Shown here: positions 1-64,000 of the stretch, piece by piece
Layout of the letters: every line of letters starts with the position of its first letter
Numbering within the stretch: position 1 is the stretch's first letter
NCBI GenBank assembly: GCA_020848905.1
Contig: JADLHG010000020.1
Location: forward strand, 8,230 to 72,229
Length of the DNA: 64,000 bases
DNA from: Deltaproteobacteria bacterium
Lineage (GTDB): Bacteria; Myxococcota_A; Polyangia; GCA-2747355; JADLHG01
Direction: 5' to 3'
Notes under the pieces: model-generated
The model's input: only the letters and a program-made list of their open reading frames with translations
Databases searched by the model: none
Told to the model about the DNA's origin: nothing
Position numbers and translations under genes: made by a program

Positions 1-92
1 GCGTTCTTCGAGTCCTGGGCGGAGCCTTCAAACGGACGGGGTACCTCTGCCGGGCCGCGGCCTCGGCGGTGCTCCTCGGGATCATCGAGACC

Positions 93-1226
93 ATGAGCAG
101 CCGGCGAGGGCGCATGGTCCTCGGGCTCCTCGCGCTGGTCGGGCTCGGCGTGGCCGTGACCCTGAGCCGGCCGGTGCGCACCATCGAGCCGGGGGAGGTA
201 GGCCTGCGCGTGAACCGCGTGACCGGGGGGGTCTCGCAGCTCCACGAAGGCTGGGCGCTCGTACTCCCCGGCGTGCACCAGCTCCGCCGCTACCCGCTGC
301 GCGACCAGATCTACCAGCCCGCCGGGAGCGCGCGGTCGAAGGGGCGCTCCCCCTTCCAGTCGGTGGAGGGGCTGTCGGTCGGCGTGGAGGTGACCGTGCG
401 CTACGCCCTCGACCCCGAGCGCGTGGAACGGGTCGCGCGCGCCCTCCCCGAGGACGTGAGCACGCAGCTCATCCGGCCGGTGATCGACGGCGTGCTGCAC
501 CGCACCTTCGCGCGTCACACCGTGCGCGAAATCTTCTCCGGCAAGCGGGCCGAGATCGAGCGCCACGTGCGCGGCGAGCTGACGGCGCTGCTCGGCAAGG
601 ACGGCGTGACGGTGAAGGACGTATTCCTCGGCAACGTGGACCTGCCGGCCGAGTACCGTCGCGGGCTCGAGGGGCTCCTCGGCGAGGGGCTGCGCGCCGA
701 GAAGATGCGCTACACGCTCGAGCTGAAGCAGAAGCAGCTCAAGCAGACGGAGATCGAGGCGCTCGGGGAGAAGCTCAAGCGCGAGAAGGCCGCGGAGGCC
801 GCCGGGCAGGAGCAGATCATCGCCGCGCGCGCGCGGGCCGAGGCGATGAAGCACGTGCTGCCGCTCAAGCAGAAGGAGATCGAGCAGCGGCGCCTCGAGG
901 CGGAGGCCTCGAAGGTCACGCGGCTCAAACAGGCCGAAGCGGACGCCGAGGCGCGGCGCATCGAATCGCGGGGCGAGGCCGACTCGCGCCGCCGGCTGGC
1001 CGACGCCGAGGCGTATCGCCTGGACGTGACGGGCAAGGCGCAGTCGGCGCAGCTCGCCCGCGACGGGGTGCTCATCGCCAAGAACCCGCTGCTCATCCAG
1101 AAGACCCTGGCCGACAAGCTGTCGGACAAGATCCAGGTGATCATCGCGCCGCCGAGCAAGGACTTCTTCGGCAACGACCTGCTCGGCCTCCCCTCCACGC
1201 GCACCGCGGCGAGGGGTGACAAATGA
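93..1226 (+). CDS. SPFH/band-7 (prohibitin/HflC-like) membrane protein
   Basis: ORF 69..1226. ATG at 93 gives the membrane anchor MSSRRGRMVLGLLALVGLGVAVTL. An SPFH-type core follows (EPGEVGLRVNRVTGG...GWALVLPGVHQLRRYPLRDQ...VEVTVRYAL), then a long Glu/Ala/Arg/Lys coiled-coil tail. GTG at 69 is an alternative start. Confidence 0.8.
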   Translation: MSSRRGRMVLGLLALVGLGVAVTLSRPVRTIEPGEVGLRVNRVTGGVSQLHEGWALVLPGVHQLRRYPLRDQIYQPAGSARSKGRSPFQSVEGLSVGVEVTVRYALDPERVERVARALPEDVSTQLIRPVIDGVLHRTFARHTVREIFSGKRAEIERHVRGELTALLGKDGVTVKDVFLGNVDLPAEYRRGLEGLLGEGLRAEKMRYTLELKQKQLKQTEIEALGEKLKREKAAEAAGQEQIIAARARAEAMKHVLPLKQKEIEQRRLEAEASKVTRLKQAEADAEARRIESRGEADSRRRLADAEAYRLDVTGKAQSAQLARDGVLIAKNPLLIQKTLADKLSDKIQVIIAPPSKDFFGNDLLGLPSTRTAARGDK

Positions 1227-2647
1227 CGTGGCTCGCGGTGCTCACGGTGGCGCTCGTCGCGCAGGATCAGACTCCGCTCCTCGCCGCCGCCGAGGAGCGG
1301 GCCCCGCGCCAGGCGACGCTCTGGCCCGGCGACTGGCTGGAGGTGCGCGGCGCGCGGCGCGACTATTTGCAGGTCTACGACCACCGGCACGAGCGTCCGG
1401 GGTACGTGCACCGCCGCTTGGTCAGGGCCTACGAGGCGACCGAGGCTGCCGCGCCGAGGCTGCGGGCGGTGATCGAGTTCCTCAGGGAGCAAGCGGGGGG
1501 CGAGGCGCTCGGGATCGGCTACGTCGCGCTCTACCTCAAGGTAGCGCCGCGGAGCGCGCTCGACGCGGAGGTCTTCTCGGCGCTCGGCACCTTCGCCCAG
1601 CGGCTCGCGTACCGGGCGTCGGCGGAGCGCACGAAACGCGGGCAGGACTCGCTCGGCGCGCACCTCGACGTGGCGCGGAGCTACGGCGTGCGTCTCGCGA
1701 GCTTCGAGAGCGACGGTCGCACGCGCACCTGCTACGACGGCGAGGCCTTCCGGCGGGTCCTGGCCTTCAAGGCCCCGCCCGAGCTGAAGGCGCGGGCGGC
1801 GCTCGCGGTGACCGACCCCGCGTGCGTGCACCCCGAGCTCGGGCCGCGCGAACGGCGCACGGTCCTCGAATGGTCGGCCGCGCTCCTCGATAAGGTGGAC
1901 CCGCTCGCGCTGCCGGCCTACCTCGGTAACCGGCTGCGATTGCGGAGCGCGCGCGTGGCCGCGGAGCTGGCCTTCGAGCTGGCCCGCGCGGGCGATCGCG
2001 CGGCAGGAGCCAAACGGGCTGAGGCGGCGCTCGCCTCGCTCTTGCGCGTGGATCGCCGCGAGCTCGCCGAGGCGGATCTCTTCGCGTACGAGGAGACCCG
2101 GGTGCAGGTGGGCACGAGCCGCTACCTGCGCGGGGCCAGGGCGTCGCGACCGGGGCGTGGGCTCGCGCTGCGGCTCGAGCCGCGGGGTCCCGGCGAGACC
2201 TGCGTCAGGCTCTACGCGCGCGGTCGGACGAACGCGAAGGCGGCCGCTCCGCTCGTCGAACGCTGCACGCACGGGCTCGTGCACGCGGCCTCGGCGCGGG
2301 TGGCTCCGCGCGGCGAGCGGTTGGTCCTGGCCGTGCAACCGCTCGCCGGCTGGCTCGAGCTCTGGGTCTTTCAGCGGGGCGAGAAGGGCTTCCAGGTGGA
2401 CGTGGTGGTCCCCGCGACGACCGAGCCGCGCCTCGGGTACGTGGAGCTGGCGGGCTTTTCCCCCGACGGTGGGCGGCTCCTCCTGGCGCGCGAGGTGGTG
2501 GCCGGCCGGAGGTGGGAGCGGCGCTTCGAGGTGCTCGAGGTGGCCACGTTGGCGGTCAAGGAGCAGGGGGCGATGCTTCGCCGCGTGCCGACCTTCCGCC
2601 GCTGGTTCAGCCCCGAGTGGCGCGGCCAGACCCTGGCGCTCCGGTGA
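1223..2647 (+). CDS. hypothetical exported protein, translationally coupled to the SPFH gene
   Basis: ORF 1223..2647. Its ATG overlaps the SPFH stop (ATGA at 1223-1226). The N-terminus MTWLAVLTVALVAQ is signal-like. It has an SH3-like segment (ATLWPGDWLEVRGARRDYLQVYD) and a C-terminal FSPDGGRLLLA (PD40/TolB-like). No family assigned with certainty. Confidence 0.6.
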   Translation: MTWLAVLTVALVAQDQTPLLAAAEERAPRQATLWPGDWLEVRGARRDYLQVYDHRHERPGYVHRRLVRAYEATEAAAPRLRAVIEFLREQAGGEALGIGYVALYLKVAPRSALDAEVFSALGTFAQRLAYRASAERTKRGQDSLGAHLDVARSYGVRLASFESDGRTRTCYDGEAFRRVLAFKAPPELKARAALAVTDPACVHPELGPRERRTVLEWSAALLDKVDPLALPAYLGNRLRLRSARVAAELAFELARAGDRAAGAKRAEAALASLLRVDRRELAEADLFAYEETRVQVGTSRYLRGARASRPGRGLALRLEPRGPGETCVRLYARGRTNAKAAAPLVERCTHGLVHAASARVAPRGERLVLAVQPLAGWLELWVFQRGEKGFQVDVVVPATTEPRLGYVELAGFSPDGGRLLLAREVVAGRRWERRFEVLEVATLAVKEQGAMLRRVPTFRRWFSPEWRGQTLALR

Positions 2648-2847
2648 GCGGCGGGCAAGCGGGCCTTCAGGGCGATCGCGTTCTCGGAAATGGAAGAGCC
2701 TGGGGAGGGCCTAGGGCGCTCGTGACGCGGGCCCTGGCGGACGCCGCCCCCCTCCATACCCCCATGTCCGAGATCTCGACCGCCCTGAGCGGGCCTTGCG
2801 GCGGACTGTGCAAGCGACGGACCCTGCGTTAACGTAGCGCGCAGCTC

Positions 2848-4968
2848 ATGCACGCTCGCCAGCGCGACGACGATCTCCGGCTCGCACGAGGGCTGTTTGC
2901 GGTGCGAGGCCTCTTTCCGTGGGTTCTCCTTCTTACACTCGGGGGCTGTTCGGCCACGACGAGTCCACCGACGCCGCCGACCCCGGGTCCCGCGCGCGCG
3001 CGGGCGCTGCTCGGGGGGCAGCCCGGGGATAGCCCGTGGCCGTCGGACCTCTTCCTCGTCTCGGGCCGGCTGCGGGTGGAACCGCTGCCCTTCAAGGGGA
3101 GCCCGGCGGCGCTGGAGCGGCTCTCGGCGGCGCTCGGCGAGCTGGACGGCGCGCCGGTCCGCACCTCGATCTTCTTCTCCACCGACGGGGCGGGGACCCT
3201 CGCGTCCGGCCCGCAGTCGGGCGCGGTGCGCCTCTACGACCTGACGAGCGAGGCCCCCGCGAGCCCGCGGGAGCTTCCCCTGCACTATCGGGCGGAGACC
3301 CGGGAGCTCGTGGGCGTGATGCCCGCCGACCTCGTGCTCGAGGAGGGGCACCGCTACGCCGGGGTCGTGGACGAGACCTGGCTCGAACCCTCGTCGGCGA
3401 TGGCGCAGGCGCTCGCGGGTCAGGGCCCCTACGCGGCGGTCTACGCGCCGCTGCGGGCTCGCGCGCAGGCGCTCGGTCTCGACCTGTCGCACGTCGGCGC
3501 CGCGACGGTCTTCACGGTCGGTACGCCGAGCGCGCGCCTCGTCGCCCTGCGCCAGCAGCTCGGCGCGACCCCGCTGCCGAAGGCTCGTGTCACGCGCGTC
3601 ATCAAGGGGGCCGAGCTGGACGACTTCTTCGGCACTCCGAGCACCGCGCGCTCGGGCCTCGGCGACCCGAAGGGCGTCGTGCACGAGGCGATCGCCGCGG
3701 TGGTCCTCGGGACCTTCGAGGCGCCCTGGTACCTCTCGCGCTCCACGACGCAGCTCGGACGCATCGTCTACGACGCGACCGGCGCGGCGAAGCAGAACGG
3801 CACGACGGTGATTCCGTTTCTGCTCACGATTCCGAGGCGCCCCCCCGGTAGCACCGAGAAGGTGCCGCTCCTCATCTACCAGCACGGCCTCAATTCCGGG
3901 CGCGTCCAGGCCGCCGTCGTGGCGAACGACTACGCGCGCGCCGGCTACGCGACGATCGGCGCGGACGCCCTCTGGCATAGCGACCGGGCCTCGGGCGCGA
4001 CGGACCTCCTGCACAACCTGAGCGGTGCGGAGGGGCCCGACGGTCTCGCGGACCTGGACCCGCTCGGCGCGCTGACCGTCTTCTTCACCATCAAGGGGGA
4101 CGAGGCGGCCGGGATCGGCGCCTTCGACGGCCGCTACGTGCAGGACAACTTCCGCCAGGCGGTGGTGGAGCTCGGGCAGCTCGTGCGGCTGGCCAAGCTC
4201 GGGGACCTCTCGGCCGTGGCCGCGGCCGACGCGTCGCTGAAGGGGCTCGAGCTCGACGGGCGCCGCGTGGTCTACACCAGCGAGTCCTTCGGCTCGATCC
4301 TGGGCTCGATGCTCACCGCCGTGGACCCCGACCTCGAGGCCGCCGTCCTCTCCGTCGGTGGGGCGGGCCTCTTCCTCCCCATCTTCAGCAACTCTCCCTT
4401 CTTCTCGTCGCTCCTCGAGCTGCTCCTGCGCGGGACCTTCGATGCCCGGATCGAGCTCGGTCGCCCGGATCTGGTCCCCGCGGCGGCGCAGCGCTCGCTG
4501 AACCTCCTGCAGGCGGCGCTCGAGCCGGGCGATCCGGTGGTGTACGTGCGGCGCATCGCCCGCGCGCCGGTCGGGGCGCCGAAGTCGGTGCTCCTCTTTC
4601 AGGCCTATTCCGACGAGATCCTGCCGAACCAGGCCGGCGAGCTCCTCGCGAGCGCCGTCGGGGCGCCGGTGGTCGAGGTCCTCGGCCGCACCATGCCGCT
4701 ACGCTACGTGACCCTGCCCACCGTGAAGCCCCCCCTCAAGGCCAACCTGAACGGCGCCACGGTGGGGGTGCTGAACGTCGCCCCTGCGACCCACACCATG
4801 TACGTCGGCTTCAAGGGAGAGCACGCCTTCGCCTACGGCTTTCCGCCGATCCGGGCCCTCTCCGCGCCCGTGCCGGTGGATAACCCTACCGAGTGGGTGC
4901 ACGACGTGGCCCTGCGCTTCGCCGACAGCTTCCGCCGAGACGGCCTACCGACGATCTCCATTCCGTGA
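2848..4968 (+). CDS. lipoprotein, putative alpha/beta-hydrolase (lipase/esterase-like)
   Basis: ORF 2848..4968. Lipobox LTLGGC|S after a charged N-region, then a Pro/Thr linker. The core has IYQHGLNSGR and a nucleophile-elbow-like YTSESFGS. Confidence 0.65.
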   Translation: MHARQRDDDLRLARGLFAVRGLFPWVLLLTLGGCSATTSPPTPPTPGPARARALLGGQPGDSPWPSDLFLVSGRLRVEPLPFKGSPAALERLSAALGELDGAPVRTSIFFSTDGAGTLASGPQSGAVRLYDLTSEAPASPRELPLHYRAETRELVGVMPADLVLEEGHRYAGVVDETWLEPSSAMAQALAGQGPYAAVYAPLRARAQALGLDLSHVGAATVFTVGTPSARLVALRQQLGATPLPKARVTRVIKGAELDDFFGTPSTARSGLGDPKGVVHEAIAAVVLGTFEAPWYLSRSTTQLGRIVYDATGAAKQNGTTVIPFLLTIPRRPPGSTEKVPLLIYQHGLNSGRVQAAVVANDYARAGYATIGADALWHSDRASGATDLLHNLSGAEGPDGLADLDPLGALTVFFTIKGDEAAGIGAFDGRYVQDNFRQAVVELGQLVRLAKLGDLSAVAAADASLKGLELDGRRVVYTSESFGSILGSMLTAVDPDLEAAVLSVGGAGLFLPIFSNSPFFSSLLELLLRGTFDARIELGRPDLVPAAAQRSLNLLQAALEPGDPVVYVRRIARAPVGAPKSVLLFQAYSDEILPNQAGELLASAVGAPVVEVLGRTMPLRYVTLPTVKPPLKANLNGATVGVLNVAPATHTMYVGFKGEHAFAYGFPPIRALSAPVPVDNPTEWVHDVALRFADSFRRDGLPTISIP

Positions 4969-6540
4969 GCCGCGCCGCTTCCCCGCGCCGCGAAGCGCCG
5001 CGCCGAGGAGCAGGGCCAGGAGGGCGGGGACGAGCCGCGCCTCCGGGTAGAGAGGGCCTCCGGGCGTCGTCGCGTCGCACCCGCAGCCTCCACCGGAGGC
5101 AGGGGAGCCAGCCCCCGCCTCGCCCGTCACGTGGTCGCCCCCTCCGCTGCTTGAGCCGCCGTCGGTGGGTCGAGGCGATCCATCGATATAGGCATCTCCG
5201 ACGGGTGCGCTCAGGTCAGCGGTAGGTCCCCCATCGGGAGTCCCCGCGGCGCCCGGCACGGTGATCATCATGATCGCGTTCGCCACCGGCCGCTCCGCGC
5301 CGTCCGACGGCACGTTCTTGACGGTCCCGTTCACCCACAGCGTGCTCGAGCCGCCGCCGTCCTGGTTGATGCCGTCCGTCGCCTGGAGCTCGTCTTTGCA
5401 GAACGCACCGAGCTCGGCCATGTTCATGCCCTTGCTGCGCGCCGAGCGGCCATCCACCACCACGAAGAAGACGTAGTCGGCGTTGTAGGCGATGGCGGTG
5501 CGCGGGTTCACGATCACGGCCCCTTGCTTGGCCGAGAGGTCCTGCACGACGCCGCCCTTGAGAAAGATCCAGTTGCCTCCCAGGCTGGCGTAGGCCTTGC
5601 TCCAGTCGACCCCGCCCGCTTGCTTGCAGCTCGGGTCGAAGGCGCTGACCTCCTGCGAGAGCTGGACCGTCTGTCCGACGGTGGCCTGGGCCAGCAGCGT
5701 GGTGGCGGCGTTGCCCGAGGCGGAGAGGACGACCTCGTTCGGCCCGAGCGGGGTGTTCCCCTGGTTCCGGCGCACCTCGAGCACCTTGCCGCTCACGCCG
5801 TTCGGCGACGGCACGATGAGGGCCGGCCGGTCCAGACGGACGCGCACCTCGGAGCCGGTGGCGGCGGTGCCCGTCGTGGTGGCCCAGTGCCGGGTGTAGA
5901 CCACGAGCTCGTTGTCCTTGCGCGCGCGGTTCAGGCCGGCGAGCGGCTGGGTCGGGCCCGTCGCGCCGTACCGCACGAGCTGCTTGTTCTTGTCGTGCTT
6001 GACGCACTCCCCGAGGAAGACGGTGCGGTCGAGCTTCCAGACGAAGCCCGAGTAGGCGGTGACGTCGTTGAAGCGCTTGGCGTACCAGCCGCCGACGATC
6101 TGGCCGCTCTCCGGCACGCCCGTGGTCAGGTCGAAGAAGTCCCCGTTGATCGCCGCGACCACCGTGTAGGGCTTGGCGTCGGACTCCCCCCAGTACCCGA
6201 CCGTGCCGTTCGTGCGCGCGGCCATGCTGGAGACCGTCTCGCGGCCGCTGGCGAGCGAGTCCTTGGCGATCGCCGTGTCCAGGATGGCGCGCGACTCCTT
6301 GCGGTCGAGGCGCGTGACGAAGGCGTCGTTCTCGCCGTTGACGCGGAAGGCGCGGTACTCGATCCCCACCCCCACCTTGGACCACTGCGCGAAGCTCGGG
6401 AAGGCGACGAGCGACGCGGCGAGAAAGCCCACCACGCGGAGGAAGGCGAGGGCGTTTCGCGGCGCCCGCTCCGCCCGGGCGGTCCCGGCGCGCGCCGCCC
6501 GGTTCGTGCCGCACTGCGGCGCTGGAGGGTCCTGGCTCAT
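4945..6540 (-). CDS. phosphodiester glycosidase family (DUF2233/NAGPA-like) protein with MYXO-CTERM-like tail
   Basis: ORF 4945..6540. Signal/anchor ALAFLRVVGFLAASLVAFPSFA. Motifs AAINGDFFD and GINQDGGGSSTLWVNG are typical of this family. The C-terminus GGGCGCDATTPGG...LVPALLALLLGAALRGAGKRRGSR matches the MYXO-CTERM pattern. Confidence 0.7.
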   Translation of the reverse strand: MSQDPPAPQCGTNRAARAGTARAERAPRNALAFLRVVGFLAASLVAFPSFAQWSKVGVGIEYRAFRVNGENDAFVTRLDRKESRAILDTAIAKDSLASGRETVSSMAARTNGTVGYWGESDAKPYTVVAAINGDFFDLTTGVPESGQIVGGWYAKRFNDVTAYSGFVWKLDRTVFLGECVKHDKNKQLVRYGATGPTQPLAGLNRARKDNELVVYTRHWATTTGTAATGSEVRVRLDRPALIVPSPNGVSGKVLEVRRNQGNTPLGPNEVVLSASGNAATTLLAQATVGQTVQLSQEVSAFDPSCKQAGGVDWSKAYASLGGNWIFLKGGVVQDLSAKQGAVIVNPRTAIAYNADYVFFVVVDGRSARSKGMNMAELGAFCKDELQATDGINQDGGGSSTLWVNGTVKNVPSDGAERPVANAIMMITVPGAAGTPDGGPTADLSAPVGDAYIDGSPRPTDGGSSSGGGDHVTGEAGAGSPASGGGCGCDATTPGGPLYPEARLVPALLALLLGAALRGAGKRRGSRNGDRR

Positions 6541-6626
6541 CCCGGTTCCTTTCGAGGCGAGAGGCGGGAGTCCTGAGACCGGACCCGCCTCTCGTGCGTT
6601 TCACCTGCCAACGGAGGATACGTCCC

Positions 6627-7271
6627 ATGAAACGCGCCGCGTGTCTCGCTCTTGCCTTCGCCCTGGCTCCGGTTGCGGCGGAGGCCAGTTCCTTCAAGGC
6701 CTTGCCCGCCCTCGAGGGGCAGGCGACCCCGCTCAAGCTGCGCGTGCTGCGCTACAGCGGCGGTACGAACGGGGAGCTCGCCGTCGAGGTGCAGAACCCG
6801 ACCGACCAGTCGCAGACCTTCGTGGCACGCGGCCTCTACTTCGTCCCCGAGGGGGACCCCGACAAGGCGCCGCAGCGACTCGGGGCCGCGGGTCCGTTCG
6901 AGTGGCAGGACGCGCAGCAGAAGGCGCACTCGGGCAGCGAGCTGAAGCTGCGGCCGAAGCAGACCCTGCGGCTCAAGCTGCAGGTCTTCTGCATCGACTC
7001 GCACCGCGCGAGCCCCACCGCCGAGCACAGCTTCCGGCTCGGCAGCGCGCGGCTGCCGCGCGAGCTCGCGCAGGACATCGACCGCAAGGCGAAGGAGGCC
7101 GTGACGCGCAACAGGGGCGACTTCAAGGCCGCGCCGGCCAAGTCCGAGATCCAGCAGGAGGTCTGGAGCACGCGCAACAAGAAGTGGGTGCCGCTAGAGG
7201 GCGAGCGCAAGAACGAGCGCCCCGCGCCGAGCAAGACCCACCCCGTCCGGCATCAGCGCATTACGGAGTAG
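6627..7271 (+). CDS. hypothetical secreted protein
   Basis: ORF 6594..7271. Internal ATG at 6627 gives the signal peptide MKRAACLALAFALAPVAAEA|SS. No family recognised. Confidence 0.55.
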   Translation: MKRAACLALAFALAPVAAEASSFKALPALEGQATPLKLRVLRYSGGTNGELAVEVQNPTDQSQTFVARGLYFVPEGDPDKAPQRLGAAGPFEWQDAQQKAHSGSELKLRPKQTLRLKLQVFCIDSHRASPTAEHSFRLGSARLPRELAQDIDRKAKEAVTRNRGDFKAAPAKSEIQQEVWSTRNKKWVPLEGERKNERPAPSKTHPVRHQRITE

Positions 7272-7326
7272 CGCGGGGCTCGCGCGCCGCTACCTCGACG
7301 CGCGCGAGTAGCGCGGGGCTCGCGCG
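7266..7326. terminator. duplicated 21-nt GC hairpin element between convergent genes (putative bidirectional terminator)
   Basis: GAGTAGCGCGGGGCTCGCGCG occurs at 7266-7286 and again at 7306-7326. Each copy holds the hairpin GCGCG-GGGCT-CGCGC. The first copy includes the TAG stop of the upstream gene. There is no U-tract, so terminator function is only inferred. Confidence 0.3.
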
Positions 7327-7327
7327 T

Positions 7328-8443
7328 CTACGGCGTCCCGTGCGCTCCCGCCATCGGGCCGCTGGGCTTGGGGGCGTAGAGGTCCGACGGGAAGGTTCCC
7401 TTCGGGTCCACGTGCAGGTTGCCGACGGCCCCCTTCGGCACGCGGAAGAGCGCGTGGTCGACCATGGTGTAGACCCCGGGCACGAGCGCGTCGAACTCGA
7501 AGACCGCGGCCGAGCCGGGCGGGACGAGCACCGTCTCTTCGTTGCGGAGAGGCGTTCCGAAGTGCCCCGTGAAGACCTGGTCGAAGATGGCCCCGATGAC
7601 GTGAAAGCTCGACGGGAGGTTCGGCCCCGCGTTGCCGAAGACGACGCGCACGCGCCCCCCTTGCGGGACGCGCATCCGCTCGCCGAAGAAGGCCGCGTCG
7701 GTGAGCGCGCTCTTGTGCCCGTTCCAGGTGAAGAGGAGCGGGTGCTCCGCGCTCGCCGCGGCCTCGTCGAGGACCAGCACGTCCTTCGGCATCGGAGCGT
7801 GCGCCGAGCTCCCCTCCTCCTCGTGCTCCTCCCCGCCGCCGCGCCCGAGGTACCACTCGCTCTGCACCACGTAGAGCTCGCGGTCCACCGAGGGTAGGCC
7901 CCCCGGCGGCTCGACGAGGATGGCCCCGTACATGCCGTACGCCAGGTGCTCCCAGGGCATCCCCTCGGCCGCGCAGTGATAGATGTAGGCCCCTTGCCGC
8001 GTGGCCTTGAAGCGCAGCTCGGCGGTCTTGCCGGGGGCCACCTCCGTGACCGCGTGCCCGCCGCCGGGGCCCACGACCGCGTGCAGGTCGATGCTGTGCG
8101 GCTCGCGACTGCCGGCCTCGTTCGTGAGGCGGAGGACGACGGTGTCGCCCTCCATCACGCGGATGAGGGGCCCGGGGATCTTGCCGTTGAAGGTCCAGAC
8201 CAGCGTCGGGCGGTCGGCACCCACGTCGGCGATGATCTCCTTGGTCACGAGGTCCACGTTCACCGTCGTGGGCGTCGTGCGCCGGATGACCGGCGGGAGC
8301 TCGAGCGGGTCTCTCATCACGCGCGCGGCCTGGCCGTGGGGCGCGTCGTAGCAGCCGGCGAATCCCGTCGCAACCAGCACGGCGCCCGCCAGCGCGTGAG
8401 CGAGGTGCGTCTTCCGATCGAAGGGGGTGTGACGTGCCGCCAT
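7328..8443 (-). CDS. nirK: copper-containing nitrite reductase, lipoprotein form (AniA-like)
   Basis: ORF 7328..8443. Cu-ligand motifs present: HSIDLHAV (cf. HNIDFHAA), YIYHCAAEGMPWEHLAYGMYGAILVEP (His-Cys...His...Met), SSFHVIGAIFD and YTMVDHALF. The N-terminus has lipobox GFAGC|Y. Confidence 0.85.
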   Translation of the reverse strand: MAARHTPFDRKTHLAHALAGAVLVATGFAGCYDAPHGQAARVMRDPLELPPVIRRTTPTTVNVDLVTKEIIADVGADRPTLVWTFNGKIPGPLIRVMEGDTVVLRLTNEAGSREPHSIDLHAVVGPGGGHAVTEVAPGKTAELRFKATRQGAYIYHCAAEGMPWEHLAYGMYGAILVEPPGGLPSVDRELYVVQSEWYLGRGGGEEHEEEGSSAHAPMPKDVLVLDEAAASAEHPLLFTWNGHKSALTDAAFFGERMRVPQGGRVRVVFGNAGPNLPSSFHVIGAIFDQVFTGHFGTPLRNEETVLVPPGSAAVFEFDALVPGVYTMVDHALFRVPKGAVGNLHVDPKGTFPSDLYAPKPSGPMAGAHGTP

Positions 8444-8644
8444 GGTCCGTTCTCCTGTTACTGGTTACTGGCGCGAGACGTTTCGTGTCAAGCCAGGCGG
8501 TCTTCGCGCTGCGGCTCGCGGGGCGCTGTTTGTGGGCCGAGAGCCAGGGGAGCCCAGTTTTCTCGGAACCACCTGCCGCACGCCGCGTGTAAGGGTGGCG
8601 GACAAGAACTCGGGCCGAGCTCGGCGCCGCGCGAAGGAGAGACG

Positions 8645-10144
8645 ATGCTGCGAACCCACGACGTCCCGAGGCGATCCCCGGCTGGCCTGGCGCTGCTCGG
8701 GCTGCTCTGTCTGAGCCTCACCCCCGGAACGCTGCGCGCCGCGCCCGAGCTCTCCCTCCGCACGAGCCCGACCCACGGCCTCTTCGTCTTCGTCGAGGCC
8801 CTGAGCGGCGTGCCGAACCACTCGCCGCTCTTCGCCGAGCTCTTCGCCAAGAGCCGCCACGACACGCCCGAGGCGCGCGCCCGCCTGCGCACCTATCGCG
8901 CGCTCCGGGACCGCTTCCTGCGCGGTGGCGGGCGCTACGCCGGCTACCCCGAAGAGCGCCGCGACATGGGGTGGGACGTGGCGCGCCTGGTGAAGCTGCA
9001 GAGTGCGCTGGCGCGGGACCTGCCGGACTTCGGCGGGCGCATCGCCACGCTTCTGCCGGTCGCGGAGCACCGCCAGTACCTGGAGCTCCTCGGCAGCTTC
9101 GAGCCCATCTATCGCGAGCTCGTCTGGAAGCCCAGCGAGCCGCGCCTGGCACGGTACCGGAAGGCGCTCGAGCAGCTCGCGCGGCGCATCCGCTTCCCGG
9201 AGCTCTTCGCGAAGCTCGCGCGCTTCTACGGCGCGGCCTGGCCCGAGGCGCAGCCCGTGGTCGTGGTGCTCCACCCGATCCCCGCGGCGCGAGGACGCAC
9301 GAACGCGACGATCCTCGGACCCGTGGCCAGCGTCGAGGCCTTGGTCGACGAGCGGGACCTGGTGGGCCGCTTCGGGGTGATCGTCCACGAGCTCTGCCAC
9401 GCGCTCTACCAGGCCCAGCCTCCCGAGAGACAGCGCGCGCTGCTCGGCGCCTTCCGTCGGTCGCCCTCGCCGTACGCGCCGCACGCCGCGGGGCTGCTCG
9501 ACGAGGCTCTCGCCACGGCGATCGGCAACGGCTGGGTGGAGCGCACGCTGCGCGGCACCGCGGACGAGAGCTGGTACGCCGACGAGGACATCGACCGCTT
9601 CGCCAAGCTCCTCGTCGGGCGCGTGGAGCGCTATCTGGAGGCGAAGAGGCCGCTCGACGAGGCCTTCGTGCGCGAGGCGATCGGGCGTGTGGCCGAGAAG
9701 ATGCCTGACGTGCGCGTGGCCTATCGGAGCCGCCTGAAGCGGGCCTTTCTCGCCACCGACGGCGAGACCTTCACCACCCAGGAGGGGGTGCGCCAGCTTC
9801 GCCGCGCCTTCACCGCGCAGTCGATCTTCCACAGCAGCCCGCTCGACCACGCGCAGACCGTGCAGGCCTTTCGAGAGGCGGGGCCCGAGGCGGCGGTGGT
9901 GCTCGTCGTGACGCCGCAGCGCCGCGCGCAGCTCCGGGGCCTGGCCGCCGCCGCGCCGCCGCTCGCGCGGTGGCTCAAGCAGCTCGAGGCGCAGCGCGGG
10001 TCCTTCGTCTTCGCCGCGGCCGACGAGAGGCAACGCCCCTGGGTGGTCGTCGTGGCGAGCAAGGTCGAGGAGCTCGAGCGGGCGCTGGCCGAGCTCAAGC
10101 GAGCGGGCAAGCCGGGGGCACGTCCTTGCATCACGGCGCTCTGA
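8645..10144 (+). CDS. hypothetical secreted protein with HExxH-like motif
   Basis: In-frame ATG at 8645 inside ORF 7946..10144; the upstream part is a shadow frame antisense to nirK. Signal peptide MLRTHDVPRRSPAGLALLGLLCLSLTPGTLRA|AP. VIVHELCHALYQ suggests a possible zinc-metallopeptidase-like site. Family not recognised. Confidence 0.6.
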   Translation: MLRTHDVPRRSPAGLALLGLLCLSLTPGTLRAAPELSLRTSPTHGLFVFVEALSGVPNHSPLFAELFAKSRHDTPEARARLRTYRALRDRFLRGGGRYAGYPEERRDMGWDVARLVKLQSALARDLPDFGGRIATLLPVAEHRQYLELLGSFEPIYRELVWKPSEPRLARYRKALEQLARRIRFPELFAKLARFYGAAWPEAQPVVVVLHPIPAARGRTNATILGPVASVEALVDERDLVGRFGVIVHELCHALYQAQPPERQRALLGAFRRSPSPYAPHAAGLLDEALATAIGNGWVERTLRGTADESWYADEDIDRFAKLLVGRVERYLEAKRPLDEAFVREAIGRVAEKMPDVRVAYRSRLKRAFLATDGETFTTQEGVRQLRRAFTAQSIFHSSPLDHAQTVQAFREAGPEAAVVLVVTPQRRAQLRGLAAAAPPLARWLKQLEAQRGSFVFAAADERQRPWVVVVASKVEELERALAELKRAGKPGARPCITAL

Positions 10145-10345
10145 GCGCCGGCCGAGGCCGCCCGCGCGGGGACCCACAGACGCGCCCTCGCCCCTGCGGC
10201 ATCCGTTCCAACAAGTGATGTATCTCCCCGGCTCTCGGCCAGTCTCTGTCCGTAACCTCTTGTAAATACTCCTCTGCGGGCTGGCCCAACGATTGCTGGA
10301 CGGCTCTCGCCGCGCCAGGGCGCGACGCGAGAGGAGGAGGAGAGC

Positions 10346-11677
10346 ATGAGGACCGGTCGATCGAAGGAGCGTGCGCGCTCGAATAGGTGCGGCAGTTCAC
10401 CGTGGGCGAGACGGGCTGCGTGCGTGACGGGGCTCGCGACGATGCTTGGCCTGGGGCTCGGCTGTGGCGGTCCGGACGAGGAGCTCGAGTCCGAGCGCGA
10501 GACCTCGGGGGTCAAGGCCGCGCCGTGCGTTTCAACCGACAGAGTGGTGCGGACCCCGCTCCTTTTGCGCGTGAGCCCGGCCGTCACGGGACGCGTGCTC
10601 GCAACCCTGCCCGCGAGCCAGCGCGGCACCGCGCTCGAGGAGGTCCTCCGCGGGGGAATCCGCTGGACGCACCTGCGCACCCTGGTAGGGGGCAGCGAGA
10701 AGGTCGGCTGGAGTCGCTCGGCCGGGCTTGCGTGCGCGTCGCAGCCGCCCCCGGCCCCCCTGCCGGCAGGCCCGGCCTGCCTGCGCCGTCCGCCGCTCTC
10801 GAAGATCGGCTTTCACGTCGGCCCGAACAACAACGATCAGTTCGACCCGAACGCGCGCTTCGGGCTCGGCGATTGGATGCGCGCCCTCGACGGGGCCTGC
10901 ATTCCGTTCTACCTCAAGTCCGCGGACAGCTACGGGCAGATCAACGACGGCGTGGCGCTCAAGCGCAAGAGCGGCGTCCCGCACGAGCTCGTCTTTCGCT
11001 TCAGCAACCGCGGGGACTACGAGTACGACGTTCCGCTCTACACGCTCCCGCCGCGCGATGCGGCGCGCCTGCACTGGGAGCGCACCAAGGCGATCCTGCC
11101 GCCGGAGTTCGTGGCCGGTGACCACAAGCGGGACGTCTGGCTGGAGGTGATCAACGAGGTCGACAAGAGCCACGCCACGCCCCAGAACGATTGGCTGGCG
11201 GAGTTCGCCGTGCACCTGGCCGAGCAGTCGCTCGCCGAGGGGTACAGGGTCGCCATGTTCGGCTGGTCGAGCGGCGAGCCCGAGCCGTCGAGCTGGACCA
11301 CGCCCTGGATGCGGCGCTTCCTCGCGCTCTGTGCGGCGAACCCCGAGAAGCTCGCCGTGTCGCTCCACGAGTACAGCTACAACAGCGACACGCTCTTCGC
11401 CGACTGGGGGAGCTTGCTCGGGCGCTTCCTCAAGCTCTTCGCCGCCTGCGACGCGATGGGGATCGCGCGGCCGACGGTGCACATCACCGAGTTCGGCTGG
11501 GGAGCGGGAGATTCGCCCGCCGCGACGGTTTCCCTGCCTCAGCTCGTCGAGGCCGCCGGGCGCTATGCCCCGTACCCCCAGCTGCGCGGCGCGGCGCTCT
11601 GGACCCTCGGCTGGGGCGGCTACAAGAACCTGAGCCAGGTCATGAAACCGCTCACCGAGGCGACCCTGGCGCAGTGA
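10346..11677 (+). CDS. lipoprotein with SH3-like domain and clan GH-A (TIM-barrel) glycoside-hydrolase-like domain
   Basis: ORF 10346..11677. A purine-rich SD (AGGAGGAGGAG) lies just upstream. Lipobox LGLGC|G. SH3-like segment RVSPAVTGRVLATLPASQRGTALEEV. LEVINEVD (acid/base Asn-Glu) and VHITEFGWG (nucleophile Glu) fit clan GH-A. Confidence 0.65.
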   Translation: MRTGRSKERARSNRCGSSPWARRAACVTGLATMLGLGLGCGGPDEELESERETSGVKAAPCVSTDRVVRTPLLLRVSPAVTGRVLATLPASQRGTALEEVLRGGIRWTHLRTLVGGSEKVGWSRSAGLACASQPPPAPLPAGPACLRRPPLSKIGFHVGPNNNDQFDPNARFGLGDWMRALDGACIPFYLKSADSYGQINDGVALKRKSGVPHELVFRFSNRGDYEYDVPLYTLPPRDAARLHWERTKAILPPEFVAGDHKRDVWLEVINEVDKSHATPQNDWLAEFAVHLAEQSLAEGYRVAMFGWSSGEPEPSSWTTPWMRRFLALCAANPEKLAVSLHEYSYNSDTLFADWGSLLGRFLKLFAACDAMGIARPTVHITEFGWGAGDSPAATVSLPQLVEAAGRYAPYPQLRGAALWTLGWGGYKNLSQVMKPLTEATLAQ

Positions 11678-11778
11678 GGCGCGGCCGTCCGGCACGTTCC
11701 CGCCTTCCCGCCTTCCCGCCCCGCCCCCGGCTCTGGTCCCCGCCCGTGCTACGCTGCCTGCCTTCTGCGGAGGAGCTG

Positions 11779-13314
11779 ATGCGTCGGACCAACGTTGCTG
11801 AGTGGTCGTTTGCCCTTTTAGGAAGCCTGGTGCTGAGCGTGCTCGCGGGCTGCAAAGCGTCCAAGGCGGGTCCCAGCCTCGGCCAGCTCGGCTCGCTGCA
11901 AGAGCCAGCCATGTACACGCAGCTCGGGCGACTGGCGTTCCCCCACCAGATCCGGCCCGCGGTGCGCGCGGTGGTGCCTGCGCTCGAGGGGCTCGACGAG
12001 TCGACGCTGCTCGCGCCCTTCGAGCTCGAGCCCACCTCCGAGGACGACATGCTGCTCGTCGTCGCCGCGCAGGGGCTCGAGCGGGCCGGCTCGCCGGCCG
12101 CCGTGGCGCGGCTCGAGACCTGGCTCGACGCGCAGCTCCTGGCGCCGACCTGGTGGAGCCAGCACGCCGTGACGCATACGCTCCGCGTGCTGACGGGCAA
12201 GCCCACCAATGCTCGCTACTACACCTACGGCATCGACGAGATGCTGCAGGTGCTGCCGACGCGCACGAGCTCCTCGACGAAGCGCACCGCTGCGCTCGTG
12301 GCCTGCCAGAAGGCCGGGAGCGACACGCTGCGCACGGTCACCTTCAGCGGTACCGATGCGCGCAGCGGCCAGCCAGCCCGGGTGGAGCTGTCGATCCGGC
12401 AGCCGGCCCGCGACTTCGACCTCACGCGCGCCGCCGTGGTGGACGCCGTCGCGCGGTACGAGCGCGGCGACGAGGAGAACTGGGGGGGCCCCGACGGCTA
12501 CGCGCCGATCACGCCGGCGGGTTGGCCCGCGGGCATGTCGCGTTTGAGCAACTGCGCGGGCACGGTGCTGCGCTGGATCTTGATGAAGCATCCGGGGCTG
12601 CCGTCGCACGAATCTCTCGACCCGTTCACCGCCACGGCGAGCGACGTGGACAAGCTCTGCCAGACCTTCAGCGCGGGCTCGGGCACGGCCGCCGAGGCCG
12701 AAGTGGGCACGATCATCATTCATCGCGCGAGCAAGGAGGCCGCCGACCACGTGGAGGTGGTCGTGGAGGTGCGCGCCGCGACGCGCGAGCTCGTCGTGTG
12801 GGGCAAGGACAACTTCGGCAAGCTGCGCGAGCACGTCGTGCGCATGGACGACCCGTATCCGGCGAGCGATCCCGCGAGACGCGTGCACAGCTACGCGCAG
12901 GACTACTGCAAGCTCAAGAACATCACCAAGGTCGAGGACCCCGACGTGTGTCACGCCCCGACGGCGGACGGCGGTGGGGCGGCGCGTGATGGCGGCGTGC
13001 GCGACGCTGCGCCGCCGCGCCGCGACGCGGCCCAGTGCCCGACGTACAAGCCCACCGTCGGAATGTGCGCCGGGCAAGGCGGCTGTCCCGCAGGCGGTGC
13101 GCCGTGTCCGTGCGGGCCGGGCGGGGAATTCTGCTGTGTGGAGGGCTTCTGCTGGGACCGCGGGCCCGTGGCGTGCAAGCAGGCCACCTGCCCGGCGCGC
13201 GCCGGCCGAACGTACACCGGCGATTGCTGCTGCAACTGCTGGGACGACCAGACCTACGTCAACGTCTACGACCCCTGTCGGCCGGGCTATCTGCTCCGCT
13301 GCGATCCTAAGTAG
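11779..13314 (+). CDS. lipoprotein with possible Cys/His hydrolase core and Cys-rich C-terminal module
   Basis: In-frame ATG at 11779 in ORF 11191..13314. Lipobox in MRRTNVAEWSFALLGSLVLSVLAGC|K. SNCAGTVLRW ... GTIIIHRASKEAADHVEVVV is a candidate papain-like Cys/His pair (unverified). The last ~93 aa contain 16 Cys (CPCGPGGEFCCVEGFCW...GDCCCNCW). Confidence 0.6.
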   Translation: MRRTNVAEWSFALLGSLVLSVLAGCKASKAGPSLGQLGSLQEPAMYTQLGRLAFPHQIRPAVRAVVPALEGLDESTLLAPFELEPTSEDDMLLVVAAQGLERAGSPAAVARLETWLDAQLLAPTWWSQHAVTHTLRVLTGKPTNARYYTYGIDEMLQVLPTRTSSSTKRTAALVACQKAGSDTLRTVTFSGTDARSGQPARVELSIRQPARDFDLTRAAVVDAVARYERGDEENWGGPDGYAPITPAGWPAGMSRLSNCAGTVLRWILMKHPGLPSHESLDPFTATASDVDKLCQTFSAGSGTAAEAEVGTIIIHRASKEAADHVEVVVEVRAATRELVVWGKDNFGKLREHVVRMDDPYPASDPARRVHSYAQDYCKLKNITKVEDPDVCHAPTADGGGAARDGGVRDAAPPRRDAAQCPTYKPTVGMCAGQGGCPAGGAPCPCGPGGEFCCVEGFCWDRGPVACKQATCPARAGRTYTGDCCCNCWDDQTYVNVYDPCRPGYLLRCDPK

Positions 13315-13322
13315 CGCTCTGA

Positions 13323-14819
13323 CTAGCGCCCCTGCAGGGCCTTCAGCAGCGCCAGCATCGTCAGCGGGTTCTTCTCGAAGGCGGCCTTGAGCGTGGCTTC
13401 GCTCTCGAACACAGCCAGGCCGAGCTTCTCCGGGTTACGCTCGGGGTGGGTCCCCGTGATGTTGGTGGCGTGGCCCAGAACCCATCCGTAGAGGTCGAGC
13501 GCCCGCGCGACGGTCAGATTGGTGCCGACCTGCATCCGGCCGGTGGTCCAGGCCGTGTTCTCGTTGATCCCATAGCCGTAGGCCTCGATCGTCAGCTTGG
13601 GCATCCGGGCCAGAACCTGCGGGTCGATAGTGCGCTCCAGAATCCCCCACGCCGTGTCGAGCGTCTCCTTGAGGCCGGCCAGGCCCTCGCCGCGGGACTT
13701 GACCGTGAGGTACGTCGAAGGACGTGCCCGCGTCGGCTGCTCCGGAGCACGCCGCGCCAGGGTCTGGCGCGCGACGGCCTGCGCTACTTCGGGCCGCCGG
13801 AGCTCCGCCGCGACGTAGCTTCGGAGGACCCGGGCGACGCCCGAGTGATCCGCGACGATCGAGGCCTCGAGGAGCGACGCGGTTCGCATGAGGAAGGCGA
13901 GCTGTCGGGCAGGCGTCGGCTCCTTGGCGGCCTCGCGGAAGATGGGCAGGGCGCGCTGCATGTTCAGCTCGTTCTCCCGGGCGCGCGAGTAGCCGGCGTT
14001 GTTCATGGTGACCAGCAGCCCGAACATGGTGCTGGAGACCTGTCGCTCCTTCGCGACCAGGGATTCGATGATCTTGTCCGACTCCTTGGGACCGGAGAGA
14101 TCGGGGATCACGAGCTGGCTGATCGGGAGCGGGTCGAAGTCCTTCGCGGGGGTCGCGGGCGAACGCAGCAGGGCGCGCGTGGCCTCCAGGGCGTGGCCGA
14201 CCACGTCGTGGGGCTCGACCCCGCCCTTGTACGCCGCGACGAGCTTCTCGAGCAGAGCCTTCCTACGGCTGGCGACCGTCGTCGGGCGGAGGGCCGCGCC
14301 GAGGACTTCCCGCGGGCGGCTGTCCTCGGGGAACACGCGCCGCACGAGCGACAGCAGGGCGTCCACCAGGGAAAAGGACTTCGACGGGGGCTTCAGAGCG
14401 GGAGTGCCGGAAAACGCCGGGTTTCCGGCCCGCGCGTGCTCTTCCGCGCGGGAGAGCCGGACATACGCCCCCTGGCTCGGGGCTGCGGTGTGAGAGGCCT
14501 GCACGTTGTCGAGCAGACGCTGCCCGAGCCGCGTGCGGCCCTTAGCGTCGTAGGGCTCCTCGAGCTCCTTGCGGAAGAGCTCCACTACCTTTGCGTCCGG
14601 TTCCGGCACGTGGACGCCGAGGCGCAGTGCCTGGAGTTGCTGCGCCTGCGCGCGCGTGATGTTGAGCGTGCGCGCGATGGTCACCGACTCGGACTCCGCG
14701 CGCGGTTTCGGCTGGACGCGAATGTGATCGCTGCCGCGGCGCTCGGCCAGGGCGGGAACGCTCGCGAGGCAGGCCGCGGTGACCACCAGGATCGATAGTT
14801 TTCGGGTCGTTCGTCTCAT
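13323..14819 (-). CDS. hypothetical secreted protein
   Basis: ORF 13323..14849. Internal ATG at 14819 gives the signal peptide MRRTTRKLSILVVTAACLASVPALA|E. No family recognised. Confidence 0.55.
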   Translation of the reverse strand: MRRTTRKLSILVVTAACLASVPALAERRGSDHIRVQPKPRAESESVTIARTLNITRAQAQQLQALRLGVHVPEPDAKVVELFRKELEEPYDAKGRTRLGQRLLDNVQASHTAAPSQGAYVRLSRAEEHARAGNPAFSGTPALKPPSKSFSLVDALLSLVRRVFPEDSRPREVLGAALRPTTVASRRKALLEKLVAAYKGGVEPHDVVGHALEATRALLRSPATPAKDFDPLPISQLVIPDLSGPKESDKIIESLVAKERQVSSTMFGLLVTMNNAGYSRARENELNMQRALPIFREAAKEPTPARQLAFLMRTASLLEASIVADHSGVARVLRSYVAAELRRPEVAQAVARQTLARRAPEQPTRARPSTYLTVKSRGEGLAGLKETLDTAWGILERTIDPQVLARMPKLTIEAYGYGINENTAWTTGRMQVGTNLTVARALDLYGWVLGHATNITGTHPERNPEKLGLAVFESEATLKAAFEKNPLTMLALLKALQGR

Positions 14820-14848
14820 GGCCAACGCCTGATGCAAGCGCAAGACCA

Positions 14849-14875
14849 ATAGATATAATAGATATTACAGGATGT
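14849..14875. promoter_or_regulatory. AT-rich patch with tandem AATAGATAT x2 and a TATAAT hexamer in a divergent intergenic region
   Basis: CAATAGATATAATAGATATTACAGG stands out in ~70% GC DNA. It contains TATAAT on the + strand and TATTAT/TAATAT on the - strand. It lies 30-55 nt upstream of the 14819 start codon on the - strand. Confidence 0.25.
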
Positions 14876-15121
14876 TAGGCGCGTGAGGGGCTGGCCGCCG
14901 GGCTAGCCGGCCGGGGAAGAAATGGATCGCGCTGATGCCATGCGTCGGCGTGGACTCCAGAGCCCCCACGGTGCGAGCCGGTCGCGCGCCGCGCTCCAAT
15001 ATATGAAGGCTCCGTCGGCGAGGCTCCGGCTCCGAGTCCAACAACCGTTGCAATATCGAAGCTATCTTCTGGATATTCGTTGCTTCGCGCGGGGCACGGA
15101 TCCTGCGTCGCTCAGTCCTCC

Positions 15122-15940
15122 ATGCGTGTGCGTGCCGTCTCCGTCCTGGCCTTCGCAGCCCTGATCCTCCAGTCCGGCGTCGCGCCGGCGAACCCCACCC
15201 TTCAGACCCGCGCGGCCACGCAATTCCTGGCCGGCGCCCCCCGCGAGGTCCGGCGCCTGCTCTGCAGCGACCCGGGGAGCCGTCCCGCCCTCGTCGCGCT
15301 CGGCGAGGTGCTCGAGCGCAACACCGTCTCGCGGCAGCTCCTCTTCGGGGCGGTCTCGAACATCCACAACCTTCCGTTCATCGTGCCGGCGCTCAAGGCC
15401 CTGCCGATCGTCGACCGCATCGAAGGGGTCGGCTTCGTGCTGGAGCGCCTCGCCTCCTCGGGTGGGGCGAGCGCGAGCTCGGGCCCGGCGTTCGAGCTCG
15501 TGGCGGGCGCCGCGCTCTCGCGGTGGGCCACCCGCCCCGAGCAGCGCCTCGTGGGCATCGGTACGACGGTGGGCGGCCACGAGCTGGATGGCCTCCTCAG
15601 CGACGGGACGCGGGTGGAGATGAAGCACGTGACTCCCGGCGCCGACCCTGCCGTGGGCGCCATCCGGCTGCGGCGCACCCTCGAGCGCGCGCAGGTCCAG
15701 CTCCAGCGGCGCTGCGAGCGGGGCCAGCCGGCGATGCTCGTGCTACCCGAGCTGCCCGGCGACGCTACGGGAGCCTTTGCCGCGCTGGCGCACGCGCTGC
15801 GCGGTCCGCTGACGGTCATGGCCGTGGACGTGGAGCGCTGCACGGCGAGGCAGGTCTTTCCCGCCCTGCGCCCGGCGCGGGACGCGGGCGAGCGCGCGCG
15901 GCTTCAGGCCCAGCCGCAGCCCGCCTTCGCCGCGCCGTAG
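15122..15940 (+). CDS. hypothetical secreted protein (possible PD-(D/E)xK-like motif)
   Basis: ORF 15080..15940. ATG at 15122 gives the signal peptide MRVRAVSVLAFAALILQSGVAPA|NP. GHELDGLLSDGTRVEMKH fits a D...E-x-K nuclease-type pattern, but this is weak evidence. Confidence 0.5.
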   Translation: MRVRAVSVLAFAALILQSGVAPANPTLQTRAATQFLAGAPREVRRLLCSDPGSRPALVALGEVLERNTVSRQLLFGAVSNIHNLPFIVPALKALPIVDRIEGVGFVLERLASSGGASASSGPAFELVAGAALSRWATRPEQRLVGIGTTVGGHELDGLLSDGTRVEMKHVTPGADPAVGAIRLRRTLERAQVQLQRRCERGQPAMLVLPELPGDATGAFAALAHALRGPLTVMAVDVERCTARQVFPALRPARDAGERARLQAQPQPAFAAP

Positions 15941-15963
15941 CCGACCTCCCTGAGTGGGCCCGC

Positions 15964-17292
15964 CTACCTGAGCGAGCCGCAGTCCGCGAGGTGGAAGAAC
16001 AGGTATTCGAGGATGCGCTCCTGCGGCACGAAGGGGGCGCTCGGCGACGAGTTGTACGGGACCGTGTGGTACGAGTTGTAGACCACCCGGCCGCACTTCT
16101 TGCCGCCGCCGAGGTCCGCGTCGAAGCTCACCGAGAGCGGCCGCGCGCCCGAGCCGCCCTTGAAGGACACGTTGCCTTCCACCCAGACCTTGGTCCCCGC
16201 GGCGGCGCCGTGCATCACGGCCCAGTTGCTGAGCCACCCGGTGATCGGGATCGTGCCGTCCGGCCGCAGCGTGTTCGGGAACTGACTGAGCCAGCGCTTC
16301 AGGTCGGGGTCGGGGATGTTGGCCGCGAGCGAGGCCGCGTACTCCCCCCGCTCGGCCGCGTTCGCCGGGCCCTGGGGCGTCCCTCCGGTGGCCGCCGCCG
16401 CCCCGGTCTCGAAGTCCACCGCCAGCGGGAAGCTCCACTCCACCACCTCGTAGGCCATGTCATCCACGAAGAGGCGTCCTCCGCTGCGCACGAAGGCCTC
16501 CAGGTTCTTGCCCCAGGTGCCGCTCTGGAGCGAGCCCTCGTAGCCGTTGCGGCAGTTGAAGAGCACGATGTTGTACTCCGCCAGCTTGGCCGGGTCGGAG
16601 AGGATCGCGCTCACCTTGGGCATCGCCGTGCCGCCGCTCGAGCTCCCTTCCTTGCCGTCGAAGAGATCGAACTCCTCGATACCGATCTTGCTCAGCACGT
16701 CCTGCATGCGGTCCACGATCCCCGTCGCCACCGCGATGCGCGGCAGGTCTCCCTCGGCACGCTTGCGCGGTAGCCGCGTGGCCTCGGGGGGCACCACCGT
16801 GTCCTTGCCGCAGCTCGCGGTCACGGTGGCGATGCGCCGGAAGTAGCCGTGCTGCACGACGAGCTTGATCTCACCCACCGGCGTCTGGCGCAGCGTGAAG
16901 CGCCCCTCCGCGTCCGTGCGCGCCACCGCCCACACGCCGGACGACGGCGTCTTGCAGAGCTCGCACTGGTTACCCTTGCCGAGGGCCTGCGGCTCGCCGT
17001 GCGGGACGTACACGAGCGCGCCCGCGACGGGATCCTGGCCGTTGGGGGCGAGCACGCGCCCCGAGAGCGCAGGCAGCGTTTGGTTCGCCGGGCACGGGTT
17101 CGGAATGCCGCTGTCCAGGTGGCCGAGATCCGCAAAGGGACTCGGCCCACCGTCGCTCGCGTTGCCACCGCCACCATCCCCCTGCGCCACGCTCGCGTCG
17201 CTATCGTTCCACTGCGACGGCCCGTTCGAGCAGCTCGCGAGGCTGCCGATTCCGAGGGCGAACGCCAGAGCACGACTGCGTGTCACGTGCAC
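15964..17292 (-). CDS. lipoprotein with carboxypeptidase-regulatory-like beta-sandwich segment
   Basis: ORF 15964..17364. In-frame GTG at 17292 or 17286 gives (M)HVTRSRALAFALGIGSLASC|S with a lipobox; the ATG at 17364 is an alternative start. LSGRVLAPNGQDPVAGALVYVPHG is CarboxypepD_reg-like. The rest is unassigned. Confidence 0.6.
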   Translation of the reverse strand: MHVTRSRALAFALGIGSLASCSNGPSQWNDSDASVAQGDGGGGNASDGGPSPFADLGHLDSGIPNPCPANQTLPALSGRVLAPNGQDPVAGALVYVPHGEPQALGKGNQCELCKTPSSGVWAVARTDAEGRFTLRQTPVGEIKLVVQHGYFRRIATVTASCGKDTVVPPEATRLPRKRAEGDLPRIAVATGIVDRMQDVLSKIGIEEFDLFDGKEGSSSGGTAMPKVSAILSDPAKLAEYNIVLFNCRNGYEGSLQSGTWGKNLEAFVRSGGRLFVDDMAYEVVEWSFPLAVDFETGAAAATGGTPQGPANAAERGEYAASLAANIPDPDLKRWLSQFPNTLRPDGTIPITGWLSNWAVMHGAAAGTKVWVEGNVSFKGGSGARPLSVSFDADLGGGKKCGRVVYNSYHTVPYNSSPSAPFVPQERILEYLFFHLADCGSLR

Positions 17293-17503
17293 TACGCACC
17301 TCCTTGCATGTGGGGTTGACAACGAGCGCACTATACGAAACGCGCTTCGAACCTCACAAGACACATTCGCGCGGATGGGGCGTTTGCGTGCGCTTTACGC
17401 GGCGCGATGGGGGTTTTGTCTCCGAGTCGGAGCTCTCGATCGGGGGGTTTACTCCCAGGCTCGTCGGACGCGAGGTGTGCGGTGCGCGAGCGCGCGCCGT
17501 CGG

Positions 17504-18286
17504 TCAGAGGCCGAAGACGGCCCGCAGCGCGGGAGCGATCTCGAGCGTCGCCTTCTCGTTGATCACGGGGAGGGCCATGCCCGTGCGCTCGCCCCGCCCG
17601 TGGTCCTGGTCCTGATCGCCGAGGCCCATGAAGCCGCCGAAGGCCTCGAGCGGGGCCGTCGGTACGGTGGTCAGCGCGCGCGTGGGCTTGACGTACCACT
17701 GCGGCGTGTGCCCGTCGAGCAGCGCCGCGGTGAGCGTCTCGAGGGTCGCGGGGTCGACGATGGTCGAGGTGCCCCGCCGGGTGTTCTTGGACGTGCTGCG
17801 CGTGAATCGGCCCTGGCCCAGGTTCTCGCCCTGCCGCGCGCGGCCGAAGAAGAAGGCCGTCGCGTTCTCGCCGAGGCCGCGCTGCACGCGCATCGCGCCG
17901 TAGCTGTTCTGCCCGTTTCCGCCGGCGCGCTGTGTGCGGTCGAGGATCACCGTGCTGGCCCCCTGCCCCGCGACGAGGCGGAGCTGCGGGCCGGTCAGGT
18001 AGTCCTGGGCCGAGAAGACCCGCAGCCCCTCGACGCCGGCGCGCGCGACCTCCTTGGCCACGGCCAGCGGCACGGTGAGGCTGAGCAGCTGATAGGAGCC
18101 TTCCTTGGCCATGCGCGCCGAGGCCCCGGAGCCGGTGTACACGAGGCCCCCGTAGTAGCCGTCGCGGATCTCGATCTTGACGGCCTTCTTCCCCGCGGGC
18201 GTCATCGTGACCACGGGCGCCGCGAAGGCACCGCTCGAGGCCAGCAGACAGAGCAGCGAAGACCCGAACCCGACACGCAGACGCAT
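17504..18286 (-). CDS. hypothetical secreted protein
   Basis: In ORF 17504..18496, the ATG at 18286 (or 18301) gives the signal peptide MRLRVGFGSSLLCLLASSGAFA|AP. The upstream part of the ORF is Arg/Pro-rich shadow. No family recognised. Confidence 0.55.
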   Translation of the reverse strand: MRLRVGFGSSLLCLLASSGAFAAPVVTMTPAGKKAVKIEIRDGYYGGLVYTGSGASARMAKEGSYQLLSLTVPLAVAKEVARAGVEGLRVFSAQDYLTGPQLRLVAGQGASTVILDRTQRAGGNGQNSYGAMRVQRGLGENATAFFFGRARQGENLGQGRFTRSTSKNTRRGTSTIVDPATLETLTAALLDGHTPQWYVKPTRALTTVPTAPLEAFGGFMGLGDQDQDHGRGERTGMALPVINEKATLEIAPALRAVFGL

Positions 18287-18447
18287 GGCTTTCGCCTCCA
18301 TCGTGGAATGCAGGCGCGCTGAACTGCAATCGGCGTTCCACGAAGTCTTGTTGCAGTCGCAGGGACTTGGGTGCGTCGGAGGCTGGCGGCAGGCGGAGCC
18401 AGGTGCCGACACGTTCCAGCCGCGTCGGCGGGGAGGCGAGGAGGGCG

Positions 18448-18957
18448 CTACTTCTTCTTGGGGCAGGGGTGGCGACGCGCGGACTCCTGCTCGCACGCGG
18501 CGGACGCGTCGAAATCAGTCCGCACGCCCGTGTCCCAGTCGCAGTCCGACTTCGGGCAGACGAGGTCCGTCGTGACGAGCTCCTCCACGTCGGCGCAGCC
18601 GTTTCGGTTCGTGTCGCGGAAGCTGACCGTGCAGGTGGCAACGTGATTCGTCCAGGGGTGCGGGAAGGTGTCGCTGATCTTCGGCGCCCCGATCCCGAGC
18701 CAGCCAAGCCAGGCGAGGGGGTTGAAGCCCTGCGTGCTGCGCTCGCCGACCACGCCGCCCTTGGCGACGTAGGAGCGGCAGAGGGCGAGGGCCTCTCGAT
18801 TGTCGACGCTCGGGTCCGCGGTGCGAACCTGCGAGGCGCAGCTCTCGATGCTGCCCGGATTCGGGTCGCCTCCCTCGTCACCGCAGGCCGCGAGGGTCGA
18901 CGCCATGCCGGCGAGGAGGCAGACCGCGATGAAAGATACAGATCGGCTGACGCGCAT
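18448..18957 (-). CDS. small lipoprotein, tandem paralogue 1
   Basis: ORF 18448..18957. Lipobox STLAAC|G. It shares GDPNPGSIESCASQVRTADPSV...LCRSYVAKGGV.GERS.QGFNP.AWLGWLGIG.PK with the neighbouring gene. Conserved Cys pattern. Confidence 0.7.
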   Translation of the reverse strand: MRVSRSVSFIAVCLLAGMASTLAACGDEGGDPNPGSIESCASQVRTADPSVDNREALALCRSYVAKGGVVGERSTQGFNPLAWLGWLGIGAPKISDTFPHPWTNHVATCTVSFRDTNRNGCADVEELVTTDLVCPKSDCDWDTGVRTDFDASAACEQESARRHPCPKKK

Positions 18958-18983
18958 CGTGGACTCCGTGGGTGCGTGGGGCG

Positions 18984-19502
18984 CTACTTCTTCGCGCAGC
19001 GGTAGAGCTCGGTGAACTTGTCGGTGCAGACCTCGACCGTCTCCGGAACCTTATCCATGTCGGGCTTGCCGTCCTTGAACCAGCTACAGGCCTGCGTGGG
19101 ACAGTCGACGACCGCGGACATGGCCTCCGGCGCGTCGTAGCAACCGTTGTTGTTCTTGTCGCGGAGCGTGACGGTGCAGGTCGCGGCCTCGGTGGTCGTC
19201 GGATACGAAAAGCTCTTCGTCACCTTCGGGGTGCCGATGCCGAGCCAGCCGAGCCAGGCGAACGGGTTGAAGCCCTGCGCGCTGCGCTCGCCGAGGACGC
19301 CGCCCTTCGCGACGTACGAGCGGCAGAGCTGGGCCGCCTCATCCGCTTCGACACTCGGGTCCGCGGTACGAACCTGCGAGGCGCAGCTCTCGATGCTGCC
19401 CGGATTCGGGTCTCCGACCTCGCTCCCGCACGCCGCGAGGGCCGGGAGGAGGCACGCGAACGTCGCGAGACGAACCCAACGCAAGGACGGCTTGGACGAC
19501 AT
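18984..19502 (-). CDS. small lipoprotein, tandem paralogue 2
   Basis: ORF 18984..19502. Lipobox PALAAC|G. The N-terminal half is near-identical to 18448..18957; the C-terminal half has diverged. Confidence 0.7.
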   Translation of the reverse strand: MSSKPSLRWVRLATFACLLPALAACGSEVGDPNPGSIESCASQVRTADPSVEADEAAQLCRSYVAKGGVLGERSAQGFNPFAWLGWLGIGTPKVTKSFSYPTTTEAATCTVTLRDKNNNGCYDAPEAMSAVVDCPTQACSWFKDGKPDMDKVPETVEVCTDKFTELYRCAKK

Positions 19503-19674
19503 CTTCGACTCCTGGGGCTCGAGGTCTGTCCGCGGCCTGTGCAGAGCATGTGCCAGGTTGTCGCGGTGATGCGGGCGTGCAACTTCGGCGGGTTGGCGGG
19601 AGCGAGGTCGGCGGTGAGCGGCGGGTGGAGTGACCGGTTAGGGGAAGCGAGGCGCCAGGTCGCGAGGCTCGCGG

Positions 19675-20862
19675 CTAGCCGCGCTTGCGACGCCGGCCGA
19701 AGCCGAAGGCCAGGGCAACGAAGGTGAGCAGGACGAGCGGCAGGCGCGCGTCCGAGCCACCGACGGTGCAGCCGGTGTCCGCCTCCTCGCCCGAGAACTT
19801 CGGTCCCGAGACGCGGGCGTCGCTGCCCGGTGCGGGCGAAGGCCCGGCGTCGGTGCGGCCGGCGTCCTTCTTCACGGGCCCGGCCTCGCCCGACGGACCC
19901 GCGTCGCACTTCACGTAGGTCGTCTCGTAGATCGTCTGGCGGAAGTCGGCCTGCGCGGGGTCCTTCTCGAGGCTGATGTCTCCGGTGAGCGCGCTCCCCC
20001 AGAACTGGAGGTCCAGCTTGGTCAGGCGATCCCCCGCGAGCGCCAGCTTCGCCAGCTCCGGGGTGCCGGCGAGCTGCGCGCTCGAGAGGCTGCCGGAGAA
20101 GCGGAGCTGGCCGGCCACGCCCTTCGTGAGCGTGCGCTGCTGCTCCGCCGCGAGCGTGAAGACGCGCCAGCCGAAGGGTTGGCTCGCCGAGCCGCCGAGC
20201 GCGGCGATGCGCGCCGGGATGACGGCGGTCCGGGTCTCGAAGGCGAGCGTGAGCGGCCCGAGGTCGCCGCAGAGCTGCGAGCCCGGGGGCGGCGCCTTGC
20301 TGTCGGCGGTGATCTTGAAGGCCACGAAGTACCAGCCCTGCGTCACGTAGTGGCCGAAGGTCGCGGCCGAGGCCTTGTCGTAGGGGAACTTGTTCGCGTC
20401 CAGCCAGTCGGTGAAGGCGGCCGCGGTGTCGGCCTTGAGCAGGACCCAGTCGAAGATGCCGACCTGGCCCTTGTTCACGACGGTGACCTGCGAGGCCCCG
20501 GCGTCGGGCCCCTTGCCCCCCCAGCCGCCCGGCTCGGGCACGCCGCGGTCACCGAGGCAGGCGGTGCGCTTCTCGATGCGCGGCGCGGAGAGCGCCTCGA
20601 GCTCGGCGAAGAGCTTCACGTCGGCCAGCGAGGGATTCGCGAGGAGCTTGCCCGGCACGGGGAGCACGAGCCCGAACTCGGCCGCCTGGCCGCAGAAGTG
20701 CGGGTTGAAGACGTAGGTCTCGCTGGTGCCGCGGAAGGCGATCAGGATGCGCTGCGAGGGATCGATGTGCAGGCCGTCGCCGAAGCCGCCGCCGCAGGGG
20801 AGCGCGACGCGCGGCACGAGCACCAGCGTGGAGAGCACGAGAGTCGTCAGGGTGCGCAGCAT
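19675..20862 (-). CDS. DUF2330-like secreted protein with MYXO-CTERM-like tail
   Basis: In-frame ATG at 20862 in ORF 19675..21162. The signal MLRTLTTLVLSTLVLVPRVALP runs straight into CGGGF, which is the DUF2330-type N-terminus as I recall it. The C-terminus is DTGCTVGGSDARLPLVLLTFVALAFGFGRRRKRG. The start lies 2 nt after the stop of the upstream gene. Confidence 0.65.
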   Translation of the reverse strand: MLRTLTTLVLSTLVLVPRVALPCGGGFGDGLHIDPSQRILIAFRGTSETYVFNPHFCGQAAEFGLVLPVPGKLLANPSLADVKLFAELEALSAPRIEKRTACLGDRGVPEPGGWGGKGPDAGASQVTVVNKGQVGIFDWVLLKADTAAAFTDWLDANKFPYDKASAATFGHYVTQGWYFVAFKITADSKAPPPGSQLCGDLGPLTLAFETRTAVIPARIAALGGSASQPFGWRVFTLAAEQQRTLTKGVAGQLRFSGSLSSAQLAGTPELAKLALAGDRLTKLDLQFWGSALTGDISLEKDPAQADFRQTIYETTYVKCDAGPSGEAGPVKKDAGRTDAGPSPAPGSDARVSGPKFSGEEADTGCTVGGSDARLPLVLLTFVALAFGFGRRRKRG

Positions 20863-20864
20863 GG

Positions 20865-21899
20865 CTAGCTCCTCTCCGGGTAGGCGCAACGGAAGCCCAC
20901 GTTGTAGGCCCAGCTCGACGGCAGCTCGGCCTTGCGGCACGAGACGCGCAGCGAGTCGGCACCCGCGGCCCAGCAGCCGCCGCGCATCACCTTCAGGCGG
21001 CCCGAGGCCGGTCCCTGCGGGTCCTTCGTGTCGCTCGTGGCGTAGTAGCCCGCCGCGTACCAGTCCGCGGTCCACTCCCAGACGTTGCCCGCCAGGTCGT
21101 GCGCGCCATAGAGGCTCGCGCCGGCCGGGCGGCGTCCTACGCGGTCCGTATCGCCCACGCACGAACCGGGGCCGCCGTGGTTCGCCTTCAGACAGTCGGG
21201 GGCCGAGTCACCCCAGGGGTAGACGCGCTTCGACGGAGCCGGGCCGCGCGCGGCCTTCTCCCATTCGGCTTCCGTCGGAAGCCTTCCGCCGGCGAAGCGG
21301 CAGAAGGCCTGGGCCTGGTGCCAGTCGACGAAGATCACCGGGTAGTCGGCGAAGCGCGGGTCCCCGTAGTACTCGGCGCGGCGGTGCGAGCCGAGGAGCG
21401 CCGGGCGCGTGCACTGCTTCGCGGCGACGCAGGCCTCGTAGCGGCGGTTCGTGACCTCGTGGCGGTCGAGGCGCAGCCCCGAGACCACCACGCGGTGTTC
21501 CGGGCGCTCGTCGGGGGCGCCCACGCCGGCGGGGCTGCCCATCAGGAAGGCGCCGGCGGGGACGGAGACGGAGCGGCGATCGATCGTGGGCGCAGCGCAG
21601 CTCGCGAGGCCCTCGTCCACCAGCGTGTCGCAGTTGTCGTCGCGCCCGTTGCACTGCTCGGGTCGGCCCGGATGCACGGCCGCATCGCGGTCGTTGCAGT
21701 CGGGGCCCTTGGCGCAGCCGGGACCGTAGCCGTCTCCGTCCTGATCCGAGGCGCAGGAAGCCGCGGCGCCCGGCGCAGCCGAAGCAGCGCGCGCGCGAGC
21801 GGCCCCGGGCTTCTCGCCGGCCCGCGGCGTCGGAGCGAAGGCCCAGAGCGCGCCGACGGCGGCGCATAGGCCCAGGCTAAAGGTAATGGACGTGCGCAT
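20865..21899 (-). CDS. FGE-sulfatase (SUMF1/formylglycine-generating-enzyme-like) domain protein with Cys-rich metal-binding-type N-terminal module
   Basis: ATG at 21899 in ORF 20865..21989 gives the signal MRTSITFSLGLCAAVGALWA. A DQDGDGYGPGCAKGPDCNDRDAAVHPG..EQCNGRDDNCD repeat follows. The FGE-type core has HRVVVSGLRLDRHEVTN, RLPTEAEWEKAARG, GNVWEWTADWY and MRGGCW. Confidence 0.8.
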   Translation of the reverse strand: MRTSITFSLGLCAAVGALWAFAPTPRAGEKPGAARARAASAAPGAAASCASDQDGDGYGPGCAKGPDCNDRDAAVHPGRPEQCNGRDDNCDTLVDEGLASCAAPTIDRRSVSVPAGAFLMGSPAGVGAPDERPEHRVVVSGLRLDRHEVTNRRYEACVAAKQCTRPALLGSHRRAEYYGDPRFADYPVIFVDWHQAQAFCRFAGGRLPTEAEWEKAARGPAPSKRVYPWGDSAPDCLKANHGGPGSCVGDTDRVGRRPAGASLYGAHDLAGNVWEWTADWYAAGYYATSDTKDPQGPASGRLKVMRGGCWAAGADSLRVSCRKAELPSSWAYNVGFRCAYPERS

Positions 21900-22149
21900 G
21901 AGGTCCCTCCTCGTGAGTGTGCCGAGTCGCGCCAGCTTCCTGTGCGGCGCGGATCCCTCGGTTAGCAGGCCGCGTGCCAGACGCCGCACGCCTTCTACCT
22001 ACAATGATCGCAATGGCTTGAATCAGCGTTGGCGCAGCGGGCTGTGCGCCAGCCTGTGCCAAGGTCCCGGGCACAGGGCACGAAATTTCGTGCCGGGCCC
22101 TTCGTGCTGGGCCCTTCGTGCCGCGGGGCCTGGCCGTGCCGCGCCCTGC

Positions 22150-24375
22150 CTACCGGCACTCGTAGCGGTAGTAGGTCTGACCCTCGGGGCTCGTGAGGTC
22201 GATGGGGCAGCAGCGCTGGCTCGGGTCGCAGACGCGGAATTTCATCGAGGGTCCGTAGTAGTGCAGGTCGCAGATGCTCGCCTCGCTCGGGTGGCGGCAG
22301 GCTCCTTCGTAGCAGTACTCGCCGCGGCGGCAGAGTCGGCCGCAGGCCCCGCAGTGGATGGGGCCCTGCGTCGGGCCGCCCGTGCCGACCTTGAGATCCA
22401 CGCAGGCCTTGACGCAGGCGTTCCCGTGCCAGCTCGGGAAGGGGCAGAGCGTCTCGTTCGACTTGCACGGTGTGTACGGCTCGAGGTTCGCCTTGCAGGT
22501 GGCCTCCCGGCCCGGCGCACAGCACGAGCCCCCGATGCAGCTCCAGGTACCCGTGGGCGAGAGCGCCGTGCAGTCCGAGGCGCCCGACGGCGGCGGAATC
22601 CACCAGGCCGGCGGATGCGCTTCCGCCCAGTAGCGCGCGCACGCTTTCGCGTCCGAACAGAAGCTCGCGTCCCCCGTGTAGAACGGCTTGCAGGTGCCGT
22701 CGCTGTCGCAGTACTCGCCGAGCGTGCAGGCGTGGCCGCAGCTCCCGCAGTAGATGGTCTGCGCCTGGTCGTCCGGGTTGGTGTTCGGCTTCTTCGGCTT
22801 CAGCTCGAGGCAGCGCCCAGAGCAGCAGGTGAAGCCCTCCGTGCACGAGGGCGAGCAGGCGACGGTCGGGCACTCCTTCGGTGCGCTGCAGGTGTCGCAG
22901 CGCGCGCTGCAGCTCGCGCCGGCCGCGCAGCCGTTCGGGCTCGCGGTGGGGTCGCAGCGTTCACCGGGGCTCGCCTTGCCATCCCCGCAGCAGACGCACT
23001 CGCCTGGCCGCTGGCTTTGCGTGGGGCGATCCGAGACCCGCCGTCCGAAGGTCAGGTCCGCGGCGGCCGCGCTCGTCCCGTCACGTTCCACGAACGGGCT
23101 TTCCTTCGTGCCGGCCGCCCACGCCGCGGCGAGTGCCGCTCCGAGGTCCGGCTTCGCGCCCGTGACGGAGAAGTTCTTGAGCAGGTAGTGCGTGGCGGGG
23201 CAGGCGGGGAGCGCCAGGCTGGCCTCGCTGGCCTCGTCGCTCGACGCGGAGGTGAAGACGCGCTCCACCCCGGGCACCGCGGCGAGGGCGATCTGAAAGC
23301 CGCCGCTGAAGCAGGCCTCGAGGACGACGGTGATGTGGCAGGCCTTGAGCTGCTTGAGCGCGTCCGCGAGCTCGGCCTCGGAGATGAAGCGCTTGCCGAG
23401 CCGGACGTCCCAGCTCAGCGCTTCGCCCGGTCGCGCTGCGGCGACGAGCTGCCCATTGTCGTAGACCTGACCGTCCTCGCCGTAGAAGAGAAAATCATCG
23501 ACGCCGGCGGCGTTCTTGCGCGTCACCCGTCGCGCGCCGTGGGCGTTCACGAAGACCACCACCTCGTCGCAGCACTCGACCTGCGAGGCGAGGCCCGCGA
23601 GCGCCTGCAGGAAGGTGTCTCCCGCGCCGGGGTCCTTCGCGCCCCAGGCTCCGAGGAGCACGTCGAAGCCGAGCGCGCTCAGGGTGACCCACATCGCGTG
23701 CCCCGTGGCGAGGAGCAGGTCCTCGCCCGTGCCGTTGCCGGTGCCGATCACGCCGTAGCGGCGCGGCGCGCGGCCCGAGGCGCAGGTGACGTGCCGCTGC
23801 GAGGTGCGTAGCAGCACGTCCTTGGGCGGCTCGACGGTCGGCGGCGGGACGACTCGCCCACGGTAGGTGCTGTAGACCGTGAGGGCCTCGCTCGCGAGCT
23901 CGCCGAGGCGGGTCGGAAAGGCCGCGCGCCCGTCGAGGAGCGGCCAGTTCGAGGCGTGCCGGACGCTGACCGCCCCCGAGCTCTCGGAGACCAGCACGTG
24001 CCGCAGCGGGTGCTCGAGCAGCCGATGCGGCGCGTCGTCGATGACGAAGAGAAAGGAGGCCTCGCCGAGCGTCAGGCTATCCCGCCGCCCGTCCACGCCC
24101 AGGCGCGCGCCGGCCGCCGCCACCTGCGGCAGGGCGTAGACGATCACGTCGTGGTCGAGCGTCTTCCAGCCCAGCACCTCGTCGAGCACGCGCCGCTGCA
24201 CGGCGCTGAGCCCGGCCCGCGGTTCGGGCGCGGAACCGGAGGGTGGAGGGCTCTCGCTCGGGCTCTTGCAGGCGCCGCTGACGCCGACGGCCACGGCGCA
24301 GACCAGCAGGCCGAGCCAGGCGGCGGCGCGGCGGCGGGCAGGTTCGAAGCCCTCTTCTCGTTCGCGGCTCGGCAT
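22150..24375 (-). CDS. lipoprotein with clan-CD (legumain C13 / caspase-like) cysteine peptidase core and ~280-aa Cys-rich C-terminal region
   Basis: ORF 22150..24375. Lipobox GVSGAC|K. VVVFVNAHGARR (His-Gly, about codon 279) and ITVVLEACFSGGF (Cys, about codon 355) resemble the legumain/caspase catalytic dyad context. The C-terminal part (23001..22150) has repeated CGSCGHACTLGEYCDSDGTC / CGACGRLCRRGEYCYEGAC modules. Confidence 0.65.
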   Translation of the reverse strand: MPSREREEGFEPARRRAAAWLGLLVCAVAVGVSGACKSPSESPPPSGSAPEPRAGLSAVQRRVLDEVLGWKTLDHDVIVYALPQVAAAGARLGVDGRRDSLTLGEASFLFVIDDAPHRLLEHPLRHVLVSESSGAVSVRHASNWPLLDGRAAFPTRLGELASEALTVYSTYRGRVVPPPTVEPPKDVLLRTSQRHVTCASGRAPRRYGVIGTGNGTGEDLLLATGHAMWVTLSALGFDVLLGAWGAKDPGAGDTFLQALAGLASQVECCDEVVVFVNAHGARRVTRKNAAGVDDFLFYGEDGQVYDNGQLVAAARPGEALSWDVRLGKRFISEAELADALKQLKACHITVVLEACFSGGFQIALAAVPGVERVFTSASSDEASEASLALPACPATHYLLKNFSVTGAKPDLGAALAAAWAAGTKESPFVERDGTSAAAADLTFGRRVSDRPTQSQRPGECVCCGDGKASPGERCDPTASPNGCAAGASCSARCDTCSAPKECPTVACSPSCTEGFTCCSGRCLELKPKKPNTNPDDQAQTIYCGSCGHACTLGEYCDSDGTCKPFYTGDASFCSDAKACARYWAEAHPPAWWIPPPSGASDCTALSPTGTWSCIGGSCCAPGREATCKANLEPYTPCKSNETLCPFPSWHGNACVKACVDLKVGTGGPTQGPIHCGACGRLCRRGEYCYEGACRHPSEASICDLHYYGPSMKFRVCDPSQRCCPIDLTSPEGQTYYRYECR

Positions 24376-24464
24376 GGCGGCTCTCCCCGTGCACGGGCGA
24401 GTCTACCGAAGGGCGCGGAGGCGCGCGCGGGGTGCGAATCGGCGGTCGGGAGGCGGGCTCGAGG

Positions 24465-24908
24465 TTAACCCTTCATCATCTCCGCCAGGCGGCGGACGAT
24501 CTCCTCGCGCGAGACGAGCTCCACCACGGCGCAGATCGTCCAGCGGTTGCCGCCGCTGTCCTTCACCGTGGCCGAGCGATAGCCCCAGGCCTGATTCTTC
24601 GGCGGCTCCACGGAGGTCGCCCCCGCTTCGAGCGCGCGCCCGTAGGAAGCATCCACGGCCTTGGCGTCCGCCACGTAGTAGGAGAACGCGGCGGGCATCG
24701 CTTCCATCCCCATCATGGGCTCGCCGCACATCACGACGCTGTCGCCGAGGAGGAGCTCGGCGTGCATCAGCGCGCCGTTCGGGCCGTCGTAGCGATCCAC
24801 CACCTTCGCGCCGAAGGCCTGCTCGAGAAAGCGCACCACCTTGCCCGCTCCCTGGACGACGAAGGCCGGCGTGATGGTGTGATGACCGTAGGGACGAAGA
24901 TGGGACAT
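24465..24908 (-). CDS. VOC family (glyoxalase/bleomycin-resistance/PhnB-like) protein
   Basis: ORF 24465..24908. [26 protein letters not shown]...[18 protein letters not shown] and [17 protein letters not shown] match the VOC/PhnB-type pattern. No signal peptide. Confidence 0.8.
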
Positions 24909-24989
24909 GGGGTCCTCCTCTGGGGTGAAGGGTTTGCCGTGAAAAGCTGTCGGGGCGGGCCGCGGCCCGTGACGGACAGAGTACGCCCG

Positions 24990-26915
24990 CTAGAAGGTAC
25001 CGGTTACCCCCACCATCCCGCCCCCCGGTGCGGGGCCGAAGGCCAGGTTCAGGTTGAGGTCCGGGTCCTCGCGGTAGAGACGCAGCATGCGTTCCATGGG
25101 GGTCTCCATGTAGCGCAGCGAGACGCCGAGGCCGAAGAGGAGCGCGCTCATGGCTCCGCCCATGACGTAGATCGCGGCGGGGAGGTTGGTGCTCGACAAG
25201 CGGGCGTCCACGATGCCGATCGCCACGGTGGCACCGAGGAGCAGGCCCCCCTCGACGAAGGCCAGCGCGGAGACGAGGCGCCGGCGGCGGGCCTCGCGTT
25301 CGGCGAGCTCGAGGAGGTGCGCTTCGGTGCGGGCCACGACGGACTCGAAGCTCGCCCCGGGGCGTCGGAGCTCGTCTTCGAAGGCGGCGTAGGCCTTCTC
25401 CCCCTCCGAGCGCGCGAAGAGCCGCAGGAGGCCGGTGGCCGCGAGGGCGCCGCCCCCGCCGAGGAGCACGATCGCGGAGATCTTGGTCGTCTGGTCGAGC
25501 TCGCCGCTCTTCATGCCGAGGATCACGCCCCCCGAGGCGGCCACGACCAGGCCCCCGAGGGCGCTCGTGCCGGCGAGGGTCAGCCGGTCGGCGCGGTCGG
25601 CGCGGGCGAGCGCCGCCAGGTAGTGCCGCATGCGCACCTCGTCGCGCCAGGAGATGCCGAAGACCTCTTCGGCCGCCGGGTGCCGTCGTTCGCGCGCGTA
25701 GGCTTCGGGGCCGAAGGGCTCGGCGAAGAACTCCTCGTAGAGCGCGTCGTCCCCGCGGGCGAGGAGTGGCGTCGGGCGCGGGGTGAGCATCACCGAGGCG
25801 GTCGAGGTGGGCAGGCGGATCTCGCGCAGCGTGGGGCGCCCCCCTTTGCCGCGGGCCGCGACGAGCTCTTGCACGATGGCGCCCTCGGTCACGGGCATGG
25901 GCAAGACCAGCGTCAGCTCGCGCCCCCGCTCCTTGTGGACGTCGAGGAGGCGCGTCCCCTGGAGGTCCCGCACCCAGACCCGCTGCGCCGGCGGGCCGAG
26001 CACGAGCTTGCGCCCCACCGCGCGGTCCACGGCGAACAGCGAGGCGCCTCCGTTCTGGTAGGGCCCGCGTGCGAAGACCTTGGGGCGGAAGTGCTCGTTC
26101 TTGATGCGGCGATTCGCTATCGCCACGAAGGCCGCGAGCTCGTCGTACGAGACGCGCCCGTCGCCGTTCGCGTCCGCGGCGCCGGAGAGGCCCGAGCGCA
26201 CCTCGTGGCTGAAGATCCCCGACTGCAGCTCCGACCATTCGTAGACCTCGCCGGCCGCGCTCGTGGAGAGGAAGACCCCGACCTGCGGAAAGCGCTCCAC
26301 GAAGCCGAGCTTCAGGTCCTTCGGGGTGGCCCAGCGGCGGCCGCCGGCCTTGCGCGGGCTGATCACGAAGAAGGAGTTGCAGCTGTCGAGGATCAGGTGC
26401 GCGCGGTGGGCGGGGACCTTTCCCAGCACCTCCCGCTCCAGCTCCTCGGGCCCGAGCCGGCCGTCCTCGAGCTCGAGGTAGCCCTTGCCGCGGTCCACTT
26501 GCCCGTGGCCGGCGAAGACGAAGTAGAAGACCGTGTGCAGTCCCTTTGCACGGGCCGCGCGCACCGCGTCGGCGAGCTCGCGCACGGCCTGACGCAGCTC
26601 GGCGCGCCGAGGGGCCCGCGCGGTGGCCCCGAGCCCCGGATAGAGCGCGGCCGTGGGACGATCGAAGCGCGTGAGCAGGCGCAGGTGCCCGGGTTCGGTG
26701 ATGGTGCGGAAGACCTGCACGTAGCGCGCCCCGTCGTCGTCGGCGTACTGCAGGTTCGGTCGGTGCGGCAGGAGGCTCCGGTTGTTCGTCACCACGAGCG
26801 TGAAGCCGACCTCGGAGGCGGCTTCGACGGGCGACACACTGGCGAGGAGCAGGGCGGCCAGACCCGCCAGCACACCGAACGGTCTGGAACCCGTCGCGAG
26901 CCGACGCCTCCTCAT
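24990..26915 (-). CDS. exported caspase-family (peptidase C14-like) protein with Ca-binding-type loop and four C-terminal TM helices
   Basis: ATG at 26915 in ORF 24990..27422. Signal MRRRRLATGSRPFGVLAGLAALLLASVSPVEA|AS. Catalytic contexts YFVFAGHGQ (His137) and HLILDSCNS (Cys179). ADANGDGRVSYDELAAFV loop. Four hydrophobic helices near the C-terminus (for example LGGLVVAASGGVILGM and AIVLLGGGGALAATGLLRLF). The start overlaps the anti-sigma stop (ATGA). Confidence 0.75.
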   Translation of the reverse strand: MRRRRLATGSRPFGVLAGLAALLLASVSPVEAASEVGFTLVVTNNRSLLPHRPNLQYADDDGARYVQVFRTITEPGHLRLLTRFDRPTAALYPGLGATARAPRRAELRQAVRELADAVRAARAKGLHTVFYFVFAGHGQVDRGKGYLELEDGRLGPEELEREVLGKVPAHRAHLILDSCNSFFVISPRKAGGRRWATPKDLKLGFVERFPQVGVFLSTSAAGEVYEWSELQSGIFSHEVRSGLSGAADANGDGRVSYDELAAFVAIANRRIKNEHFRPKVFARGPYQNGGASLFAVDRAVGRKLVLGPPAQRVWVRDLQGTRLLDVHKERGRELTLVLPMPVTEGAIVQELVAARGKGGRPTLREIRLPTSTASVMLTPRPTPLLARGDDALYEEFFAEPFGPEAYARERRHPAAEEVFGISWRDEVRMRHYLAALARADRADRLTLAGTSALGGLVVAASGGVILGMKSGELDQTTKISAIVLLGGGGALAATGLLRLFARSEGEKAYAAFEDELRRPGASFESVVARTEAHLLELAEREARRRRLVSALAFVEGGLLLGATVAIGIVDARLSSTNLPAAIYVMGGAMSALLFGLGVSLRYMETPMERMLRLYREDPDLNLNLAFGPAPGGGMVGVTGTF

Positions 26916-27745
26916 CGCGCACCTCGCAGCGTCAGGGACCACTCCTGCACGTGCGCCTCGGGAAAGAGCCGCGCGAGCGAGGGGGCCTTCCCGGCGTCGC
27001 GCAGGAGCGCCTCCACCTGCTTCACCGAGCGGCGCTGCCGCGAGACGACCGAGACGGCGCGCAGGAGGCCGGGCTTCGCGTCGGGGGCGAAGACCTCGTG
27101 GAGCATCACGCGGCGCCCCCGCGGCAGGTCGAGCGCGAGCGGAGCCTTCGCCGGGTCGTCCCAGCGGGGGGCCGCCCAGTGCACCTCTCCCCCGGCCTCG
27201 ACGACGAAGACCAGCAGATAGAGCGGCGTGGGGGTGAGCCGGCTCACCTCGACCGCGAGACCCTCGTCGGCCGCGAGCAGATCGTGCGCGTTCAGGCGCC
27301 GGGGAGCGCCGTGCCGCTTTGCCGCGTAGAGCTCGACCCCCGTCAGCTCCTTCAGGCTCTCGGCCGTCGGACCGCCGCCGCGGGCCTGAAAGGTCTCCGC
27401 GCGACCGCCGGTGTGGCGCCACAGATAGACGCAGAGCGGAACGGTCACCGCGAGCACCGTGGCCGCGAGCGCGTAGGGGAGCCAGGAGGCGCGCGACGTC
27501 GCGGTGGGCGAGGGGTCGAGCCGGGCCATCGTGCGCGCCACGAAGGCCGCGGTGTCGGGCGAGGCGTCAGACGACACGCCTGGGGCCGGCGAGGCGATGG
27601 CCGCGAGCGTGACCTCGAGCCGAGAGGCGCGCGACCGGCACTCGCCGCATTCACCGAGGTGCGCCTCGAGGGCGCGAGCGCGCGCCACGGCCACCTGCTC
27701 CTCGCGCAGCGCAAGCAACTCGTCGTCGCTGGGGCAGCTCGTCAT
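26912..27745 (-). CDS. anti-sigma factor (zf-HC2 type), single-pass membrane protein
   Basis: ATG at 27745 in ORF 26912..28852. The N-terminus MTSCPSDDELLALREEQ...HLGECGECRSR has the H-x3-C-x2-C zinc motif. TM segment WLPYALAATVLAVTVPLCVYLW. Extracytoplasmic domain of ~170 aa. The start overlaps the sigma-factor stop (ATGA). Confidence 0.7.
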   Translation of the reverse strand: MTSCPSDDELLALREEQVAVARARALEAHLGECGECRSRASRLEVTLAAIASPAPGVSSDASPDTAAFVARTMARLDPSPTATSRASWLPYALAATVLAVTVPLCVYLWRHTGGRAETFQARGGGPTAESLKELTGVELYAAKRHGAPRRLNAHDLLAADEGLAVEVSRLTPTPLYLLVFVVEAGGEVHWAAPRWDDPAKAPLALDLPRGRRVMLHEVFAPDAKPGLLRAVSVVSRQRRSVKQVEALLRDAGKAPSLARLFPEAHVQEWSLTLRGAR

Positions 27746-28338
27746 GCGGAAACCTCCAGTCGGGCGCGTAGCGCGCGCAGACCCAAAAAGACGCGGGAGC
27801 GCACGGTGGCCTCGGGCGCGTCGACGATCGCTCCCACCTCGGCGTACGAGAGCCCTTCGCCGAAGCGCAGCAGCACGGCCTCGCGTAGCTTGGGGGAGAG
27901 ACCCCGGAGCTCGCGGTGCACACGTTCCGTGCGTTCGCGCCGGAGGAGCGCGTCGAGCTGCTCGGCGCGGTGCGACGGCTCGTTTGCCGCCGGGGCGTCC
28001 TGGAGCACGCGCTCGCGGCGAAAGAACCCGCGACGCGCGTTGCGGCAGACGTTGCGCACGATGGTGAAGAGGTACACGGCAAACTGCCCGTCCGGCCGAT
28101 AGCGCGCCCGGGCCTGCCAGAGCCGCAGAAACGCCTCCTGGGCCAGGTCCTCGCTGCGCGCGCCGTCCCACTTGGCGCAGAAGCTCCGCACCCGTCGCTC
28201 GTGTCGCGCGACGAGCGCGGCGAAGGCCTCGCGCAACCCGGCCGCCGCGAGCTCCATCAGCTCGTCGTCGGAGCGTGCCGCGAGCCCGCCCGGTTCGGGG
28301 CGCGGAAACGGCAGCACCTTGGGCTCGAAGCCGGGCAT
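27742..28338 (-). CDS. ECF (sigma-70 family, group 4) RNA polymerase sigma factor
   Basis: ORF 27742..28338. Region 2 (DLAQEAFLRLWQARARYRPDGQFAVYLFTIVRNVCRN) and region 4 (LSPKLREAVLLRFGEGLSYAEVGAIVDAPEATVRSRVFLGLRALR) are both recognisable. Confidence 0.9.
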   Translation of the reverse strand: MPGFEPKVLPFPRPEPGGLAARSDDELMELAAAGLREAFAALVARHERRVRSFCAKWDGARSEDLAQEAFLRLWQARARYRPDGQFAVYLFTIVRNVCRNARRGFFRRERVLQDAPAANEPSHRAEQLDALLRRERTERVHRELRGLSPKLREAVLLRFGEGLSYAEVGAIVDAPEATVRSRVFLGLRALRARLEVSA

Positions 28339-28361
28339 CTAGGTACCAGAACCCCCCTAGG

Positions 28362-28392
28362 CCGGTTTCGTTTAGCAGGGGCGGCGTTCTTT
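28362..28392 (-). promoter_or_regulatory. weak ECF-type promoter candidate upstream of the sigma gene
   Basis: The minus strand reads AAGAAC-N15-CGAAAC about 27 nt upstream of the ATG at 28338, loosely like the ECF GGAAC...CGT pattern. It is flanked by two CCTAGG palindromes (28356-28361 and 28394-28399). Pattern match only. Confidence 0.2.
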
Positions 28393-28611
28393 TCCTAGGC
28401 AGGCCGCCCCGCCGGGTGTCTCGCCGCCGCCCCGTAGCCCGCACGACCCCCCGGCGCCCCTCGCCCGTCCTGGCCAGCGGCCCAGCCAGCTCCCGCCCTG
28501 CGGGTCCTCCCACGAGCCCCGCGAACTGCCTATCCTTTTCACGCCCGCCGGCCGTCGTCGGTTGGTCCAGATGTTGCTGTCTCTTGTTTGCACAGGACGC
28601 TGGCCCCACCC

Positions 28612-30285
28612 ATGCCCCGACGGTACAGACTGTTCGTACGTCTCTCCGTGGCCCTCGCGCTGCTTCTGGCGGCCGCGGTGGGTCTCGAGCGACCCAGCGC
28701 CGCCGCGGGGCCAGGCGCGCTCGCGCGACGGTTCTTCGCGGGGCTCGCCAAAGGGCGGGTGAAAGGCTCGCGCGAGCCCGGCCTCGTGCTCGCGGCCAGC
28801 CCCAGCCAGCCGGTCGTGACGTCGCTCTTCGCCGTCGCGCGCAAGGTCGCACGTGGCGGGGCGCTCCATCCGGTCGGGATCGAGCCTTTCTCGAACGACG
28901 AGCTCAGCCTGCGCGTCCCGGCCGCTGTCCAGGGACGATCGATCGTGGTGGCGCAGCCCGCGGAGGCGCGCGAGCCCTCGACGGCGCTCTTCCGCACCCT
29001 GCTCGCGGTGGCGGCGAGCCAGAGCAACCTCGCCTCCTCGGTCCACGTGGTCCTCGATCGCGGCCTCGCGAAGCGCTTCGACCCGGCCTTCGTGGCCACG
29101 CTCTTCTCCGCGCTACACGCGGACTCGCTGCGCTACGCCGATGCGCACGGCGGCCCGCTCGAGCGACTTCTGCGCCCGCTCCGCGGTTCCGCCCTGGCCC
29201 AACGCTTGGGCGTCGACGGACCCCTCGTTCCTCGGCCGGTGCACCTGCCCCGCGAGGGACGCCGTTCCAAGCGCTCGGGCAGCGCCGCTCCGCCGCTGCT
29301 CTGGAGCGGTCACGGCTACCCCGAGCTGGCGCGGGGCGTGGGCGAGGCGATGGGGCTCGCGCCGCGCTTTCTGCCGACGGAGAAGGCCTTCCAGGGCCGC
29401 CAGATCCTCCCCGAGGACCCGGCCGGCCGACGCGTCTATCTCCTGCAGACCAAGCGCCTCGGCGATCCCGAGGCCCTGCACCGGGACCTCTTCGAGGTGC
29501 TCTACGCCGCCTGGCAGGCCAAGCAGCGCGGGGCCGCCGAGGTCACTCTCGTCATGCCCTATCTGCCCTACTCGCGCTCCGATCGCATGGATACCGCCGG
29601 CACCACCGTGGGCGCCGCGGTGCTACCGCAGCTCGCGCGCGCCGTCGGCGTGGACCGCGTGGCCTTCTACTCGGTGCATCAACCCCAAGAGGTCGGCTTC
29701 TTCCTCGGGCAGAAGATCCAGGTGCTGCACGCCTCGGGGGAGGCGGTCCTCGCCCCGGCGGTGGCGCGCCATCTGAAGGCCAAGCTCACGCCGAAGGAGC
29801 TCGCCAAGCACGTACGGGTGCTCGCGCCGGATCCGGGGGCACGCAAGCGCGCGCTGGTCTTCGCGCGCCTGCTCGCCGCCGAGCTCGGCCTGCCGGAGGT
29901 CAAGGTCGTCGTGGCCGAGAAGGAGCGGCACGGCCGCGACGTGAAGACCCGCTTCACCGCGAACGTGCGCAAGGCGGTGCTCGTAGCTATCGACGACGAG
30001 ACGGCGAGCGGCAAGACCCTCGCGCAGCTCGTCGAGCCGGCGCTCGCGAAGGGTGCGACCTCGATGCTCGCCGCGGTGAGCCACCTCACGGGGCCGGCCT
30101 ACCGCCTGCTCGACAGCTCGCGGCTCGAGCGGCTCTTCGCCCTCGACACCGTGCCGCAGCCGCGCGAGCACCACGACAACGCCAAGATCGAGATCGTGAG
30201 CGTGGCCCAGGCCGTGGGCCGGCTGCTCACCACCCTGGATGGGAGAGGGGACCTCTCGAAACAGCTCTTCTGGGAGCACGAATAA
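28612..30285 (+). CDS. ribose-phosphate pyrophosphokinase (PRPP synthetase)-like protein with signal peptide and an extra degenerate N-domain
   Basis: ATG at 28612 in ORF 28588..30285. Signal MPRRYRLFVRLSVALALLLAAAVGLERPSAAA|G. The C-terminal ~310 aa are Prs-like (VTLVMPYLPYSRSDR, VLAPDPGARKRA, LVAIDDETASGKTL). They are preceded by a degenerate copy of the Prs N-domain (VGIEPFSNDELSLRVPAAVQGRSIVVAQP...LFRTLLAVAASQS). Confidence 0.7.
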   Translation: MPRRYRLFVRLSVALALLLAAAVGLERPSAAAGPGALARRFFAGLAKGRVKGSREPGLVLAASPSQPVVTSLFAVARKVARGGALHPVGIEPFSNDELSLRVPAAVQGRSIVVAQPAEAREPSTALFRTLLAVAASQSNLASSVHVVLDRGLAKRFDPAFVATLFSALHADSLRYADAHGGPLERLLRPLRGSALAQRLGVDGPLVPRPVHLPREGRRSKRSGSAAPPLLWSGHGYPELARGVGEAMGLAPRFLPTEKAFQGRQILPEDPAGRRVYLLQTKRLGDPEALHRDLFEVLYAAWQAKQRGAAEVTLVMPYLPYSRSDRMDTAGTTVGAAVLPQLARAVGVDRVAFYSVHQPQEVGFFLGQKIQVLHASGEAVLAPAVARHLKAKLTPKELAKHVRVLAPDPGARKRALVFARLLAAELGLPEVKVVVAEKERHGRDVKTRFTANVRKAVLVAIDDETASGKTLAQLVEPALAKGATSMLAAVSHLTGPAYRLLDSSRLERLFALDTVPQPREHHDNAKIEIVSVAQAVGRLLTTLDGRGDLSKQLFWEHE

Positions 30286-30311
30286 GGACGGGATCGAGGG
30301 AAAGGGAAAGG

Positions 30312-31349
30312 ATGAGGGAGATGAGACGCACGCGCTGCACCACTTCGATCGTCGCCGGGTTGCTCGCCGCGACGCTCTTCGCCGCACTGCCCGCCGGCGC
30401 GACCAAGCGCACGGGCAAGCAACCCACCGACCGTATCCTTCTGCCGCGCGTGAGCTCGGAGCGGGCGGTGCGCGAGATCGGCCAGGCGATCGTGCGCAAG
30501 GTCCTCGCCATGGGCAAATCGGGGGTGGTCCTCGGGCTCTCGGGTGGCTCGGACTCCACCGTGGTCGCCGGCATCACCAAGCGCGCCTTCGACGCCTACA
30601 ACCGGCAGAACCCGGACAAGCCGCAGCTCGAGGTGGTGGGGATGATCCTCCCCTCGAAGACCAATACGGCGCAGGACACCGCGGACGGCGTCCTCGTGGC
30701 CAAGACGCTGGGCATCCGCTACGAGGTGGCGAGCATCGAGCCGCTCGTGCGCGCCTTCAAGAAGGTCAACCGCGCGGCCATGAAGAACTCCTTCACCAAG
30801 GGGAACACCATGTCCGAGCTTCGCGCCGTGGTGCTGCACACCAAGGCGGCCTCGGACACCGACGCGCAGGGACGTAACAAGTTCGTGATCGGGACCGGCA
30901 ACCGCGACGAGGACGTGGAGACGGGCTTCTACACCCTCTTCGGGGACGGGGCCGTGCACTTCAGCCCGATCGGCAACCTCTCCAAGCGGCACGTCTTCCA
31001 GCTCGCGCGGTGGTTCGGCTTCATGGACATCGCGCGCAAGGAGCCCTGGGCGGGCCTCGAGGCGGGGCAGACGGCCTTCAAGGCGCTCGGCTATCACTAC
31101 GCCCTCGCCGAGCTCGTGAACCGCGGCGTAGAGCAGGGCTTCACCGCCGAGGTCCTTGCGCGGCAGCCCCAGGTGCTGCGCCGGGCGGGCAAGGACCTGG
31201 GCGACTACCAGAGGCTCTTTGGCGCGCCGAAGTACGCGACGGTTCGCGAGCTCGTGGACGCCATCATCTGGCGCAAGGAGCATATCGCCAAGCCCAAGGG
31301 CGAGCTCGTTCGCCCCGAGGTGGCCGGCGTCACCCTGACCTATAGGTAG
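30312..31349 (+). CDS. nadE: NH3-dependent NAD+ synthetase with N-terminal signal peptide
   Basis: ATG at 30312 (or 30321) in the frame of ORF 28275..31349. MREMRRTRCTTSIVAGLLAATLFAALPAGA|T. PP-loop VVLGLSGGSDS. FVIGTGNRDEDVETGFYTLFGDGAVHFSPIGNLSKRHV is NadE-like. Confidence 0.8.
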   Translation: MREMRRTRCTTSIVAGLLAATLFAALPAGATKRTGKQPTDRILLPRVSSERAVREIGQAIVRKVLAMGKSGVVLGLSGGSDSTVVAGITKRAFDAYNRQNPDKPQLEVVGMILPSKTNTAQDTADGVLVAKTLGIRYEVASIEPLVRAFKKVNRAAMKNSFTKGNTMSELRAVVLHTKAASDTDAQGRNKFVIGTGNRDEDVETGFYTLFGDGAVHFSPIGNLSKRHVFQLARWFGFMDIARKEPWAGLEAGQTAFKALGYHYALAELVNRGVEQGFTAEVLARQPQVLRRAGKDLGDYQRLFGAPKYATVRELVDAIIWRKEHIAKPKGELVRPEVAGVTLTYR

Positions 31350-31358
31350 GATCGGACC

Positions 31359-32231
31359 GTGCGGCTCAGGCGTCTCACCCTCCTCGTCGCGCTGCTCCTT
31401 TGCAGCGGCTCGCCCGCCTGGGCCAAGCTCCCGGCGGGGGCCGACGCGACGGTGCTCGTCGAGGGGGACCCGCGTACGCGCTTTCGGGTGGCGGGCCTCG
31501 ACCTCGCCTCCGGGCTGAAGCCCGGCACGCGCATCGCCCTGCTCGGGGCCTCCGTAGATCCCATCTCGCTCGCGCATCTGGTCCTCGCCGCGCTGCCGCT
31601 CGTCGATCCGGCGGTGCGCGCCCAGCTCGGCGTGGACCAGGTCTGGATCGTTCCCTCGCCGCCGCGACCGGACAAGGCCCAGCGCGTGCCGAACGGCCGG
31701 CGCTTCGCCTGGACGCGGCTCGCCGCGCGCTACCTGCGCAAGAAAGGCCTTCCGGTCTACGCCACCGACGTGGAGCTGAGGCTCGCGAAAGGCGGCTTTC
31801 GTGGCACCTATCAGCTCCTGAAGGCCCTCGAGCGGCGCTTCCCCGGGGTCGAGCTGAGCGTGATCGTGGGCGAGGACGTCTGGAACGACCTGCCCACGAG
31901 CAAGTGGCGCAACGGCCTCGGTGTGGTGCGCGAGCATTCGCTCTTCGTGGCCCTGCGGGGCGATCACGCGGACCCGAAGAAGGCCAAGGCGCGCGTGGTG
32001 AAGGAGGCGCTCGAGCGGCAGGCCCGGCAGGTGATCCTGCTCCCCGACGCCCAGGAACCGGGTCTGCGCGAGCGACTGACCCGGCTCCTGCCGCGGGGCT
32101 TCGACCTCAAGCTGCTGCCGACCCTCAGCAGCACTGCCCTGCGTGAGGCCTTCGCCCGTGGGGAGCGCTCGCCCGTCGGCGTGCTCCCCGCCGTGGCGAG
32201 AGCCATCCTGCGCGCTGGCTCCTACCGCTAG
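31359..32231 (+). CDS. nadD: nicotinate-nucleotide adenylyltransferase-like protein with N-terminal signal peptide
   Basis: ORF 31359..32231 with a GTG start 9 nt after the nadE stop. MRLRRLTLLVALLLCSGSPAWA|K. IALLGASVDPISLAHL corresponds to GGSFDPxHxGH, with the first His replaced. LSSTALRE corresponds to the ISSTxIR motif. Confidence 0.65.
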   Translation: MRLRRLTLLVALLLCSGSPAWAKLPAGADATVLVEGDPRTRFRVAGLDLASGLKPGTRIALLGASVDPISLAHLVLAALPLVDPAVRAQLGVDQVWIVPSPPRPDKAQRVPNGRRFAWTRLAARYLRKKGLPVYATDVELRLAKGGFRGTYQLLKALERRFPGVELSVIVGEDVWNDLPTSKWRNGLGVVREHSLFVALRGDHADPKKAKARVVKEALERQARQVILLPDAQEPGLRERLTRLLPRGFDLKLLPTLSSTALREAFARGERSPVGVLPAVARAILRAGSYR

Positions 32232-32364
32232 TCTGGCCAGGGCGAGGGCCGCCCGGCACCGGCCCATCTGCTGGAAATCCATGGGCCCGAGGCCGCGCCG
32301 GAGCGGCACGGATCCTGCTGTCTATCGTGGGCAGCATCCGAACCGTGTCCTCGGGAGAAGGCCC

Positions 32365-33225
32365 ATGAAGGCTGCTCTGACCTCTGCATCGCTCTGGCTG
32401 GCCGCGCTCGCCGCGCTGCTGCCGTCGCCCGCCGTCGCGGCGCGCGAGCCGAAGCAGGGCTCGAACCGGGGCAAGCAGAGCTCGGTGGTCTCCATGCTCG
32501 GCGGCCGCTGTCCGACGAAGAACGGCGTCGTCGCGCTGCGCGAGCCGAAGCGCCACGGGAAGCGCGCGCTCCTCATCGTCGATCCCCAGAATGCCTTCAT
32601 GCCCGGGGGCGCCCTCGCCGTGAAGCACGGGGACCGCATCGTCCCGGTGGCGAACCGCCTGATGGGGCTCTTCGACCTGGTGGTGGTCTCGCTCGACTGG
32701 CACCCGGCGAACCACGGCAGCTTCGTCACCCAGCACCCCGGCAAGCAGGTCTTCGACGTGATCGATCTGCACGGCATCCAGCAGGTCCTCTGGCCCAAGC
32801 ACGCCCCGCGCGGTCGCAAAGGGTCGGACATCCACCCCGGGCTCGACCGGAAGCGCATCACGCACCTCGTGCTCAAGGGCAACGACAAGCGCGTGGACAG
32901 CTACAGCGCCTTCTACGACAACGGCCGGCGGAGCTCGACCGGGCTCGCCGCGTACCTGCGCTCGAAGGGGATCGAGGAGCTCTACGTGATGGGGCTCGCC
33001 ACCGACTACTGCGTGAAGTTCACCGTGCTCGACGCGGTGAAGGAAGGGTTCACCACGCACGTGATCAAGGCCGGCTGCCGCGGTGTGAATGCGCGGCGGG
33101 GCGACAGTGGGCGCGCGGTGAAGGCCATGAAGAAGGCCGGCGCGAAGATCCTCGGTGATGCGGCGCTCGAGGCCCTCCTCGGCGGCGCTCCGCAGGCCGC
33201 CCGAGGGAAGCGAGGTCAGCCGTGA
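32365..33225 (+). CDS. pncA: nicotinamidase (isochorismatase family) with N-terminal signal peptide and linker
   Basis: ATG at 32365 in ORF 32143..33225. MKAALTSASLWLAALAALLPSPAVAA|R. Catalytic and metal motifs ALLIVDPQNAF, SLDWHPANHGSF and MGLATDYCVKFT. Confidence 0.8.
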   Translation: MKAALTSASLWLAALAALLPSPAVAAREPKQGSNRGKQSSVVSMLGGRCPTKNGVVALREPKRHGKRALLIVDPQNAFMPGGALAVKHGDRIVPVANRLMGLFDLVVVSLDWHPANHGSFVTQHPGKQVFDVIDLHGIQQVLWPKHAPRGRKGSDIHPGLDRKRITHLVLKGNDKRVDSYSAFYDNGRRSSTGLAAYLRSKGIEELYVMGLATDYCVKFTVLDAVKEGFTTHVIKAGCRGVNARRGDSGRAVKAMKKAGAKILGDAALEALLGGAPQAARGKRGQP

Positions 33226-34841
33226 AGCGTACCGTTCGAAGCTCCCGCTTCTCCGTGCTCCTGGCCGCGCTCGCGCTCGTGCTCGCGCCCCTCGCTCCGG
33301 CGCAGGCGGCGCCCAAGCCCACGAACCCGACCACCGTGGGCCTCTACAAGAAGGGGGCGCTCGGGCTGCTCACCGACATGTACCAGCTCACCATGGGCTT
33401 CGGCTTCTGGAAGACGGGGCACGCCGACGACGAGGTGGTCTTCAACCTCTATTTCCGCAAGAACCCTTTCAAGGGGGGCTACGCCGTCGCCGCGGGTCTC
33501 GATACGGCGATCGATCTGGTGAAGAACTTCCGCATCACCGACAAGAACGTGGCCTACCTCTCCACGCTCAAGGGGAACGACGGCCGCCCGCTCTTCGACC
33601 GCGGCTACCTCCAGACCCTGCGCACCATGCGCTTCAACTGCGACATCGACGCTGTCCCCGAGGGGACGGTGGTCTTCCCGAACGAGCCGCTCCTGCGCAT
33701 CCGGGGCCCGCTCCTGCAGGTGCAGCTCCTCGAGACCGTGCTGCTCAACATCCTCAACTTCCAGACGCTGATCGCCACCAAGGCCTCGCGCGTCGTGCAG
33801 TCCGCCAAGGGGGACCCGGTCCTCGACTTCGGCCTGCGGCGCGCGCAGGGCTTCGACGGGTCGCTCTCCGCCTCGCGCGCCTGCTACCTCGCGGGCGCGG
33901 CCGGCACCTCGAACGTCGCCGCCGGCGAGCTCTTCGGCATCCCCGTCAAGGGCACGCACGCGCACAGCTGGGTCATGTTCCATCCGACCGAGGTGGAGGC
34001 CTTCGAGAACTACTCCCGCGTGATGCCCAATAACTCGGTCTTCCTGGTCGACACCTACGACACGCTGAACGGGGTGAAGAACGCGATCACCGTGGCCAAG
34101 CGCCTGCGCAAGCGCGGGCACGAGGCCCTCGGCATTCGCCTCGATTCGGGAGACCTCGCGAAGCTGAGCAAGAAGAGCCGCACCATGCTGGACGAGGCGG
34201 GCTTCCCGCAGGCCTTCGTCTCGGCCTCGAACGACCTCGACGAGCATGAGATCGCCGCGCTCAAGAAGCGCGGGGCGAAGGTCAACGTCTGGGGTGTGGG
34301 CACGAAGATGATCACCGCCTTCGACCAGCCCGCGCTCGGCGGCGTCTACAAGCTCGCCGCCGTGCGCCGCCCCGACGGCACCTGGGAGCGCAAGATCAAG
34401 CTCTCCGAGACGCCCGAGAAGACCTCCACCCCCGGCATCCTGCAGGTGCGCCGCTTCATGAAGGACGGCAAGTTCCTCGGCGACATGATCTGGGACCTCC
34501 TGAGCCCGCCCAAGGACCAGGGCCGGATGGTGAGCTACGCCGATGCGAGCCGCGTGACCCGCTTTGCCGGCGCCACGCACCAGGACCTGCTCGTCCCCGT
34601 CTTCCGGCGGGGCAAGAACGCCGCGCGCTTCGTGATGCGGCAGCTCCCGCTCGAGCAGGAGCGCGCCTACTGCCGCACGCAGCTCGAGGCGCTCCGCCCC
34701 GGGGTGAAGCGCCTGACCAAGCCGACCCCGTACAAGGTGGGCATGGAGCTCGGCCTGAATCAGGTGCGGCAGGAGCTCATGGCCAACGCGCGGTCCACGC
34801 AGGGTGCGAGCAGCCCGCGCACGCCGCGTCGCGTGAAGTAG
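33222..34841 (+). CDS. pncB: nicotinate phosphoribosyltransferase with N-terminal signal peptide
   Basis: ORF 33222..34841. The GTG start overlaps the pncA stop (GTGA). MKRTVRSSRFSVLLAALALVLAPLAPAQA|A. LLTDMYQLTMGFGFW and VKGTHAHSWVM are NAPRTase hallmarks. Confidence 0.85.
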   Translation: MKRTVRSSRFSVLLAALALVLAPLAPAQAAPKPTNPTTVGLYKKGALGLLTDMYQLTMGFGFWKTGHADDEVVFNLYFRKNPFKGGYAVAAGLDTAIDLVKNFRITDKNVAYLSTLKGNDGRPLFDRGYLQTLRTMRFNCDIDAVPEGTVVFPNEPLLRIRGPLLQVQLLETVLLNILNFQTLIATKASRVVQSAKGDPVLDFGLRRAQGFDGSLSASRACYLAGAAGTSNVAAGELFGIPVKGTHAHSWVMFHPTEVEAFENYSRVMPNNSVFLVDTYDTLNGVKNAITVAKRLRKRGHEALGIRLDSGDLAKLSKKSRTMLDEAGFPQAFVSASNDLDEHEIAALKKRGAKVNVWGVGTKMITAFDQPALGGVYKLAAVRRPDGTWERKIKLSETPEKTSTPGILQVRRFMKDGKFLGDMIWDLLSPPKDQGRMVSYADASRVTRFAGATHQDLLVPVFRRGKNAARFVMRQLPLEQERAYCRTQLEALRPGVKRLTKPTPYKVGMELGLNQVRQELMANARSTQGASSPRTPRRVK

Positions 34842-34842
34842 T

Positions 34843-37665
34843 CTACGGCCCGCAGGTGAGCAGGAACGGCCTCTGCGCGCCGCCCATCGTTCCCATGCCG
34901 ACGATGTGCCCTTTCTTGTTGATGGCGAGGGCACGGACGAGGGACCAGCCCGCGCCGGCGGGGAGCAGGCCGTTGAGGTCTTCGAGCTTTCCGTCCTTCC
35001 AGCGTACGGCCCGCTTCACCGATTCTCCGACGATCACCCCCGCGTCGTTGACGCCGTGGGCAATGCTGATGTCACCGCCGGGGAGCACCGTCATGCCGCC
35101 GCCCGACCAAGAGGCTGCACGTCCCTCCCCGGAGAAGTTGCTCACGACGCCCACGACGAGCCCTGACGCGTTGATGCCGTTGGCGCTGCTGAGCCTCCAG
35201 TCTCCAGATCCCGCACCCAGATCCTGAACCCCTCCGCCGCTGAAGAGGCACGCGTGCGCGTCGGGGCCGACACCGGGCGCCGCCGGCAGATTGGCCTGTC
35301 CCACCACCTGATCCGCCTCGTTCAGCGCGTGGCCCTGGCTGTTGTCGCTGAGCGTGCCCAGGTCCGTGACGCTGCCGCCGGTCCAGAGAACGGCGTGCGA
35401 GAAGCCCGTGCTCAGCGCGGCCCGGCCGGCTACATGGCCCGCTTGGTTGATGGCGTAGGCCACGGCCACGTTTCCGCCGAGCGTCCCGAGGTCCTGCATC
35501 GCCCCGTTGTGCCATATGAACGCGCGCTGCGTTCCGCTGCTCGACGTCGACGTACCCACCACGTCCTTGGCGTCGTTGATGCCTAGGGCTCGGCTGGTCG
35601 ATCCACCGAGGGTGCCCAGGTCCCGCATCGTGCCGTTGTCCCAGAGGAAGGCGTGCTCGTTACTCCCGCTGCTCGCGTAGCACCAGCCGGCGACCTGTCC
35701 GGTGTTGTTGAGCGCCTGGGCGGTGCAATCCCCGCCGAGCGTGCCCAGGTCCTTGATCACGCACGAGGAGCCCTTGCCGAGCTCGAGCGCCAGGTTGTCG
35801 AAGGGCAGGAGCCGCGTCATGACGAAGGCCGAGAAGTCGCTCGTCTGCCCGACGTCGGTCGCGGTGAACGGGAGGGCGAAGCTCGTCTGCCCCGCCGTGG
35901 CGGTCGCGCGGCCCGCCTCGACGAAGGAGGAGGTGCCGACCTTGCGCACCAGGATGATGTCCTTCACGTTGTAAGGCCCCACCGTGGGCGGAAACGTGAC
36001 CGTCGCGGGGTCGAGCTCGACGGTGAAGGTGACCTTGTCTCCGGCGACGAAGCTGCCCCGATCGGCGGTCAGCGTGCCCTTGGGAGACTCCGCGAGCGGC
36101 CTCGACGACTGGAGCTCGAGGATCGTGATGTCCGTGATGCCGAACTGGCCGAGCATCTTGGGCAGGTCCACGCCCACGCTCCCCTTGCTCACCAGGGACA
36201 GTTTGTAGGACGACGCGTAGGCGGGGTCCGCGAGCTGGTCGCCCCACGGCGCGAAGCTGCCCTCGAGCGTCGGCCCGTAGCGCAGGGAGAACGGGGTAAG
36301 GCGCAGCCGCTTGAAGATCGGGTTGCCGAGGCCGACCTTGGCCAGACCGAACACGGCGAAGCTGGCATCTACCCGCAGGTCGTTGGTCGTGGGTTTCTTC
36401 CAGACCGGCTCGGCGCTGGCGCTCGCCGTCAGGCTGCGTACGAACTCGCAGTTGGTTCCTTTCGGACAGGCGACGCCGAGCTCCGCCTGCGCCTTGGCCT
36501 CCGCCTTGGCGCCCACGACCAGGTTCGTCAGCGCCACCTTGCCGCCGAGCTCGACGCCGACGCTGAGGGGGATCACCACGGACACCACCCAGGAGAGCGC
36601 CCCCGCGATGGGAATGCGGAGCTCGAAGAACTCCCGCGTGCACGACACGGTGCCCTGAAAGCCGAGCGCCACGGTGAGGCTGCCGTCCAAGGTCGCGCCG
36701 AGGTCTCCCTTGGCGACCAGCCGTTCGAGGCCCACGCCGGAGGTGTAGACGAAGTCGAGGCTGAGGTTGCGGTTGATGCTGACCGCGGGGGCCGTGCCGA
36801 GCGTGACCGGCCACTGGCTCACCCCCGTGGCGTCGAGCTCGCACTCGTCGAAGGGCGGCATCTTGAAGGAGAGCTTCGTGGCCTGCCGCTCGCCGGTCGC
36901 CCCGCTCGAGGCGGCGTCCGCCTTGGGCCGAGGCTTGAAGCGGATCGTGGACCCCTCGCGCGTGATCTCGTAGGCGTCCTTGAGGTCCGAGGCGATCTCG
37001 GGCTCGACGGTCGAGAGGTCGAAGACCTCCTTGATGCTCAGGTGAGGCAGGAGCTCCTTGACGGGCACGACCGCGAGCGTGACTCGCACCTGGTCGCCGT
37101 CCCGCTGCGCGGAGACGACCTTGCCGCCGACGGGCTTGGCCTCGAGACCGATCACCAGAGTGCCCGGCGGCGGCGCGTCCACGCCGGCGAGTACGACCTC
37201 GTAGGTGGCGCCGGTCACGGGTGCGGCGCTGGGGTCGATCGCCCTCGGGTCCCCGACGAGCTGGGCGTCCGTCACCGCGAGCGCGCCCGGGGGCAACGCC
37301 GTGACGGCCACCAGGAGCGGCGGGGAGGTCACGCCCTGGGCCTCGGCGACGAGCTGACTCGCGCCGTTCTGCACCTGGGCCGTGATCATTCCCTGCCCGT
37401 CGACGGCGATGCTGGCCGGTGTGGTCGAGCGCCACGAGATGGGCGGCGCGGCCACAACGCGACCTTCGGCGTCGTACGCGTTCACCGCGAGCTGTCGCTT
37501 CGCCCCCGCGGCCGTGAGGAGCAGCCCCTTAGGGACGATCTCGAGGCGCGCGACCGGACCCGCGGGTCCCGTCGAAGCGTCCTTGCAGCCGACGAGCCCG
37601 GCGACAAGCCCGAGCGAAGACAGGTTGACTACGACCCACCACTGCCACGTCCCCCGGATGCGCAT
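34843..37665 (-). CDS. large lipoprotein with Big_2-like Ig domain and C-terminal HAF-family extracellular repeats
   Basis: ORF 34843..37665. Lipobox LVAGLVGC|K. LEIVPKGLLLTAAGAKRQLAVNAYDAEG is Big_2-like. The C-terminal repeats are HAFLWDNGTMRDLGTLGG, RAFIWHNGAMQDLGTLGG and HAVLWTGGSVTDLGTL. Confidence 0.75.
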   Translation of the reverse strand: MRIRGTWQWWVVVNLSSLGLVAGLVGCKDASTGPAGPVARLEIVPKGLLLTAAGAKRQLAVNAYDAEGRVVAAPPISWRSTTPASIAVDGQGMITAQVQNGASQLVAEAQGVTSPPLLVAVTALPPGALAVTDAQLVGDPRAIDPSAAPVTGATYEVVLAGVDAPPPGTLVIGLEAKPVGGKVVSAQRDGDQVRVTLAVVPVKELLPHLSIKEVFDLSTVEPEIASDLKDAYEITREGSTIRFKPRPKADAASSGATGERQATKLSFKMPPFDECELDATGVSQWPVTLGTAPAVSINRNLSLDFVYTSGVGLERLVAKGDLGATLDGSLTVALGFQGTVSCTREFFELRIPIAGALSWVVSVVIPLSVGVELGGKVALTNLVVGAKAEAKAQAELGVACPKGTNCEFVRSLTASASAEPVWKKPTTNDLRVDASFAVFGLAKVGLGNPIFKRLRLTPFSLRYGPTLEGSFAPWGDQLADPAYASSYKLSLVSKGSVGVDLPKMLGQFGITDITILELQSSRPLAESPKGTLTADRGSFVAGDKVTFTVELDPATVTFPPTVGPYNVKDIILVRKVGTSSFVEAGRATATAGQTSFALPFTATDVGQTSDFSAFVMTRLLPFDNLALELGKGSSCVIKDLGTLGGDCTAQALNNTGQVAGWCYASSGSNEHAFLWDNGTMRDLGTLGGSTSRALGINDAKDVVGTSTSSSGTQRAFIWHNGAMQDLGTLGGNVAVAYAINQAGHVAGRAALSTGFSHAVLWTGGSVTDLGTLSDNSQGHALNEADQVVGQANLPAAPGVGPDAHACLFSGGGVQDLGAGSGDWRLSSANGINASGLVVGVVSNFSGEGRAASWSGGGMTVLPGGDISIAHGVNDAGVIVGESVKRAVRWKDGKLEDLNGLLPAGAGWSLVRALAINKKGHIVGMGTMGGAQRPFLLTCGP

Positions 37666-37696
37666 CCGGCAAAGGTCGTATACCGTGCGGGACGGG

Positions 37697-38038
37697 TCAA
37701 GGGGCGATGAAGGCGTCCTGACCCGGGGACGACACCCCTCCGTCGCCCGGCTTCCCCTTGGGCTTCGACCCCGGCGGCACGTGCGGGTCCTTCTGGCTCC
37801 CCGGATTCACGCGGGAGTCCGGGGCCGGCGGCGGCGGGCTCGACGGGATCGTCCCCGGGGAGGACGGGTCGGTGGCCGGGTCGGTCGCTACGCCTGCCTC
37901 GCACGGGGCTTCCGGCGTGCATTCCACGACGCGGGTGCGGCTCCCGCGCGGCGCCGGGTCGGGCAGGTCCCCGGCGCACCCACCCGTCGAGACTCCCAAA
38001 GCGAGCGCGGCAATACGGAACCAGGAGGAAAAGACCAT
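37697..38038 (-). CDS. small Pro-rich lipoprotein (hypothetical)
   Basis: ATG at 38038 in ORF 37697..38248 gives MVFSSWFRIAALALGVSTGGC|A with a lipobox. The remainder is Pro/Gly/Ser-rich. The call is tentative because high GC inflates ORFs. Confidence 0.45.
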   Translation of the reverse strand: MVFSSWFRIAALALGVSTGGCAGDLPDPAPRGSRTRVVECTPEAPCEAGVATDPATDPSSPGTIPSSPPPPAPDSRVNPGSQKDPHVPPGSKPKGKPGDGGVSSPGQDAFIAP

Positions 38039-38180
38039 GCGGCGCCATGGAGGTGCAAACCATGTGCCCCCGGCCCTCGGCAGCTCGGAGCTCGCGATCC
38101 CGATAGGTTGGCGTTCACCTTCCCGTCGACCGGCACCCCCGCGTCGCGCCACGGGCGGCGCCTGCGCGCCGGATCTGGCG

Positions 38181-38220
38181 TGACGGGGGCTGGCGGGGGC
38201 TGGCGGGGGCTGGCGGGGGC
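38181..38220 (+). repeat. 10-nt tandem repeat (TGGCGGGGGC x3 perfect + 1 imperfect) forming a canonical G-quadruplex motif
   Basis: TGACGGGGGC TGGCGGGGGC TGGCGGGGGC TGGCGGGGGC gives four G5 tracts separated by CTGGC loops. It lies in the divergent intergenic region, 91-130 nt upstream of the OmpA-like gene start at 38311. Confidence 0.85.
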
Positions 38221-38310
38221 TTCGCAGAGCCGCTGGGCGGCGCGACACGCACTACCCCGACGCGCGCGCTCGGCGTATGCTCCGCGCGCCTTAGCCAAAG
38301 GAGCCCTAGC

Positions 38311-39102
38311 ATGTCCCGTCGCACATCTATCTCGTTTCTTCCCGTGCTCGCTGCAGCGCTCGCCGTGGGCTGCGGCATCCCCGAGGAGGAGCACAACAAG
38401 ACGCTCGATCAGCTCAAGAACCTGCGAGCCAACCTGGCCGCCGAGCAGAAGTCCTGCGCCGAGGCCAAGAGCGAGCTCGAGACGAAGCACAAGAAGCTGG
38501 ACGAGCAGGCGCGGAAGATGCGCGCCAAGCTCATCTCGCTCGGGCAGGACCTCACGGCCAGCGGGGTGGCGATCACGCAGAAGGAGCAGCAGATCGCCGA
38601 GCTCCTCAAGGCGCAGGAGCAGGCCAAGCAGCGCGCTGCCTTCTACGCCGGCCTCGTGGCCAAGTTCAAGCAGATGATCGACTCGGGCAAGCTCAAGGTG
38701 GAGGTGCGCTCGGGCAAGATGATCGTGAAGATGAGCGACCAGATCCTCTTCGACCCGGGCAAGGCCAAGCTGAAGAAGGAGGGCTCCGTCGCGCTGCTCG
38801 AGGTCGCGCGCATCCTGGGCACGATCCCCGATCGCGCGTTCCAGGTGGCCGGCCACACCGACAACGTGCCGATCAAGACGGCGCAGTTCGCCTCGAACTG
38901 GGAGCTCTCCACCGCGCGCGCCGCGAACGTGGTCAAGTTCATGTCCGACAACGGGCTCGACCCGAAGCGCCTCTCCGCGGCGGGCTACGCCGAGCACGAC
39001 CCGGTGGCGGGCAACGACACGCCGGCGGGGCGGCAGCTCAATCGCCGCATCGAGATCACGCTCATGCCGAACCTGGACGAGCTGCCCAAGATCGGGGAGT
39101 AG
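38311..39102 (+). CDS. OmpA/MotB-family peptidoglycan-binding lipoprotein with coiled-coil
   Basis: ORF 38311..39102. Lipobox ALAVGC|G. A Lys/Glu/Gln coiled coil is followed by an OmpA_C-type domain (ILFDPGKAKLKKEG, FQVAGHTDNVPI, NWELSTARAANVV, NRRIEITL). Confidence 0.85.
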   Translation: MSRRTSISFLPVLAAALAVGCGIPEEEHNKTLDQLKNLRANLAAEQKSCAEAKSELETKHKKLDEQARKMRAKLISLGQDLTASGVAITQKEQQIAELLKAQEQAKQRAAFYAGLVAKFKQMIDSGKLKVEVRSGKMIVKMSDQILFDPGKAKLKKEGSVALLEVARILGTIPDRAFQVAGHTDNVPIKTAQFASNWELSTARAANVVKFMSDNGLDPKRLSAAGYAEHDPVAGNDTPAGRQLNRRIEITLMPNLDELPKIGE

Positions 39103-39147
39103 CTCGGTGCGCGCCGCTCGGTCGTCGGTGGTGCCACGACACCGGAG

Positions 39148-39561
39148 CTAGAACCGAGAATGGGGGCGGCTGGCGACGATCCAGCCGATGCGGGCGGCGG
39201 CGATAGATGCCATGAGGAACGTGATGCCTCCGAAGAGGTACAGCTCGCCGGTAGTGCTAGCCTCGTAGGCGTGCTTCGTCGCGCTGGCGAACAACCACCC
39301 GTACGCTCCCACTCCGATCGTCTTCAGCCACCACGGCGTCTGCGCCGTCGTGCCGAGCCGAGCCGGCCGGCTCTCGGCGCGGCCGAGGGCGCCCGTCGCG
39401 AGACGTCCCACGAACTGCTGACCGCGCTGCACGAGGCCCGACACGATCGGCGTCGGCCCGCCCCGCTGTTGCCCCTTGATCGCGTACGCGGGCGGCGCGA
39501 GAAACCCACCGATGAGCAGCGCGCAAACGGCCGCGGAACCGACGGACGCCGAACGAGTCAT
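39148..39561 (-). CDS. small hydrophobic membrane/secreted protein, paralogue A
   Basis: ATG at 39561 in ORF 39148..39942. MTRSASVGSAAVCALLIGGFLAPPAYA|IKG. C-terminal hydrophobic helices. Paralogous to 41008..41388. Confidence 0.55.
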   Translation of the reverse strand: MTRSASVGSAAVCALLIGGFLAPPAYAIKGQQRGGPTPIVSGLVQRGQQFVGRLATGALGRAESRPARLGTTAQTPWWLKTIGVGAYGWLFASATKHAYEASTTGELYLFGGITFLMASIAAARIGWIVASRPHSRF

Positions 39562-39760
39562 GACCAACCTCCAGGGTCTGACGGGTGAGCTGCAAACCGG
39601 GTAACCACTGTCCCTGATGCAACGGGCGATCCAGAGCCACGAGGGGCTCGGGAGCCCGCGCTTGCGCGGTGTTGGCCCTGGTGGTGCGCCTCGAGGTGGC
39701 GGGCCGCCCCGCCGGCTGCTGGCTACCCGTCTCGTCGATCGGTCGTGCTCGCGCGCTCGA
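39148..39760 (-). repeat. duplicated module copy A (small membrane protein gene + ~190-nt conserved leader)
   Basis: Aligns by eye with 41008..41600. It includes the identical stretch GAGTCATGACCAACCTCCAGGGTCTGACGGGTG around the start codon and SD. Further blocks (TCCAGAG.CACGAGG, GCGCCTCGAGGTGG, GCTGGCTACC) are shared upstream. Confidence 0.7.
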
Positions 39761-39898
39761 GAGCGCGGGCGGCTTCCGGCGGCCATCCAGGCCACGGCCA
39801 ACATCTGATGGCATTCATGCGTTCTCACGGCCTTGCGCGGGCCGGAGGCTGGCCCCGGGCTTGCTATAGGTCCTCCGTACAGACCTCGGAGAACGATC

Positions 39899-40450
39899 AT
39901 GGTACGGACGCTCGTCCTCGGCGCCGCGTGTGCGCTCTTCATCAGCTCGTCGGCGCTCGCGGCCGAGACGAGCTCCTCGCCGCGGCGTTACACCGTGTTT
40001 TCCGTGCTGCGCGGCTTCACGCGCCTGCCGCGCCATCTCCCCGGGCCGGTGAAGGTGGCCGCGCGCTGGGGGACGGGTCTGCTGGCCTATAGCTATCTCA
40101 CCGCGCAGGGCGTCCATCCCGCCGTGGCAGGAGGCGGCTCGTATCTCGCGGGCGAGGTGGTCCATCAGCTGACGAAGAAGGCCCCGCGCTCTTCCACGGC
40201 GCATGCTGGGCACGAGCTCGCCGCGGTGGGGATCGCGACCCTCTTCACGGGGGCGCTCTCCGGCCTCATCGATGCAGTGGGGAGCCTCGGCTCGGGAGGC
40301 GATCCGATGGTCATGCTGCAGTCCAGCACGGCCTTCGTCTCCGGCCTCGTCTCGAAGTTCATCGCCAAGGCGTATATCGACTACCACCTCGGTCCGAAGG
40401 GGGCGGAGCGTCGGGCCGAGAGAGCGCGGAAGCGCCGCTTCGGCATCTGA
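39899..40450 (+). CDS. hypothetical secreted/membrane protein
   Basis: ATG at 39899 in ORF 39833..40450. Signal MVRTLVLGAACALFISSSALA|AE. Gly/Ala-rich hydrophobic segments and a basic tail (RRAERARKRRFGI). Confidence 0.5.
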   Translation: MVRTLVLGAACALFISSSALAAETSSSPRRYTVFSVLRGFTRLPRHLPGPVKVAARWGTGLLAYSYLTAQGVHPAVAGGGSYLAGEVVHQLTKKAPRSSTAHAGHELAAVGIATLFTGALSGLIDAVGSLGSGGDPMVMLQSSTAFVSGLVSKFIAKAYIDYHLGPKGAERRAERARKRRFGI

Positions 40451-40466
40451 CGGTCAGGAGGGGGCG

Positions 40467-40829
40467 CTACCGACGGCCCCCGGTCCAGAAGCTGCTCCAG
40501 GCCTGCATCGCCGCGATGGACCACTGCACGTTGGCCACGTACATGGCGGCGTAGCTCTGCGCCAGATCCCCGAGCCCGCCGAAGTGCACCGTGTTCTCGT
40601 TCACGTTCACGTTGCTCCCCACGATGACCGCACCTCGCAGGGTGCTCGGTGCGCCGAGCCGCCGGTTCTGCGGCCGCTGCCCGAAGGTGACGTGGTTGCG
40701 GTTCACGTTGAGATTCGCGCCCACGACGGTGATCCCGAGCTGGGCCTTCTTGCCTTCGTTGGCGTGCGCCACCGCCGGTCCGACGGTGAACCCAAGACCA
40801 ACGAGCAGAACGAGAAAGTGTCTTCGCAT
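40467..40829 (-). CDS. small secreted protein with internal duplicated VG-N-NVN-N-V-FG repeat
   Basis: ORF 40467..40829. Signal MRRHFLVLLVGLGFTVGPAVAHA|NE. Internal repeat ITVVGANLNVNRNHVTFG / AVIVGSNVNVNENTVHFG. Confidence 0.5.
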   Translation of the reverse strand: MRRHFLVLLVGLGFTVGPAVAHANEGKKAQLGITVVGANLNVNRNHVTFGQRPQNRRLGAPSTLRGAVIVGSNVNVNENTVHFGGLGDLAQSYAAMYVANVQWSIAAMQAWSSFWTGGRR

Positions 40830-40960
40830 GACAGAGCGTGCCTCCCGGAGGTTCCTGGCCCCCGGAGGGGCAAGGCCCGCGCCAGTACCGCGTTGCGTAA
40901 TTTCGACGACTTAGGGAGGGACGGGTCTCCGAAGGTCTACGCCTTCGACCCGTGATGCGC

Positions 40961-41003
40961 GCGATCTCGGACCGCGATCTCGGACGGACCGCGATCTCGG
41001 ACC
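40961..41003. repeat. three copies of a 13-nt unit GCGATCTCGGACC (each with GATC)
   Basis: Copies at 40961-40973, 40974-40985 and 40991-41003. They lie immediately downstream of the stop at 41008 and 130-175 nt upstream of the start at 40829 on the - strand. Confidence 0.75.
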
Positions 41004-41007
41004 GCGC

Positions 41008-41388
41008 CTAATGCCGGAGCTTCGAGGCGAGGTAGGCGAAGAGGACGCCCGACCCGAAGAGACCGGAGAAGATCATCCCGCCGTCATGGAGCACGAGCCC
41101 GTTCTTCAGGGTGCTCCCCGCGAGCCAAGCCCAAAGACCCATCCCGGCGATCTTGAGGAGCGGGTGCACCTGCGCCGTCGTGCCGAGGCGGGCCGACCTG
41201 CTCTCGGCCCCCGCGAGGGACCGCATCGCGAGGCGGTCGACCGCCTGGCGCCCGCGCTGCGCGAGGCTCCCGACCATCTGGGTGATGCCCCCCTTCGTCC
41301 CGCCCAGCGCGTAGGCGGGGGGTGCGAGGAAGCAGCCGATGAGCAGGGCGCACACGGCCACGGAACCGAGAGACGACGGACGAGTCAT
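41008..41388 (-). CDS. small hydrophobic membrane/secreted protein, paralogue B
   Basis: ORF 41008..41394 with the likely ATG at 41388. MTRPSSLGSVAVCALLIGCFLAPPAYA|LGG. Shared SRSARLGTTAQ block and hydrophobic C-terminus. Confidence 0.55.
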   Translation of the reverse strand: MTRPSSLGSVAVCALLIGCFLAPPAYALGGTKGGITQMVGSLAQRGRQAVDRLAMRSLAGAESRSARLGTTAQVHPLLKIAGMGLWAWLAGSTLKNGLVLHDGGMIFSGLFGSGVLFAYLASKLRH

Positions 41389-41600
41389 GACCAACCTCCA
41401 GGGTCTGACGGGTGGAACACAAGGTCGTTAGCGACCGCCTCCTGTGCAACTGGCATTCCAGAGACACGAGGGTCGCGGGATCTCGCGCTGGCGCGGAGTT
41501 GGCTGTTGCGGCGCGCCTCGAGGTGGCCGCCAGCCATGCTGGCAGCTGGCTACCGGCGTCGGGGATCGACCGCCGTCGGACGACGGCCGGGCCGGATCTC
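41008..41600 (-). repeat. duplicated module copy B (small membrane protein gene + conserved leader)
   Basis: See copy A. Shared coding similarity and shared upstream non-coding blocks. Confidence 0.7.
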
Positions 41601-41729
41601 TTGCGATACGCTTCTCGTAGCGGCTACCCGAGCCACCCTGCCCGATCCCCCTCGCGTGCTGCATCAAAGGCTTGGGCCTGGCGTGAGGGTTGCACCCGGC
41701 CCGCGCGAACCTCAGAAAGGACGTGAGCG

Positions 41730-42221
41730 ATGCGACGACCGTTGTCGGCGTTGGTGCTGGGCTTGAGCTTGTTCTCCGTGGCGACCGCTTACGCGAAGAC
41801 CCCCGCGCAGCAGGCGCCAGGAGGCCGGGGGGCGTGGCTCGTCCGGCCCGTCACCGCCGTGAAGCGCTTCGTCTCCAACCACGAGAGGCCGTTGCGCCGC
41901 ACGGTCGCCCTCGGTGGATTGGTGCTCACGGCGCTCGGGATCGGCGCCGCGGCGCACGAGCTGAACCCGCTCATCAGCGCGCCGATGGCCGTAGGGGGCG
42001 CTAACCTCGCCCTTCTCGCTACGAACAGCGACCTCGGGACCAAGGCGGGACGCACGGCCATCGGGCTCGGTGTGGCCTCCACGCTGCTCGCGACGGCCAC
42101 GGCGGGCCTCGTTCAGCTCCACCAGTGGTATACCGACGGTCTTGCTCTTCTCACGGGCATCTTCTCCTTCGGCACCTTCATGGGTAACTTCCACGCTCCC
42201 GGCACGATGATGCGGCTCTAG
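41730..42221 (+). CDS. hypothetical secreted/membrane protein
   Basis: ORF 41730..42221. Signal MRRPLSALVLGLSLFSVATAYA|KT. Several Gly/Ala/Leu-rich hydrophobic segments. Same position and orientation as 39899..40450 relative to the duplicated module. Confidence 0.5.
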   Translation: MRRPLSALVLGLSLFSVATAYAKTPAQQAPGGRGAWLVRPVTAVKRFVSNHERPLRRTVALGGLVLTALGIGAAAHELNPLISAPMAVGGANLALLATNSDLGTKAGRTAIGLGVASTLLATATAGLVQLHQWYTDGLALLTGIFSFGTFMGNFHAPGTMMRL

Positions 42222-42278
42222 AGCGCCGGCCCGCTCCTACCTCTTGTGAGCGTCGCTCGCTCGGGCGAGACTGCCGGC

Positions 42279-42584
42279 ATGCGGACGCTCCTCCTGGTGC
42301 TTGCTCTCTGCGGCACGCTTGCGGCGTGCGGTAGCTCGAACCCGACCGATGGGGGCAGTACGAGCGGGGATGGGCACGCGCAGCGCGACGGCCTCCTCGT
42401 GCCCGATGGGACCGGTGGCGCCGACACCGGCGGCTCGGGCTCGTGCGGTCCGGGGTCCTGCGCCGGCTGCTGTCAGGACGGGATCTGTGTCGACGGCACC
42501 CGCCTCTCGTCCTGCGGGAGCGGCGGCGTGAAGTGCTCGCTCTGCGCGCCGCCGAAGAAGTGCGGCACCGGCACCTGCCGCTAA
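42279..42584 (+). CDS. small Cys-rich lipoprotein
   Basis: ATG at 42279 in ORF 42246..42584. Lipobox in MRTLLLVLALCGTLAAC|G. C-terminal module GSCGPGSCAGCCQDGICVDGTRLSSCGSGGVKCSLCAPPKKCGTGTC, a pattern common in myxobacterial Cys-rich proteins. Confidence 0.55.
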   Translation: MRTLLLVLALCGTLAACGSSNPTDGGSTSGDGHAQRDGLLVPDGTGGADTGGSGSCGPGSCAGCCQDGICVDGTRLSSCGSGGVKCSLCAPPKKCGTGTCR

Positions 42585-43996
42585 GCGTCGTCACCTCGGC
42601 TGCGATGCAGCTCGTCCGAAGGGATCGCCCGTGCGCGTCGCTGCCCCGAGCGGCGCATCGCGGCGATGAGCAGAGCTCCCCAGAGGAGCAGGAGGGCCTG
42701 CGAGGTCGGCGGCGCTGACGGGGTCACCGCGCAGCCGCCCACCTCTTCCTCTGGGTCCCCGCCCACTACGCGCAGGGTGAAGGACACCTCGCGTGCCCGG
42801 CCGAGGTCGTCCGCTGCGCGGATCTTCAGGGTGTGCGGCCCAGGGGTGAGGTTCCACAGCTCGACCCCCCAGGCGCCGGGAAGCTCCTCGGGCCCCGTCT
42901 GCCAGACGAGCCGCCCGTCGCGGAGCACCTGCAGGCTGCGGAGGTGGGCGCTGCCGCGAATGCGGAACCGCACCGTGTACGCGGGGTCGAGCGAGAGGTC
43001 GGTCGAGGTGACGGAGATCTCCGGTCCCTCCGAGGCCGCGGCGCCGGGCTGGCCCTGCGGTGGCGCCGGTGTCGTGGGCGGCTCGGGTGCGACGGGAGGG
43101 ACCCGCGTCAGCTGGTCGCCGATCCAGCCCCGGGCCACGTCGATTCGCGCGTCGAAGCCGGTGCTGAGGTCCGTCTGCCCGAGAGGCAGAATCCAGAGCT
43201 TCTTCTCCTGCAGCAGGGTGCAGGTGCCAAGGGAGTGCACCCCCACCAGGCGGTCCTTCCCGTCCACGGTGGAGAGCGTCGGTCCCCCCGAGTCGCCGTC
43301 GCAGGTCGTGCCGTCCTTCTGCGTCGCCCCGACGAAGTGGAAGGTGTTCGTCCCCACGCCCTCGATCGTGTTCCGAGCCGCGCGCAGCGTGTCGCCGTCG
43401 CGGCGCTCCTTCTCCGTCACCCCCGTGCCGTAGATCGTCACCGGCTGGCCGGCCAGCGGCGCGACGGGCGAGAGAGGGACGGGCTCGGCACCGCCCTCCT
43501 CGGCCCGCGCCAGATGCGCCACCGCGAGGTCGAAGGCGCTCACGCGAAAGGGAAACGTCTGGCCGTCGATGGTCACGTTCTCGAGGAGCGCACCGGCTTC
43601 GTCCCGAGCGCGGAACTGCGGGTGCACCGCCATCGCCACCACGGGGTTCAGCTCCGCCGGCGAGCCGGCCACGCCGTCGCGGTTCCAGAAGAAGGCCTGC
43701 ACCCCGTCGAGGGGGTCCTTGCTGCTCCGCGCCAGGCAGTGCGCGGCGGTCAGGAGCGTGCGGGGACCGAGCAGGCTCGCCGTGCAAGTGGTGACGACGC
43801 CCAGCCGCTTCACCACGAGAGTCCCGACGGCGGGGTGCTGGACGGCGCTGCCTCCGGTGATGGCCTGCTCCGCCGAGCCGAGGCCGTCGGAGGCGGTGCA
43901 ACCTCCCGTTCCCACCGTTGCGACCGCCAGTCCGAGCAGGACCAGACGCCGCGGCCTCTGCCGCCCTGCCGTGGTCGTCGAGGAATCGTTCCGCAT
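42581..43996 (-). CDS. trypsin-like (S1) serine protease lipoprotein with MYXO-CTERM-like tail
   Basis: ATG at 43996 in ORF 42581..44194. Lipobox ATVGTGGC|T. LLTAAHC and CDGDSGGPTL motifs. C-terminal beta-rich domain, then VGGCAVTPSAPPTSQALLLLWGALLIAAMRRSGQRR. Confidence 0.8.
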   Translation of the reverse strand: MRNDSSTTTAGRQRPRRLVLLGLAVATVGTGGCTASDGLGSAEQAITGGSAVQHPAVGTLVVKRLGVVTTCTASLLGPRTLLTAAHCLARSSKDPLDGVQAFFWNRDGVAGSPAELNPVVAMAVHPQFRARDEAGALLENVTIDGQTFPFRVSAFDLAVAHLARAEEGGAEPVPLSPVAPLAGQPVTIYGTGVTEKERRDGDTLRAARNTIEGVGTNTFHFVGATQKDGTTCDGDSGGPTLSTVDGKDRLVGVHSLGTCTLLQEKKLWILPLGQTDLSTGFDARIDVARGWIGDQLTRVPPVAPEPPTTPAPPQGQPGAAASEGPEISVTSTDLSLDPAYTVRFRIRGSAHLRSLQVLRDGRLVWQTGPEELPGAWGVELWNLTPGPHTLKIRAADDLGRAREVSFTLRVVGGDPEEEVGGCAVTPSAPPTSQALLLLWGALLIAAMRRSGQRRARAIPSDELHRSRGDDA

Positions 43997-44211
43997 TCCG
44001 GGCCCTCCGCTGCGAGCTGCGACCTGGCGCGGGCACGGCCCAGGTCTCGCCGCGAGACGCAGTGCAAGGGGCGCACCCTCCCTCGGCCCCGCTTCCACGA
44101 TTGGCGTTGCTGCGCCGCGCCGGCGATGGCAGATTCGGCGCCGGCTCCGCGCCCGCAGGCCATGGTTCGCGGCGCATAGCCGGCACGCATCCAACCTCCG
44201 GAGAGGCGCTC

Positions 44212-45102
44212 ATGGGCTTTGATTCCCTCGTGCTCGTCAAGCAGGTGCCGGACACGGCCGAGATCACCGGGCAGGTGATGCGCGCCGACGGCACGGTGAA
44301 CCGCGCCAAGCTCCCGGCGATCTTCAATCCGGAGGACCGCGTGGCGCTCGAGCTGGCGCTACGGGTGCGCGACCAGCACGGCGGGAAGGTCACGGCCCTG
44401 ACCATGGGCCCGAGCAAGGCCTCGGACCTGCTGCGCGAGTGCCTCTTCATGGGGGCCGACGAGGTGTTTCTGGTGACGGACCGCAAGTTCGCGGGCGCCG
44501 ACACCCTCGCCACCTCGTACGTGCTCTCGAAGGCGGTGGAGAAGCTCGGGGCCTTCGACCTGATCTTCGCCGGCCGCCAGGCCATCGACGGGGACACGGC
44601 GCAGGTCGGCCCCCAGACGGCGGAGAAGCTCGGACTGCCCCAGATCACCTGCGTCGAGGAGCTCCTGGCCCTGCCGCCGGGCGAGGTGATCGCGAAGCGG
44701 CGCATCGACGGCGGACACGAGGTCCTGCGGGCGCGCCTCCCCGTGCTGCTCACGGTGATCAAGGAGGCCGCCGTGCCGCGCCCCTTCAAGGCCACGCGCG
44801 TGATGGCCTACAAGAACGCACGTTCGCTTTCGGAGCTGGAGAAGCTGGCGGAGGCCAACCCGCTGCTCTACGTGGACGCGCTGACCCAGGAGTATATGGA
44901 ACGAAAGCTCTATATCCCCACGCTGAGCGCCGATGACCTGGGGGTGGAGCTCGACCGCTGCGGCCTGATGGGCTCGCCCACCAAGGTCAAGAGCGTGGAC
45001 TCGGTAGTCCTGACCGGGGGCGAGCACGAACACTTTCCGCCGACGAAGGATGGTCTGGGTCGGCTGATCGACCGCTTGATGCACGACCACCTCTTCGGGT
45101 AG
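44212..45102 (+). CDS. etfB: electron transfer flavoprotein beta subunit
   Basis: ATG at 44212 in ORF 43918..45102. MGFDSLVLVKQVPDTAE..., TALTMGP, ADTLATSYVLSKA and DLIFAGRQAIDGDTAQVGP are EtfB hallmarks. Confidence 0.85.
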   Translation: MGFDSLVLVKQVPDTAEITGQVMRADGTVNRAKLPAIFNPEDRVALELALRVRDQHGGKVTALTMGPSKASDLLRECLFMGADEVFLVTDRKFAGADTLATSYVLSKAVEKLGAFDLIFAGRQAIDGDTAQVGPQTAEKLGLPQITCVEELLALPPGEVIAKRRIDGGHEVLRARLPVLLTVIKEAAVPRPFKATRVMAYKNARSLSELEKLAEANPLLYVDALTQEYMERKLYIPTLSADDLGVELDRCGLMGSPTKVKSVDSVVLTGGEHEHFPPTKDGLGRLIDRLMHDHLFG

Positions 45103-45108
45103 GGGCCT

Positions 45109-46131
45109 GTGATGGACGCGCCAGCCAACGACGTTTGGGTCTTTGTCGAGCAACGGGGCGGTAGGCCCCACGCCGTGAGCTTCGAGCTCCTCTCCAAGGG
45201 GCGCAAGCTCGCCGAGCAGCTCGGGGGCACGCTCAAGGCCGTGCTCCTCGGACACGGGGTGCGCGAGGCCGCGCGCGAGCTCTTTCGCTTTGGCGCGCGC
45301 GAGGTGCTGCTGGTGGATCACGCGGCCCTCGCGGACTACCGCACGATGCCCTACGCGCGCATCGTGGGGGAGCTGGTCGGCGCTCGTCAGCCGCGGATTG
45401 TGCTCTTCGGCGCGACGGTGGTGGGTCGGGACCTGGCGCCGCGGGTGGCTTCGCAGACCCGCAGCGGGCTCACGGCGGACTGCACGGACCTGCAGATCGG
45501 CGACGTGAGCTATCTGCGCAAGGAGTACAAGAACCTGCTCCTGCAGATCCGGCCGGCCCTCGGCGGGAACATCATCGCCACGATCATCACGCCTGACGTG
45601 CCGGTGCAGATGGCCACCGTGCGCGAGGGGGTGATGGAGGCCTCGGCGGCCGAGGGCGCGGTCGAGGGGCGCGTGGTGGAGCTCCCCTACGTGGCCGCTC
45701 CCGCCGACGAGCTGGTGCAGGTCGTGGAGCGGCACCAGGAGGAGAGCCCGTCGAACCTGAAGCACGCGCCGATCGTGGTGGCCGGCGGCTACGGCATGGG
45801 CACGCGCGAGAACTTCGGCCTGCTGCACAAGCTGGCCGAGCTCCTCGGCGGGGACGTGGCCGCCACGCGCGCGGCGGTGGACGCGGGGTTCGCCACCTCG
45901 GACCGTCAGGTGGGGCAGACGGGGCTGACCGTGCGGCCGAAGCTCTACATCGCGTGCGGCATCTCGGGGGCGATCCAGCACCGAGCCGGGATGGAGAAGT
46001 CGGGGCGCATCGTGGCCATCAACACCGACCCTGCGGCGCCGATCTTCGACATCTGCCACCACGCCATCGTGGGCGACGTGGCGACGGTCATCCACACCTT
46101 CATCGAGGCCTATCGCGAGCGCCTCCGCTAG
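45109..46131 (+). CDS. etfA: electron transfer flavoprotein alpha subunit
   Basis: ORF 45109..46131. [25 protein letters not shown] and [19 protein letters not shown] are EtfA FAD-domain motifs. Confidence 0.85.
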
Positions 46132-46139
46132 GAAGACCC

Positions 46140-47861
46140 ATGTCGAACTTCTTCACCGACAACAGCGACCTGCAGTTCCAGTTCAACCAGCTCGGTCTCG
46201 AGGACGTGATCGCGATCCGCGAGGAGGAGTACCGCGAGGCGGCCCGCTATCCGTGGGCTCCGACGGACTACGCCGACGCGCTCGACAACTACCGGCGCGT
46301 GCTGGAGATCGTGGGCGACCTGACGGCGAACTTCGTTGCGCCGCGCGCGGCCGAGGTGGACGTGGAGGGCAATACCCTCGAGGACGGCAAGGTACGCTAC
46401 GCGAGGGGGACCCGCGAGGCGCTCGACCGGCTGGCCCAGGCGGAGCTGATGGGGGTCACGCTGCCGCGGCAGTACGGCGGCCTGAACTTTCCCATCACCG
46501 TCTACATCATGGCCATCGAGATGATCTCGCGGGGGGACGCCTCGCTGATGAACATCTACGGGCTGCAGGACGTGGCCGAGACGATCCACCGCTTCGGCGA
46601 CGAGGCCCAGCGGGAGGAGTTCCTGCCCCGCTTTGCGAACGGCGACGTCACCGGCGCGATGGTGCTCACCGAGCCCGACGCCGGCTCGGACCTGCAAGCG
46701 GTCAAGCTCCAGGCCTACCAGGACGCAGAGGGGCGCTGGCGCCTGCGAGGGGTGAAGCGCTTCATCACCAACGGCTGCGGCGAGGTCCTGCTCGTCCTCG
46801 CCCGCTCGGAGCCGGGGACCAAGGACGGCCGCGGACTCTCGCTCTTCGTCTGCTACGGCGACGAGACGGTGAAGGTGCGACGCATCGAGCACAAGCTCGG
46901 CATCCACGGCTCGCCCACCTGCGAGCTCCAGTTCAACGACACGCCGGCGCAGCTGGTGGGCAAGCGAAAGCTCGGGCTCATCCGCTACGTGATGGACCTG
47001 ATGAACGCCGCGCGGCTCGGCGTCTCGGCGCAGGCTCTCGGCATCGCGCAGGCGGCCTACGAGGAGGCGCTCTCCTACGCGCGAGCCCGGCAGCAGTTCG
47101 GTCAGGCGATCGTGCACCTGCCGCCGGTCACGAACATGCTCATCGACATGCGCGTCGCGCTCGAGGCCAACCGCTCGCTCCTCTACGCCACGGCCAAATG
47201 GGTCGACCGGCGCGAGGCCCTGACCACGCGGGCCGAGGCGCTGAAGGCGCGCGGCGAGTCCTCCGGCGAGGCGGGTGAGAAGTCGAAGGAGGCGAGCCAG
47301 ATCTCGGGCCTGCTCACGCCGCTGACCAAATACGTCCTCTCCGAGTCGGCCAACCAGATCGCCTACGACGCGCTGCAGATCCACGGCGGCGCGGGCTACA
47401 TGAAGGAATTTCCGGTCGAGCGGCTGGCGCGGGACGCGCGCATCACCAACATCTACGAGGGGACCTCGCAGATGCAGGTGGTCGCGGCCAGCGGCGGCGT
47501 GATGAAGGACCTCCTCGGGGCGCACTTCGCGGCCGAAGAGGAGCGCCCGCGCAAGGGGACGCTCGTCCGGCTCTGCGACGCGCTGAAGGAGATGCGGCGC
47601 CTCTTCCTCGAAGGCCTGAAGACCGTCACCGAGCGAGGCGACAAGGCCTTCGCCGACGTGGCGGCCAAGGAACTGGTGGACATCTACGGGCACCTTTACG
47701 TGGGCTACCTCTTGCTCGACGAGGCCGAGCGCGACGAGCACAAGGTCTTCATCGCGCAGCGCTACATCGTGAGCGCGCTCTCCAAGTGCCGCCGCGCCGC
47801 CGGCTCGATCCTGCACGAGCAGTTCGCCGACCTCATCCACGTGGACAAGATCCTGGTCTGA
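46140..47861 (+). CDS. acyl-CoA dehydrogenase (long, ~573 aa form)
   Basis: ATG at 46140 in ORF 45954..47861. GAMVLTEPDAGSDL, FITNG, IHGSPTCEL and ITNIYEGTSQMQ are ACAD motifs. Extended C-terminal domain. Confidence 0.85.
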   Translation: MSNFFTDNSDLQFQFNQLGLEDVIAIREEEYREAARYPWAPTDYADALDNYRRVLEIVGDLTANFVAPRAAEVDVEGNTLEDGKVRYARGTREALDRLAQAELMGVTLPRQYGGLNFPITVYIMAIEMISRGDASLMNIYGLQDVAETIHRFGDEAQREEFLPRFANGDVTGAMVLTEPDAGSDLQAVKLQAYQDAEGRWRLRGVKRFITNGCGEVLLVLARSEPGTKDGRGLSLFVCYGDETVKVRRIEHKLGIHGSPTCELQFNDTPAQLVGKRKLGLIRYVMDLMNAARLGVSAQALGIAQAAYEEALSYARARQQFGQAIVHLPPVTNMLIDMRVALEANRSLLYATAKWVDRREALTTRAEALKARGESSGEAGEKSKEASQISGLLTPLTKYVLSESANQIAYDALQIHGGAGYMKEFPVERLARDARITNIYEGTSQMQVVAASGGVMKDLLGAHFAAEEERPRKGTLVRLCDALKEMRRLFLEGLKTVTERGDKAFADVAAKELVDIYGHLYVGYLLLDEAERDEHKVFIAQRYIVSALSKCRRAAGSILHEQFADLIHVDKILV

Positions 47862-47875
47862 GGGCTCGGTGCGGA

Positions 47876-48688
47876 ATGACCCCCGTCCAGCAGACGGTCG
47901 TACTCGGAACGAAGCTCCGCCTCTCGTACGTCGACCTCGGAGACTCGCGGTCGAAGGAGGTCCTCGTTCTCCTCCCCGGCCTGTCGGATTCGTGGCGGAG
48001 CTGGGAGCTGGTGCTCCGCCATCTCCCCACGTCGCTTCGCGTGATCGCTGTCTCGCAGCGCGGTCACGGTGAGTCGGACAAGCCCGACGCGGGATATTCG
48101 GTACGTGACTACGCGCGAGACCTCGAGGCATTGCTCGAGGCGCTCGGTCTCGCGAGAGTCGTGGTCGCGGGTCACTCCTCGGCGTCCCTCGTGGCACGGC
48201 GCTTCGCGATGGAGCATCGCGAGCGCGTCGCCGGCGTCGTCCTCGAGGGCTCGTTCGTCCGGCTGGCGGGTCCAGCGGTAGAGGCTGCAGGACGACGTAT
48301 CAGGGACCTCACCGACCCCATCGATCCTGCCTTCGTGCGAGACTTCGCCGCGGGGACGTTCGCGCGCCCCGTCGACCAGACGTTCGTGGAGGCGATGATT
48401 GCCGAGAGCCTGAAGGTCCCGGCGCGCGTCTGGAGCCAGACCTTCAGGTCGCTCCTCGACGACGATGATTTGGCCGAGCTCGCAACCCTCGAAGCCCCGA
48501 CACTGATCGTCTGGGGCGACCAGGATGCGATCGTCGACCGGGCGGCGACCGATGCCCTGGTGCGCGCGGTGCGCTCGTCGAGGCTGGTTCAGTACCACGG
48601 CGTTGGGCATACCGCGCACTGGGAGGTGCCGGAGCAGTTTGCGCGCGACGTGGCCGCGTTCGTCGTGGAGTGCGGGCGACCCCGCTGA
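47876..48688 (+). CDS. alpha/beta hydrolase
   Basis: ATG at 47876 in ORF 47786..48688. VLLPGLSDSWRSW, nucleophile elbow VVAGHSSASLVA, and C-terminal YHGVGHTAHWE (catalytic His). Confidence 0.8.
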   Translation: MTPVQQTVVLGTKLRLSYVDLGDSRSKEVLVLLPGLSDSWRSWELVLRHLPTSLRVIAVSQRGHGESDKPDAGYSVRDYARDLEALLEALGLARVVVAGHSSASLVARRFAMEHRERVAGVVLEGSFVRLAGPAVEAAGRRIRDLTDPIDPAFVRDFAAGTFARPVDQTFVEAMIAESLKVPARVWSQTFRSLLDDDDLAELATLEAPTLIVWGDQDAIVDRAATDALVRAVRSSRLVQYHGVGHTAHWEVPEQFARDVAAFVVECGRPR

Positions 48689-48874
48689 GCGTCGTCGCGC
48701 TCGCCAGCAGGCGAAGGAGACGACCGGATCTCGTCGCCGGCCTCGTCGCTACGGCGTGCCGCCGGTGGAAACGCGAACCGATCTCAGTTGCAACAGCCGT
48801 CGAGGAGCATCTGGGCGCGCCGTGAGGCGAGGTGCCGTCAAATGCGACACGTCCGTCGGTGAGCGCGCTTCGGC

Positions 48875-49357
48875 TCAGCGGCTCCAGCCGTGGCGCTCAG
48901 CGAGCTGTTCGATGACCTCGGCCTGGTGACGCGCCTCGGGGTGCTCGTTGTGCATCATCGGGTCGGCGCGGCGGCCGAGAAACTGCATGATCAGGCCCGC
49001 GGCCCAGCGGCCGATCCCCGGCGCGTGGTCTCGACGCCCGTACCCCTCGACGAGCAGCCCTTCCTCGTCTTGCGAGACCTGCACCTCCTCGTTGCCGCGC
49101 CGCCAGCGCACGTTGAAGCCGCTGGTGGAGAGGGTCGCCATCACGAGGGCGGCCCCAGTCAGGGTCAGGATGCGCGGGGCCCACCGCCTGAAGGCGCCCG
49201 AGCTCTCGCCACCTGGGGCGCGTCGGGTGGTCGTGTCGCGACCCGGCCAGCCGCCGGAGCGCGCGTGCGCTGAGCTCGCCAGCGCGAGCCCGAGCAGGAG
49301 GGCGAGGGCCGCGTGGCGTGGACGAGCGAACGAGAGAGCGCGACGGCGATGGGACAT
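48875..49357 (-). CDS. hypothetical secreted/membrane protein
   Basis: ATG at 49357 in ORF 48875..49489. Signal-like MSHRRRALSFARPRHAALALLLGLALASSAHA|R, then a second hydrophobic segment. No family recognised. Tentative. Confidence 0.4.
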   Translation of the reverse strand: MSHRRRALSFARPRHAALALLLGLALASSAHARSGGWPGRDTTTRRAPGGESSGAFRRWAPRILTLTGAALVMATLSTSGFNVRWRRGNEEVQVSQDEEGLLVEGYGRRDHAPGIGRWAAGLIMQFLGRRADPMMHNEHPEARHQAEVIEQLAERHGWSR

Positions 49358-49651
49358 CCATTCCTCCCTGGGTGACTCCAGGCAGGAACTACGCAAGGTC
49401 CGCGCCACGCACCGATTGCGGCCGGTCGTGGGCAGGTCGGAGTCCTCGGAGGACGAACGGCGTGGTGGCCGCGGGAGGTCGAGCGGCACGAGCGCGGCTA
49501 GTTGCGTGAAAGGCTTCGACCGGTGGTGCAGCGGTGGGCGTGCTTCGTCGGGGACGGCGGCTCGGCCGCGTGCCCCTGCGGCAGCGGCGGTTTCAGCCAG
49601 GCTAGGAGGGGAGAAGAAGGGGCCGGGTCGCCTGTCGGGTGGAGCCCCGGG

Positions 49652-50710
49652 CTACTCGCCCGCCATGAGCAGGTCCCAGAACTTCTCCACCGAGCGGAAG
49701 ATCTTGCCGTGGACCGCGACGCGCGCGGGGAGGGCGTGCCGGACCGGCGTCTCGGGGACGATCACGCTGCGCGCGGCGGGCTTGGGCACGACCTTGCCGT
49801 CCAGCACCACGCGGTCCCGGGCCGCCAGGTCCTCGAGCGACCGGTCGCCGAGGTTGGAGACGACGCCGTTCACGATCGTCTCGCCGAAGCGCGTCTTGCC
49901 GCTGCGCTGCGAGGGGAAGCCGGCCCGGCCGAGGATCTTGCGCAGCGCCTGGGCCACGGGGTCCTTGGCGCCCGTCGCGGTCTGCGAGTAGACGTACGAG
50001 TAGGTCCCCTTGTTGCGTTCGTCCTCGTGGGAGTCGAGCCAAAGCACCGGCTGGTACGCCGTGGACATCTTCGCGATCCAGGTGGTCACGTCGCGCGAGA
50101 GCGGGCTGATGGCCTTCGCGCGGATGGTCTTCGTCGGGTCCTGTCCCGCCTCCGCCAGGCCGAGGACCAGGTGGTCCACGTCCGAGACGCTCTTGCCCTT
50201 GCGCCAGTTGCGCCGGATGTTCTGGTAGCGCCAGTTCTTGCGGTAGCCGGCGGGGTTCAGAAGAGGCATGACCACCATCGGGATGCCGCGCTCCTTGGCG
50301 ATCTTCGCCAGCCGGTCCACGTTCTTCTTCTGCGCCAGCGCGTTCGGCCCGGCGGGCTCCTCGCCGTGGACGCCGGACACGATCCAGATCGCCTTGCCCT
50401 GCTGGGGCGTGCGGTAGGCCACCACGGGCAGGCGCACGCGCTTGCCGTCGACGGTGGTACGCGCCACGTAGACCACCTCACGAATCCAGCCGTGCTCCTG
50501 GGCCAGGCGATCGTAGGCGGCGTAGAGGTCGTTGAGCGAGGCGCGGCCGTCGCGCGAGTAGGTCTTCACCGGCGTGCGGGGGCCGATCTTGCCGACCGCG
50601 CGCGACCCCTCGAGGGCCGAAGCCGAGGAGGCGCCGCAGAGCACGCACGTGGCGACGAGAGCGGCGAGGGCCTGGAGACGTCCCGTGGCGTGGGTCGTCG
50701 AGGAGTTCAT
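49652..50710 (-). CDS. secreted M14 / AstE-AspA-type zinc carboxypeptidase-like protein, tandem paralogue A
   Basis: ATG at 50710 in the frame of ORF 49652..51883. Signal LQALAALVATCVLCGASSASA. IWIVSGVHGEEPAG (H-x-x-E zinc motif) and WLDSHEDE (third His). The start overlaps the stop of paralogue B (ATGA). Confidence 0.65.
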   Translation of the reverse strand: MNSSTTHATGRLQALAALVATCVLCGASSASALEGSRAVGKIGPRTPVKTYSRDGRASLNDLYAAYDRLAQEHGWIREVVYVARTTVDGKRVRLPVVAYRTPQQGKAIWIVSGVHGEEPAGPNALAQKKNVDRLAKIAKERGIPMVVMPLLNPAGYRKNWRYQNIRRNWRKGKSVSDVDHLVLGLAEAGQDPTKTIRAKAISPLSRDVTTWIAKMSTAYQPVLWLDSHEDERNKGTYSYVYSQTATGAKDPVAQALRKILGRAGFPSQRSGKTRFGETIVNGVVSNLGDRSLEDLAARDRVVLDGKVVPKPAARSVIVPETPVRHALPARVAVHGKIFRSVEKFWDLLMAGE

Positions 50711-51858
50711 GAGGTCTTCCCCTTGCGCGCCGGCTTGCGTGGCGCGGGTCGGTTCAGGAGGTCCCAGATCTTCTCCACCGAGAAGAGGATGCGCGTGTGG
50801 GTCTCGATCGGATTCTTGCCACCCGGGCGCCCCTGCAGCGCGAGATCGGGGATGACCACGCTCTTGGCGCCGCGCTTTCGCACCACCTTGCCGTCGAGGA
50901 TGACCCGCGTGGCGGCCATCAGATCGTTGATCGACCCGTCGTTGACGGTGGGCACGATGCCCCGGACGATCTTCTCGCCGAAGCGCGTGACGCCGGTGAC
51001 GGTGGGGAGGCCGTTCGCGGCGAGCGCGGGGACGTTGCGTCCGTCCACCGTGGGGAAGCCGCTCTGGCGCACCAGGGTGCGGAGCATCTTGGCCACGGGG
51101 TCGTTGGCCCCGGCCTTGGTCTGCGAGTAGAGGTACGAGGTGCCCGGGGCGAGCAGGTCGTCCTGATGGAGATCGAGATGGTCGAAGGTCGGGTACCGGG
51201 CCGACATGCGGGCGATCCAGGTGGTGATCGCGTGTGCGCCGGCGCTGCTCGGCTTGGCCGCCCGCGGCCGCATGGGGTCCTGACCCTCCTTCGGCAGGCC
51301 GGCCAGCACGCCCCACGCATCGGAGACGCTCTGGCTCTTGTCCTCGTTGCGCGGCGTGTTCGGGTGCCGCCAGTTCTTGCGGTAGCCGGCGGGGTTGATG
51401 AGCGGCATGAGAACCATCGGGATGTGGCGGTCCTTCGCGACCTGCGCCAGCTTCTCCAGCGTCGTAGCCTGGGCCAGCGCGTTCGGCCCCGAGGGCTCTT
51501 CGCCGTGGATGCCCGCGGTGATCCACATGGCCTTGCCGGTCCACGGGGTACGGTAGGTCACGACGGGGAGGCGATAGCGCTTGCCGTCGACGGTGACGCC
51601 CTGCCGGTAGATCACCTCGCGGATCCAGCCGTGGTCCCGGGCCATCTTGTCGTAGGCGGCGTAGAGGTCGTTCAGAGGGGCGCGTCCATCCGCGGAGTAG
51701 GTCGGCACGGGACTGCGCGGGCCGATGCTGCGGACGCGCTGCGGGCTCACGAGCTGACGGGGCGAGCCCTTCGTCGCCTGCGCGGGGCCGGCACAGAGCA
51801 GAATGGACGCGACCAGCAGGCCGGCTACGGCCTGGGGGGACTGCCTGCAGGCTTTCAT
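50707..51858 (-). CDS. secreted M14 / AstE-AspA-type zinc carboxypeptidase-like protein, tandem paralogue B
   Basis: ORF 50707..51876 with the likely ATG at 51858. MKACRQSPQAVAGLLVASILLCAGPAQA|T. MWITAGIHGEEPSG and HLDLHQDD. Collinear similarity to paralogue A throughout. Confidence 0.65.
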   Translation of the reverse strand: MKACRQSPQAVAGLLVASILLCAGPAQATKGSPRQLVSPQRVRSIGPRSPVPTYSADGRAPLNDLYAAYDKMARDHGWIREVIYRQGVTVDGKRYRLPVVTYRTPWTGKAMWITAGIHGEEPSGPNALAQATTLEKLAQVAKDRHIPMVLMPLINPAGYRKNWRHPNTPRNEDKSQSVSDAWGVLAGLPKEGQDPMRPRAAKPSSAGAHAITTWIARMSARYPTFDHLDLHQDDLLAPGTSYLYSQTKAGANDPVAKMLRTLVRQSGFPTVDGRNVPALAANGLPTVTGVTRFGEKIVRGIVPTVNDGSINDLMAATRVILDGKVVRKRGAKSVVIPDLALQGRPGGKNPIETHTRILFSVEKIWDLLNRPAPRKPARKGKTS

Positions 51859-52000
51859 GCCCACGGGCGTTTGCACGGCACATGCCAGCCGGGTGCGTGG
51901 AATCGGCGTGGAATTGGCGTGGAATTACAGCGGGGAGCGCCAGCGGGGGGTGACAGTTGGCACCACCTGCCGGCCACTCGGCGGTCCAGGCCTCGCGCCC

Positions 52001-53008
52001 TTACGGAAAGGCGAAGCGCACGCCGCCGCCGAGGGTGGCCTCTTCGGTGAAGACCGCCAGGCCCTTGCGGTGCCCCACGGTCCCGTCCGCGAACAGGTAG
52101 ATGTCCCCGACCCGGGAGGGGACGGCCACGCCGAGCAGGCTCCGCACGAGATACGCGTCGGGAAAGCCGCGCGTGCCGTACTGCGTCCGGCGGTCTGCGG
52201 GGACGGTGCGCACGCCGACCAGGTACTCGGCGAAGAACGAGACGAAGGGGTGCAGGTAGCGGAAGCGACGCCAGCGCGCGATGAGCTCCACCCCCGGGCC
52301 GTGGCTGTAGCTGCTGCGACCGGGGAGGAAGAACTTGTGGCGCAGAGAGGCCGTGAACTCGAAGCGGCCGAGCGGATAGCGGGCCGCCGCGTCCAGCATG
52401 ATGCAGTCGCCCACCTGGGAGGAGGTGAGGTACTCGGTCGTCCCCTCGCCCGAGGAGTTCGAGGCGGTCAGGTGATCGCTCTCGTGCCGAAACGAGACGG
52501 AGGCCTCGAGCGCGCACCCGCGATCGCACCACCTTCGCGCCAGGCGGTCGAACGCGATGGCCACCGAGTAGCCGAAGAGGCCGCGCCAGAAGCGCACGTC
52601 GCCGTTGAACCAGGGGAAGCCGACGGTGGTGGAGTTGTTGCCGTCCAGCTCGACCATGCCGTAGATGCCGAGCCGGGAGGTGAGGCCCGCCGCGCGCAGC
52701 GTGAAGACGCTGAACTGGCCTCCGGCGCTGAGCACGGTGCGGGGGAGGAAGACCACTCCCACGGCGGGGGTGTCCCGCGAGGCGGAGGCATTGAGCGAGA
52801 TCGAGCGGAAGGGGGCGAGAAACTCGAAGCGCGGCTCGGTCGCGCCCGAGCTCCGGGGCGGCGCGGCCTCGGCGGCGCGGGGCGTGCCGTTCGCCAGCGT
52901 GGGCGCGACGGTGGCGGTCACGCTCGCGCACAGCAGTGCGACGAGGGTCCGCGAGGCGAGGCGAGTGGGGCGCGGGCGGCTCGCGTACGTCCCGGACGAA
53001 GCGCTCAT
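52001..53008 (-). CDS. putative outer-membrane beta-barrel protein
   Basis: ATG at 53008 in ORF 52001..53947. Signal LVALLCASVTATVAPTLA. Alternating hydrophobic and aromatic-rich strands. The terminal ...GGGVRFAFP is OMP-like. The start overlaps the upstream stop (ATGA). Fold is inferred only. Confidence 0.5.
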   Translation of the reverse strand: MSASSGTYASRPRPTRLASRTLVALLCASVTATVAPTLANGTPRAAEAAPPRSSGATEPRFEFLAPFRSISLNASASRDTPAVGVVFLPRTVLSAGGQFSVFTLRAAGLTSRLGIYGMVELDGNNSTTVGFPWFNGDVRFWRGLFGYSVAIAFDRLARRWCDRGCALEASVSFRHESDHLTASNSSGEGTTEYLTSSQVGDCIMLDAAARYPLGRFEFTASLRHKFFLPGRSSYSHGPGVELIARWRRFRYLHPFVSFFAEYLVGVRTVPADRRTQYGTRGFPDAYLVRSLLGVAVPSRVGDIYLFADGTVGHRKGLAVFTEEATLGGGVRFAFP

Positions 53009-54147
53009 CGCCGGTAGTCCTCGTCGAAGCGGAAGGACACGAGGTGCAGCCCCGTGGCCGCCCCTGCGTTGCCCACGTGGTAGCTCACCGCGACGGTGCG
53101 TCCGTCCTCGCGTCGCAGGGCGGCGTGCTCGCGTCCTCCCTGCACGAACCACTCGGTAGGCTTCACCGCGTCGAAGAGGCGCAGCGGGTCGGAAAACGCG
53201 CTTTCGGGCCGGTCGCTCACCCGAACCTCGACGCGCTCGCCCAGATACGCGAGACCCACCATCGTGTACCGTCGGAGAAAGGCGTTGTAGCCGGCCGTCA
53301 CGAGCGGCGGCCCCGAGGCCAGAAGGCCCGCGCCCGTTGCGCTCTCCTTCCAGCTCGCGCCGAGGCCGTCGTAGTAGCGGTACGCGGCGGGGTTTGCGGC
53401 CTCCTCGGGTTTCACGCGCGCCACGCTGCAGCGGTGGTCGAACGCTCCCACCTGCTGGCAGCCGTGCAGATACGCGAAGCCGTCGCGATCCACGAAGGCG
53501 CTCGCCCCAAAGCTCGGTCCGGGGCGCAGCCAGAGCAGAAACGGTTCGTGCCGGGCCCGCGCCGGGCGGACCCGTTCGCACGGGCGATCGGGCGCCGCTT
53601 GCGTGCAGAGCCCCGTGCCCAGCACCTCCGCGTCGAAGACGCCGGGGCCGAGGAGGAGCTTGTCGTAGTAGATCGTGGCTTGCCCGCCGTGCACGAAGCC
53701 CCCGACGGCGCGCAGCGCGACGCGCTTCCCGTCGGTGCGTGCGGCGTTTTCCGCGAGCTCTTCGGGGTCGAGGGCGAGGAGCGAGAGGAGCTGACCGCCA
53801 GGTCCGCGCAGCAGGCTCACGCCCTGGGAGCACGCGAGGCCTGCGTCGCCGACCATAGCGGCAGCCGCCGGTACGCGCCGTTCGGGCTCGGTGGGCGTGG
53901 CCTTCAGCGTCAGCTCTTCCCACAGCCAGAGCGACCGTCCGGGCCACTCCACCGAGACAGGAGCGCCGAGGCCCGTCACGTTCGGGGGCACGGGCACGAG
54001 GCAGTCGCGCTCCACCTGCCCGACCCCGATGGCCAGGCTCTCGTCACCGAGGTGCTTGATGCACGACGCGAGGGGCAGCAGGCAGGCGAGGAGCCAGGGG
54101 GCCTGCCGGAGGCGCGTCGTGCCTCTCGAGCGCGTCTCGCGGCCCAC
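53005..54147 (-). CDS. hypothetical lipoprotein
   Basis: ORF 53005..54147. Lipobox LLPLASC|I. No family recognised with confidence. Lies 3 nt downstream of the lipid-kinase gene. Confidence 0.55.
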   Translation of the reverse strand: MGRETRSRGTTRLRQAPWLLACLLPLASCIKHLGDESLAIGVGQVERDCLVPVPPNVTGLGAPVSVEWPGRSLWLWEELTLKATPTEPERRVPAAAAMVGDAGLACSQGVSLLRGPGGQLLSLLALDPEELAENAARTDGKRVALRAVGGFVHGGQATIYYDKLLLGPGVFDAEVLGTGLCTQAAPDRPCERVRPARARHEPFLLWLRPGPSFGASAFVDRDGFAYLHGCQQVGAFDHRCSVARVKPEEAANPAAYRYYDGLGASWKESATGAGLLASGPPLVTAGYNAFLRRYTMVGLAYLGERVEVRVSDRPESAFSDPLRLFDAVKPTEWFVQGGREHAALRREDGRTVAVSYHVGNAGAATGLHLVSFRFDEDYRR

Positions 54148-54150
54148 GAC

Positions 54151-55269
54151 CTACATCCCGCGCCGGAGCGTGCCGAGCGCGAGGTCCGTGGCGCTGCGCG
54201 CGATCCGTGCCGCCAGCCGGATGCCCGGGACCACGTCGACCGTCGAGCTCATGGCCAGCTCGATCGCGGGCCCGAGCTCGACGGAGATCGGCTCACCGTC
54301 GCTCTCCAGCACCTCGCCGTCCAACGTGAAGATCCTCTCGGGGCTGTCGAGCTCGAGGTGCGAGGCGGGCCGGTTCACGTAGCGCGGGTCGGTCGGGAAC
54401 TGCCCCCGCCCGAAGAAGGAGAGCGCGGCCTGGGTCCAGGCGGAGACCGGCGAGCGCAGCGCGTGCGGATCGATGGGCAAGAGCCCCCGCGCGAGCAGCG
54501 GCATCATCAACGAGAACTCGCGCGGCGTGATGGCGTACGCGGCGACGTGGAAGGTGTCGCGGGTCCGCGGCTCGACGAAGGGGTCGGTCCCCACGAAGAG
54601 CCGGCCGGTGGTGTTGCAGAAGACCAGCGTGAAGCGGTCGGCCGGAAGCGTCTCCCCGTCGATCTGCACCCGGGCCTGCATCGGCTCGACGAGGGCCGCG
54701 TAATCGGCCGGGCGCTTGCTCCAGACGGCGGAGAGCGAGCGGACCGCGGTGTTCGCCACCTGCACCAGGCTCTTACTGCTCTTCTCGAACTGCGAGAGCA
54801 GGCGGACCAGCGGGCCGCTGCCGAAGGTGAAGCCGTGGTGGAGCTCGGCGCCGTGGCGGACGGCGAGGAGCGGCACCGACTTGAAGAGGAGCTGTCCCGC
54901 GCGGTGCGCCCGCACCACGCTGCGGAAATTCTGCGCCGGGGTGTCGCTCAGCCCGCACCAGCGCGCCACGACGTTCATCGTGCCGCCCCCGATGAAGGCG
55001 AAGCGCGGCCGGCGGGCGCGGGCCTGGCGGCAAACGCGGTCGAGCACGCGCTGGATCGTGCCGTCTCCGCCGTAGATGCAGACCAGCTCGGTGCGCTTGC
55101 CGAGCTCCTCGAGCGCGGGGCCCAGATCGTCGATCGAGTCGGTGACGATGCGCCGCGCGTGCTGCGCCTCCTCGGAGTCGAGGATCTCCGCCAGGGCCTT
55201 CCAGTGGCCGCCGGCCTGCGGGTTGCACAGCAAGACGATGTCTCGCGAGGAGCTACTCATCGGCGTCAC
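54151..55269 (-). CDS. diacylglycerol/lipid kinase catalytic-domain protein (YegS/BmrU-like)
   Basis: ORF 54151..55269. IVLLCNPQAGG... and LVCIYGGDGTIQRVLD (the GGDGT motif) are typical of the DAGK_cat family. Confidence 0.75.
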   Translation of the reverse strand: MTPMSSSSRDIVLLCNPQAGGHWKALAEILDSEEAQHARRIVTDSIDDLGPALEELGKRTELVCIYGGDGTIQRVLDRVCRQARARRPRFAFIGGGTMNVVARWCGLSDTPAQNFRSVVRAHRAGQLLFKSVPLLAVRHGAELHHGFTFGSGPLVRLLSQFEKSSKSLVQVANTAVRSLSAVWSKRPADYAALVEPMQARVQIDGETLPADRFTLVFCNTTGRLFVGTDPFVEPRTRDTFHVAAYAITPREFSLMMPLLARGLLPIDPHALRSPVSAWTQAALSFFGRGQFPTDPRYVNRPASHLELDSPERIFTLDGEVLESDGEPISVELGPAIELAMSSTVDVVPGIRLAARIARSATDLALGTLRRGM

Positions 55270-55302
55270 CCTCCGCGTTCGAGACGAAGCCCGGTCACGC
55301 GC

Positions 55303-58300
55303 TCAACTGGCGCGTACCGTAGCAGGGGGGCCCTCGGCGGCGGAAGGGCCGAAGCGCACCTCGACGGTGTGGTCCCGGCGGTCGTCGGCGAGCGGGAGCA
55401 CGTTCCCCGCGAGCGTCGCGCCGTCGAGCGTCAGGGTCGGCGGACCGGCGTGCAGCGGGTCCTGCGTGAAGAGCAGGTGGTAGAAGGTCGCGTAGTAGCG
55501 GTAGTGCACCTTGAAGCTCGTCCACGCCGCCGGGACCCGCGGCTGGACGTGCAGCCGGTCGACCCGCCGCTCGAGGCCCAGGATGACCTCATGGAGCAGG
55601 CGATAGAACCAGGCGGCCGAGCCGGTGTACCAGGTCCAGCCGCCGCGACCGGCCCACGCCGGATGGCTGTAGACGTCAGCGGCGAGCACGTAGGGCTCGA
55701 CCTTGTAGCGGTCGACTCCCGCGGGGTCGAGCGCGTGGTTGATCGGGTTCAGGAGCGAGACGAGAGCCGCGGCTTGCTCGCTCCGTCCGGCGAGCGCGAA
55801 GGCGAGAGCGGCCCACACGGCCCCGTGCGTGTACTGCCCGCCGTTCTCGCGCACGCCCGCCGGATAGCCCTTGATGTAGCCCGGCTCCTGGGCGGAGCGT
55901 TCGAAGGGGGGCGCGAAGAGCTTCACGAGCGGCGGCTCCTGGCACACGAGCTCGGACCAGACCGCGTCGAGGGCCAGCCGGCGGCGCCCGGGCGCGCCCA
56001 CCTCCGCGATGGTGGCCCAGGCCTGCGGCAGCGCGTCGATGCGGCACTCCGCGCTCCCCGCCGAGCCGAGAGGTTCCCCATCGTCGAAGTAGGCCCGCCG
56101 GTACCACTCCCCATCCCAGGCGTGCGTCTCGAGCGCGGCCTCGAGCGCGCCGGCCGCTTCCCCGCAGCGCCGCGCGAAGGGCTCGTCCCCCCGCGCTGCC
56201 GCTAGCGTCGCGAACTGCGAGAGCACGTGGTGCAGGAAGAAGCCGAGCCAGACGCTCTCCCCCTTGCCCCGGTGGCCCACCCGGTTCATGCCGTCGTTCC
56301 AGTCGCCGCTCCCCATCAGGGGCAGGCCGTGCGCCCCCACGCGCAGGCCGTTGAGGAGCGCTCGCGCGCAATGCTCGTAGAGCGTCCCGCTCTGATCGGA
56401 GCGGCTCGGCAGATCGTAGTAGCTCTCCTCCCCGTCGGTGAGCTGTCGGCCCGCGAGGAAGGGCACCTGCTCGTCGAGCACCCCCGTGTCGCCGGTGAAG
56501 GCCACGTAGCGGCAGACGGCGTAGGGGAGCCACAGGTAGTCGTCCGAACAGCTCGTGCGGACGCCGCGCCCCTTCGGTGGGTGCCACCAGTGGTGCACGT
56601 CTCCCTCGACGAACTGCCGGGCCGCCGAACGCAAAAGGTGTTCCCGCGAGAGCTCGGGCGTCTGATGGAGCAGGGCCACGCAGTCCTGGAGCTGGTCGCG
56701 AAAGCCGTAGGCCCCGCCGGACTGATAGAAGCCGCTCCGGCCCCACATGCGGCAGGAGAGCACCTGGTAGGGGAGCCACCCGTTCAAGAGCACGTTGACC
56801 GCGGCGTCGGGGGTCTCAGCGTGCAGCACGCCGAGCTTGTCGTTCCAGTAGCGCCAGACCTCCTCGAGCGCCACGCGCGCGACGCGCCTGCCGCGGTGGC
56901 GCTGGACCAGCGCGACGGCCTCGGCGGCGCTCGGCGCGGCGCCCAGGATGAAGACGACCTCGCGCTCGGCCCCCTCGGGGAGCTCGAGCCGCGTCTGCAT
57001 CGCGGCGCACGGGTCGAGCCCCGGGCCGAGTCGCCCGCTCAGCCGCCGCAGCCGCAGCGCGGCCGGGCTCGACGGATCGCCGTTGCGTCCCAAGAACTCG
57101 GCGCGGTCGCCGCTCACGCTGCGGACCGTCTCGCTGCAGTCGAAGAAGGCGACGGTCTCGGGGAAGTCGCTGCTGTAGCTGTTGCGCGCCAGGATGGCGC
57201 CCGTGAGCGGATCGAGCTCGGTGATGACGTGCATGGCCTGCCGCGAACGCAGGTCCCCGAGGACGAGGTCCACCGCGGCGAAGACGCTGACGCTCCGGCT
57301 GCGGCCGCTCAGGTTCCGGATCTTGAGCGCCCAGAACTTCACCGGCGCCTCGATGGCCACGTAGGTCGTCAGCTCGGTCTGCAGCCCGTCGTGCTGGTGC
57401 TCGAAGACGCTGTAGCCGAAGCCGTGACGGCAGGCGTACGGGCCCTCGCCGGGCCTTGGTCCGGGCGTGGGACTGAAGGTCTGCCCCCCCTCGTCGTCGC
57501 GGAGGTAGATCGCCTCGCCGCTCGGGTCGCTGACCGCGTCGTTGCTCCAGGGGGTGAGGCGGTAGAGCTGCGAGTTGCCGTACCAGGTGTAGGCGCTGCC
57601 GCTCTCGCTGACCACCGTGCCGAGCTGCGCATTGGCGATGACGTTGACCCAGGGGGCGGGGGTCTGCCGGCCGGGCGGGAGGTCCACGATGTACTCGCGC
57701 CCGTCCTGCGTGAAGCCGCCCGTGCCGTTCGAGAAGATCAGGTCCCGCCGCACGGACCCCGAGGGCTCGGCCGGCGGAGGCGACGGGGCGGGGCGCGCGA
57801 GGGCCAGCATCGGGGGGCGCGACGTGAGAGACGCCTCCCTCCAGCGCTCGAGCTGCTGTTCGAGCGGTCCTTCGCCGTCGCGAATCACGATGCGGGCCAC
57901 GGCCTGCAGAAGCACGCGGTCCTCCTCGGGGAAGGTGTCGAGGTGCCGGACGAAGACGCCGCCCGGGCGGTCCACGAGCTGGGCCTCGGTCCCCGAGGCG
58001 ATGAGTCCCATGATCTGATCGTTCAGCACCCGCCGGTAGCCGGAGGCGTCCTCGTTCCAGATCACGAGGTCGGTGAGCAGGCCGCGCGTGCGCCAGTAGG
58101 CGTGCGCCCCGAGGAGCGTGCGCACGAGGTGGAGGTTCTCCGCGTCGCTCACGCGGAGCAGCACGATCGGGAGGTCGCCGGAGATCGTGTGGCCCCAGAG
58201 CCCCGATTGGCCCTTCCTGTTGCGCAGGAGAATGCTGCCGGGGGCCCGGTAGGCGCCCACCGGGAAGATCACGGCCGAGGCGAGCTGGGCGTACTGCAGA

Positions 58301-61300
58301 GCCTCACGTTCGCTGGCTCCGAGGTGCCCGAGCGCGGCGCGGCTGTGCGTTCCCGCGGCTTCGAAGACCCGGTCCGCCATGCGGTGGTCCTGGTACTTCA
58401 GGACGAGCGCCAGGGCCGCCTCGCGCGTCGCGGCCGCGCCGATCACCAGGTCGAGCTGGACCTTGCCGTCCACCGCGAGCTCCACGGCGCGACGGGCGGC
58501 GACGCACGGGTCGAGCAGCGCCCCGGCTTGTCCGGAGAGCGGGCCGAAGTCGTCGAGAAAGGCGGGTCGACGAAGGCTCCGGCCACGACCGATGGCGCGC
58601 ACGCGTTCCAGCTCGTAGCTGCACGGGCCCGCGTCGGCGGAGCGCGCCTGGAGCATGCAGAACATCCAGGGCGGGCGCTCCTCGGCGGAGCGCGGGCGCC
58701 GCGTCATCAGGAGGGCGCCGTGCTCGGGGACGAGCTCCGCGTGCACGAACAGGTTGCTGAAGGCGCGGTGAAGCTCGTCGGCCACGCCCGGAGCGAGCAC
58801 GACCTCCGCGTAGGCGGTGACCTGGAGCGCGCGCGGGGACGCCGAGCGGTTGGTCAGACGGAGGCGGCGGATTTCGAGGTCGTCCTCGGCGGAGACCGCG
58901 ATCTCGGTGTGCGTCTCGATCTGATCGTCCTGGCGGCGGAACTCGGCCCGCCCCGGCGTGAAGATCGCCTCGTAGTGTCGGCCGGCGTGGAGCAGCGGCT
59001 GATAGGCGCTGGACCAGCTCCGGTGCGTCGCCCGGTCGCCGACGAAGCAGAAGACGCCGAAGGTCTCCGAGGTGGGGTCCTCGCGCCAGCGCGTCACGGC
59101 CAGGTCGTTCCAGCGGCTGTAGCCGGCGCCGGCGGCCGAGACCATCACGTGGTAGCGACCGTTCGAGAGGAGCTGCACCTCGGGGATGGGGGTGTTCGGG
59201 TTTGTGAGCACGCGGTTCACCGTCTCCGGGCCTCTGCGGACCACGCGCCGCGACACCTGCGCCTCGCGGGCGTGCGGGTGGATCAGCGCGTGGACCTTGG
59301 GGATGCGCTCCTGCAGGAGGAGCGTAGCCGCCCGCAGCTCCGGGTTGCTCAGGAAGCGACGCTGCATCTCGGGGCCCAGCACCGCCTGGCCGAGCGCGAG
59401 CAAGCTCATGCCGTGGTGGTGGACCATGTAGGAGCGGACGAGCGTGCTCCTTTGCCCCTCGGGCACGCGCGTGGGCGTGAAGTCTACCGCCTCGTAGAAG
59501 CCGTACGCTCCCACGCACGCCTCGTCCGACAAGCGGCGCAGGTTGGCGCAGGCCCGCTCGGGGTCCACGAGGAGCGCCAGGGTCGAGGCGTACGGCGAGA
59601 TGACGAGGTCGTCGCCGAGCCCGCGCTGCAGGCCGAGGCCGGGGACGCCAAAGGCGCGGTACTGGTAGGTCCCCTCGACGTCGGTCAGGCCGAAGCAGGA
59701 CTCGGAGACGCCCCAGGGCACGCCGCGCTGGCGGCCGTAGGCGATCTGGTGGGCCACCGCCGCGGCGCAGGTCTCGTGCAGGAGCGTCCCCTCGTAGGCG
59801 GGCATCACGAGGAGCGGCATCAGGTACTCGAACATCGAGCCGCTCCAGCTCAGCAGCGCCTGCTTCCCGCGCGCGGTGGTCAGGCGGCGGCCTAGGGCGA
59901 ACCAGTGTTCGAAGGGGAGCTCGCCCGAGGCGATGGCCAGGTAGCTCGCGAGGCGGGCCTCCGACGCCAAGAGATCGTAGAAGCTCTTGTCCAGCCGGCG
60001 CTCGGTGACCCAGTAGCCGATGGCCAAGAGCTTGCGCTGCCGATCGAAGAGGAACGAGAACTCCGCGTCGGCCAGGCCCAGGCAGCGTTGCCCGAGCGTC
60101 TCGAGTTGCTGCAGGCGCGCGAAGACAGCCTCGGCGCCGAGGCGCAGGGCCTCGAGCAGCGCGGCACGTGGATTCTCGGGACGGACGGACCCCAGCGCGC
60201 CATCAGCCCCCAGCGTTTCGGCCGCCTGTTGCGCGAGGCGGCCGAGCGCTTCGAGGGTGGCGGCGCCGTCGAGCTCCGCGAGACACCGCGCCGTATCCGC
60301 GTCGCGCGGGTCGGGGGGGAGCGCGAGCCAGGGGGCCAGCTCGGTCAGGTCGGCCAGAAAGGCCCGCGCGTGCCGATCGAAGGCGCTGGCCCACCAGGAG
60401 GCCTCGGGGTGGCGCTGCCGATCGCACGACTCGGCGAGGCGCGCGGAGGCCGCGCTCAGCACTTCCAGCCAGCTCCGCGTGGCGGAGAGTCCGTGCGCGC
60501 GCGTCTCGAGGAGCCGCGAGCAGGTCGCGAACGCCTCGGGGTCGCAGCGCGCTTGCGGCTCGTCGCGCCCGCCGAGCTGCGCGGTCAGGACCCCGAACGT
60601 GTCGCGCAGGCCGTCGAGCGCCCTTGCGGGCAACGCCGGGGCCGTCGCGAGCTCGAGGAGCCCGCTGCGCAGCACGCGCACGTGCCCCACGAGGTTGCCG
60701 CTGTCGACGGAGGAGACGTAGAGCGGGGCGAGGGGCTTGCGCGTCTCCGTCTCGTACCAGTTGAAGAAGTGCCCCCGGTGACGCTCGAGCGTCTCCATCG
60801 ATTCGATGGAGCGGGCGGTGCGGTCGAGGAGCTGCCCGCCGCTCAGGTACCCGAGGTCGTGCGCCGCCAGGTTGGAGAGCAGCGAGAGGCCCAGGTCGGT
60901 GGGGCTGGTGCGATGCGCCACGCGCAGCCCGGGGAGCTCCTGGACGTTGTCCGGGGGGAGCCAGTTGTCGCGAGGGCCGACGAAGACCTCGAAGTAGCGC
61001 CAGGTGAGTCGGGCCACCTGCCGCAGAAAGCCCACCTCCTCGGCGGCGAGCCGGCTCGAGGGGGGTCGCACCGGCCGGCTGACCCACCATGCGATGAGGG
61101 GGGAGAGGAGCCAGAGCACGAGGACCAGACTCGCGGAGACGCCCGCTTTCGCAGGGGCCCTCGTGGCCAGGAAGGCCGCGGTGGCGATTGCCACGGCCGG
61201 TGCGACCCACATCCGCTGCAGCACCGGGCCGAAGCGCGACGCCGCTCCGCTCTCGGCGGCGGCGGCGGTCTGCCACTCGAGCAGGCGTTTGTGGCTGAAG

Positions 61301-64000
61301 AACATGCGCCAGAGCGAGCGCAGCGCCGCGTCCAGGGCGACCACGGCCTCGAAGGGGAGAAAGGCCACCCAGAGCGTCATCTTGCTCAGGCGGCGCGCGG
61401 TGGAGCGGGCCACGGTCGCGAGGTGCAAGCGCCAGGGGAGCTTCGCCGGGCGCTGGGTCAGCTCGGCCAGCCCCGGAAGGAGCTCGGGGCCGAGGAGCAG
61501 GGCCAGGACCCCGAGCGTCCAGGAGACGGGCGCGGGGAGCACGAGCCAGCCGAGCAGGAACAAGAGCACGTAGGCCGGCGCGAGAAAGGCGCGACGCAGG
61601 TTGTCGAAGATCTTCCACCAGCCGAGCGCCGCGAGCCACGGCCTCAGGCGCTGTCCCGCGGCGTCGCTGGTGCGGGTGCCCAGCCAGGGGGCGATCTGCC
61701 AGTCGCCGCGCATCCAGCGGTGGCGACGGCTCACGTCCGTCAGGTAGCGCGAGGGAGAGTCTTCGAGCAGCTCCACGTCGCTGCACTGCCCGGTTCGGGC
61801 ATAGCAGGACTCGAGCAGGTCGTGGCTCAGCACCGTGTTGTCGGGGAAGCGCCCGTCGAGCAGCCGGCGAAAGGCCCCCACGTCGTAGATCCCCTTGCCG
61901 ATGAAGGAGGCCTCCCCGAAGAGGTCCTGGTAGAGGTCGGAGACCACGCGCGTGTAGGGGTCGAGGCCCACCTCGCCGGCGAGGAGCCGCGCGTAGTGGC
62001 TCTGCTGGGAGCTTTGCAGCGAGCTGGCCACGCGGGGCTGAAGGATGGCGTAGCCGCGGAGGAGGCGTCGCTTCGCGAGGTCGAGCCGCGGGCGATGCAG
62101 AGGATGCGCGGCGGCGCCCACGAGGCGCCACCCGGCCCCCCACGGCAGGTTCGTATCGGTGTCGAGCGTGATGACGTAGCGGACGGAGTCGAGCTCCGAG
62201 GCGTCCCCCACGATGCGACTGAAGCACTGCCGGTCCTCCCCACAGAGGAGGGCGTTCAGGTCCTCGAGCTTGCCCCGCTTCCGCTCCCGGCCCATCCAGC
62301 ACCCTTCTTGCTGGTTGAAGAGGCGGGGGCGGTGAAAGAGGAAGAAGCGTCCCGGTGCGGCGCCGCCGTAGCGGTCGTTCAGCCCGCGGATGTCGCCCGA
62401 GGCGCGCTCGAGCAGCTCCTCGTCGCCCGGGAGGTGCTCGGTCTTGGCGTCGCCGAAGTCGGTGAGGAGGCCGAACCAGAGGTTCGGGTCGCGGTTGGCG
62501 AGGTACCGCAGCTCGAGTCCTTCGATGAGCTCGGCGATGCGCTCCGGCCGGGTCAACAGCGTGGGGACGATCACCAGCGTGCGGCACGCGTCGGGGATGC
62601 CGTGTTCGAAGTCCAGGCGGGGCAGACCGCGAGGCCGCCAGGTGACCGAGGCCACCCAGTTCACGAGAGCGATTGCGCACTGCGAGGCGGCCACCGCGGC
62701 GGCGAGCGCCAGAGCCACTCTCGCGGACAGCGCGGCGGTCGCGGAGCGGTGCACGACCCACGCGAAAGCCGCGGCGGTGAAAAGCGCGACGGGGCCGAGG
62801 TAGGCCAGGAGCTTCAGGTTGCGCACCAGCCGCGGTCGTAGGAGGCGCGGGCGCACCTCGTCGCGGAGAGCCCGTTCGAGCTGCGGCCTCCCCTCGTCCA
62901 CGAGGAGATACCCCACGTGCGCCCCGACGCCGTCGCTGTCCCGGGCGTGCGCCTCGGCGGCCAGCGCCACCGCGGTGCGGGCCACCTCCTCCTCGTCGAT
63001 GCGGCGCCGCCGTGCGAGGGCCTCGACGACGTGCCGGTAGCTGTCGCGGGTCGCGAAGTCCATCGCGCCGTACACCCCGGATGGCTCGCCCCGCAGGATC
63101 TGCTCGGTCGCGCTCTGCGCTTCGACGAAGGTGTGCCACTCGGTGGCGTTCACGAAGCGCAGGCTAGCAATACTGTTCGCCATCGACGCCTGGTCCGCGG
63201 CCTGACTGCGGCTCTCGCAGCGCACGACCTCCTCGATGGTCTGGCCCCGCTCGGCCAGGCGGTGCTCGAGCCAGGCCGTGACGAAGCCGGTGGGTGCCCC
63301 GCCGCCGCCCTGCAGCGCCTGCGTGAACTGCGCGACGAAGGCCGTCGAGAAGGGAGGGTCCTCGCGCACCATGTCCGCCAGCACGAGCAGGGCGCTCTCG
63401 TGCCCCTCGCCCGGTGAGTTGATCCGCTGGGCCCACGCCAGCGCGCTATCGCGGTGCGCGCGCTGCCAGCTCACGCTCTGCGCGACGCGTCGCAGGTTCT
63501 CGACCAGCGCCAGGCGCAGCATGATCGGCACCGACCAGAGCTCGCCCAGCGTCAGGTGCGTCACCGACTGGTATGCTGCTAAATAGCGAGATAGTGCGTC
63601 GTCGTCAACGCGACCGTCGACGTGGGAGATGAGCTCCTGGATCAGGTCGTAGACGCGGGGCAACCCGGGCGACTCGCCCCCCGCCAGGCGCGGGAGCTGG
63701 CGGCTGTAGCCCGGGGGGCAGTGCTTGCGCGCCAGGTGGATCTGCTCCTCGATCAGATAGTGGTTGTCGAGCAGCCATTCGGCGGCCGGCGTCAGGCGGC
63801 GCCCCCCCGCGTGGGCCTCCGACATGAGCGCGTGACACTGGAGGATCACCTGCTCCGAGTCGGTGAGCCGCTTCAGGAGGCGCCCGCTGCCTCGGCGAGG
63901 CGCCACGCGGTGGGTGGCGGCCAGCGTCCTGGCGTGCAGCTCGAGCTGCTCGATGGTGAGGATCGCCCCGCGCAAGGGAGGCTCGGAGGCGCTGGCGCTG
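55303..64000 (-). CDS. ndvB: cyclic beta-1,2-glucan synthase (Cgs/NdvB/ChvB type; GT84 + GH94-like domains), 5' end probably outside the window
   Basis: ORF 55303..63975 (2890 aa), with the frame open to the window edge. N-terminal TM helices. GT84-type region (PRLDFEHGIPDACRTLVIVPTLLT...FGLLTDFGDAKTEHLPGDEELL...LNDRYG). C-terminal GH94/cellobiose-phosphorylase-like region (GGAYGFRDQLQD, GSGDWNDGMN). Size matches known ~2800-2900-aa synthases. Confidence 0.85.
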   Translation of the reverse strand, partial: SASASEPPLRGAILTIEQLELHARTLAATHRVAPRRGSGRLLKRLTDSEQVILQCHALMSEAHAGGRRLTPAAEWLLDNHYLIEEQIHLARKHCPPGYSRQLPRLAGGESPGLPRVYDLIQELISHVDGRVDDDALSRYLAAYQSVTHLTLGELWSVPIMLRLALVENLRRVAQSVSWQRAHRDSALAWAQRINSPGEGHESALLVLADMVREDPPFSTAFVAQFTQALQGGGGAPTGFVTAWLEHRLAERGQTIEEVVRCESRSQAADQASMANSIASLRFVNATEWHTFVEAQSATEQILRGEPSGVYGAMDFATRDSYRHVVEALARRRRIDEEEVARTAVALAAEAHARDSDGVGAHVGYLLVDEGRPQLERALRDEVRPRLLRPRLVRNLKLLAYLGPVALFTAAAFAWVVHRSATAALSARVALALAAAVAASQCAIALVNWVASVTWRPRGLPRLDFEHGIPDACRTLVIVPTLLTRPERIAELIEGLELRYLANRDPNLWFGLLTDFGDAKTEHLPGDEELLERASGDIRGLNDRYGGAAPGRFFLFHRPRLFNQQEGCWMGRERKRGKLEDLNALLCGEDRQCFSRIVGDASELDSVRYVITLDTDTNLPWGAGWRLVGAAAHPLHRPRLDLAKRRLLRGYAILQPRVASSLQSSQQSHYARLLAGEVGLDPYTRVVSDLYQDLFGEASFIGKGIYDVGAFRRLLDGRFPDNTVLSHDLLESCYARTGQCSDVELLEDSPSRYLTDVSRRHRWMRGDWQIAPWLGTRTSDAAGQRLRPWLAALGWWKIFDNLRRAFLAPAYVLLFLLGWLVLPAPVSWTLGVLALLLGPELLPGLAELTQRPAKLPWRLHLATVARSTARRLSKMTLWVAFLPFEAVVALDAALRSLWRMFFSHKRLLEWQTAAAAESGAASRFGPVLQRMWVAPAVAIATAAFLATRAPAKAGVSASLVLVLWLLSPLIAWWVSRPVRPPSSRLAAEEVGFLRQVARLTWRYFEVFVGPRDNWLPPDNVQELPGLRVAHRTSPTDLGLSLLSNLAAHDLGYLSGGQLLDRTARSIESMETLERHRGHFFNWYETETRKPLAPLYVSSVDSGNLVGHVRVLRSGLLELATAPALPARALDGLRDTFGVLTAQLGGRDEPQARCDPEAFATCSRLLETRAHGLSATRSWLEVLSAASARLAESCDRQRHPEASWWASAFDRHARAFLADLTELAPWLALPPDPRDADTARCLAELDGAATLEALGRLAQQAAETLGADGALGSVRPENPRAALLEALRLGAEAVFARLQQLETLGQRCLGLADAEFSFLFDRQRKLLAIGYWVTERRLDKSFYDLLASEARLASYLAIASGELPFEHWFALGRRLTTARGKQALLSWSGSMFEYLMPLLVMPAYEGTLLHETCAAAVAHQIAYGRQRGVPWGVSESCFGLTDVEGTYQYRAFGVPGLGLQRGLGDDLVISPYASTLALLVDPERACANLRRLSDEACVGAYGFYEAVDFTPTRVPEGQRSTLVRSYMVHHHGMSLLALGQAVLGPEMQRRFLSNPELRAATLLLQERIPKVHALIHPHAREAQVSRRVVRRGPETVNRVLTNPNTPIPEVQLLSNGRYHVMVSAAGAGYSRWNDLAVTRWREDPTSETFGVFCFVGDRATHRSWSSAYQPLLHAGRHYEAIFTPGRAEFRRQDDQIETHTEIAVSAEDDLEIRRLRLTNRSASPRALQVTAYAEVVLAPGVADELHRAFSNLFVHAELVPEHGALLMTRRPRSAEERPPWMFCMLQARSADAGPCSYELERVRAIGRGRSLRRPAFLDDFGPLSGQAGALLDPCVAARRAVELAVDGKVQLDLVIGAAATREAALALVLKYQDHRMADRVFEAAGTHSRAALGHLGASEREALQYAQLASAVIFPVGAYRAPGSILLRNRKGQSGLWGHTISGDLPIVLLRVSDAENLHLVRTLLGAHAYWRTRGLLTDLVIWNEDASGYRRVLNDQIMGLIASGTEAQLVDRPGGVFVRHLDTFPEEDRVLLQAVARIVIRDGEGPLEQQLERWREASLTSRPPMLALARPAPSPPPAEPSGSVRRDLIFSNGTGGFTQDGREYIVDLPPGRQTPAPWVNVIANAQLGTVVSESGSAYTWYGNSQLYRLTPWSNDAVSDPSGEAIYLRDDEGGQTFSPTPGPRPGEGPYACRHGFGYSVFEHQHDGLQTELTTYVAIEAPVKFWALKIRNLSGRSRSVSVFAAVDLVLGDLRSRQAMHVITELDPLTGAILARNSYSSDFPETVAFFDCSETVRSVSGDRAEFLGRNGDPSSPAALRLRRLSGRLGPGLDPCAAMQTRLELPEGAEREVVFILGAAPSAAEAVALVQRHRGRRVARVALEEVWRYWNDKLGVLHAETPDAAVNVLLNGWLPYQVLSCRMWGRSGFYQSGGAYGFRDQLQDCVALLHQTPELSREHLLRSAARQFVEGDVHHWWHPPKGRGVRTSCSDDYLWLPYAVCRYVAFTGDTGVLDEQVPFLAGRQLTDGEESYYDLPSRSDQSGTLYEHCARALLNGLRVGAHGLPLMGSGDWNDGMNRVGHRGKGESVWLGFFLHHVLSQFATLAAARGDEPFARRCGEAAGALEAALETHAWDGEWYRRAYFDDGEPLGSAGSAECRIDALPQAWATIAEVGAPGRRRLALDAVWSELVCQEPPLVKLFAPPFERSAQEPGYIKGYPAGVRENGGQYTHGAVWAALAFALAGRSEQAAALVSLLNPINHALDPAGVDRYKVEPYVLAADVYSHPAWAGRGGWTWYTGSAAWFYRLLHEVILGLERRVDRLHVQPRVPAAWTSFKVHYRYYATFYHLLFTQDPLHAGPPTLTLDGATLAGNVLPLADDRRDHTVEVRFGPSAAEGPPATVRAS

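Follow-up and report, generated by a model that had tools for sequence, protein, structure and literature searches.

Results

The window analysed here is a 64,000-nucleotide stretch of a Deltaproteobacteria bacterium contig (JADLHG010000020.1). Its reverse strand carries, at positions 22150..24375, a complete ORF of 741 codons plus stop, as read from the ORF list and the sequence, and its product is the same, residue for residue, as the MAG protein filed at NCBI under 'hypothetical protein IT371_09600 [Deltaproteobacteria bacterium]'. A GGAG-type ribosome-binding site lies about 8-11 nt 5' of the ATG. Third-position GC per 100-codon block ranges from 0.87 to 0.94, tail included (about 0.92 throughout), and since it is high in all blocks and matches the level of the neighbouring genes, the entire frame is taken as genuine coding sequence. 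The protein contains 48 Cys, 40 of them within the last 286 residues (14% Cys there), which bears out the dozens of C-terminal Cys remarked upon in an earlier, sequence-only reading of this DNA.

Residues 1-36 (24268..24375, reverse strand) read directly as a lipoprotein signal peptide with the n-region ARRR, the h-region LGLLVCAVAVGV and the lipobox VSGA/C36. The lipobox GVSGAC/K proposed earlier is confirmed in that Cys36 follows a positive n-region and a hydrophobic h-region. The hallmark of bacterial lipoproteins, a signal peptide that closes with a lipobox and has Cys at +1, is thus present by reading of the sequence, and most full-length homologues share the N-terminal Cys behind a hydrophobic leader (P0002, P0004, P0006, P0007, P0008 and P0010-P0012 among them). 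Residue +2 is Lys37 in IT371_09600, while G, S, E and H occur at this position among the homologues.

The signal peptide is followed by a family-specific N-terminal domain (residues 58-171; 23863..24204, reverse strand) of one helix and about seven beta-strands, with the motif SFLFVIDDAPxxLxxHPLRHVLV and near-invariant D113, P116, H122 and P145. This domain of about 115 residues precedes the CD protease domain in 110 of 132 family sequences. No confident structural relative was found for it in the PDB, and Foldseek returned nothing. PepSY (PF03413; propeptide of M4 peptidases, YpeB and YpmB) was the only Pfam family to turn up repeatedly, in 5 of 41 N-domain sequences (best E 0.06, all below significance), and neither sequence nor fold gave a significant match that would make the domain a PepSY member. 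The two resemble each other in having a helix followed by a beta-sheet that ends in a '...RYVLVDaxTGxv' strand, and, as regards the M4 enzymes, in standing N-terminal to a secreted peptidase; the present domain is about twice as long and, unlike PepSY, has its own invariant His/Asp/Pro positions.

Residues 201-457 (23005..23775, reverse strand) form a clan-CD cysteine peptidase domain of the caspase/legumain/metacaspase fold. The His that had been singled out at codon 279 (23539..23541, reverse strand) was verified in the context VVVFVNAHGARR; it stands at the end of a beta-strand (CCDEVVVFVNAHG) and aligns to the HG-motif His of metacaspase-4. Likewise, the Cys at codon 355 (23311..23313, reverse strand) was found in the context ITVVLEACFSGGF, at a strand end (CHITVVLEACFSGGF), and aligns to Cys139 of Arabidopsis metacaspase-4, the residue replaced by Ala in the C139A entry 6w8r. 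As in clan CD generally, His comes before Cys and is followed by Gly, and both residues close a hydrophobic strand at its C-terminal end (VVVFVNAH279G and ITVVLEAC355). In the structural model a central beta-sheet, mainly parallel, lies within the alpha/beta/alpha arrangement of the caspase-hemoglobinase fold, so that the unrelated fold named earlier as speaking against a clan-CD assignment did not emerge. Conservation of the dyad, for which a check had been proposed, is nearly complete among 52 homologues (H279 51/52, G280 51/52, C355 50/52, G358 49/52). The residue two before Cys355 (E353 here) is D or E in 46/52 and D in 37/52, and a CCD motif ahead of the His strand and a CH motif ahead of the Cys strand are conserved in the same set. 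C198, C268, C269, C346 and C460 count among the conserved Cys. The His strand is separated from the helix that follows by a beta-rich insertion of about 45 residues (residues ~285-330; 23386..23523, reverse strand; DSSP strands at model residues 243-296), which is confined to the closest subfamily and gapped in P0009, P0012 and P0014-P0016.

A conserved Cys linker (residues 460-496; 22888..22998, reverse strand; CVCCGDGKASPGERCD...) joins the protease domain to the C-terminal tail. C460 is present in 35 of 52 homologues, and CxCCGDG is kept in the close ones. The linker looks like the start of DUF4215/Myxococcus cysteine-rich repeats, a resemblance confined to CGDGxxxxxExCD: the linker itself gave no match to this repeat (PF13948, TIGR02232), and the homologue P0006 scored 19.2 bits against PF13948, where the cut-off is 27 (E 1.5e-3). 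The following tail (residues 497-741; 22153..22887, reverse strand) has a GC3 of 0.93-0.94, which indicates coding. It had no homologue among 252 collected proteins, in the word-index search or in its own family, and no Pfam match; against the MXAN_6577-like cysteine-rich protein (NCBIfam NF041328) it reached 25.8 bits, compared to a cut-off of 100, in two stretches within residues 537-694. Of the Cys repeats described in the sequence-only reading, both quoted motifs are present (residues 543 and 675), but they belong to only two copies of a motif of about 33 residues and do not form a regular array. Copy 1 (residues 541-573; 22657..22755, reverse strand; IYCGSCGHACTLGEYCDSDGTCKPFYTGDASFC) and copy 2 (residues 673-702; 22270..22359, reverse strand; IHCGACGRLCRRGEYCYEGACRHPSEASIC) align locally with a score of 83, as compared to a shuffle mean of 32 (z = 8.8, 500 shuffles). 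The Cys count in the last 286 residues is even (40), which would allow every one of them to pair in disulfides once outside the cytoplasm. To judge by these figures, the tail is real coding sequence and unique to this protein.

The family was found by an exhaustive HMMER scan and comprises about 128 sequence clusters, unannotated, derived only from metagenomes and named 'hypothetical protein' in every source. When the full protein was used in a word-index homology search, its only match was itself; as the HMMER scan uncovered a family, this lone self-match reflects limited sensitivity and not orphan status. Names of MAGs in the family include Myxococcales and 'Deltaproteobacteria', and since no relatives came to light in two scans of GTDB representative genomes, the taxonomic range rests on these few names. 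The C-terminal modules vary among 60 homologues (TSP3, CarboxypepD_reg, Big_7, NHL, DUF11 and PEGA), and Cys-rich C-termini of differing sequence occur in P0004, P0006, P0021 and P0022. Neither IT371_09600 nor the caspase-like gene upstream of it matched PADLOC defence models.

This upstream gene (24990-26915, reverse strand) has an invariant HG plus DSC dyad. The profile of its family found only its EF-hand in the PDB, and the evidence that the protein is caspase-like consists of the invariant dyad and Pfam C14 matches in 15 of 32 homologues. The earlier placement of a second clan-CD protease about 600 nt upstream was therefore apt as regards the caspase-like character, but the interval is not empty: it contains a glyoxalase/VOC-family ORF of 147 aa (24465-24908, reverse strand; Pfam Glyoxalase E 2.4e-9). 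The contig of the closest homologue (L005) looked syntenic at first, but the likeness was rejected: its 642-aa upstream gene arose from the IT371_09600 family as a tandem paralogue and does not encode the EF-hand caspase, and the 145-aa intervening gene, considered as a glyoxalase counterpart, is unrelated to the glyoxalase.

Discussion

Placement of the domain within clan CD was approached via curated families and profile comparisons. The only protease-family Pfam match of IT371_09600 is Peptidase_C13 (PF01650), at 14.7 bits as compared to a gathering score of 22.8 (E 0.022, residues 330-404 only), no PF00656 (C14) match appears at E<=1, and the protein scores below every curated family threshold tried. 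Among its closest homologues (P0002-P0008), only P0002 has a C13 match (14.9 vs 22.8 bits, E 0.019) and none reaches the gathering score. Over 60 homologues, Peptidase_C13 matches 26 (best 4e-12; the commonest Pfam match) and Peptidase_C14 matches 20 (best 1.2e-6). Whereas phmmer with the single sequence found only noise in the PDB, the family profile matched metacaspase-4 at 6.6e-15, GSU0716 (3bij) at 1e-13 and legumains at 1e-4 or worse, the legumain chains over the catalytic core only. The fold search gave a tie between C13 and C14 types. Judging by the profile scores, the relationship of the family to C14 is real but remote.

Metacaspases and bacterial orthocaspases (MEROPS C14B; Arabidopsis metacaspase-4 6w8s, Geobacter GSU0716 3bij) are thus the best sequence-profile match for the family and share with IT371_09600 the H-G and D/E-x-C-x-S-G motifs that end hydrophobic strands. 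Bacterial metacaspases are, in a further likeness, often fused to varied accessory domains and export signals (PMC3501461). The differences are that IT371_09600 has a lipoprotein anchor and, in comparison with described orthocaspases, a dedicated N-terminal domain, and that it lacks a PF00656 match and carries the CCD and CH motifs as well as the beta insertion after His seen in its close subfamily. Gingipains (C25) and kindred secreted bacterial clan-CD proteases are similarly exported and have non-catalytic parts on both sides of the protease, a domain at the N-terminus and modules at the C-terminus; their structural match is much weaker than that of C13/C14, their prodomain has no detectable similarity to the N-domain described here, and IT371_09600 has no T9SS C-terminal domain.

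Taken together, we consider IT371_09600 to be a lipoprotein that is exported and has as its core a clan-CD endopeptidase domain (His279/Cys355) able to catalyse, belonging to a small family known only from metagenomes and MAGs, with a dedicated N-domain and a member-specific C-terminal extension, and put the probability of this reading at about 0.7. The domain would be catalytically competent in view of its intact dyad, and the lipobox points to an exported, lipid-anchored protein. After Sec export, lipidation at Cys36 would anchor it to a membrane on the periplasmic side. For lipoproteins of Myxococcus xanthus, Lys at +2 is reported to be an inner-membrane retention signal, with 8 of 12 inner-membrane lipoproteins having it (PMC3222651). 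Lys37 therefore speaks against the earlier description of the protein as surface-tethered and suggests retention in the inner membrane, although the M. xanthus rule may not hold in this MAG. The N-domain may pack on the protease domain and either chaperone it within the molecule or keep it latent. The protease might cut envelope or secreted protein substrates, and the oxidised Cys-rich tail could serve as a rigid spacer or, as the sequence-only reading had it, in binding.

The sequence-only reading had spoken of a legumain/caspase-like protein of clan CD. The clan-CD dyad stands, whereas the legumain part does not: as the C13 and C14 thresholds are both missed and the family profile lies closer to metacaspases than to legumains, the name legumain is not warranted for this protein. 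An identity as a true member of MEROPS C13, i.e., an Asn/Asp-specific endopeptidase or transpeptidase, would agree with the EAC before the catalytic Cys, which is identical to that of legumain, and with the C13 matches given above. The C13 group (legumain, asparaginyl endopeptidase, GPI8; 4aw9, 5h0i, 7w72_K) acts in an extracytoplasmic compartment, as is predicted for IT371_09600. Moreover, hhalign of the family with a human legumain sequence paired His148 and Cys189 at a probability of 78%. This alignment covered the dyad region only (legumain residues 136-222), leaving outside it the S1 residues Arg44/His45/Asp231, which could not be aligned. In human legumain, a zwitterionic S1 pocket of Arg44, His45, Ser216 and Asp231 confers Asn/Asp specificity (PMC4357240). 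The region after beta-1 in IT371_09600 reads GTGNGTGEDLL, without Arg-His. An acidic residue two before the catalytic Cys is common to metacaspases (DSC) and legumains (EAC), and most of the family has DxC and not EAC. The extra domain of legumain is C-terminal and that of IT371_09600 N-terminal; the C-terminal activation peptide and LSAM prodomain of legumain have no counterpart in its unrelated Cys-rich C-terminus, which matched nothing in the PDB or Pfam. We thus regard a legumain identity as unlikely. Loss of catalysis, leaving a clan-CD pseudo-enzyme that acts as a binding or scaffold lipoprotein, has a slim chance: bacteria do have pseudo-orthocaspases (PMC6426788), and the long insertion directly after the catalytic His could distort the active site, but IT371_09600 retains the whole dyad along with the Gly that follows His and the SG that follows Cys, and these positions hardly vary across the family, whereas described pseudo-variants have Tyr/Ser in place of His/Cys.

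Two readings of the wider locus must also be weighed. The sequence-only reading had suggested a proteolytic cascade of two clan-CD enzymes from one putative transcription unit. In its fuller form, with the unit under control of the ECF sigma factor and the cascade running in two steps in the periplasm, this idea would fit the common strand of all genes from 28338 to 22150, the short gaps of 81 and 89 nt flanking the glyoxalase gene, in which no terminator-like site occurs, the export signals on both proteins, which would place both protease domains in the periplasm, and the invariant dyad of the upstream protein. However, the upstream gene is part of a conserved ECF sigma/anti-sigma/caspase trio (ECF sigma gene at 27742-28338 here), which is followed by unrelated genes at two further loci (L006 and L007), an unrelated glyoxalase-family gene intervenes, and the adjacency recurs in 0/8 related loci, the upstream family being absent from all five loci of the IT371_09600 family and the latter from all three loci of the former. 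On these grounds the cascade is unsupported and improbable. Multi-metacaspase operons are, besides, already known in Deltaproteobacteria, and co-occurring metacaspase genes are common and by themselves no sign of a cascade (PMC3501461). It is hardly credible that the C-terminal 245 residues arose by read-through, frameshift or misassembly in a high-GC genome. Long spurious ORFs do abound in high-GC DNA, and no homologue of the tail was found in any search, but its GC3 equals that of the homology-supported part and of the neighbouring genes, its Cys motif is internally repeated, the number of Cys is even, the conserved CxCCGDG linker runs straight into it, and other family members have Cys-rich C-termini of their own.

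For the preferred reading, that of an exported clan-CD lipoprotein, neither the fold nor the dyad nor the modular build would surprise a specialist, since the enzyme type is well known, and the finding opens no long-standing question; the family's own N-terminal domain and the unique disulfide-rich tail are modestly new features. Clan-CD proteases of bacteria other than pathogens have, to our knowledge, received hardly any study. We tentatively propose, as a rather speculative extension, that proteins combining the N-domain with the CD domain constitute an undescribed clan-CD family apart from C13/C14, in which the N-domain, with its invariant His122 and near-invariant Asp113, would be a new built-in regulator (latency, prodomain or metal-dependent switch) of a cysteine protease in the periplasm, and the target would be set by C-terminal modules that can be exchanged, the unique 20-disulfide tail among them. 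The conserved pairing of the protease with an N-domain that has no confident structural relative offers a testable case for latency of envelope cysteine proteases. With respect to annotation, the label clan-CD peptidase can now be given to a group of lipoproteins from Myxococcota-type MAGs.

Results and Discussion

The gene for the caspase-fold lipoprotein at 22150-24375 (minus strand) codes for 741 residues, and its product is identical to the NCBI MAG protein 'hypothetical protein IT371_09600 [Deltaproteobacteria bacterium]'. The entire frame genuinely codes for protein rather than being an artefact of high GC, since its GC3 (0.87-0.94 per 100-codon block, cysteine-rich part included) equals that of the neighbouring genes throughout; the GC content of the window is about 72%. 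Every feature named in the sequence-only reading was recovered at its coordinates: the lipobox Cys36 read from the sequence (...AVGVSGAC, then K), preceded by a charged n-region and then by a hydrophobic h-region, His279-Gly280 in VVVFVNAHGARR (codon 23539-23541, minus strand), Cys355 in ITVVLEACFSGGF (23311-23313, minus strand) and the cysteine-rich end.

Taken alone, the protein reached no curated family threshold in Pfam or NCBIfam: Peptidase_C13 (legumain family) was matched with E 0.022 and 14.7 bits, below the cut-off of 22.8, NCBIfam caspase_w_EACC1 with E 0.014, under its curated threshold, and phmmer against the PDB returned noise only. Among 60 homologues, Pfam Peptidase_C13 was matched by 26 (best 4e-12) and Peptidase_C14 (caspase/metacaspase family) by 20. 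P145, H279, G280, C355 and G358 were the only near-invariant positions in the 60-sequence alignment; in a 52-sequence alignment, His279 and Gly280 were each present in 51 and Cys355 in 50, with an acidic residue at -2 from Cys355 in 46. The family profile matched Arabidopsis metacaspase-4 at 6.6e-15, Geobacter GSU0716 at 1e-13 and further metacaspases, followed by legumains and GPI8 from 1e-4, and the profile alignment paired the family HG with the metacaspase HG and the family Cys with metacaspase-4 Cys139, the residue exchanged in the C139A entry. All 41 top structural matches had the clan-CD fold, being mostly clan-CD peptidases with a few non-catalytic caspase-like domains (Raptor/Kog1, c-FLIP); scores were 19.4 for legumain 4aw9 and metacaspase-9, 18.8 for GPI8 and OaAEP1, 18.6 for metacaspase-4, 17.2 for GSU0716, 16.5 for caspase-9, 16.2 for MALT1 and about 14 for the gingipains. 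Because the top matches share the fold and the dyad is conserved, the predicted assignment as a clan-CD lipoprotein protease, the core of the sequence-only reading, is confirmed; neither an unrelated fold nor a variable dyad was found.

The more specific legumain label was not supported. The target's own EAC motif resembles legumain and Pfam matches among the homologues slightly favour C13 over C14, but in the profile match metacaspases lead legumains by some ten orders of magnitude, DxC is the consensus across the family (D in 37/52) and an LSAM-type C-terminal prodomain is absent. The structural match is a tie between legumain and metacaspase, and the profile comparison with human legumain covered no more than the His148-Cys189 core (probability 78%), leaving the S1 pocket outside the alignment. 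Neither the legumain nor the caspase label can thus be claimed, and we regard it as a separate, remote branch of clan CD close to C13/C14.

A word-index homology search matched the target only to itself, which should not be taken for orphan status. An exhaustive HMMER scan, run with residues 37-470 against 1.84 billion representatives, detected 128 clusters at E<=1e-3 and seven at E<=1e-30, namely the target's own (P0001) and six homologues (P0002-P0007) with 32-42% identity over essentially the whole query. That the word-index search overlooked homologues with 42% identity, which full HMMER scored at E 1e-83, is likely due to its candidate list being filled by low-complexity and cysteine-rich words. 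The relatives come from Myxococcales and Deltaproteobacteria MAGs, and named relatives of the neighbouring gene from Polyangiaceae and Polyangia MAGs; a Myxococcota origin is likely, not proven. The target is a member of an unannotated clan-CD family known from metagenomes only. A variant of a familiar enzyme type, it is unsurprising to the specialist, yet it helps annotation and could sensibly be taken up by structural and enzymological work.

What defines the family is an N-terminal domain without a confident structural relative. When HMMs of residues 58-171 and 201-457 were run against all collected sequences, the N-domain preceded the protease domain in 110 of 132, the remainder being mostly short fragments. 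The N-domain carries the motif WFFxIDDxPxAxFxHPxRYVLV with His122 invariant and D113, P116 and P145 near-invariant, and was modelled alone very confidently (pLDDT 94.8); no PDB sequence relative and no Pfam or NCBIfam family was found for it. Its occurrence without the protease domain (P0031, P0045, P0058, P0092, P0097, P0117 and P0118) suggests an autonomous module; P0031 (457 aa) has four tandem copies, and among the proteins of about 130-185 aa that seem to consist of the N-domain alone, some may be fragments. Furthermore, in the close subfamily a beta-rich insertion of 45 residues follows the catalytic His. Also conserved are a CCD motif ahead of the His strand (C268, C269, D270; D270 in 45/52), a CH motif ahead of the Cys strand (C346, H347; H347 in 44/52) and a Cys at either end of the protease domain (C198, C460), spanning window positions ~22996-23784; these may form structural disulfides or a metal site.

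After the protease domain follows a conserved CxCCGDG...E.CD linker resembling the start of DUF4215/Myxococcus Cys-rich repeats, a family matched by homologue P0006 only, under cut-off. The tail past residue 497 had no match within the family, in the word-index search or in Pfam, its only match being sub-threshold, to NCBIfam MXAN_6577-like Cys-rich proteins (25.8 vs 100 bits). The proposed Cys-rich repeats stood as to cysteine content, with 40 Cys in the final 286 residues; as to repeats, just two copies of the 33-residue motif I[YH]CGxCGxxCxxGEYCxxxGxC...[DE]ASxC were found (z 8.8). The C-termini of other members differ widely (TSP3, CarboxypepD_reg, Big_7, NHL, DUF11, other Cys-rich modules), and the extension is therefore a variable accessory module, the target having acquired a unique disulfide-rich tail. 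The plausible lipobox is also seen in homologues. Its +2 residue is Lys, found in 8 of 12 inner-membrane lipoproteins of Myxococcus xanthus, where a +2 Lys signal sequence kept mCherry in the inner membrane (PMC3222651). If this rule holds here, the protein would sit on the inner membrane facing the periplasm, off the cell surface, which points away from the surface tethering proposed earlier.

The second clan-CD-type protease proposed upstream (24990-26915, minus strand) proved clan-CD-like: this 641-aa protein has a signal peptide, a caspase-like domain, an EF-hand and C-terminal TM segments, with FAGHG and LDSCNSFF invariant among its >750 homologues, mostly from Polyangia-type MAGs, and Peptidase_C14 matched by 15 of 32. 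It belongs to a conserved, translationally coupled trio with an ECF sigma factor (27742-28338, minus strand; Pfam Sigma70_r2/r4) and an anti-sigma-like protein with one TM segment (26912-27745, minus strand; weak zf-HC2), whose gene overlaps each neighbour by 4 nt. The trio recurs in L006 (6618-9902) and L007 (6489-9947), with overlaps of 4-14 nt and identities of 59%, 37% and about 54%. Because the periplasmic caspase domain adjoins the anti-sigma factor, the arrangement suggests Ca2+-dependent regulated proteolysis of the latter. The trio arguably holds more interest than the target itself.

A proteolytic cascade of the two enzymes found no such backing. The gap of ~600 nt taken as intergenic holds a glyoxalase/VOC-family gene (24465-24908, minus strand; 147 aa, Pfam E 2.4e-9) that is not conserved beside either protease family. 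Six-frame HMM scans found the upstream family in none of the five loci with target homologues (L001-L005) and the target family in none of the three with the upstream family (L006-L008), and different genes follow the trio in each locus. L005, where the closest homologue P0002 lies (42% identity), has a pair of tandem paralogues with N-domain and protease domain (1693-3621 and 4476-6410) instead of the upstream family. Since the families do not co-occur in these loci, the adjacency is local and a functional cascade gains nothing from it. The two genes may still be co-transcribed in this organism, as the gaps around the glyoxalase gene are short and hold no terminator-like sites. Operons with several metacaspase genes are already known from Deltaproteobacteria (PMC3501461).

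Right after the target stop lies a 3' region whose RNA is strongly structured (22030-22152, minus strand; dG -76 kcal/mol, z -4.5), a stability equalled by none of 200 shuffles. It includes the perfect palindrome GGCACGAAATTTCGTGCC (22077-22094) and direct repeats GCACGAAGGGCC, and could act as a terminator lacking a U-tract or as a site for protein binding. After a 250-nt gap follow an FGE-sulfatase gene with a MopE Cys motif (20865-21899, minus strand) and, overlapping it by 4 nt, a DUF2330 gene (19675-20862, minus strand). FGE-sulfatase may be linked functionally to clan-CD proteases, as it ranks fifth by frequency among the domains found fused to metacaspases in prokaryotes (PMC3501461). 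Two FGE-sulfatase genes were also observed in L008 (3352-5331), near its upstream-family gene.

Follow-up and report, generated by a model that had tools for sequence, protein, structure and literature searches.

Gene order, promoter and conservation of the locus

Three minus-strand genes encoding a stress-type ECF sigma factor, its membrane-bound anti-sigma factor and a membrane-anchored caspase-like protein predicted to face the periplasm follow one another in the window, by which we mean the whole 64,000-nucleotide stretch of DNA that was analysed. As read from the sequence, they are chained by ATGA overlaps, and the gene models are those of the NCBI annotation of the Deltaproteobacteria MAG (MCC6747904, 03 and 02). 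The features of the locus are:

28348..28374, minus: ECF-type promoter (-35-like TAAACG at 28369-28374, -10-like GGGTTCT at 28348-28354)
27742..28338, minus: ECF (group 4) sigma factor, 198 aa, RpoE/AlgU/SigW-like (Pfam, TIGR02937, structures)
26912..27745, minus: anti-sigma factor, class I zinc type (CHCC), single-pass, 277 aa (motif, profile, AF2)
27638..27661, minus: zinc-binding motif H29-x3-C33-x2-C36 (columns invariant in 69 sequences)
27413..27478, minus: anti-sigma TM helix, residues 90-111 (AF2 helix 90-111; hydropathy peak in all orthologues)
27377..27385, minus: A121-R122-G123 in the linker just beyond the membrane, with a predicted site-1 cut after R122
26927..27343, minus: Ig-like beta-sandwich ectodomain, residues 135-273 (AF2 pLDDT about 90)
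24990..26915, minus: exported, membrane-anchored, metacaspase-like cysteine protease, 641 aa
26820..26915, minus: signal peptide, residues 1-32, with putative cleavage at ...SPVEA/AS (hydropathy, AF2)
26106..26819, minus: caspase/hemoglobinase-fold catalytic domain, residues 33-270 (His137 at 26505-26507, Cys179 at 26379-26381)
26139..26180, minus: EF-hand calcium-binding loop within the catalytic domain, residues 246-259 (EF-hand_5, PDB matches)
25812..26081, minus: beta-sandwich domain of the protease, residues 279-368 (AF2 strands, pLDDT about 86)
25752..25757, minus: R387-G388, an Arg-Gly pair at the linker end (R in 80/80, G in 77/80, within an otherwise variable stretch)
25116..25577, minus: membrane module of four hydrophobic helices, the second and third separated by about 45 aa of soluble helical insert (hydropathy, AF2)
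24993..25055, minus: conserved C-terminal beta-hairpin with an aromatic end, ...GVTGTF (AF2 strands 621-629 and 632-640)

Both stop/start overlaps given in the initial annotation are present: at 27742-27745, the sigma TGA (27744-27742) shares bases with the anti-sigma ATG (27745-27743), and at 26912-26915 the anti-sigma TGA (26914-26912) meets the protease ATG (26915-26913) in the same way. SD-like GGAGG and GAGG sequences lie 6-7 nt 5' of the two internal starts. In other genomes, a 4-nt overlap recurs at 56 of 68 sigma/anti-sigma junctions and 50 of 72 anti-sigma/protease junctions, counts that take the start codon closest to the upstream stop and are biased toward overlaps; because of this recurrence, the ATGA overlaps of the triad exceed chance. 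The genes had been described as likely co-translated: the coupling stands, but the correct term is translationally coupled.

Ahead of the sigma gene, the family shares the consensus TTCAACG-N13-GGTGTTCT, which reaches at least 11 of 15 matches at fixed spacing in 47 of 74 upstream regions; in shuffled control sequences, a score of 12 was reached in just 2 of 1480. The copy in the window scores 12/15. Its -10-like element ends 9 nt 5' of the sigma ATG, and the operon mRNA, from the predicted TSS, therefore probably has little or no leader. Judged by its sequence, the promoter may depend on the operon's own sigma factor. In one clade, a second copy precedes a TonB-dependent receptor gene with ExbB/ExbD; the sigma factor therefore has further outputs.

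The linkage of the three genes, whose synteny the initial annotation had set as a check, proved strongly conserved from the protease side and the anti-sigma side alike. Both upstream genes lie directly 5' of the protease gene in about 74 of 80 species-level loci, sigma orthologues (36-51% identity) being found there in 73, and when the search began from the anti-sigma factor, the protease came next in 28 of 33 loci. The only conserved clusters around the protease gene are sigma, anti-sigma and protease. Order, strand and overlaps are kept in Polyangia, Myxococcia, Kofleriaceae and Anaeromyxobacteraceae at just 25-55% protein identity, and inheritance across the phylum is vertical, mostly with one or two copies. 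The triad is thus a self-contained module spanning Myxococcota that is co-inherited as a unit. Exceptions are one locus with sigma and anti-sigma but no protease (L123), two with a protease that has intact catalytic residues but neither partner (L001 and L044), and one in which the protease gene is rearranged and retains its own promoter copy (L086).

The sigma factor, its anti-sigma factor and the exported protease

The sigma factor is recognized by Pfam (Sigma70_r2, E 9e-15; r4_2, E 2e-12) and by TIGR02937 (91.7 bits, cut-off 42.9); its nearest solved structures are 6in7, 1or7 and SigW. In the anti-sigma factor, C4, H29, C33 and C36 are conserved in the alignment. The HxxxCxxC motif was found in 70 of 77 orthologues, zf-HC2 matches in 55 of 69, and the profile matches RsiW (E 4e-8), ChrR and the anti-sigma domain of DdvA. 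The AF2 model has a mean pLDDT of 81, falling below 50 in linker residues 112-124, which are predicted to be disordered. It is in this linker that the sole invariant Arg of the protein, R122, is located (R in 69/69 sequences, the following G in 68/69), and the A-R-G motif always lies 5-20 residues past the TM helix in the 69 sequences. The ectodomain beyond it has H189, W190, P193 and G226 as invariants. Foldseek returned generic Ig-like matches only, and DUF4384 matches occur in 2 of 69 orthologues (best E 1.8e-4). Ectodomain distances correlate with those of the caspase domain at a rho of 0.67, against 0.47 for the anti-sigma factor's own cytoplasmic domain, which is weak evidence.

The third protein belongs to the clan-CD cysteine proteases, bears a signal peptide and most resembles metacaspases in its fold. 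The initial annotation had read it as carrying a signal peptide, a C14-type dyad context, a calcium-binding-type loop and four C-terminal TM helices, and we recovered each of these. At the N terminus, a signal-type hydrophobic segment peaks in hydropathy at residues 12-34, AF2 places a helix at 13-25, and relatives have an equivalent segment. His137, within FAGHG, and Cys179, within LDSCNS, are present in 80 of 80 relatives, so that the dyad, whose conservation had been another proposed check, is invariant, as are D177 and D59-D61. The membrane segments are predicted as hydrophobic helices at 447-468, 479-501, 546-571 and 578-600, from hydropathy and long AF2 helices. Searched with phmmer against 1.84 billion representatives, the membrane module is confined to this protease family. 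The calcium-binding-type loop, ADANGDGRVSYDEL at 246-259, matches EF-hand_5 at E 2.4e-5, marginally below the Pfam cut-off, and PDB EF-hand proteins at E 7e-5; AF2 models a helix-loop-helix at 229-268, and D248, Y257 and E259 are kept in 80/80 members, D252 in 76/80 and G253 in 77/80.

At the sequence level, the protease gave no C14 match in Pfam, and its matches to metacaspases and orthocaspases were all below threshold. In a weak hhalign p20 alignment (E 0.004) to the authenticated metacaspase AtMC4, H137 aligns with His86, C179 with Cys139, D177 with Asp137 and D61 with Asp25. D177 and D59-61 are candidates for acidic pocket residues. The pocket match is partial: Ala135 stands in the place of AtMC4 Ser84, and Asp352 of AtMC4 could not be paired with any residue of the protease (E 0.11). 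AtMC4 is Arg/Lys-specific and cannot do without its Asp137, one of the residues lining the Lys/Arg pocket (PMC7206013). By analogy, the metacaspase-type acidic residue would favour cuts after Arg or Lys. Linker residues 373-387 have a pLDDT below 50 and are predicted to be disordered; the small-R-G motif around R387 resembles A-R122-G of the anti-sigma factor, and R387-G388 may serve for self-processing or as a pseudo-substrate. In the mature protease, the catalytic Cys is the lone Cys in 53 of 80 members, as would suit a thiol enzyme of the periplasm. The chain ends in F in 66 of 80 members, in L in 9 and in W in 3.

Possible roles of the protease

What, then, could the protease do in this operon? 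As the best explanation overall, we propose that it cuts the anti-sigma factor at the invariant Arg122 and thereby frees the sigma factor, making the triad one autoregulated signalling module of myxobacteria; to this explanation as a whole we give a little less than an even chance. The suggested role of a dedicated site-1 protease can now be put in specific terms and appears plausible because the sole invariant R122 lies in a linker predicted to be disordered, the protease has an Arg/Lys-type pocket residue, and it carries its own R387-G388. At rest, the anti-sigma factor would keep the sigma factor at the membrane. A periplasmic or envelope signal would switch the protease on, candidate triggers being calcium bound by the EF-hand or some change that the membrane module senses, and activation may include self-cleavage at R387-G388. 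The protease would then cut after Arg122, in the flexible linker beyond the membrane; the short anti-sigma stub would become a substrate for an RseP-type site-2 protease, and the freed sigma factor would transcribe its own operon and lineage-specific targets. The nearest solved membrane-bound pairs, RpoE-RseA, AlgU-MucA and SigW-RsiW, are all under site-1/site-2 proteolysis.

Against such a cut stand the partial pocket match, the weak p20 alignment, the lack of a Pfam C14 match and the exceptional loci L123, L001 and L044. Translational coupling implies about equal protein amounts, which is commoner for a stable complex than for an enzyme and its substrate. A site-1 protease co-expressed under autoregulation would create positive feedback and require tight gating. 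The invariant A-R-G could also be a docking motif instead of a scissile site.

A somewhat unlikely alternative makes the protease a product of the sigma regulon and not its activator: once the sigma factor is switched on, the cell would make a periplasmic enzyme for processing or quality control, with its substrates among other envelope proteins, prey proteins or secreted proteins. Inactivation of the anti-sigma factor would then fall to general proteases (DegS/Prc-type together with RseP) or to zinc/redox chemistry at CHCC, a ZAS-type motif that could sense oxidants. ECF operons often carry effector genes; here, a sigma-type promoter governs the protease gene even where it is relocated (L086), the promoter copy at the TonB-dependent receptor shows further outputs, and the orphan proteases of L001 and L044 are catalytically intact. 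However, an output gene would hardly be the best-conserved, most tightly linked and sole conserved neighbour phylum-wide, the frequent stop/start overlap with the anti-sigma factor suggests physical partnership, and the single invariant Arg of the anti-sigma linker and the matching R-G of the protease would be left unexplained. Partnership could also mean a stable periplasmic complex of protease and ectodomain without a productive cut, which we regard as quite unlikely: the A-R-G linker and Ig-like ectodomain would fill the active site as pseudo-substrate or inhibitor until true substrates, foreign or misfolded proteins, displace the ectodomain, opening the anti-sigma factor to other proteases or shifting its conformation, so that the protease would be a sensor, not scissors. 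The equal stoichiometry suggested by translational coupling and the correlated distances of ectodomain and caspase domain are in line with this, and metacaspase-4 keeps its own Lys225 uncleaved in the pocket until Ca2+ comes (PMC7206013). DUF4384-like domains are fused to bacterial orthocaspases as accessories (PMC7475262), but the signal in the two matching ectodomains is very weak. The strictly invariant dyad argues for real catalysis, though catalysis on other substrates fits as well.

We consider it very improbable that the third protein serves a conflict or defence system as a membrane effector that activates itself, with a self-cut at R387-G388 freeing or unmasking helices that then damage the membrane and the ECF pair merely controlling expression. 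The invariant R387-G388 does stand between enzyme and membrane module, and EACC2-caspase conflict systems may have a neighbouring ECF sigma factor (PMC8195603). The best NCBIfam match is an EACC1-associated caspase type (18 of 30 members, best E 1.3e-6), but at 21 bits it scores well under the cut-off of 140; likewise, a lone, very weak SLATT_1 match on residues 454-547 (E 0.05) was not recovered at E<=0.01 in 30 members. PADLOC matched none of the genes, no EACC, NTPase or other conflict-system components were found nearby, the caspase domain is exported here and cytoplasmic in conflict systems, and vertical, phylum-wide conservation is unlike that of mobile defence islands. Finally, since bacterial operons often contain 4-nt overlaps, adjacency and overlaps could reflect compact packing of a high-GC genome with no functional link. 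This is effectively refuted by the retention of order, strand and overlaps at 25-55% identity among otherwise unconserved neighbours.

Relation to known systems

The triad resembles classic regulated proteolysis (RseA/DegS/RseP, MucA/AlgW, RsiW/PrsW/RasP): its sigma factor is nearest AlgU, RpoE and SigW and its anti-sigma factor nearest RsiW, the single-pass anti-sigma factor has an ectodomain that would block the site-2 protease, and a near-membrane site-1 cut is proposed to precede the site-2 cut. In known cases, the site-1 cut is made by a serine protease (DegS, AlgW, Prc), by the membrane metalloprotease PrsW or by signal peptidase. Whereas the genes of these shared or general enzymes lie at other places in the genome, the triad has a caspase-fold cysteine protease within the sigma/anti-sigma operon, translationally coupled to it.

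A closer parallel is DdvS-DdvA of Myxococcus xanthus, an ECF sigma factor with a transmembrane anti-sigma factor bearing a periplasmic TPR-CHAT (PMC11506125; PDB 8rot, 8rlz). Its authors propose that the caspase-like domain cuts the linker at site-1 ahead of RseP, which degrades DdvA after ectodomain removal (PMC11506125). Both systems are of Myxococcota origin and share a CHCC zinc-type cytoplasmic anti-sigma domain (the triad profile matches 8rlz at E 2e-5), one TM helix that leads into a flexible linker, and the proposed site-1 role for a caspase-family protease. In DdvA, however, a CHAT/separase-type protease with TPR repeats is fused to the anti-sigma factor and, as proposed, works in trans inside a dimer, whereas the triad protease is a separate, metacaspase-like gene product with EF-hand, beta-sandwich and its own four-helix anchor, facing an anti-sigma factor with a small Ig-like ectodomain. 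DdvS controls a CBASS/CRISPR island, while neighbour clusters and PADLOC place no defence genes with the triad. If our proposed cut is real, the triad matches the fused DdvA in split form, with the protease acting in trans.

With metacaspases and orthocaspases (MEROPS C14B; AtMC4 6w8r, AtMC9, Yca1, TbMCA2, GSU0716), the protease shares the H-then-C order and D-S-C motif, and a role for calcium is indicated in each. A linker Arg/Lys is where metacaspases process themselves (PMC7206013), as we suspect for R387. Unlike them, the triad protease is exported and membrane-anchored by a unique C-terminal module, has Ala for pocket Ser84, and carries a canonical EF-hand where AtMC4 has an acidic L5 loop.

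Caspase-family proteases are genetically linked to ECF sigma factors elsewhere, too. [quoted passage not shown] ECF54 genes have a CHAT/subtilase/carboxypeptidase context and EACC2-caspase a neighbouring ECF sigma factor (PMC8999054; PMC8195603); in these computational reports, as here, caspase-fold proteins turn up repeatedly beside genes for ECF sigma factors, over which they may exert proteolytic control. According to its description, ECF54 lacks an anti-sigma factor, which the triad has, and the constant EACC domain, variable sensor domains, DUF1822 TPR protein and predicted conflict role of EACC systems were not found in the triad. The earlier view that the arrangement had not been characterised thus needs dividing: related designs, fused (DdvA) and contextual (craspase, ECF54, EACC2-caspase), are published, and the triad is not unprecedented, while the split sigma/anti-sigma/protease triad itself is new and uncharacterised within the literature searched.

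Three adjacent genes conserved across Myxococcota

The genes for the ECF sigma factor, the zinc-type anti-sigma factor and the exported metacaspase-like protease follow one another directly, preceded by a putative promoter:

28348-28374, minus strand: window copy of the putative ECF-type promoter, TAAACG...GGGTTCT, ending 9 nt before the ATG
27742-28338, minus strand: sigma factor ORF, 198 aa
26912-27745, minus strand: anti-sigma factor ORF, 277 aa
24990-26915, minus strand: protease ORF, 641 aa

The initial annotation, which had placed ATGA stop/start overlaps at 27742-27745 and 26912-26915, was exact: both junctions are found there and join all three ORFs. On reading the sequence, each of the two internal starts, that of the anti-sigma factor and that of the protease, has an SD-like motif ahead of it (GGAGG and GAGG). 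The NCBI annotation of the 117-kb Deltaproteobacteria MAG contig holds the same three gene models, named ‘RNA polymerase sigma factor’ (MCC6747904) and, for the other two, ‘hypothetical protein’ (MCC6747903 and MCC6747902). Between 24403 and 27422, several frames on both strands also hold ORFs of 810-929 aa that run across the real genes; these are high-GC shadow ORFs, and the antisense ones even cluster as ‘conserved’ across loci, so that in this genome the length of an ORF is by itself a misleading guide. A search of 24300-28700 gave no sigma-70 promoter and no convincing terminator, and the window has neither Rfam families nor tRNAs.

Downstream of the protease gene lies a small glyoxalase/VOC-family gene (24465-24908, minus strand; Pfam E 2.4e-9), separated from its two neighbours by 81 and 89 nt; as no terminator was detected 3' of the protease gene, read-through into it is possible. 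The next gene (22150-24375, minus strand) encodes a second clan-CD-like protein of 741 aa. Its N terminus is lipoprotein-like, its C-terminal region is rich in Cys and resembles MXAN_6577 (NCBIfam E 8e-6), and it gives a weak Peptidase_C13/caspase signal (Pfam E 0.022), with the His within VFVNAHGA and the Cys within LEACFSGG. The protein shows no conserved linkage to the triad in other genomes.

How far does the arrangement extend beyond the window? A scan of one genome per species returned 223 relatives of the protease, and all those with informative names belong to Myxococcota (Polyangia, Myxococcus, Corallococcus, Cystobacter, Pyxidicoccus, Hyalangium, Kofleriaceae, Anaeromyxobacteraceae, Labilithrix, Minicystis and Sorangium). 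The grouping proposed initially recurs widely: among the best 80 of these 223 loci, about 74 carry sigma and anti-sigma genes immediately upstream on the same strand, with orthologue identities of 36-51% for the sigma factor and 24-39% for the anti-sigma factor. Only two of the best 80 with upstream DNA lack both genes (L001, 8001-10001; L044, 5626-7836), and their proteases are catalytically intact though orphan. All-against-all clustering of ORFs recovered the protease in 81 loci, the anti-sigma factor in 77 and the sigma factor in 73, and no other gene is conserved around the protease. Overlaps of 4 nt occur at 56 of 68 sigma/anti-sigma and 50 of 72 anti-sigma/protease junctions, counts favoured by choosing the start nearest the upstream stop. 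The reciprocal test, a metagenome scan from the anti-sigma ectodomain, used an 11-sequence subset, the full 69-sequence alignment being too divergent; the protease came next in 28 of the 33 loci with enough downstream DNA. A weak protease match in one locus (L097, E 4.2) may be the start of a protease gene at a contig end. Another locus (L123, 3381-4822) holds a true sigma/anti-sigma pair with intact ARG and EVHW motifs, and the protease gene is absent within 4 kb downstream.

The sigma factor, its promoter and the anti-sigma factor

By its domains, the sigma factor is an ECF protein of group 4 (Pfam Sigma70_r2, E 9e-15; r4_2, E 2e-12); it scores 91.7 bits against TIGR02937, whose cut-off is 42.9, and its nearest solved structures are AlgU, RpoE, M. 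tuberculosis SigE and SigW. It also has the expected ECF context, with a co-encoded anti-sigma factor overlapping its stop codon and an AAC-containing -35 element upstream. This element belongs to a bipartite motif, TTCAACG-N13-GGTGTTCT, located 7-14 nt upstream of the sigma start. At fixed spacing the motif scores at least 11 of 15 in 47 of 74 loci, with further loci matching if the spacing is shifted by one base; in the control, shuffled sequences score 12 in just 2 of 1480 cases. Allowing up to one mismatch gives 48 occurrences in 1.1 Mb of loci, of which 46 share the strand of the operon. We infer from the sequence that it is an ECF-type promoter used by the triad's own sigma factor, which would make the operon autoregulated. 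The -10-like element of the window copy ends 9 nt before the ATG, suggesting a near-leaderless transcript. In most loci this element likewise lies 7-14 nt from the sigma start codon (28339-28354 in the window and equivalents elsewhere), and no SD motif is evident; the sigma mRNA is probably leaderless or near-leaderless, unlike the two SD-preceded downstream genes.

No convincing further copy of the promoter was found in the window, where up to two mismatches give 7 matches against 2.65 expected, the other six being unlinked to the operon. Elsewhere the motif moves with rearrangement or recurs: in L086 (1-1300), where the protease gene is divergent and upstream of the sigma gene, an exact copy of its own lies at 627 on the minus strand, and in one Polyangiales clade (L065, L068, L069 and L074) a second copy lies just 3' of the protease gene. 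In L068 (7872-11877) this second copy precedes a TonB-dependent receptor (Plug, E 3.7e-7), a 333-aa protein, ExbB and ExbD; these genes probably represent lineage-specific members of the regulon.

In the anti-sigma factor, the zinc ligands C4, H29, C33 and C36 are conserved, with Hx3Cx2C present in 70 of 77 orthologues. The zf-HC2 model matches 55 of 69 orthologues, the window protein itself remaining sub-threshold (15.8 vs 22.2 bits), and a profile of the 69 orthologues matches the anti-sigma domains of RsiW (4e-8), ChrR, M. xanthus DdvA (2e-5) and RsrA. An N-terminal domain with Hx3Cx2C and an upstream ligand would place the protein, as judged from its sequence, in class I of the ZAS proteins. 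A word-index search yields few such anti-sigma factors, 3 from the single sequence and 11 from a profile. The AF2 model (mean pLDDT 81) runs from a helical cytoplasmic domain through a TM helix (90-111) and a low-confidence linker (112-124) into an ectodomain of about 165 aa, which contains a confidently modelled Ig-like beta-sandwich (135-273). For this ectodomain, Foldseek returned generic Ig-like folds only. DUF4384, an accessory domain that has been described in bacterial orthocaspases (PMC7475262), was suspected here and rejected, with weak matches in just 2 of 69 orthologues.

A metacaspase-like protease and two candidate cleavage sites

The AF2 model and hydropathy give the protease a signal-type helix, a catalytic domain (33-270) that encloses an EF-hand helix-loop-helix (229-268), a beta-sandwich (279-368), a disordered linker (373-387), helices including four hydrophobic segments, and a C-terminal beta-hairpin. 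The His137/Cys179 dyad named in the initial annotation is invariant in 80 of 80 orthologues; N45, D59-D61, A135-G-H137-G, D177-S-C179, S181, R387 and the EF-loop residues D248, Y257 and E259 are likewise invariant across the 80 family members. As in clan CD, the protein has the caspase/hemoglobinase alpha-beta fold, with His and then Cys at the ends of equivalent strands. Aligning the family profile with the p20 of Arabidopsis metacaspase-4 (AtMC4) by hhalign (E 0.004) pairs H137 with His86, C179 with Cys139, D177 with Asp137 and D61 with Asp25; the AtMC4 bait was a fragment identical to residues 1-158 of PDB 6w8s, with a second fragment identical to residues 330-418. The window protease falls short of the gathering score of Pfam PF00656, giving no match at E<=0.1, and 11 of 30 relatives match at E<=0.01 (best 4e-7); as the subfamily is divergent, we claim membership by fold and not by the curated sequence model. 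PDB sequence searches with the protease and the family profile likewise returned EF-hand proteins only, so that caspase membership rests on the fold.

Which residues might such an enzyme cut? Metacaspases and orthocaspases cleave after Arg or Lys, in many cases depending on calcium. In AtMC4 the P1 Lys/Arg pocket is formed by Asp137, Ser84, Asp352 and Ser350 (PMC7206013). Asp137 is matched in the protease, whereas Ser84 is replaced by Ala135, and for Asp352, on the p10 side, no equivalent is alignable because the p10 alignment is too weak. Judged from this partial match, the protease likely prefers a basic P1 residue. Only one arginine of the anti-sigma factor is invariant: R122, within [F/W/L]-x-A-R-G (n=69). 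In 69 of 69 sequences it sits 5-20 residues beyond the TM helix on the outer side, within a linker of pLDDT<50. A small-R-G motif of similar kind (R387 in 80 of 80 members, G388 in 77 of 80) closes the disordered linker between the periplasmic domains of the protease and its membrane module. An invariant residue in a variable, unstructured stretch is more readily explained by recognition or cleavage than by a role in folding. The catalytic Cys is the sole Cys of the mature protease in 53 of 80 members, and the ectodomain is free of Cys in 58 of 69 anti-sigma factors. In a mirror-tree comparison, ectodomain distances correlate with those of the caspase domain at rho 0.67, against 0.47 with the anti-sigma factor's own cytoplasmic domain, which lends weak support, confounded as it is by shared phylogeny. 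Together, the lone catalytic Cys, the Cys-free ectodomain and this correlation fit, and do not prove, recognition or cleavage at R122 and R387.

Relatives of the C-terminal membrane module were found by phmmer only within the protease family (1.84 billion representatives searched), and a SLATT-like hint in the window protein (E 0.05) disappeared on checking relatives. The terminal hairpin (residues 621-641; 24993-25055, minus strand) is conserved, with the consensus ...LSGxF and a last residue that is F in 66 of 80 members, L in 9 and W in 3; it is reminiscent of the C-terminal motifs that DegS/RseP-type proteases recognise through their PDZ domains, or of the beta-signals of OMPs. In one 455-aa metagenome protein (P0208), the caspase domain runs straight into the helical membrane module and the EF-hand, beta-sandwich and R-G linker are missing, which may reflect a natural deletion or an assembly artefact.

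A possible site-1 protease and its context

Of the readings considered, the best supported is that the protease is the triad's dedicated site-1 protease and sensor, a serious possibility that we hold with some reserve. A signal, which could be calcium at the EF-hand or a change detected through the membrane module, would switch the protease on; it would then cut the anti-sigma factor after R122, an RseP-type enzyme would remove the remaining stub, and the freed sigma factor would transcribe its own operon. Beyond the gene identities and their conservation, we infer every step, and the comparison with site-1/site-2 proteolysis draws on the architecture, a single-pass anti-sigma factor with an ectodomain, and on relatedness to RsiW/RseA-type systems. 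The initial interpretation of the protease as a possible dedicated site-1 enzyme is thereby partly supported and narrowed to one specific candidate cleavage site.

Several points count against this reading: translationally coupled genes should yield their products in equal stoichiometry, and a protease made along with the sigma factor entails positive feedback; the pocket is matched in part, some loci are orphan or otherwise exceptional, and the cleavage itself is a prediction from sequence. The protease could instead be an output of the sigma regulon, which we consider unlikely, if still a contender to be reckoned with; even so, a well-defined and widespread myxobacterial regulon would remain. 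A non-cleaving sensor-inhibitor complex of protease and ectodomain appears improbable, and a self-activating membrane effector as the third protein more improbable still. Chance adjacency is scarcely credible and was rejected on the two-way synteny and the absence of other conserved neighbours. Returning to the site-1 protease, its broadest form, a phylum-wide ECF class with a calcium-gated, membrane-anchored, translationally coupled metacaspase-like enzyme that cuts A-R122|G and processes itself at R387|G388, is a tentative proposal for which we claim slightly less than for the site-1 role itself.

The closest known system is DdvS-DdvA of M. xanthus. DdvA combines a CHCC zinc-type anti-sigma domain with a periplasmic TPR-CHAT part that has a His-Cys dyad, the two being joined by a TM helix and a flexible linker; its authors propose that a signal-induced, caspase-like cut in the linker is the site-1 step ahead of RseP, and consider validation impossible until the signal is found (PMC11506125). 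Compared with DdvA, the triad is a split version, in which the protease is separate, metacaspase-like and membrane-anchored and the ectodomain is small and Ig-like; no TPR or CHAT match was found in the triad's anti-sigma factor, and no anti-sigma domain in its protease. In the triad's anti-sigma factor, the low-confidence linker (residues 112-124) follows the TM helix and could be within reach of the exported, co-encoded His-Cys enzyme. Other links between caspase-like proteins and sigma factors include craspase, in which Csx29 cleaves the RpoE-binding protein Csx30 (bioRxiv 10.1101/2022.08.17.504292), CHAT proteins in the gene context of ECF54 (PMC8999054), and EACC2-caspase systems, which an ECF sigma gene sometimes adjoins (PMC8195603). 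Membership of the EACC1/EACC2-caspase systems, in which a constant EACC domain is fused to the caspase, was rejected for the protease, which scores 20.9 bits against NF047832 (cut-off 140) and whose signal peptide is followed directly by the caspase domain. PADLOC models gave no match for the sigma factor, the anti-sigma factor, the protease or the neighbouring 741-aa protein. A literature search turned up no paper that describes the triad, cites its locus tags or reports a site-1 protease of the metacaspase type, and caspases are absent from the main text of the paper that reclassified the ECF factors.

For most ECF anti-sigma factors, we know of no assigned site-1 protease or triggering signal. 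In the triad, a conserved enzyme is the candidate, the scissile bond is predicted, calcium is a possible ligand and the reporter promoter is defined, and all of these are present in cultured myxobacteria (e.g. MYSTI_01551 and COCOR_01483). If the site-1 role holds, the protease would be the first caspase-fold enzyme known to act in trans as the site-1 protease of an anti-sigma factor, the triad would allow a tractable two-protein, simpler in-trans test of the caspase-as-site-1 model proposed for DdvA, a defence regulator, and caspase-fold proteases of bacteria would gain a periplasmic signalling role of a housekeeping kind. In each of three MAGs there are two paralogous triads of different subfamilies (L009 and L065, L010 and L079, L061 and L070); each paralogous protease retains its own sigma and anti-sigma factor, which suggests insulated parallel pathways.

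Follow-up and report, generated by a model that had tools for sequence, protein, structure and literature searches.

The locus raises the question of why enzymes of NAD salvage and PRPP supply should carry N-terminal export signals, and whether they could make NAD outside the cytoplasm. The window, the whole stretch of 64,000 nucleotides analysed (71% GC), comes from a myxobacterial, Polyangia-like genome and contains five co-oriented plus-strand genes within 28612-34841, encoding a Prs-like protein, NadE, a divergent NadD/NMNAT, PncA and PncB. The first-pass annotation had reported this set, with a signal peptide on every product; families, coordinates and n-h-c/AxA anatomy are confirmed here, and the N-termini it quoted match the sequence exactly. 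The genes and their neighbours are as follows.

24990-26915: exported caspase-like protein
26912-27745: anti-sigma gene after the ECF sigma gene
27742-28338, minus strand: ECF sigma factor (Pfam Sigma70_r2/r4), divergent from the operon
28612..30285, plus strand: Prs-like ribose-phosphate diphosphokinase, 557 aa
28612..28710, plus strand: signal-peptide coding segment of the Prs-like gene, MPRRYRLFVRLSVALALLLAAAVGLERPSAAA
30321..31349, plus strand: NadE, NH3-dependent NAD+ synthetase, 342 aa
31359..32231, plus strand, GTG start: divergent NadD/NMNAT-type nicotinate-mononucleotide adenylyltransferase, 290 aa
32365..33225, plus strand: PncA nicotinamidase, 286 aa
33222..34841, plus strand, GTG start: PncB nicotinate phosphoribosyltransferase, 539 aa

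The five genes form one operon, and no internal plus-strand terminator was found among them. The 9-nt and 133-nt gaps and the 4-nt GTGA overlap, where the pncB start and the pncA stop overlap, are as first described. The prs-nadE gap, given as 26 nt, does not fit the MRRTRC start quoted with it: the gap is 35 nt from the 30321 start, and 26 nt only from an alternative ATG at 30312. The divergent position of the ECF sigma gene was also correctly noted, and at locus L053 a sigma-70-family gene (301 aa, Sigma70_r2/r4_2 domains) likewise lies near a Prs-like gene. About 20 of the 35 other window genes are signal-peptide-like, in agreement with the description of a secretome-dominated region, and unusually large secreted proteomes are a feature of Myxococcota (PMC11495043). 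Neither a delivery system nor an NAD-consuming partner was found in the window.

Curated models identify PncA (NF008623, 249 bits against a cut-off of 174), PncB (NF006695, 564 against 469), NadE (TIGR00552, 131.9 against 63.65) and the Prs-like protein (TIGR01251, 130.7 against 113). Aligned to PDB 2wt9, PncA retains the VDxQN aspartate, the DWHPxxH metal site and the ATDYC cysteine, while NadE, a single-domain enzyme without a glutaminase domain, aligns to PDB 2e18 with SGGSDS present. The Prs-like protein consists of a signal peptide, a disordered basic linker (residues 24-53), an extra degenerate Prs N-domain (about 58-176, a weak Pribosyltran_N match) and a complete PRPS core (227-540), in which alignments to PDB PRPS structures show PYLPYSRSDR, HQPQEVGFF and DDETASGKT retained. 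Its AF2 model (pLDDT 80.6) resembles PRPS in Foldseek (TMt 0.83-0.89) and predicts a helix at residues 2-23 of the signal segment.

The NadD-like protein matches NCBIfam NadD models below threshold only (52 bits). It nevertheless finds 610 NadD/NMNAT relatives with phmmer, aligns with PDB NadD and retains 13 of 13 invariant columns of its subfamily. The reported loss of the first His of the HxGH motif is real, with Ser in ISLAH, but matters less than was implied: subfamily members have H, T, Q or S at this position, and the protein retains both the invariant second His and the arginine of SSTxxR (GASVDPISLAH, LSSTALR). Activity is not assured, because the ATP motif deviates.

All five long forms begin with a positive n-region and a 10-15 residue hydrophobic core followed by an AxA-type site, which places the predicted signal peptides at residues 1-33 in the Prs-like protein (AAA↓G), 1-27 in NadE (PAGA↓T), 1-22 in NadD (AWA↓K), 1-26 in PncA (VAA↓R) and 1-29 in PncB (AQA↓A). 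A crude n-h-c/AxA criterion, which gives false positives on ordinary NadD N-termini, is positive for 5/5 operon proteins, for none of five cytoplasmic controls in the window and for one of 119 NadE homologues. Basic residues lie directly past the predicted sites in NadE (TKR), PncA (REPK) and NadD (K). In E. coli, basic residues just after the cleavage site reduce Sec export. PncA shows no net N-to-C charge imbalance around its signal, and its signal and catalytic domain are joined by a basic linker about 40 aa long. Tat export of folded enzymes, raised earlier as conceivable, is not borne out: none of the proteins shows an S/T-RRxFLK-like motif, RR is missing from two of them, and the hydrophobicity of the h-regions is strong.

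The signals are unevenly distributed among relatives. The nearest NadE relatives (50-55% identity; the 119 nearest are about 300 aa) and the nearest PncB genome relatives (51-56%, starting about 10 aa before LLTDLYQ) have no signal peptide, so the signal was added in these two enzymes. The mature lengths match those of full-length cytoplasmic enzymes, which means that tag and linker were appended to complete enzymes. The nearest NadD-like relative (P0013), in contrast, also bears a signal peptide. The Prs-like protein belongs to a family in Polyangia/Myxococcales (P0002-P0010, e.g. MBK9070037.1; 35-48% identity) that shares the signal peptide, the extra N-domain and a cysteine-free mature part; the signal is visible in eight of ten members as called, and a ninth has a signal-like segment in frame upstream of the called start. 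Conservation of the extensions, proposed earlier as a check, thus holds for most of the Prs-like family and the nearest NadD-like relative, and not for the nearest NadE and PncB relatives.

Joining of the Prs-like gene to NAD salvage genes has been observed in this lineage alone (two near-identical strains) and at no other Prs-like locus. All seven other loci examined place it beside other signal-peptide-bearing proteins, not NAD genes; these neighbours include a protein kinase, a PI3/PI4-kinase-like protein, PTP and HAD phosphatases, Ppx-GppA, SLOG/LDcluster4 and alpha/beta hydrolases, and the layout of hydrophobic segment plus basic linker recurs among them.

Exported proteins tend to be low in cysteine. 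The mature Prs-like, NadE and NadD proteins together contain no cysteine in 1107 residues (P ~1e-7 at the window background of 1.46%), and none occurs in the mature part of 10/10 Prs-like family members, against nine in an ordinary Prs. PncB has three, against 5-8 in relatives. This depletion points to an oxidising compartment. Together with the enzyme identities, intact motifs, signal-peptide anatomy and distribution of signals among relatives, it is legible at the level of sequence. The reading that we favour, with moderate confidence, is that the operon encodes a Sec-exported, self-contained NAD-making module outside the cytoplasm.

In a high-GC genome, the signal peptides might instead be annotation artefacts, with real starts downstream and ordinary cytoplasmic salvage enzymes as products. 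ORFs in 71% GC DNA are frequently open upstream, in-frame candidates exist in PncB (GTG 33336), PncA (ATG 32494), NadD (GTG 31452/31488) and NadE (30450), and short-form lengths lie inside the homologue range; for PncB, PncA and NadD the shorter starts still yield normal-length enzymes and are formally possible. We consider this very unlikely, however. Independent gene calls on the contig of a 98.7%-identical strain chose identical long starts, and SD-like purine runs precede long starts, not short ones, in nadE (GGGAAAGG), nadD, pncA (GGGAGAAGG before ATG 32365) and pncB (GAGG), with none found upstream of the Prs-like start. The coding periodicity that had been suggested as a check runs through the extensions, with GC3 of 0.87 across codons 2-31; upstream of the starts it is 0.5-0.7 for four of the five genes, and 0.87 for nadD, where the stretch is inside nadE. 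Strain differences within signal regions are third-position (PncA codons 3 and 7) or hydrophobic-conservative (PncB R9L, A18V and V20A, hydrophobicity kept), and only the long forms give the tight 9-nt and overlapping junctions. Starting NadE at the shorter position would cost it the conserved RIxLxxM segment and shift SGGxDS to the 5th percentile of the homologue distribution. In cleaved NadE this motif lies at residue 47; the median for homologues is 42. Five chance n-h-c/AxA positives are implausible given the single one among NadE homologues, signals are present in most members of the Prs-like family, and artefactual starts would leave the cysteine depletion unexplained.

If the extensions are translated, they might serve as uncleaved inner-membrane anchors, tethering the five enzymes as a metabolon that faces the periplasm or, N-out, the cytoplasm. 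In NadE, PncA, NadD and the Prs-like protein, basic residues come directly after the hydrophobic segment, and the same design recurs beside Prs-like genes elsewhere. PncA has more positive charge on its C-flank than on its N-flank, and under the positive-inside rule this favours a catalytic domain in the cytoplasm; with ATP and PRPP at hand, that orientation would remove the ATP paradox. Anchoring nonetheless seems quite unlikely, since uninterrupted cores of 10-15 residues fall short of the length of a typical transmembrane helix, helix breakers and AxA sites end them in 5/5 proteins, the n-region charge is +3 to +4 in four of five, and cysteine depletion points to an oxidising compartment. 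Alternatively, the proteins may be exported without forming a housekeeping-type NAD route in the producer's own periplasm: they may be delivered effectors or public enzymes acting where ATP is present (a lysed or invaded prey or host cell, a vesicle lumen), or may make a different nucleotide product. The signal-peptide-bearing, non-NAD neighbours at the seven other Prs-like loci fit this possibility, as do the vesicle cargo delivered by predatory myxobacteria (PMC4158809) and the acceptor switch shown in a PRPS-like fold for Adps (PMC13586617). In one variant, the Prs-like protein would pyrophosphorylate a different ribose acceptor, in the manner of phage Adps, whose acceptor is ADP-ribose. 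We regard this alternative as unlikely: PncA, PncB and NadE exceed equivalog or equivalog-domain thresholds for canonical activities, the Prs-like protein scores 131 bits against cellular PRPS and 69 against the phage Prs-like family, the five activities match PRPP supply plus Preiss-Handler salvage exactly, and the window offers no delivery system or NAD-consuming partner.

For the favoured exported module, actual export and cleavage, enzyme activity, compartment, ATP source and purpose are what we infer. The precursors would cross the inner membrane on cleavable Sec-type (signal peptidase I) signal peptides to the periplasm, possibly reaching vesicles or the medium. There, PncA would convert nicotinamide to nicotinate and NH3, the Prs-like enzyme would form PRPP from ribose-5-phosphate and ATP, PncB would join nicotinate and PRPP into NaMN, the NadD-like protein would adenylylate NaMN to NaAD, and NH3-dependent NadE, possibly fed by NH3 from PncA, would complete NAD+. 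Nicotinamide, ribose-5-phosphate and ATP would be the sole outside inputs. What speaks against such a module is that four of its five enzymes depend on ATP, and that the periplasm is not known to offer ATP, PRPP or ribose-5-phosphate. The most likely purpose would be NAD+ supply or regeneration for an NAD+-consuming extracytoplasmic process. The earlier proposal of genuinely export-tagged enzymes in a dedicated module is thus partly supported, by gene calls, periodicity, SD sites, Prs-like signals and cysteine depletion, with the Tat route set aside.

The operon shares its four enzyme families, PRPP supplier and catalytic motifs with ordinary bacterial Preiss-Handler salvage and PRPP synthetase. 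It differs in the signal peptides on all five proteins (absent from the nearest NadE and PncB relatives), the extra Prs N-domain, a NadD of the divergent SPxRxDK subfamily with its first His replaced by Ser, three cysteine-free mature proteins of five, and clustering with prs in one operon. Lig E, an ATP-dependent enzyme targeted to the periplasm (PMC10799422; bioRxiv 10.64898/2026.03.22.713542), is likewise a cytoplasmic-type enzyme with a signal peptide and raises the same ATP-source question; as a single DNA-acting enzyme of unrelated sequence, outside any multi-step cofactor pathway, it offers an analogy only. Phage NAD+ reconstitution systems, NARP1 (Adps + Namat), NARP2 and NARP3 (bioRxiv 10.1101/2024.02.11.579819; PMC13586617; PMC13464706), are also compact gene sets rebuilding NAD+ from nicotinamide, and NARP1 combines a diphosphokinase of PRPS-like type with an enzyme of the phosphoribosyltransferase family. 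They are, however, cytoplasmic two-gene systems without signal peptides, whereas the window encodes the full deamidated route via NaMN and NaAD, with a canonical NaPRTase as PncB and a Prs-like protein closer to cellular PRPS. No published precedent for such an exported module was found. If the favoured reading is true, this operon would represent ATP-consuming cofactor synthesis outside the cytoplasm, previously undescribed.

The first-pass annotation of this region described five consecutive genes for PRPP supply and NAD salvage, each encoding a signal peptide, and this observation is confirmed and strengthened by the analyses presented here. The N-termini it quoted match the translated sequence exactly. 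Its gene spacings also hold, except for a 26-nt gap that is valid only for an alternative ATG at 30312; from the quoted start at 30321 the gap is 35 nt.

The five-gene set and the source of each assignment
28612-30285, + strand: Prs-like ribose-phosphate diphosphokinase (Pfam/NCBIfam)
30321-31349, + strand: NadE, NH3-dependent NAD synthetase (Pfam/NCBIfam)
31359-32231, + strand: NadD-like protein (weak NCBIfam match, below cut-offs)
32365-33225, + strand: PncA nicotinamidase (Pfam/NCBIfam)
33222-34841, + strand: PncB nicotinate phosphoribosyltransferase (Pfam/NCBIfam)

No + strand terminator interrupting the set was found, nor a sigma-70-like promoter, nor an NAD or other riboswitch in the leader or the 133-nt gap; inspection by eye gave no convincing ECF-type promoter upstream of prs. 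GC content is 68-74% throughout the window. MCC6747905.1 has the same sequence as the Prs-like protein, whose relatives carry Polyangia or Myxococcales annotations, and the closest PncB genes belong to Nannocystaceae; a myxobacterium of class Polyangia is hence the most likely source. Linkage of the five genes was seen in two near-identical strains only. The exact PncB sequence of the window has no match in the sequence collection, the strain represented there being different at a few residues. In a crude test, signal-peptide-like N-termini are encoded by about 20 of the 35 other window genes, in line with reports of very large secreted proteomes in Myxococcota (PMC11495043). Elsewhere in the window, no NAD-consuming enzyme, nucleotide transporter or usual partner of Prs-like genes was found.

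The set is divergent from an overlapping operon at 24990-28338 on the - strand.

The divergent operon
27742-28338, - strand: ECF sigma factor
26912-27745, - strand: zinc-finger-type anti-sigma factor with one TM segment
24990-26915, - strand: exported 641-aa protein with TM segments at its C-terminus; it matches EF-hand weakly and, by eye, has a His/Cys dyad of caspase-like type (FAGHG ... DSCNS)

On the other side, a gene at 34843-37665 (- strand) is convergent with pncB, the two stop codons lying 1 nt apart. It encodes a 940-aa lipoprotein-like protein (LVGC) with no Pfam match, whose C-terminal 'HAFLW..G.M.DLGTLGG' repeats resemble, by eye, HAF-type extracellular repeats. Variation between the two strains is greatest at this junction and in the PncB C-terminus.

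Several observations indicate that the signal-peptide regions are coding. In an ENA contig from the near-identical strain (98.7% identical), independent gene calls give the same long forms, of 557, 342, 290, 286 and 538 aa. The long starts of nadE, nadD, pncA and pncB each have a purine-rich, SD-like site ahead of them, and none precedes the candidate internal starts. The GC3 periodicity check proposed in the first-pass annotation came out in favour of coding, at 0.87 pooled over codons 2-31 of the extensions, against 0.5-0.7 in the in-frame 90 nt upstream of four genes; the value of 0.87 upstream of nadD arises because that stretch falls inside nadE. Strain differences in the signal regions are third-position changes in pncA (codons 3 and 7) and nadD (codon 24), and hydrophobic-conservative substitutions in pncB (R9L, A18V, V20A).

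The signal peptides themselves were assessed with a crude rule-based test for a positive n-region, an h-region of 7-15 hydrophobic residues and small residues at -3/-1. All five proteins carry an n-region of +1 to +4, a hydrophobic core of 10-15 residues and an AxA-type site, and all five predicted precursors thus resemble substrates of Sec and signal peptidase I. Among controls, a single NadE homologue in 119 was flagged, and five cytoplasmic window proteins were all negative. The test is unusable on ordinary NadD N-termini (28 false positives in 149), because their first beta-strand is hydrophobic; for NadD homologues the check was instead whether an N-terminal extension of some 35 residues or more comes ahead of the GGxFxP motif.

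Sec is the most likely export route, given the lack of a Tat-like S/T-RRxFLK motif, the two proteins (PncA and PncB) without RR in the signal region, and the very hydrophobic, Leu/Ala-rich h-regions (mean hydropathy 1.9-3.1). The Tat export that had been thought conceivable is, on the same grounds, not borne out. The paired arginines occur in PRRYRLF, MRRTRCT and LRRLTLL, off the S/T-R-R-x-F-L-K motif, and Tat is rejected as a general route; this rejection stops short of the Prs-like protein, which has a c-region Arg. Lipoprotein anchoring was also rejected, as the lipobox [LVI][ASTVI][GAS]C is not matched: the sole signal-region Cys, in the NadD-like protein (LLLC), has Leu at -1.

The Prs-like protein scores 130.7 bits against TIGR01251 (cut-off 113), which places it in the PRPP synthetase subfamily. 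It falls below species-level equivalog cut-offs (NF002844, 88 bits versus 438) and is thus a divergent member. Its core (residues 227-540) can be aligned over the whole length to PRPS of Thermus and human, with PYLPYSRSDR, HQPQEVGFF, APDPGARKRA and DDETASGKT conserved; AEKER also aligns to the Thermus enzyme. These include the defining PRPS motifs, namely PYxxYxRxD(K/R), HxxQxxGFF, the DDxxxxGxT ribose-5-phosphate loop and the K/R catalytic loop, and the motif columns are invariant in the family alignment. An AlphaFold model (pLDDT 80.6) predicts a two-domain PRT-type fold, with Foldseek target-normalised TM scores of 0.83-0.89 to Thermus, human and E. coli PRPS. The model also starts with a helix (2-23), continues with a linker that is disordered (24-53) and includes an additional folded domain at about 58-176 with a weak Pribosyltran_N match (Pfam, 21 bits). 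Internal duplication of the Prs N-domain was not significant by BLASTP (E = 0.15), and the Pfam support is weak at the same 21 bits. Ribose-5-phosphate is the putative acceptor, ADP-ribose or another ribose being the alternatives. By score the protein lies nearer to cellular PRPS, at 131 bits, than to phrog_619, the Prs-like family of phages, at 69 bits.

The salvage enzymes proper are recognizable to differing degrees. NadE scores 131.9 bits against TIGR00552 (cut-off 63.65), as expected of the NH3-dependent class; it is a single-domain protein of 342 aa without a glutaminase domain, and its SGGSDS PP-loop aligns to PDB 2e18. PncA exceeds the equivalog cut-off of NF008623 (249 bits versus 174). 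Nicotinamidases are defined by an Asp-Lys-Cys triad and a DxHxxxH metal site; alignment to the Acinetobacter nicotinamidase 2wt9 maps the Asp and Cys and shows the VDPQN aspartate, DWHPANH metal site and ATDYC cysteine to be kept. PncB is a canonical NaPRTase (NF006695, 564 bits versus an equivalog cut-off of 469) in which the NAPRTase_N, NAPRTase and NAPRTase_C domains were all found.

The NadD-like protein is weak in profile terms, missing curated NCBIfam cut-offs at its best scores (52 bits versus 240 and 50 versus 112) and giving no Pfam CTP_transf_like match. A word-based homologue search returned only the protein itself, and an exhaustive phmmer search recovered 610 NadD/NMNAT representatives as relatives. 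Across a subfamily alignment of 25 members, the protein retains 13 of 13 invariant columns, including the second His of (H/T)xxH and the Arg of SSTxxR. In its GASVDPISLAH motif the first His position is Ser, where relatives have H, T or Q and one other relative reads ISNAH; the C-terminal LSSTALR motif is of the SxTxxR type. Enzymatic activity is plausible.

Proteins that fold in an oxidising extracytoplasmic compartment are expected to avoid unpaired cysteines. The mature Prs-like, NadE and NadD-like proteins contain no Cys in 1107 residues, for which the chance is about 1e-7 at the window background frequency of 1.46%. All ten Prs-like family members lack Cys outside the signal peptide, against nine in an ordinary Prs (P0011); medians are two Cys in NadE homologues and three in NadD homologues, and PncB has three against 5-8 in its relatives. 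Such depletion is predicted for extracytoplasmic folding and is not explained by mis-annotated starts.

Conservation of the N-terminal extensions in relatives holds in part. In the Prs-like family (ten members, 35-48% identity), signal-peptide-like N-termini are visible in eight as called; the N-terminus of P0002 lies outside this count, its gene being at a contig edge. The deposited 453-aa call of another member, P0007 (L053:8399-9086), appears N-terminally truncated, with the ORF open upstream and an in-frame signal-peptide-like LRRLAAALVLFAGSGGLPARALA. The nearest relative of the NadD-like protein, P0013 (38% identity; L026:790-1713, from a low-GC organism), also has a signal-peptide-like N-terminus, followed by a linker of about 45 aa that is acidic, and is flanked by signal-peptide-bearing ORFs at 156-533(-) and 1931-2398(+). 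As judged from its sequence, it is a second, unrelated lineage with a predicted export-tagged NMNAT. A metagenome scan with the Prs-like family alignment (generic PRT motifs) gave, among the matches listed, ordinary Prs genes only, at 23-32% identity.

The extensions are absent from the nearest PncB and NadE proteins. In GTDB genomes, the 17 closest PncB genes inspected (51-58% identity; from Nannocystaceae, Pirellulaceae and Bryobacterales) have their starts some 10 residues ahead of the conserved LLTDLYQ, none with a signal peptide, and the nearest NadE proteins (50-55% identity, about 300 aa) likewise lack one. After predicted cleavage, NadE and PncB of the window retain full cytoplasmic-enzyme length, with the NadE SGGxDS at residue 47 compared with a homologue median of 42. 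Untagged relatives and full-size mature lengths indicate that a tag and short linker were appended to complete enzymes, which were apparently acquired horizontally. The closest NadE relatives are mostly metagenomic, and the few with a source name are DPANN archaea (Nanoarchaeota, Woesearchaeota), a pattern suggestive of horizontal transfer that preceded the gain of the signal peptide.

Prs-like genes occur in other neighbourhoods of Polyangia/Myxococcales (L001:5190-15130, L002:2084-11542, L003:3378-16338, L053:7570-12281, L054:1037-4539 and L055:5-2007), where nearly all neighbours encode a signal peptide and then a basic linker rich in Lys, Arg, Ala and Pro. These neighbours include a Ser/Thr kinase, PI3/PI4-kinase-like paralogues, a Trehalose_PPase-type HAD phosphatase, PTP-NADK-type phosphatases, Ppx-GppA, LDcluster4/SLOG and alpha/beta hydrolases, together with families of 290-360 aa that have no Pfam match. 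The neighbourhoods look like an uncharacterised exported phosphoryl/nucleotide-enzyme system.

Other - strand genes of the window have features of their own. Tandem paralogous lipoprotein-like genes at 18448-18957 and 18984-19502 (about 170 aa each, about 6% Cys, no Pfam match) share a near-identical central region, GDPNPGSIESCASQVRTADPSV..., and a 741-aa signal-peptide-bearing protein at 22150-24375, also without a Pfam match, has 48 Cys (6.5%). Two adjacent signal-peptide-bearing paralogues at 49652-51883 have '...YSxDGRAxLNDLYAAYDxxAxxHGWIREV...' in common and match Peptidase_M14 / AstE-AspA weakly. The ORF at 55303-63975, which reaches the window end, is giant (at least 2890 aa) and contains Glycoamylase, GH94 supersandwich and GH94 catalytic domains, an architecture like that of cyclic beta-1,2-glucan synthase; after it come genes for a kinase with a DAGK_cat domain (54151-55269) and for a DUF4185 protein (53005-54147).

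Together, the five enzymes could form a self-contained extracytoplasmic route to NAD+. PncA would convert nicotinamide to nicotinate, which PncB would convert to NaMN with PRPP from the Prs-like enzyme; the NadD-like protein would then form NaAD, and NadE would complete NAD+, its ammonia-dependent form having one NH3 available per PncA turn. Judging by this stoichiometry, the inclusion of a PRPP supplier and an ammonia-dependent NadE would suit a compartment without access to cytoplasmic pools. The first-pass interpretation of the set as an exported NAD-making module is partly supported. A broader reading has Polyangia-type myxobacteria carrying out ATP-dependent nucleotide chemistry beyond the cytoplasm, with the Prs-like family joined here to tagged PncA, PncB, NadD and NadE so that NAD+ is made in the periplasm, vesicles or the predation zone; we advance this tentatively, as a possibility that falls short of probable.

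Other explanations bear on the same data. The proteins may be exported effectors, or their product may differ from NAD+, since at the loci examined elsewhere the Prs-like family is never beside NAD genes and always among other signal-peptide-bearing proteins, and PRPS folds can switch acceptor, as in phage Adps (PMC13586617). The usual Prs-like partners are absent from the window. This explanation is unlikely given the closer match to cellular PRPS than to the phage family, and the canonical PncB. Identity with a phage NARP1-like system was rejected: NARP1 is a two-gene set (an ADPR-pyrophosphorylating Prs-like enzyme, Adps, and the Namat transferase), whereas the window cluster has five genes including PncA, NadD and NadE, its PncB passes the NaPRTase cut-off, and its context is chromosomal and myxobacterial.

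The N-termini could also be uncleaved membrane anchors on enzymes that possibly face the cytoplasm, which is favoured by the basic residues that come straight after the hydrophobic stretch (TKR, REPK, K); short h-regions, AxA sites and cysteine depletion make this quite improbable. Mis-called starts for PncB, PncA and NadD are formally possible and are contradicted by the independent calls in the second strain, SD-like sites, GC3, strain changes, n-h-c/AxA anatomy and cysteine depletion. An exported NAD-making module remains our preferred reading, and the set, as a new export-tagged variant of a known pathway, makes extracytoplasmic nucleotide metabolism a credible and testable possibility. 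Literature searches, of limited coverage and so giving absence of evidence only, returned no description of a signal-peptide-bearing NAD salvage set or an exported PRPP synthetase; a lead on a Riemerella 'nicotinamidase + signal sequence' was irrelevant.

The Gram-negative periplasm is considered to be free of ATP, and cofactor biosynthesis to be cytoplasmic. This textbook view is directly challenged by a five-enzyme pathway, four members of which are ATP-dependent, with all five export-tagged and signs of adaptation to an oxidising compartment. Five short N-termini and five soluble enzymes provide a concrete test system. If the proposal is true, ATP and ribose-5-phosphate would have to be supplied on the far side of the inner membrane. 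If export is real, an extracytoplasmic nucleotide pool must exist in predatory myxobacteria, and a new NAD+-consuming process would be expected outside the cell membrane. It would also bear on the question of the ATP source for periplasmic Lig E ligases, and would point to a wider uncharacterised family of exported PRPP-synthetase-like enzymes.
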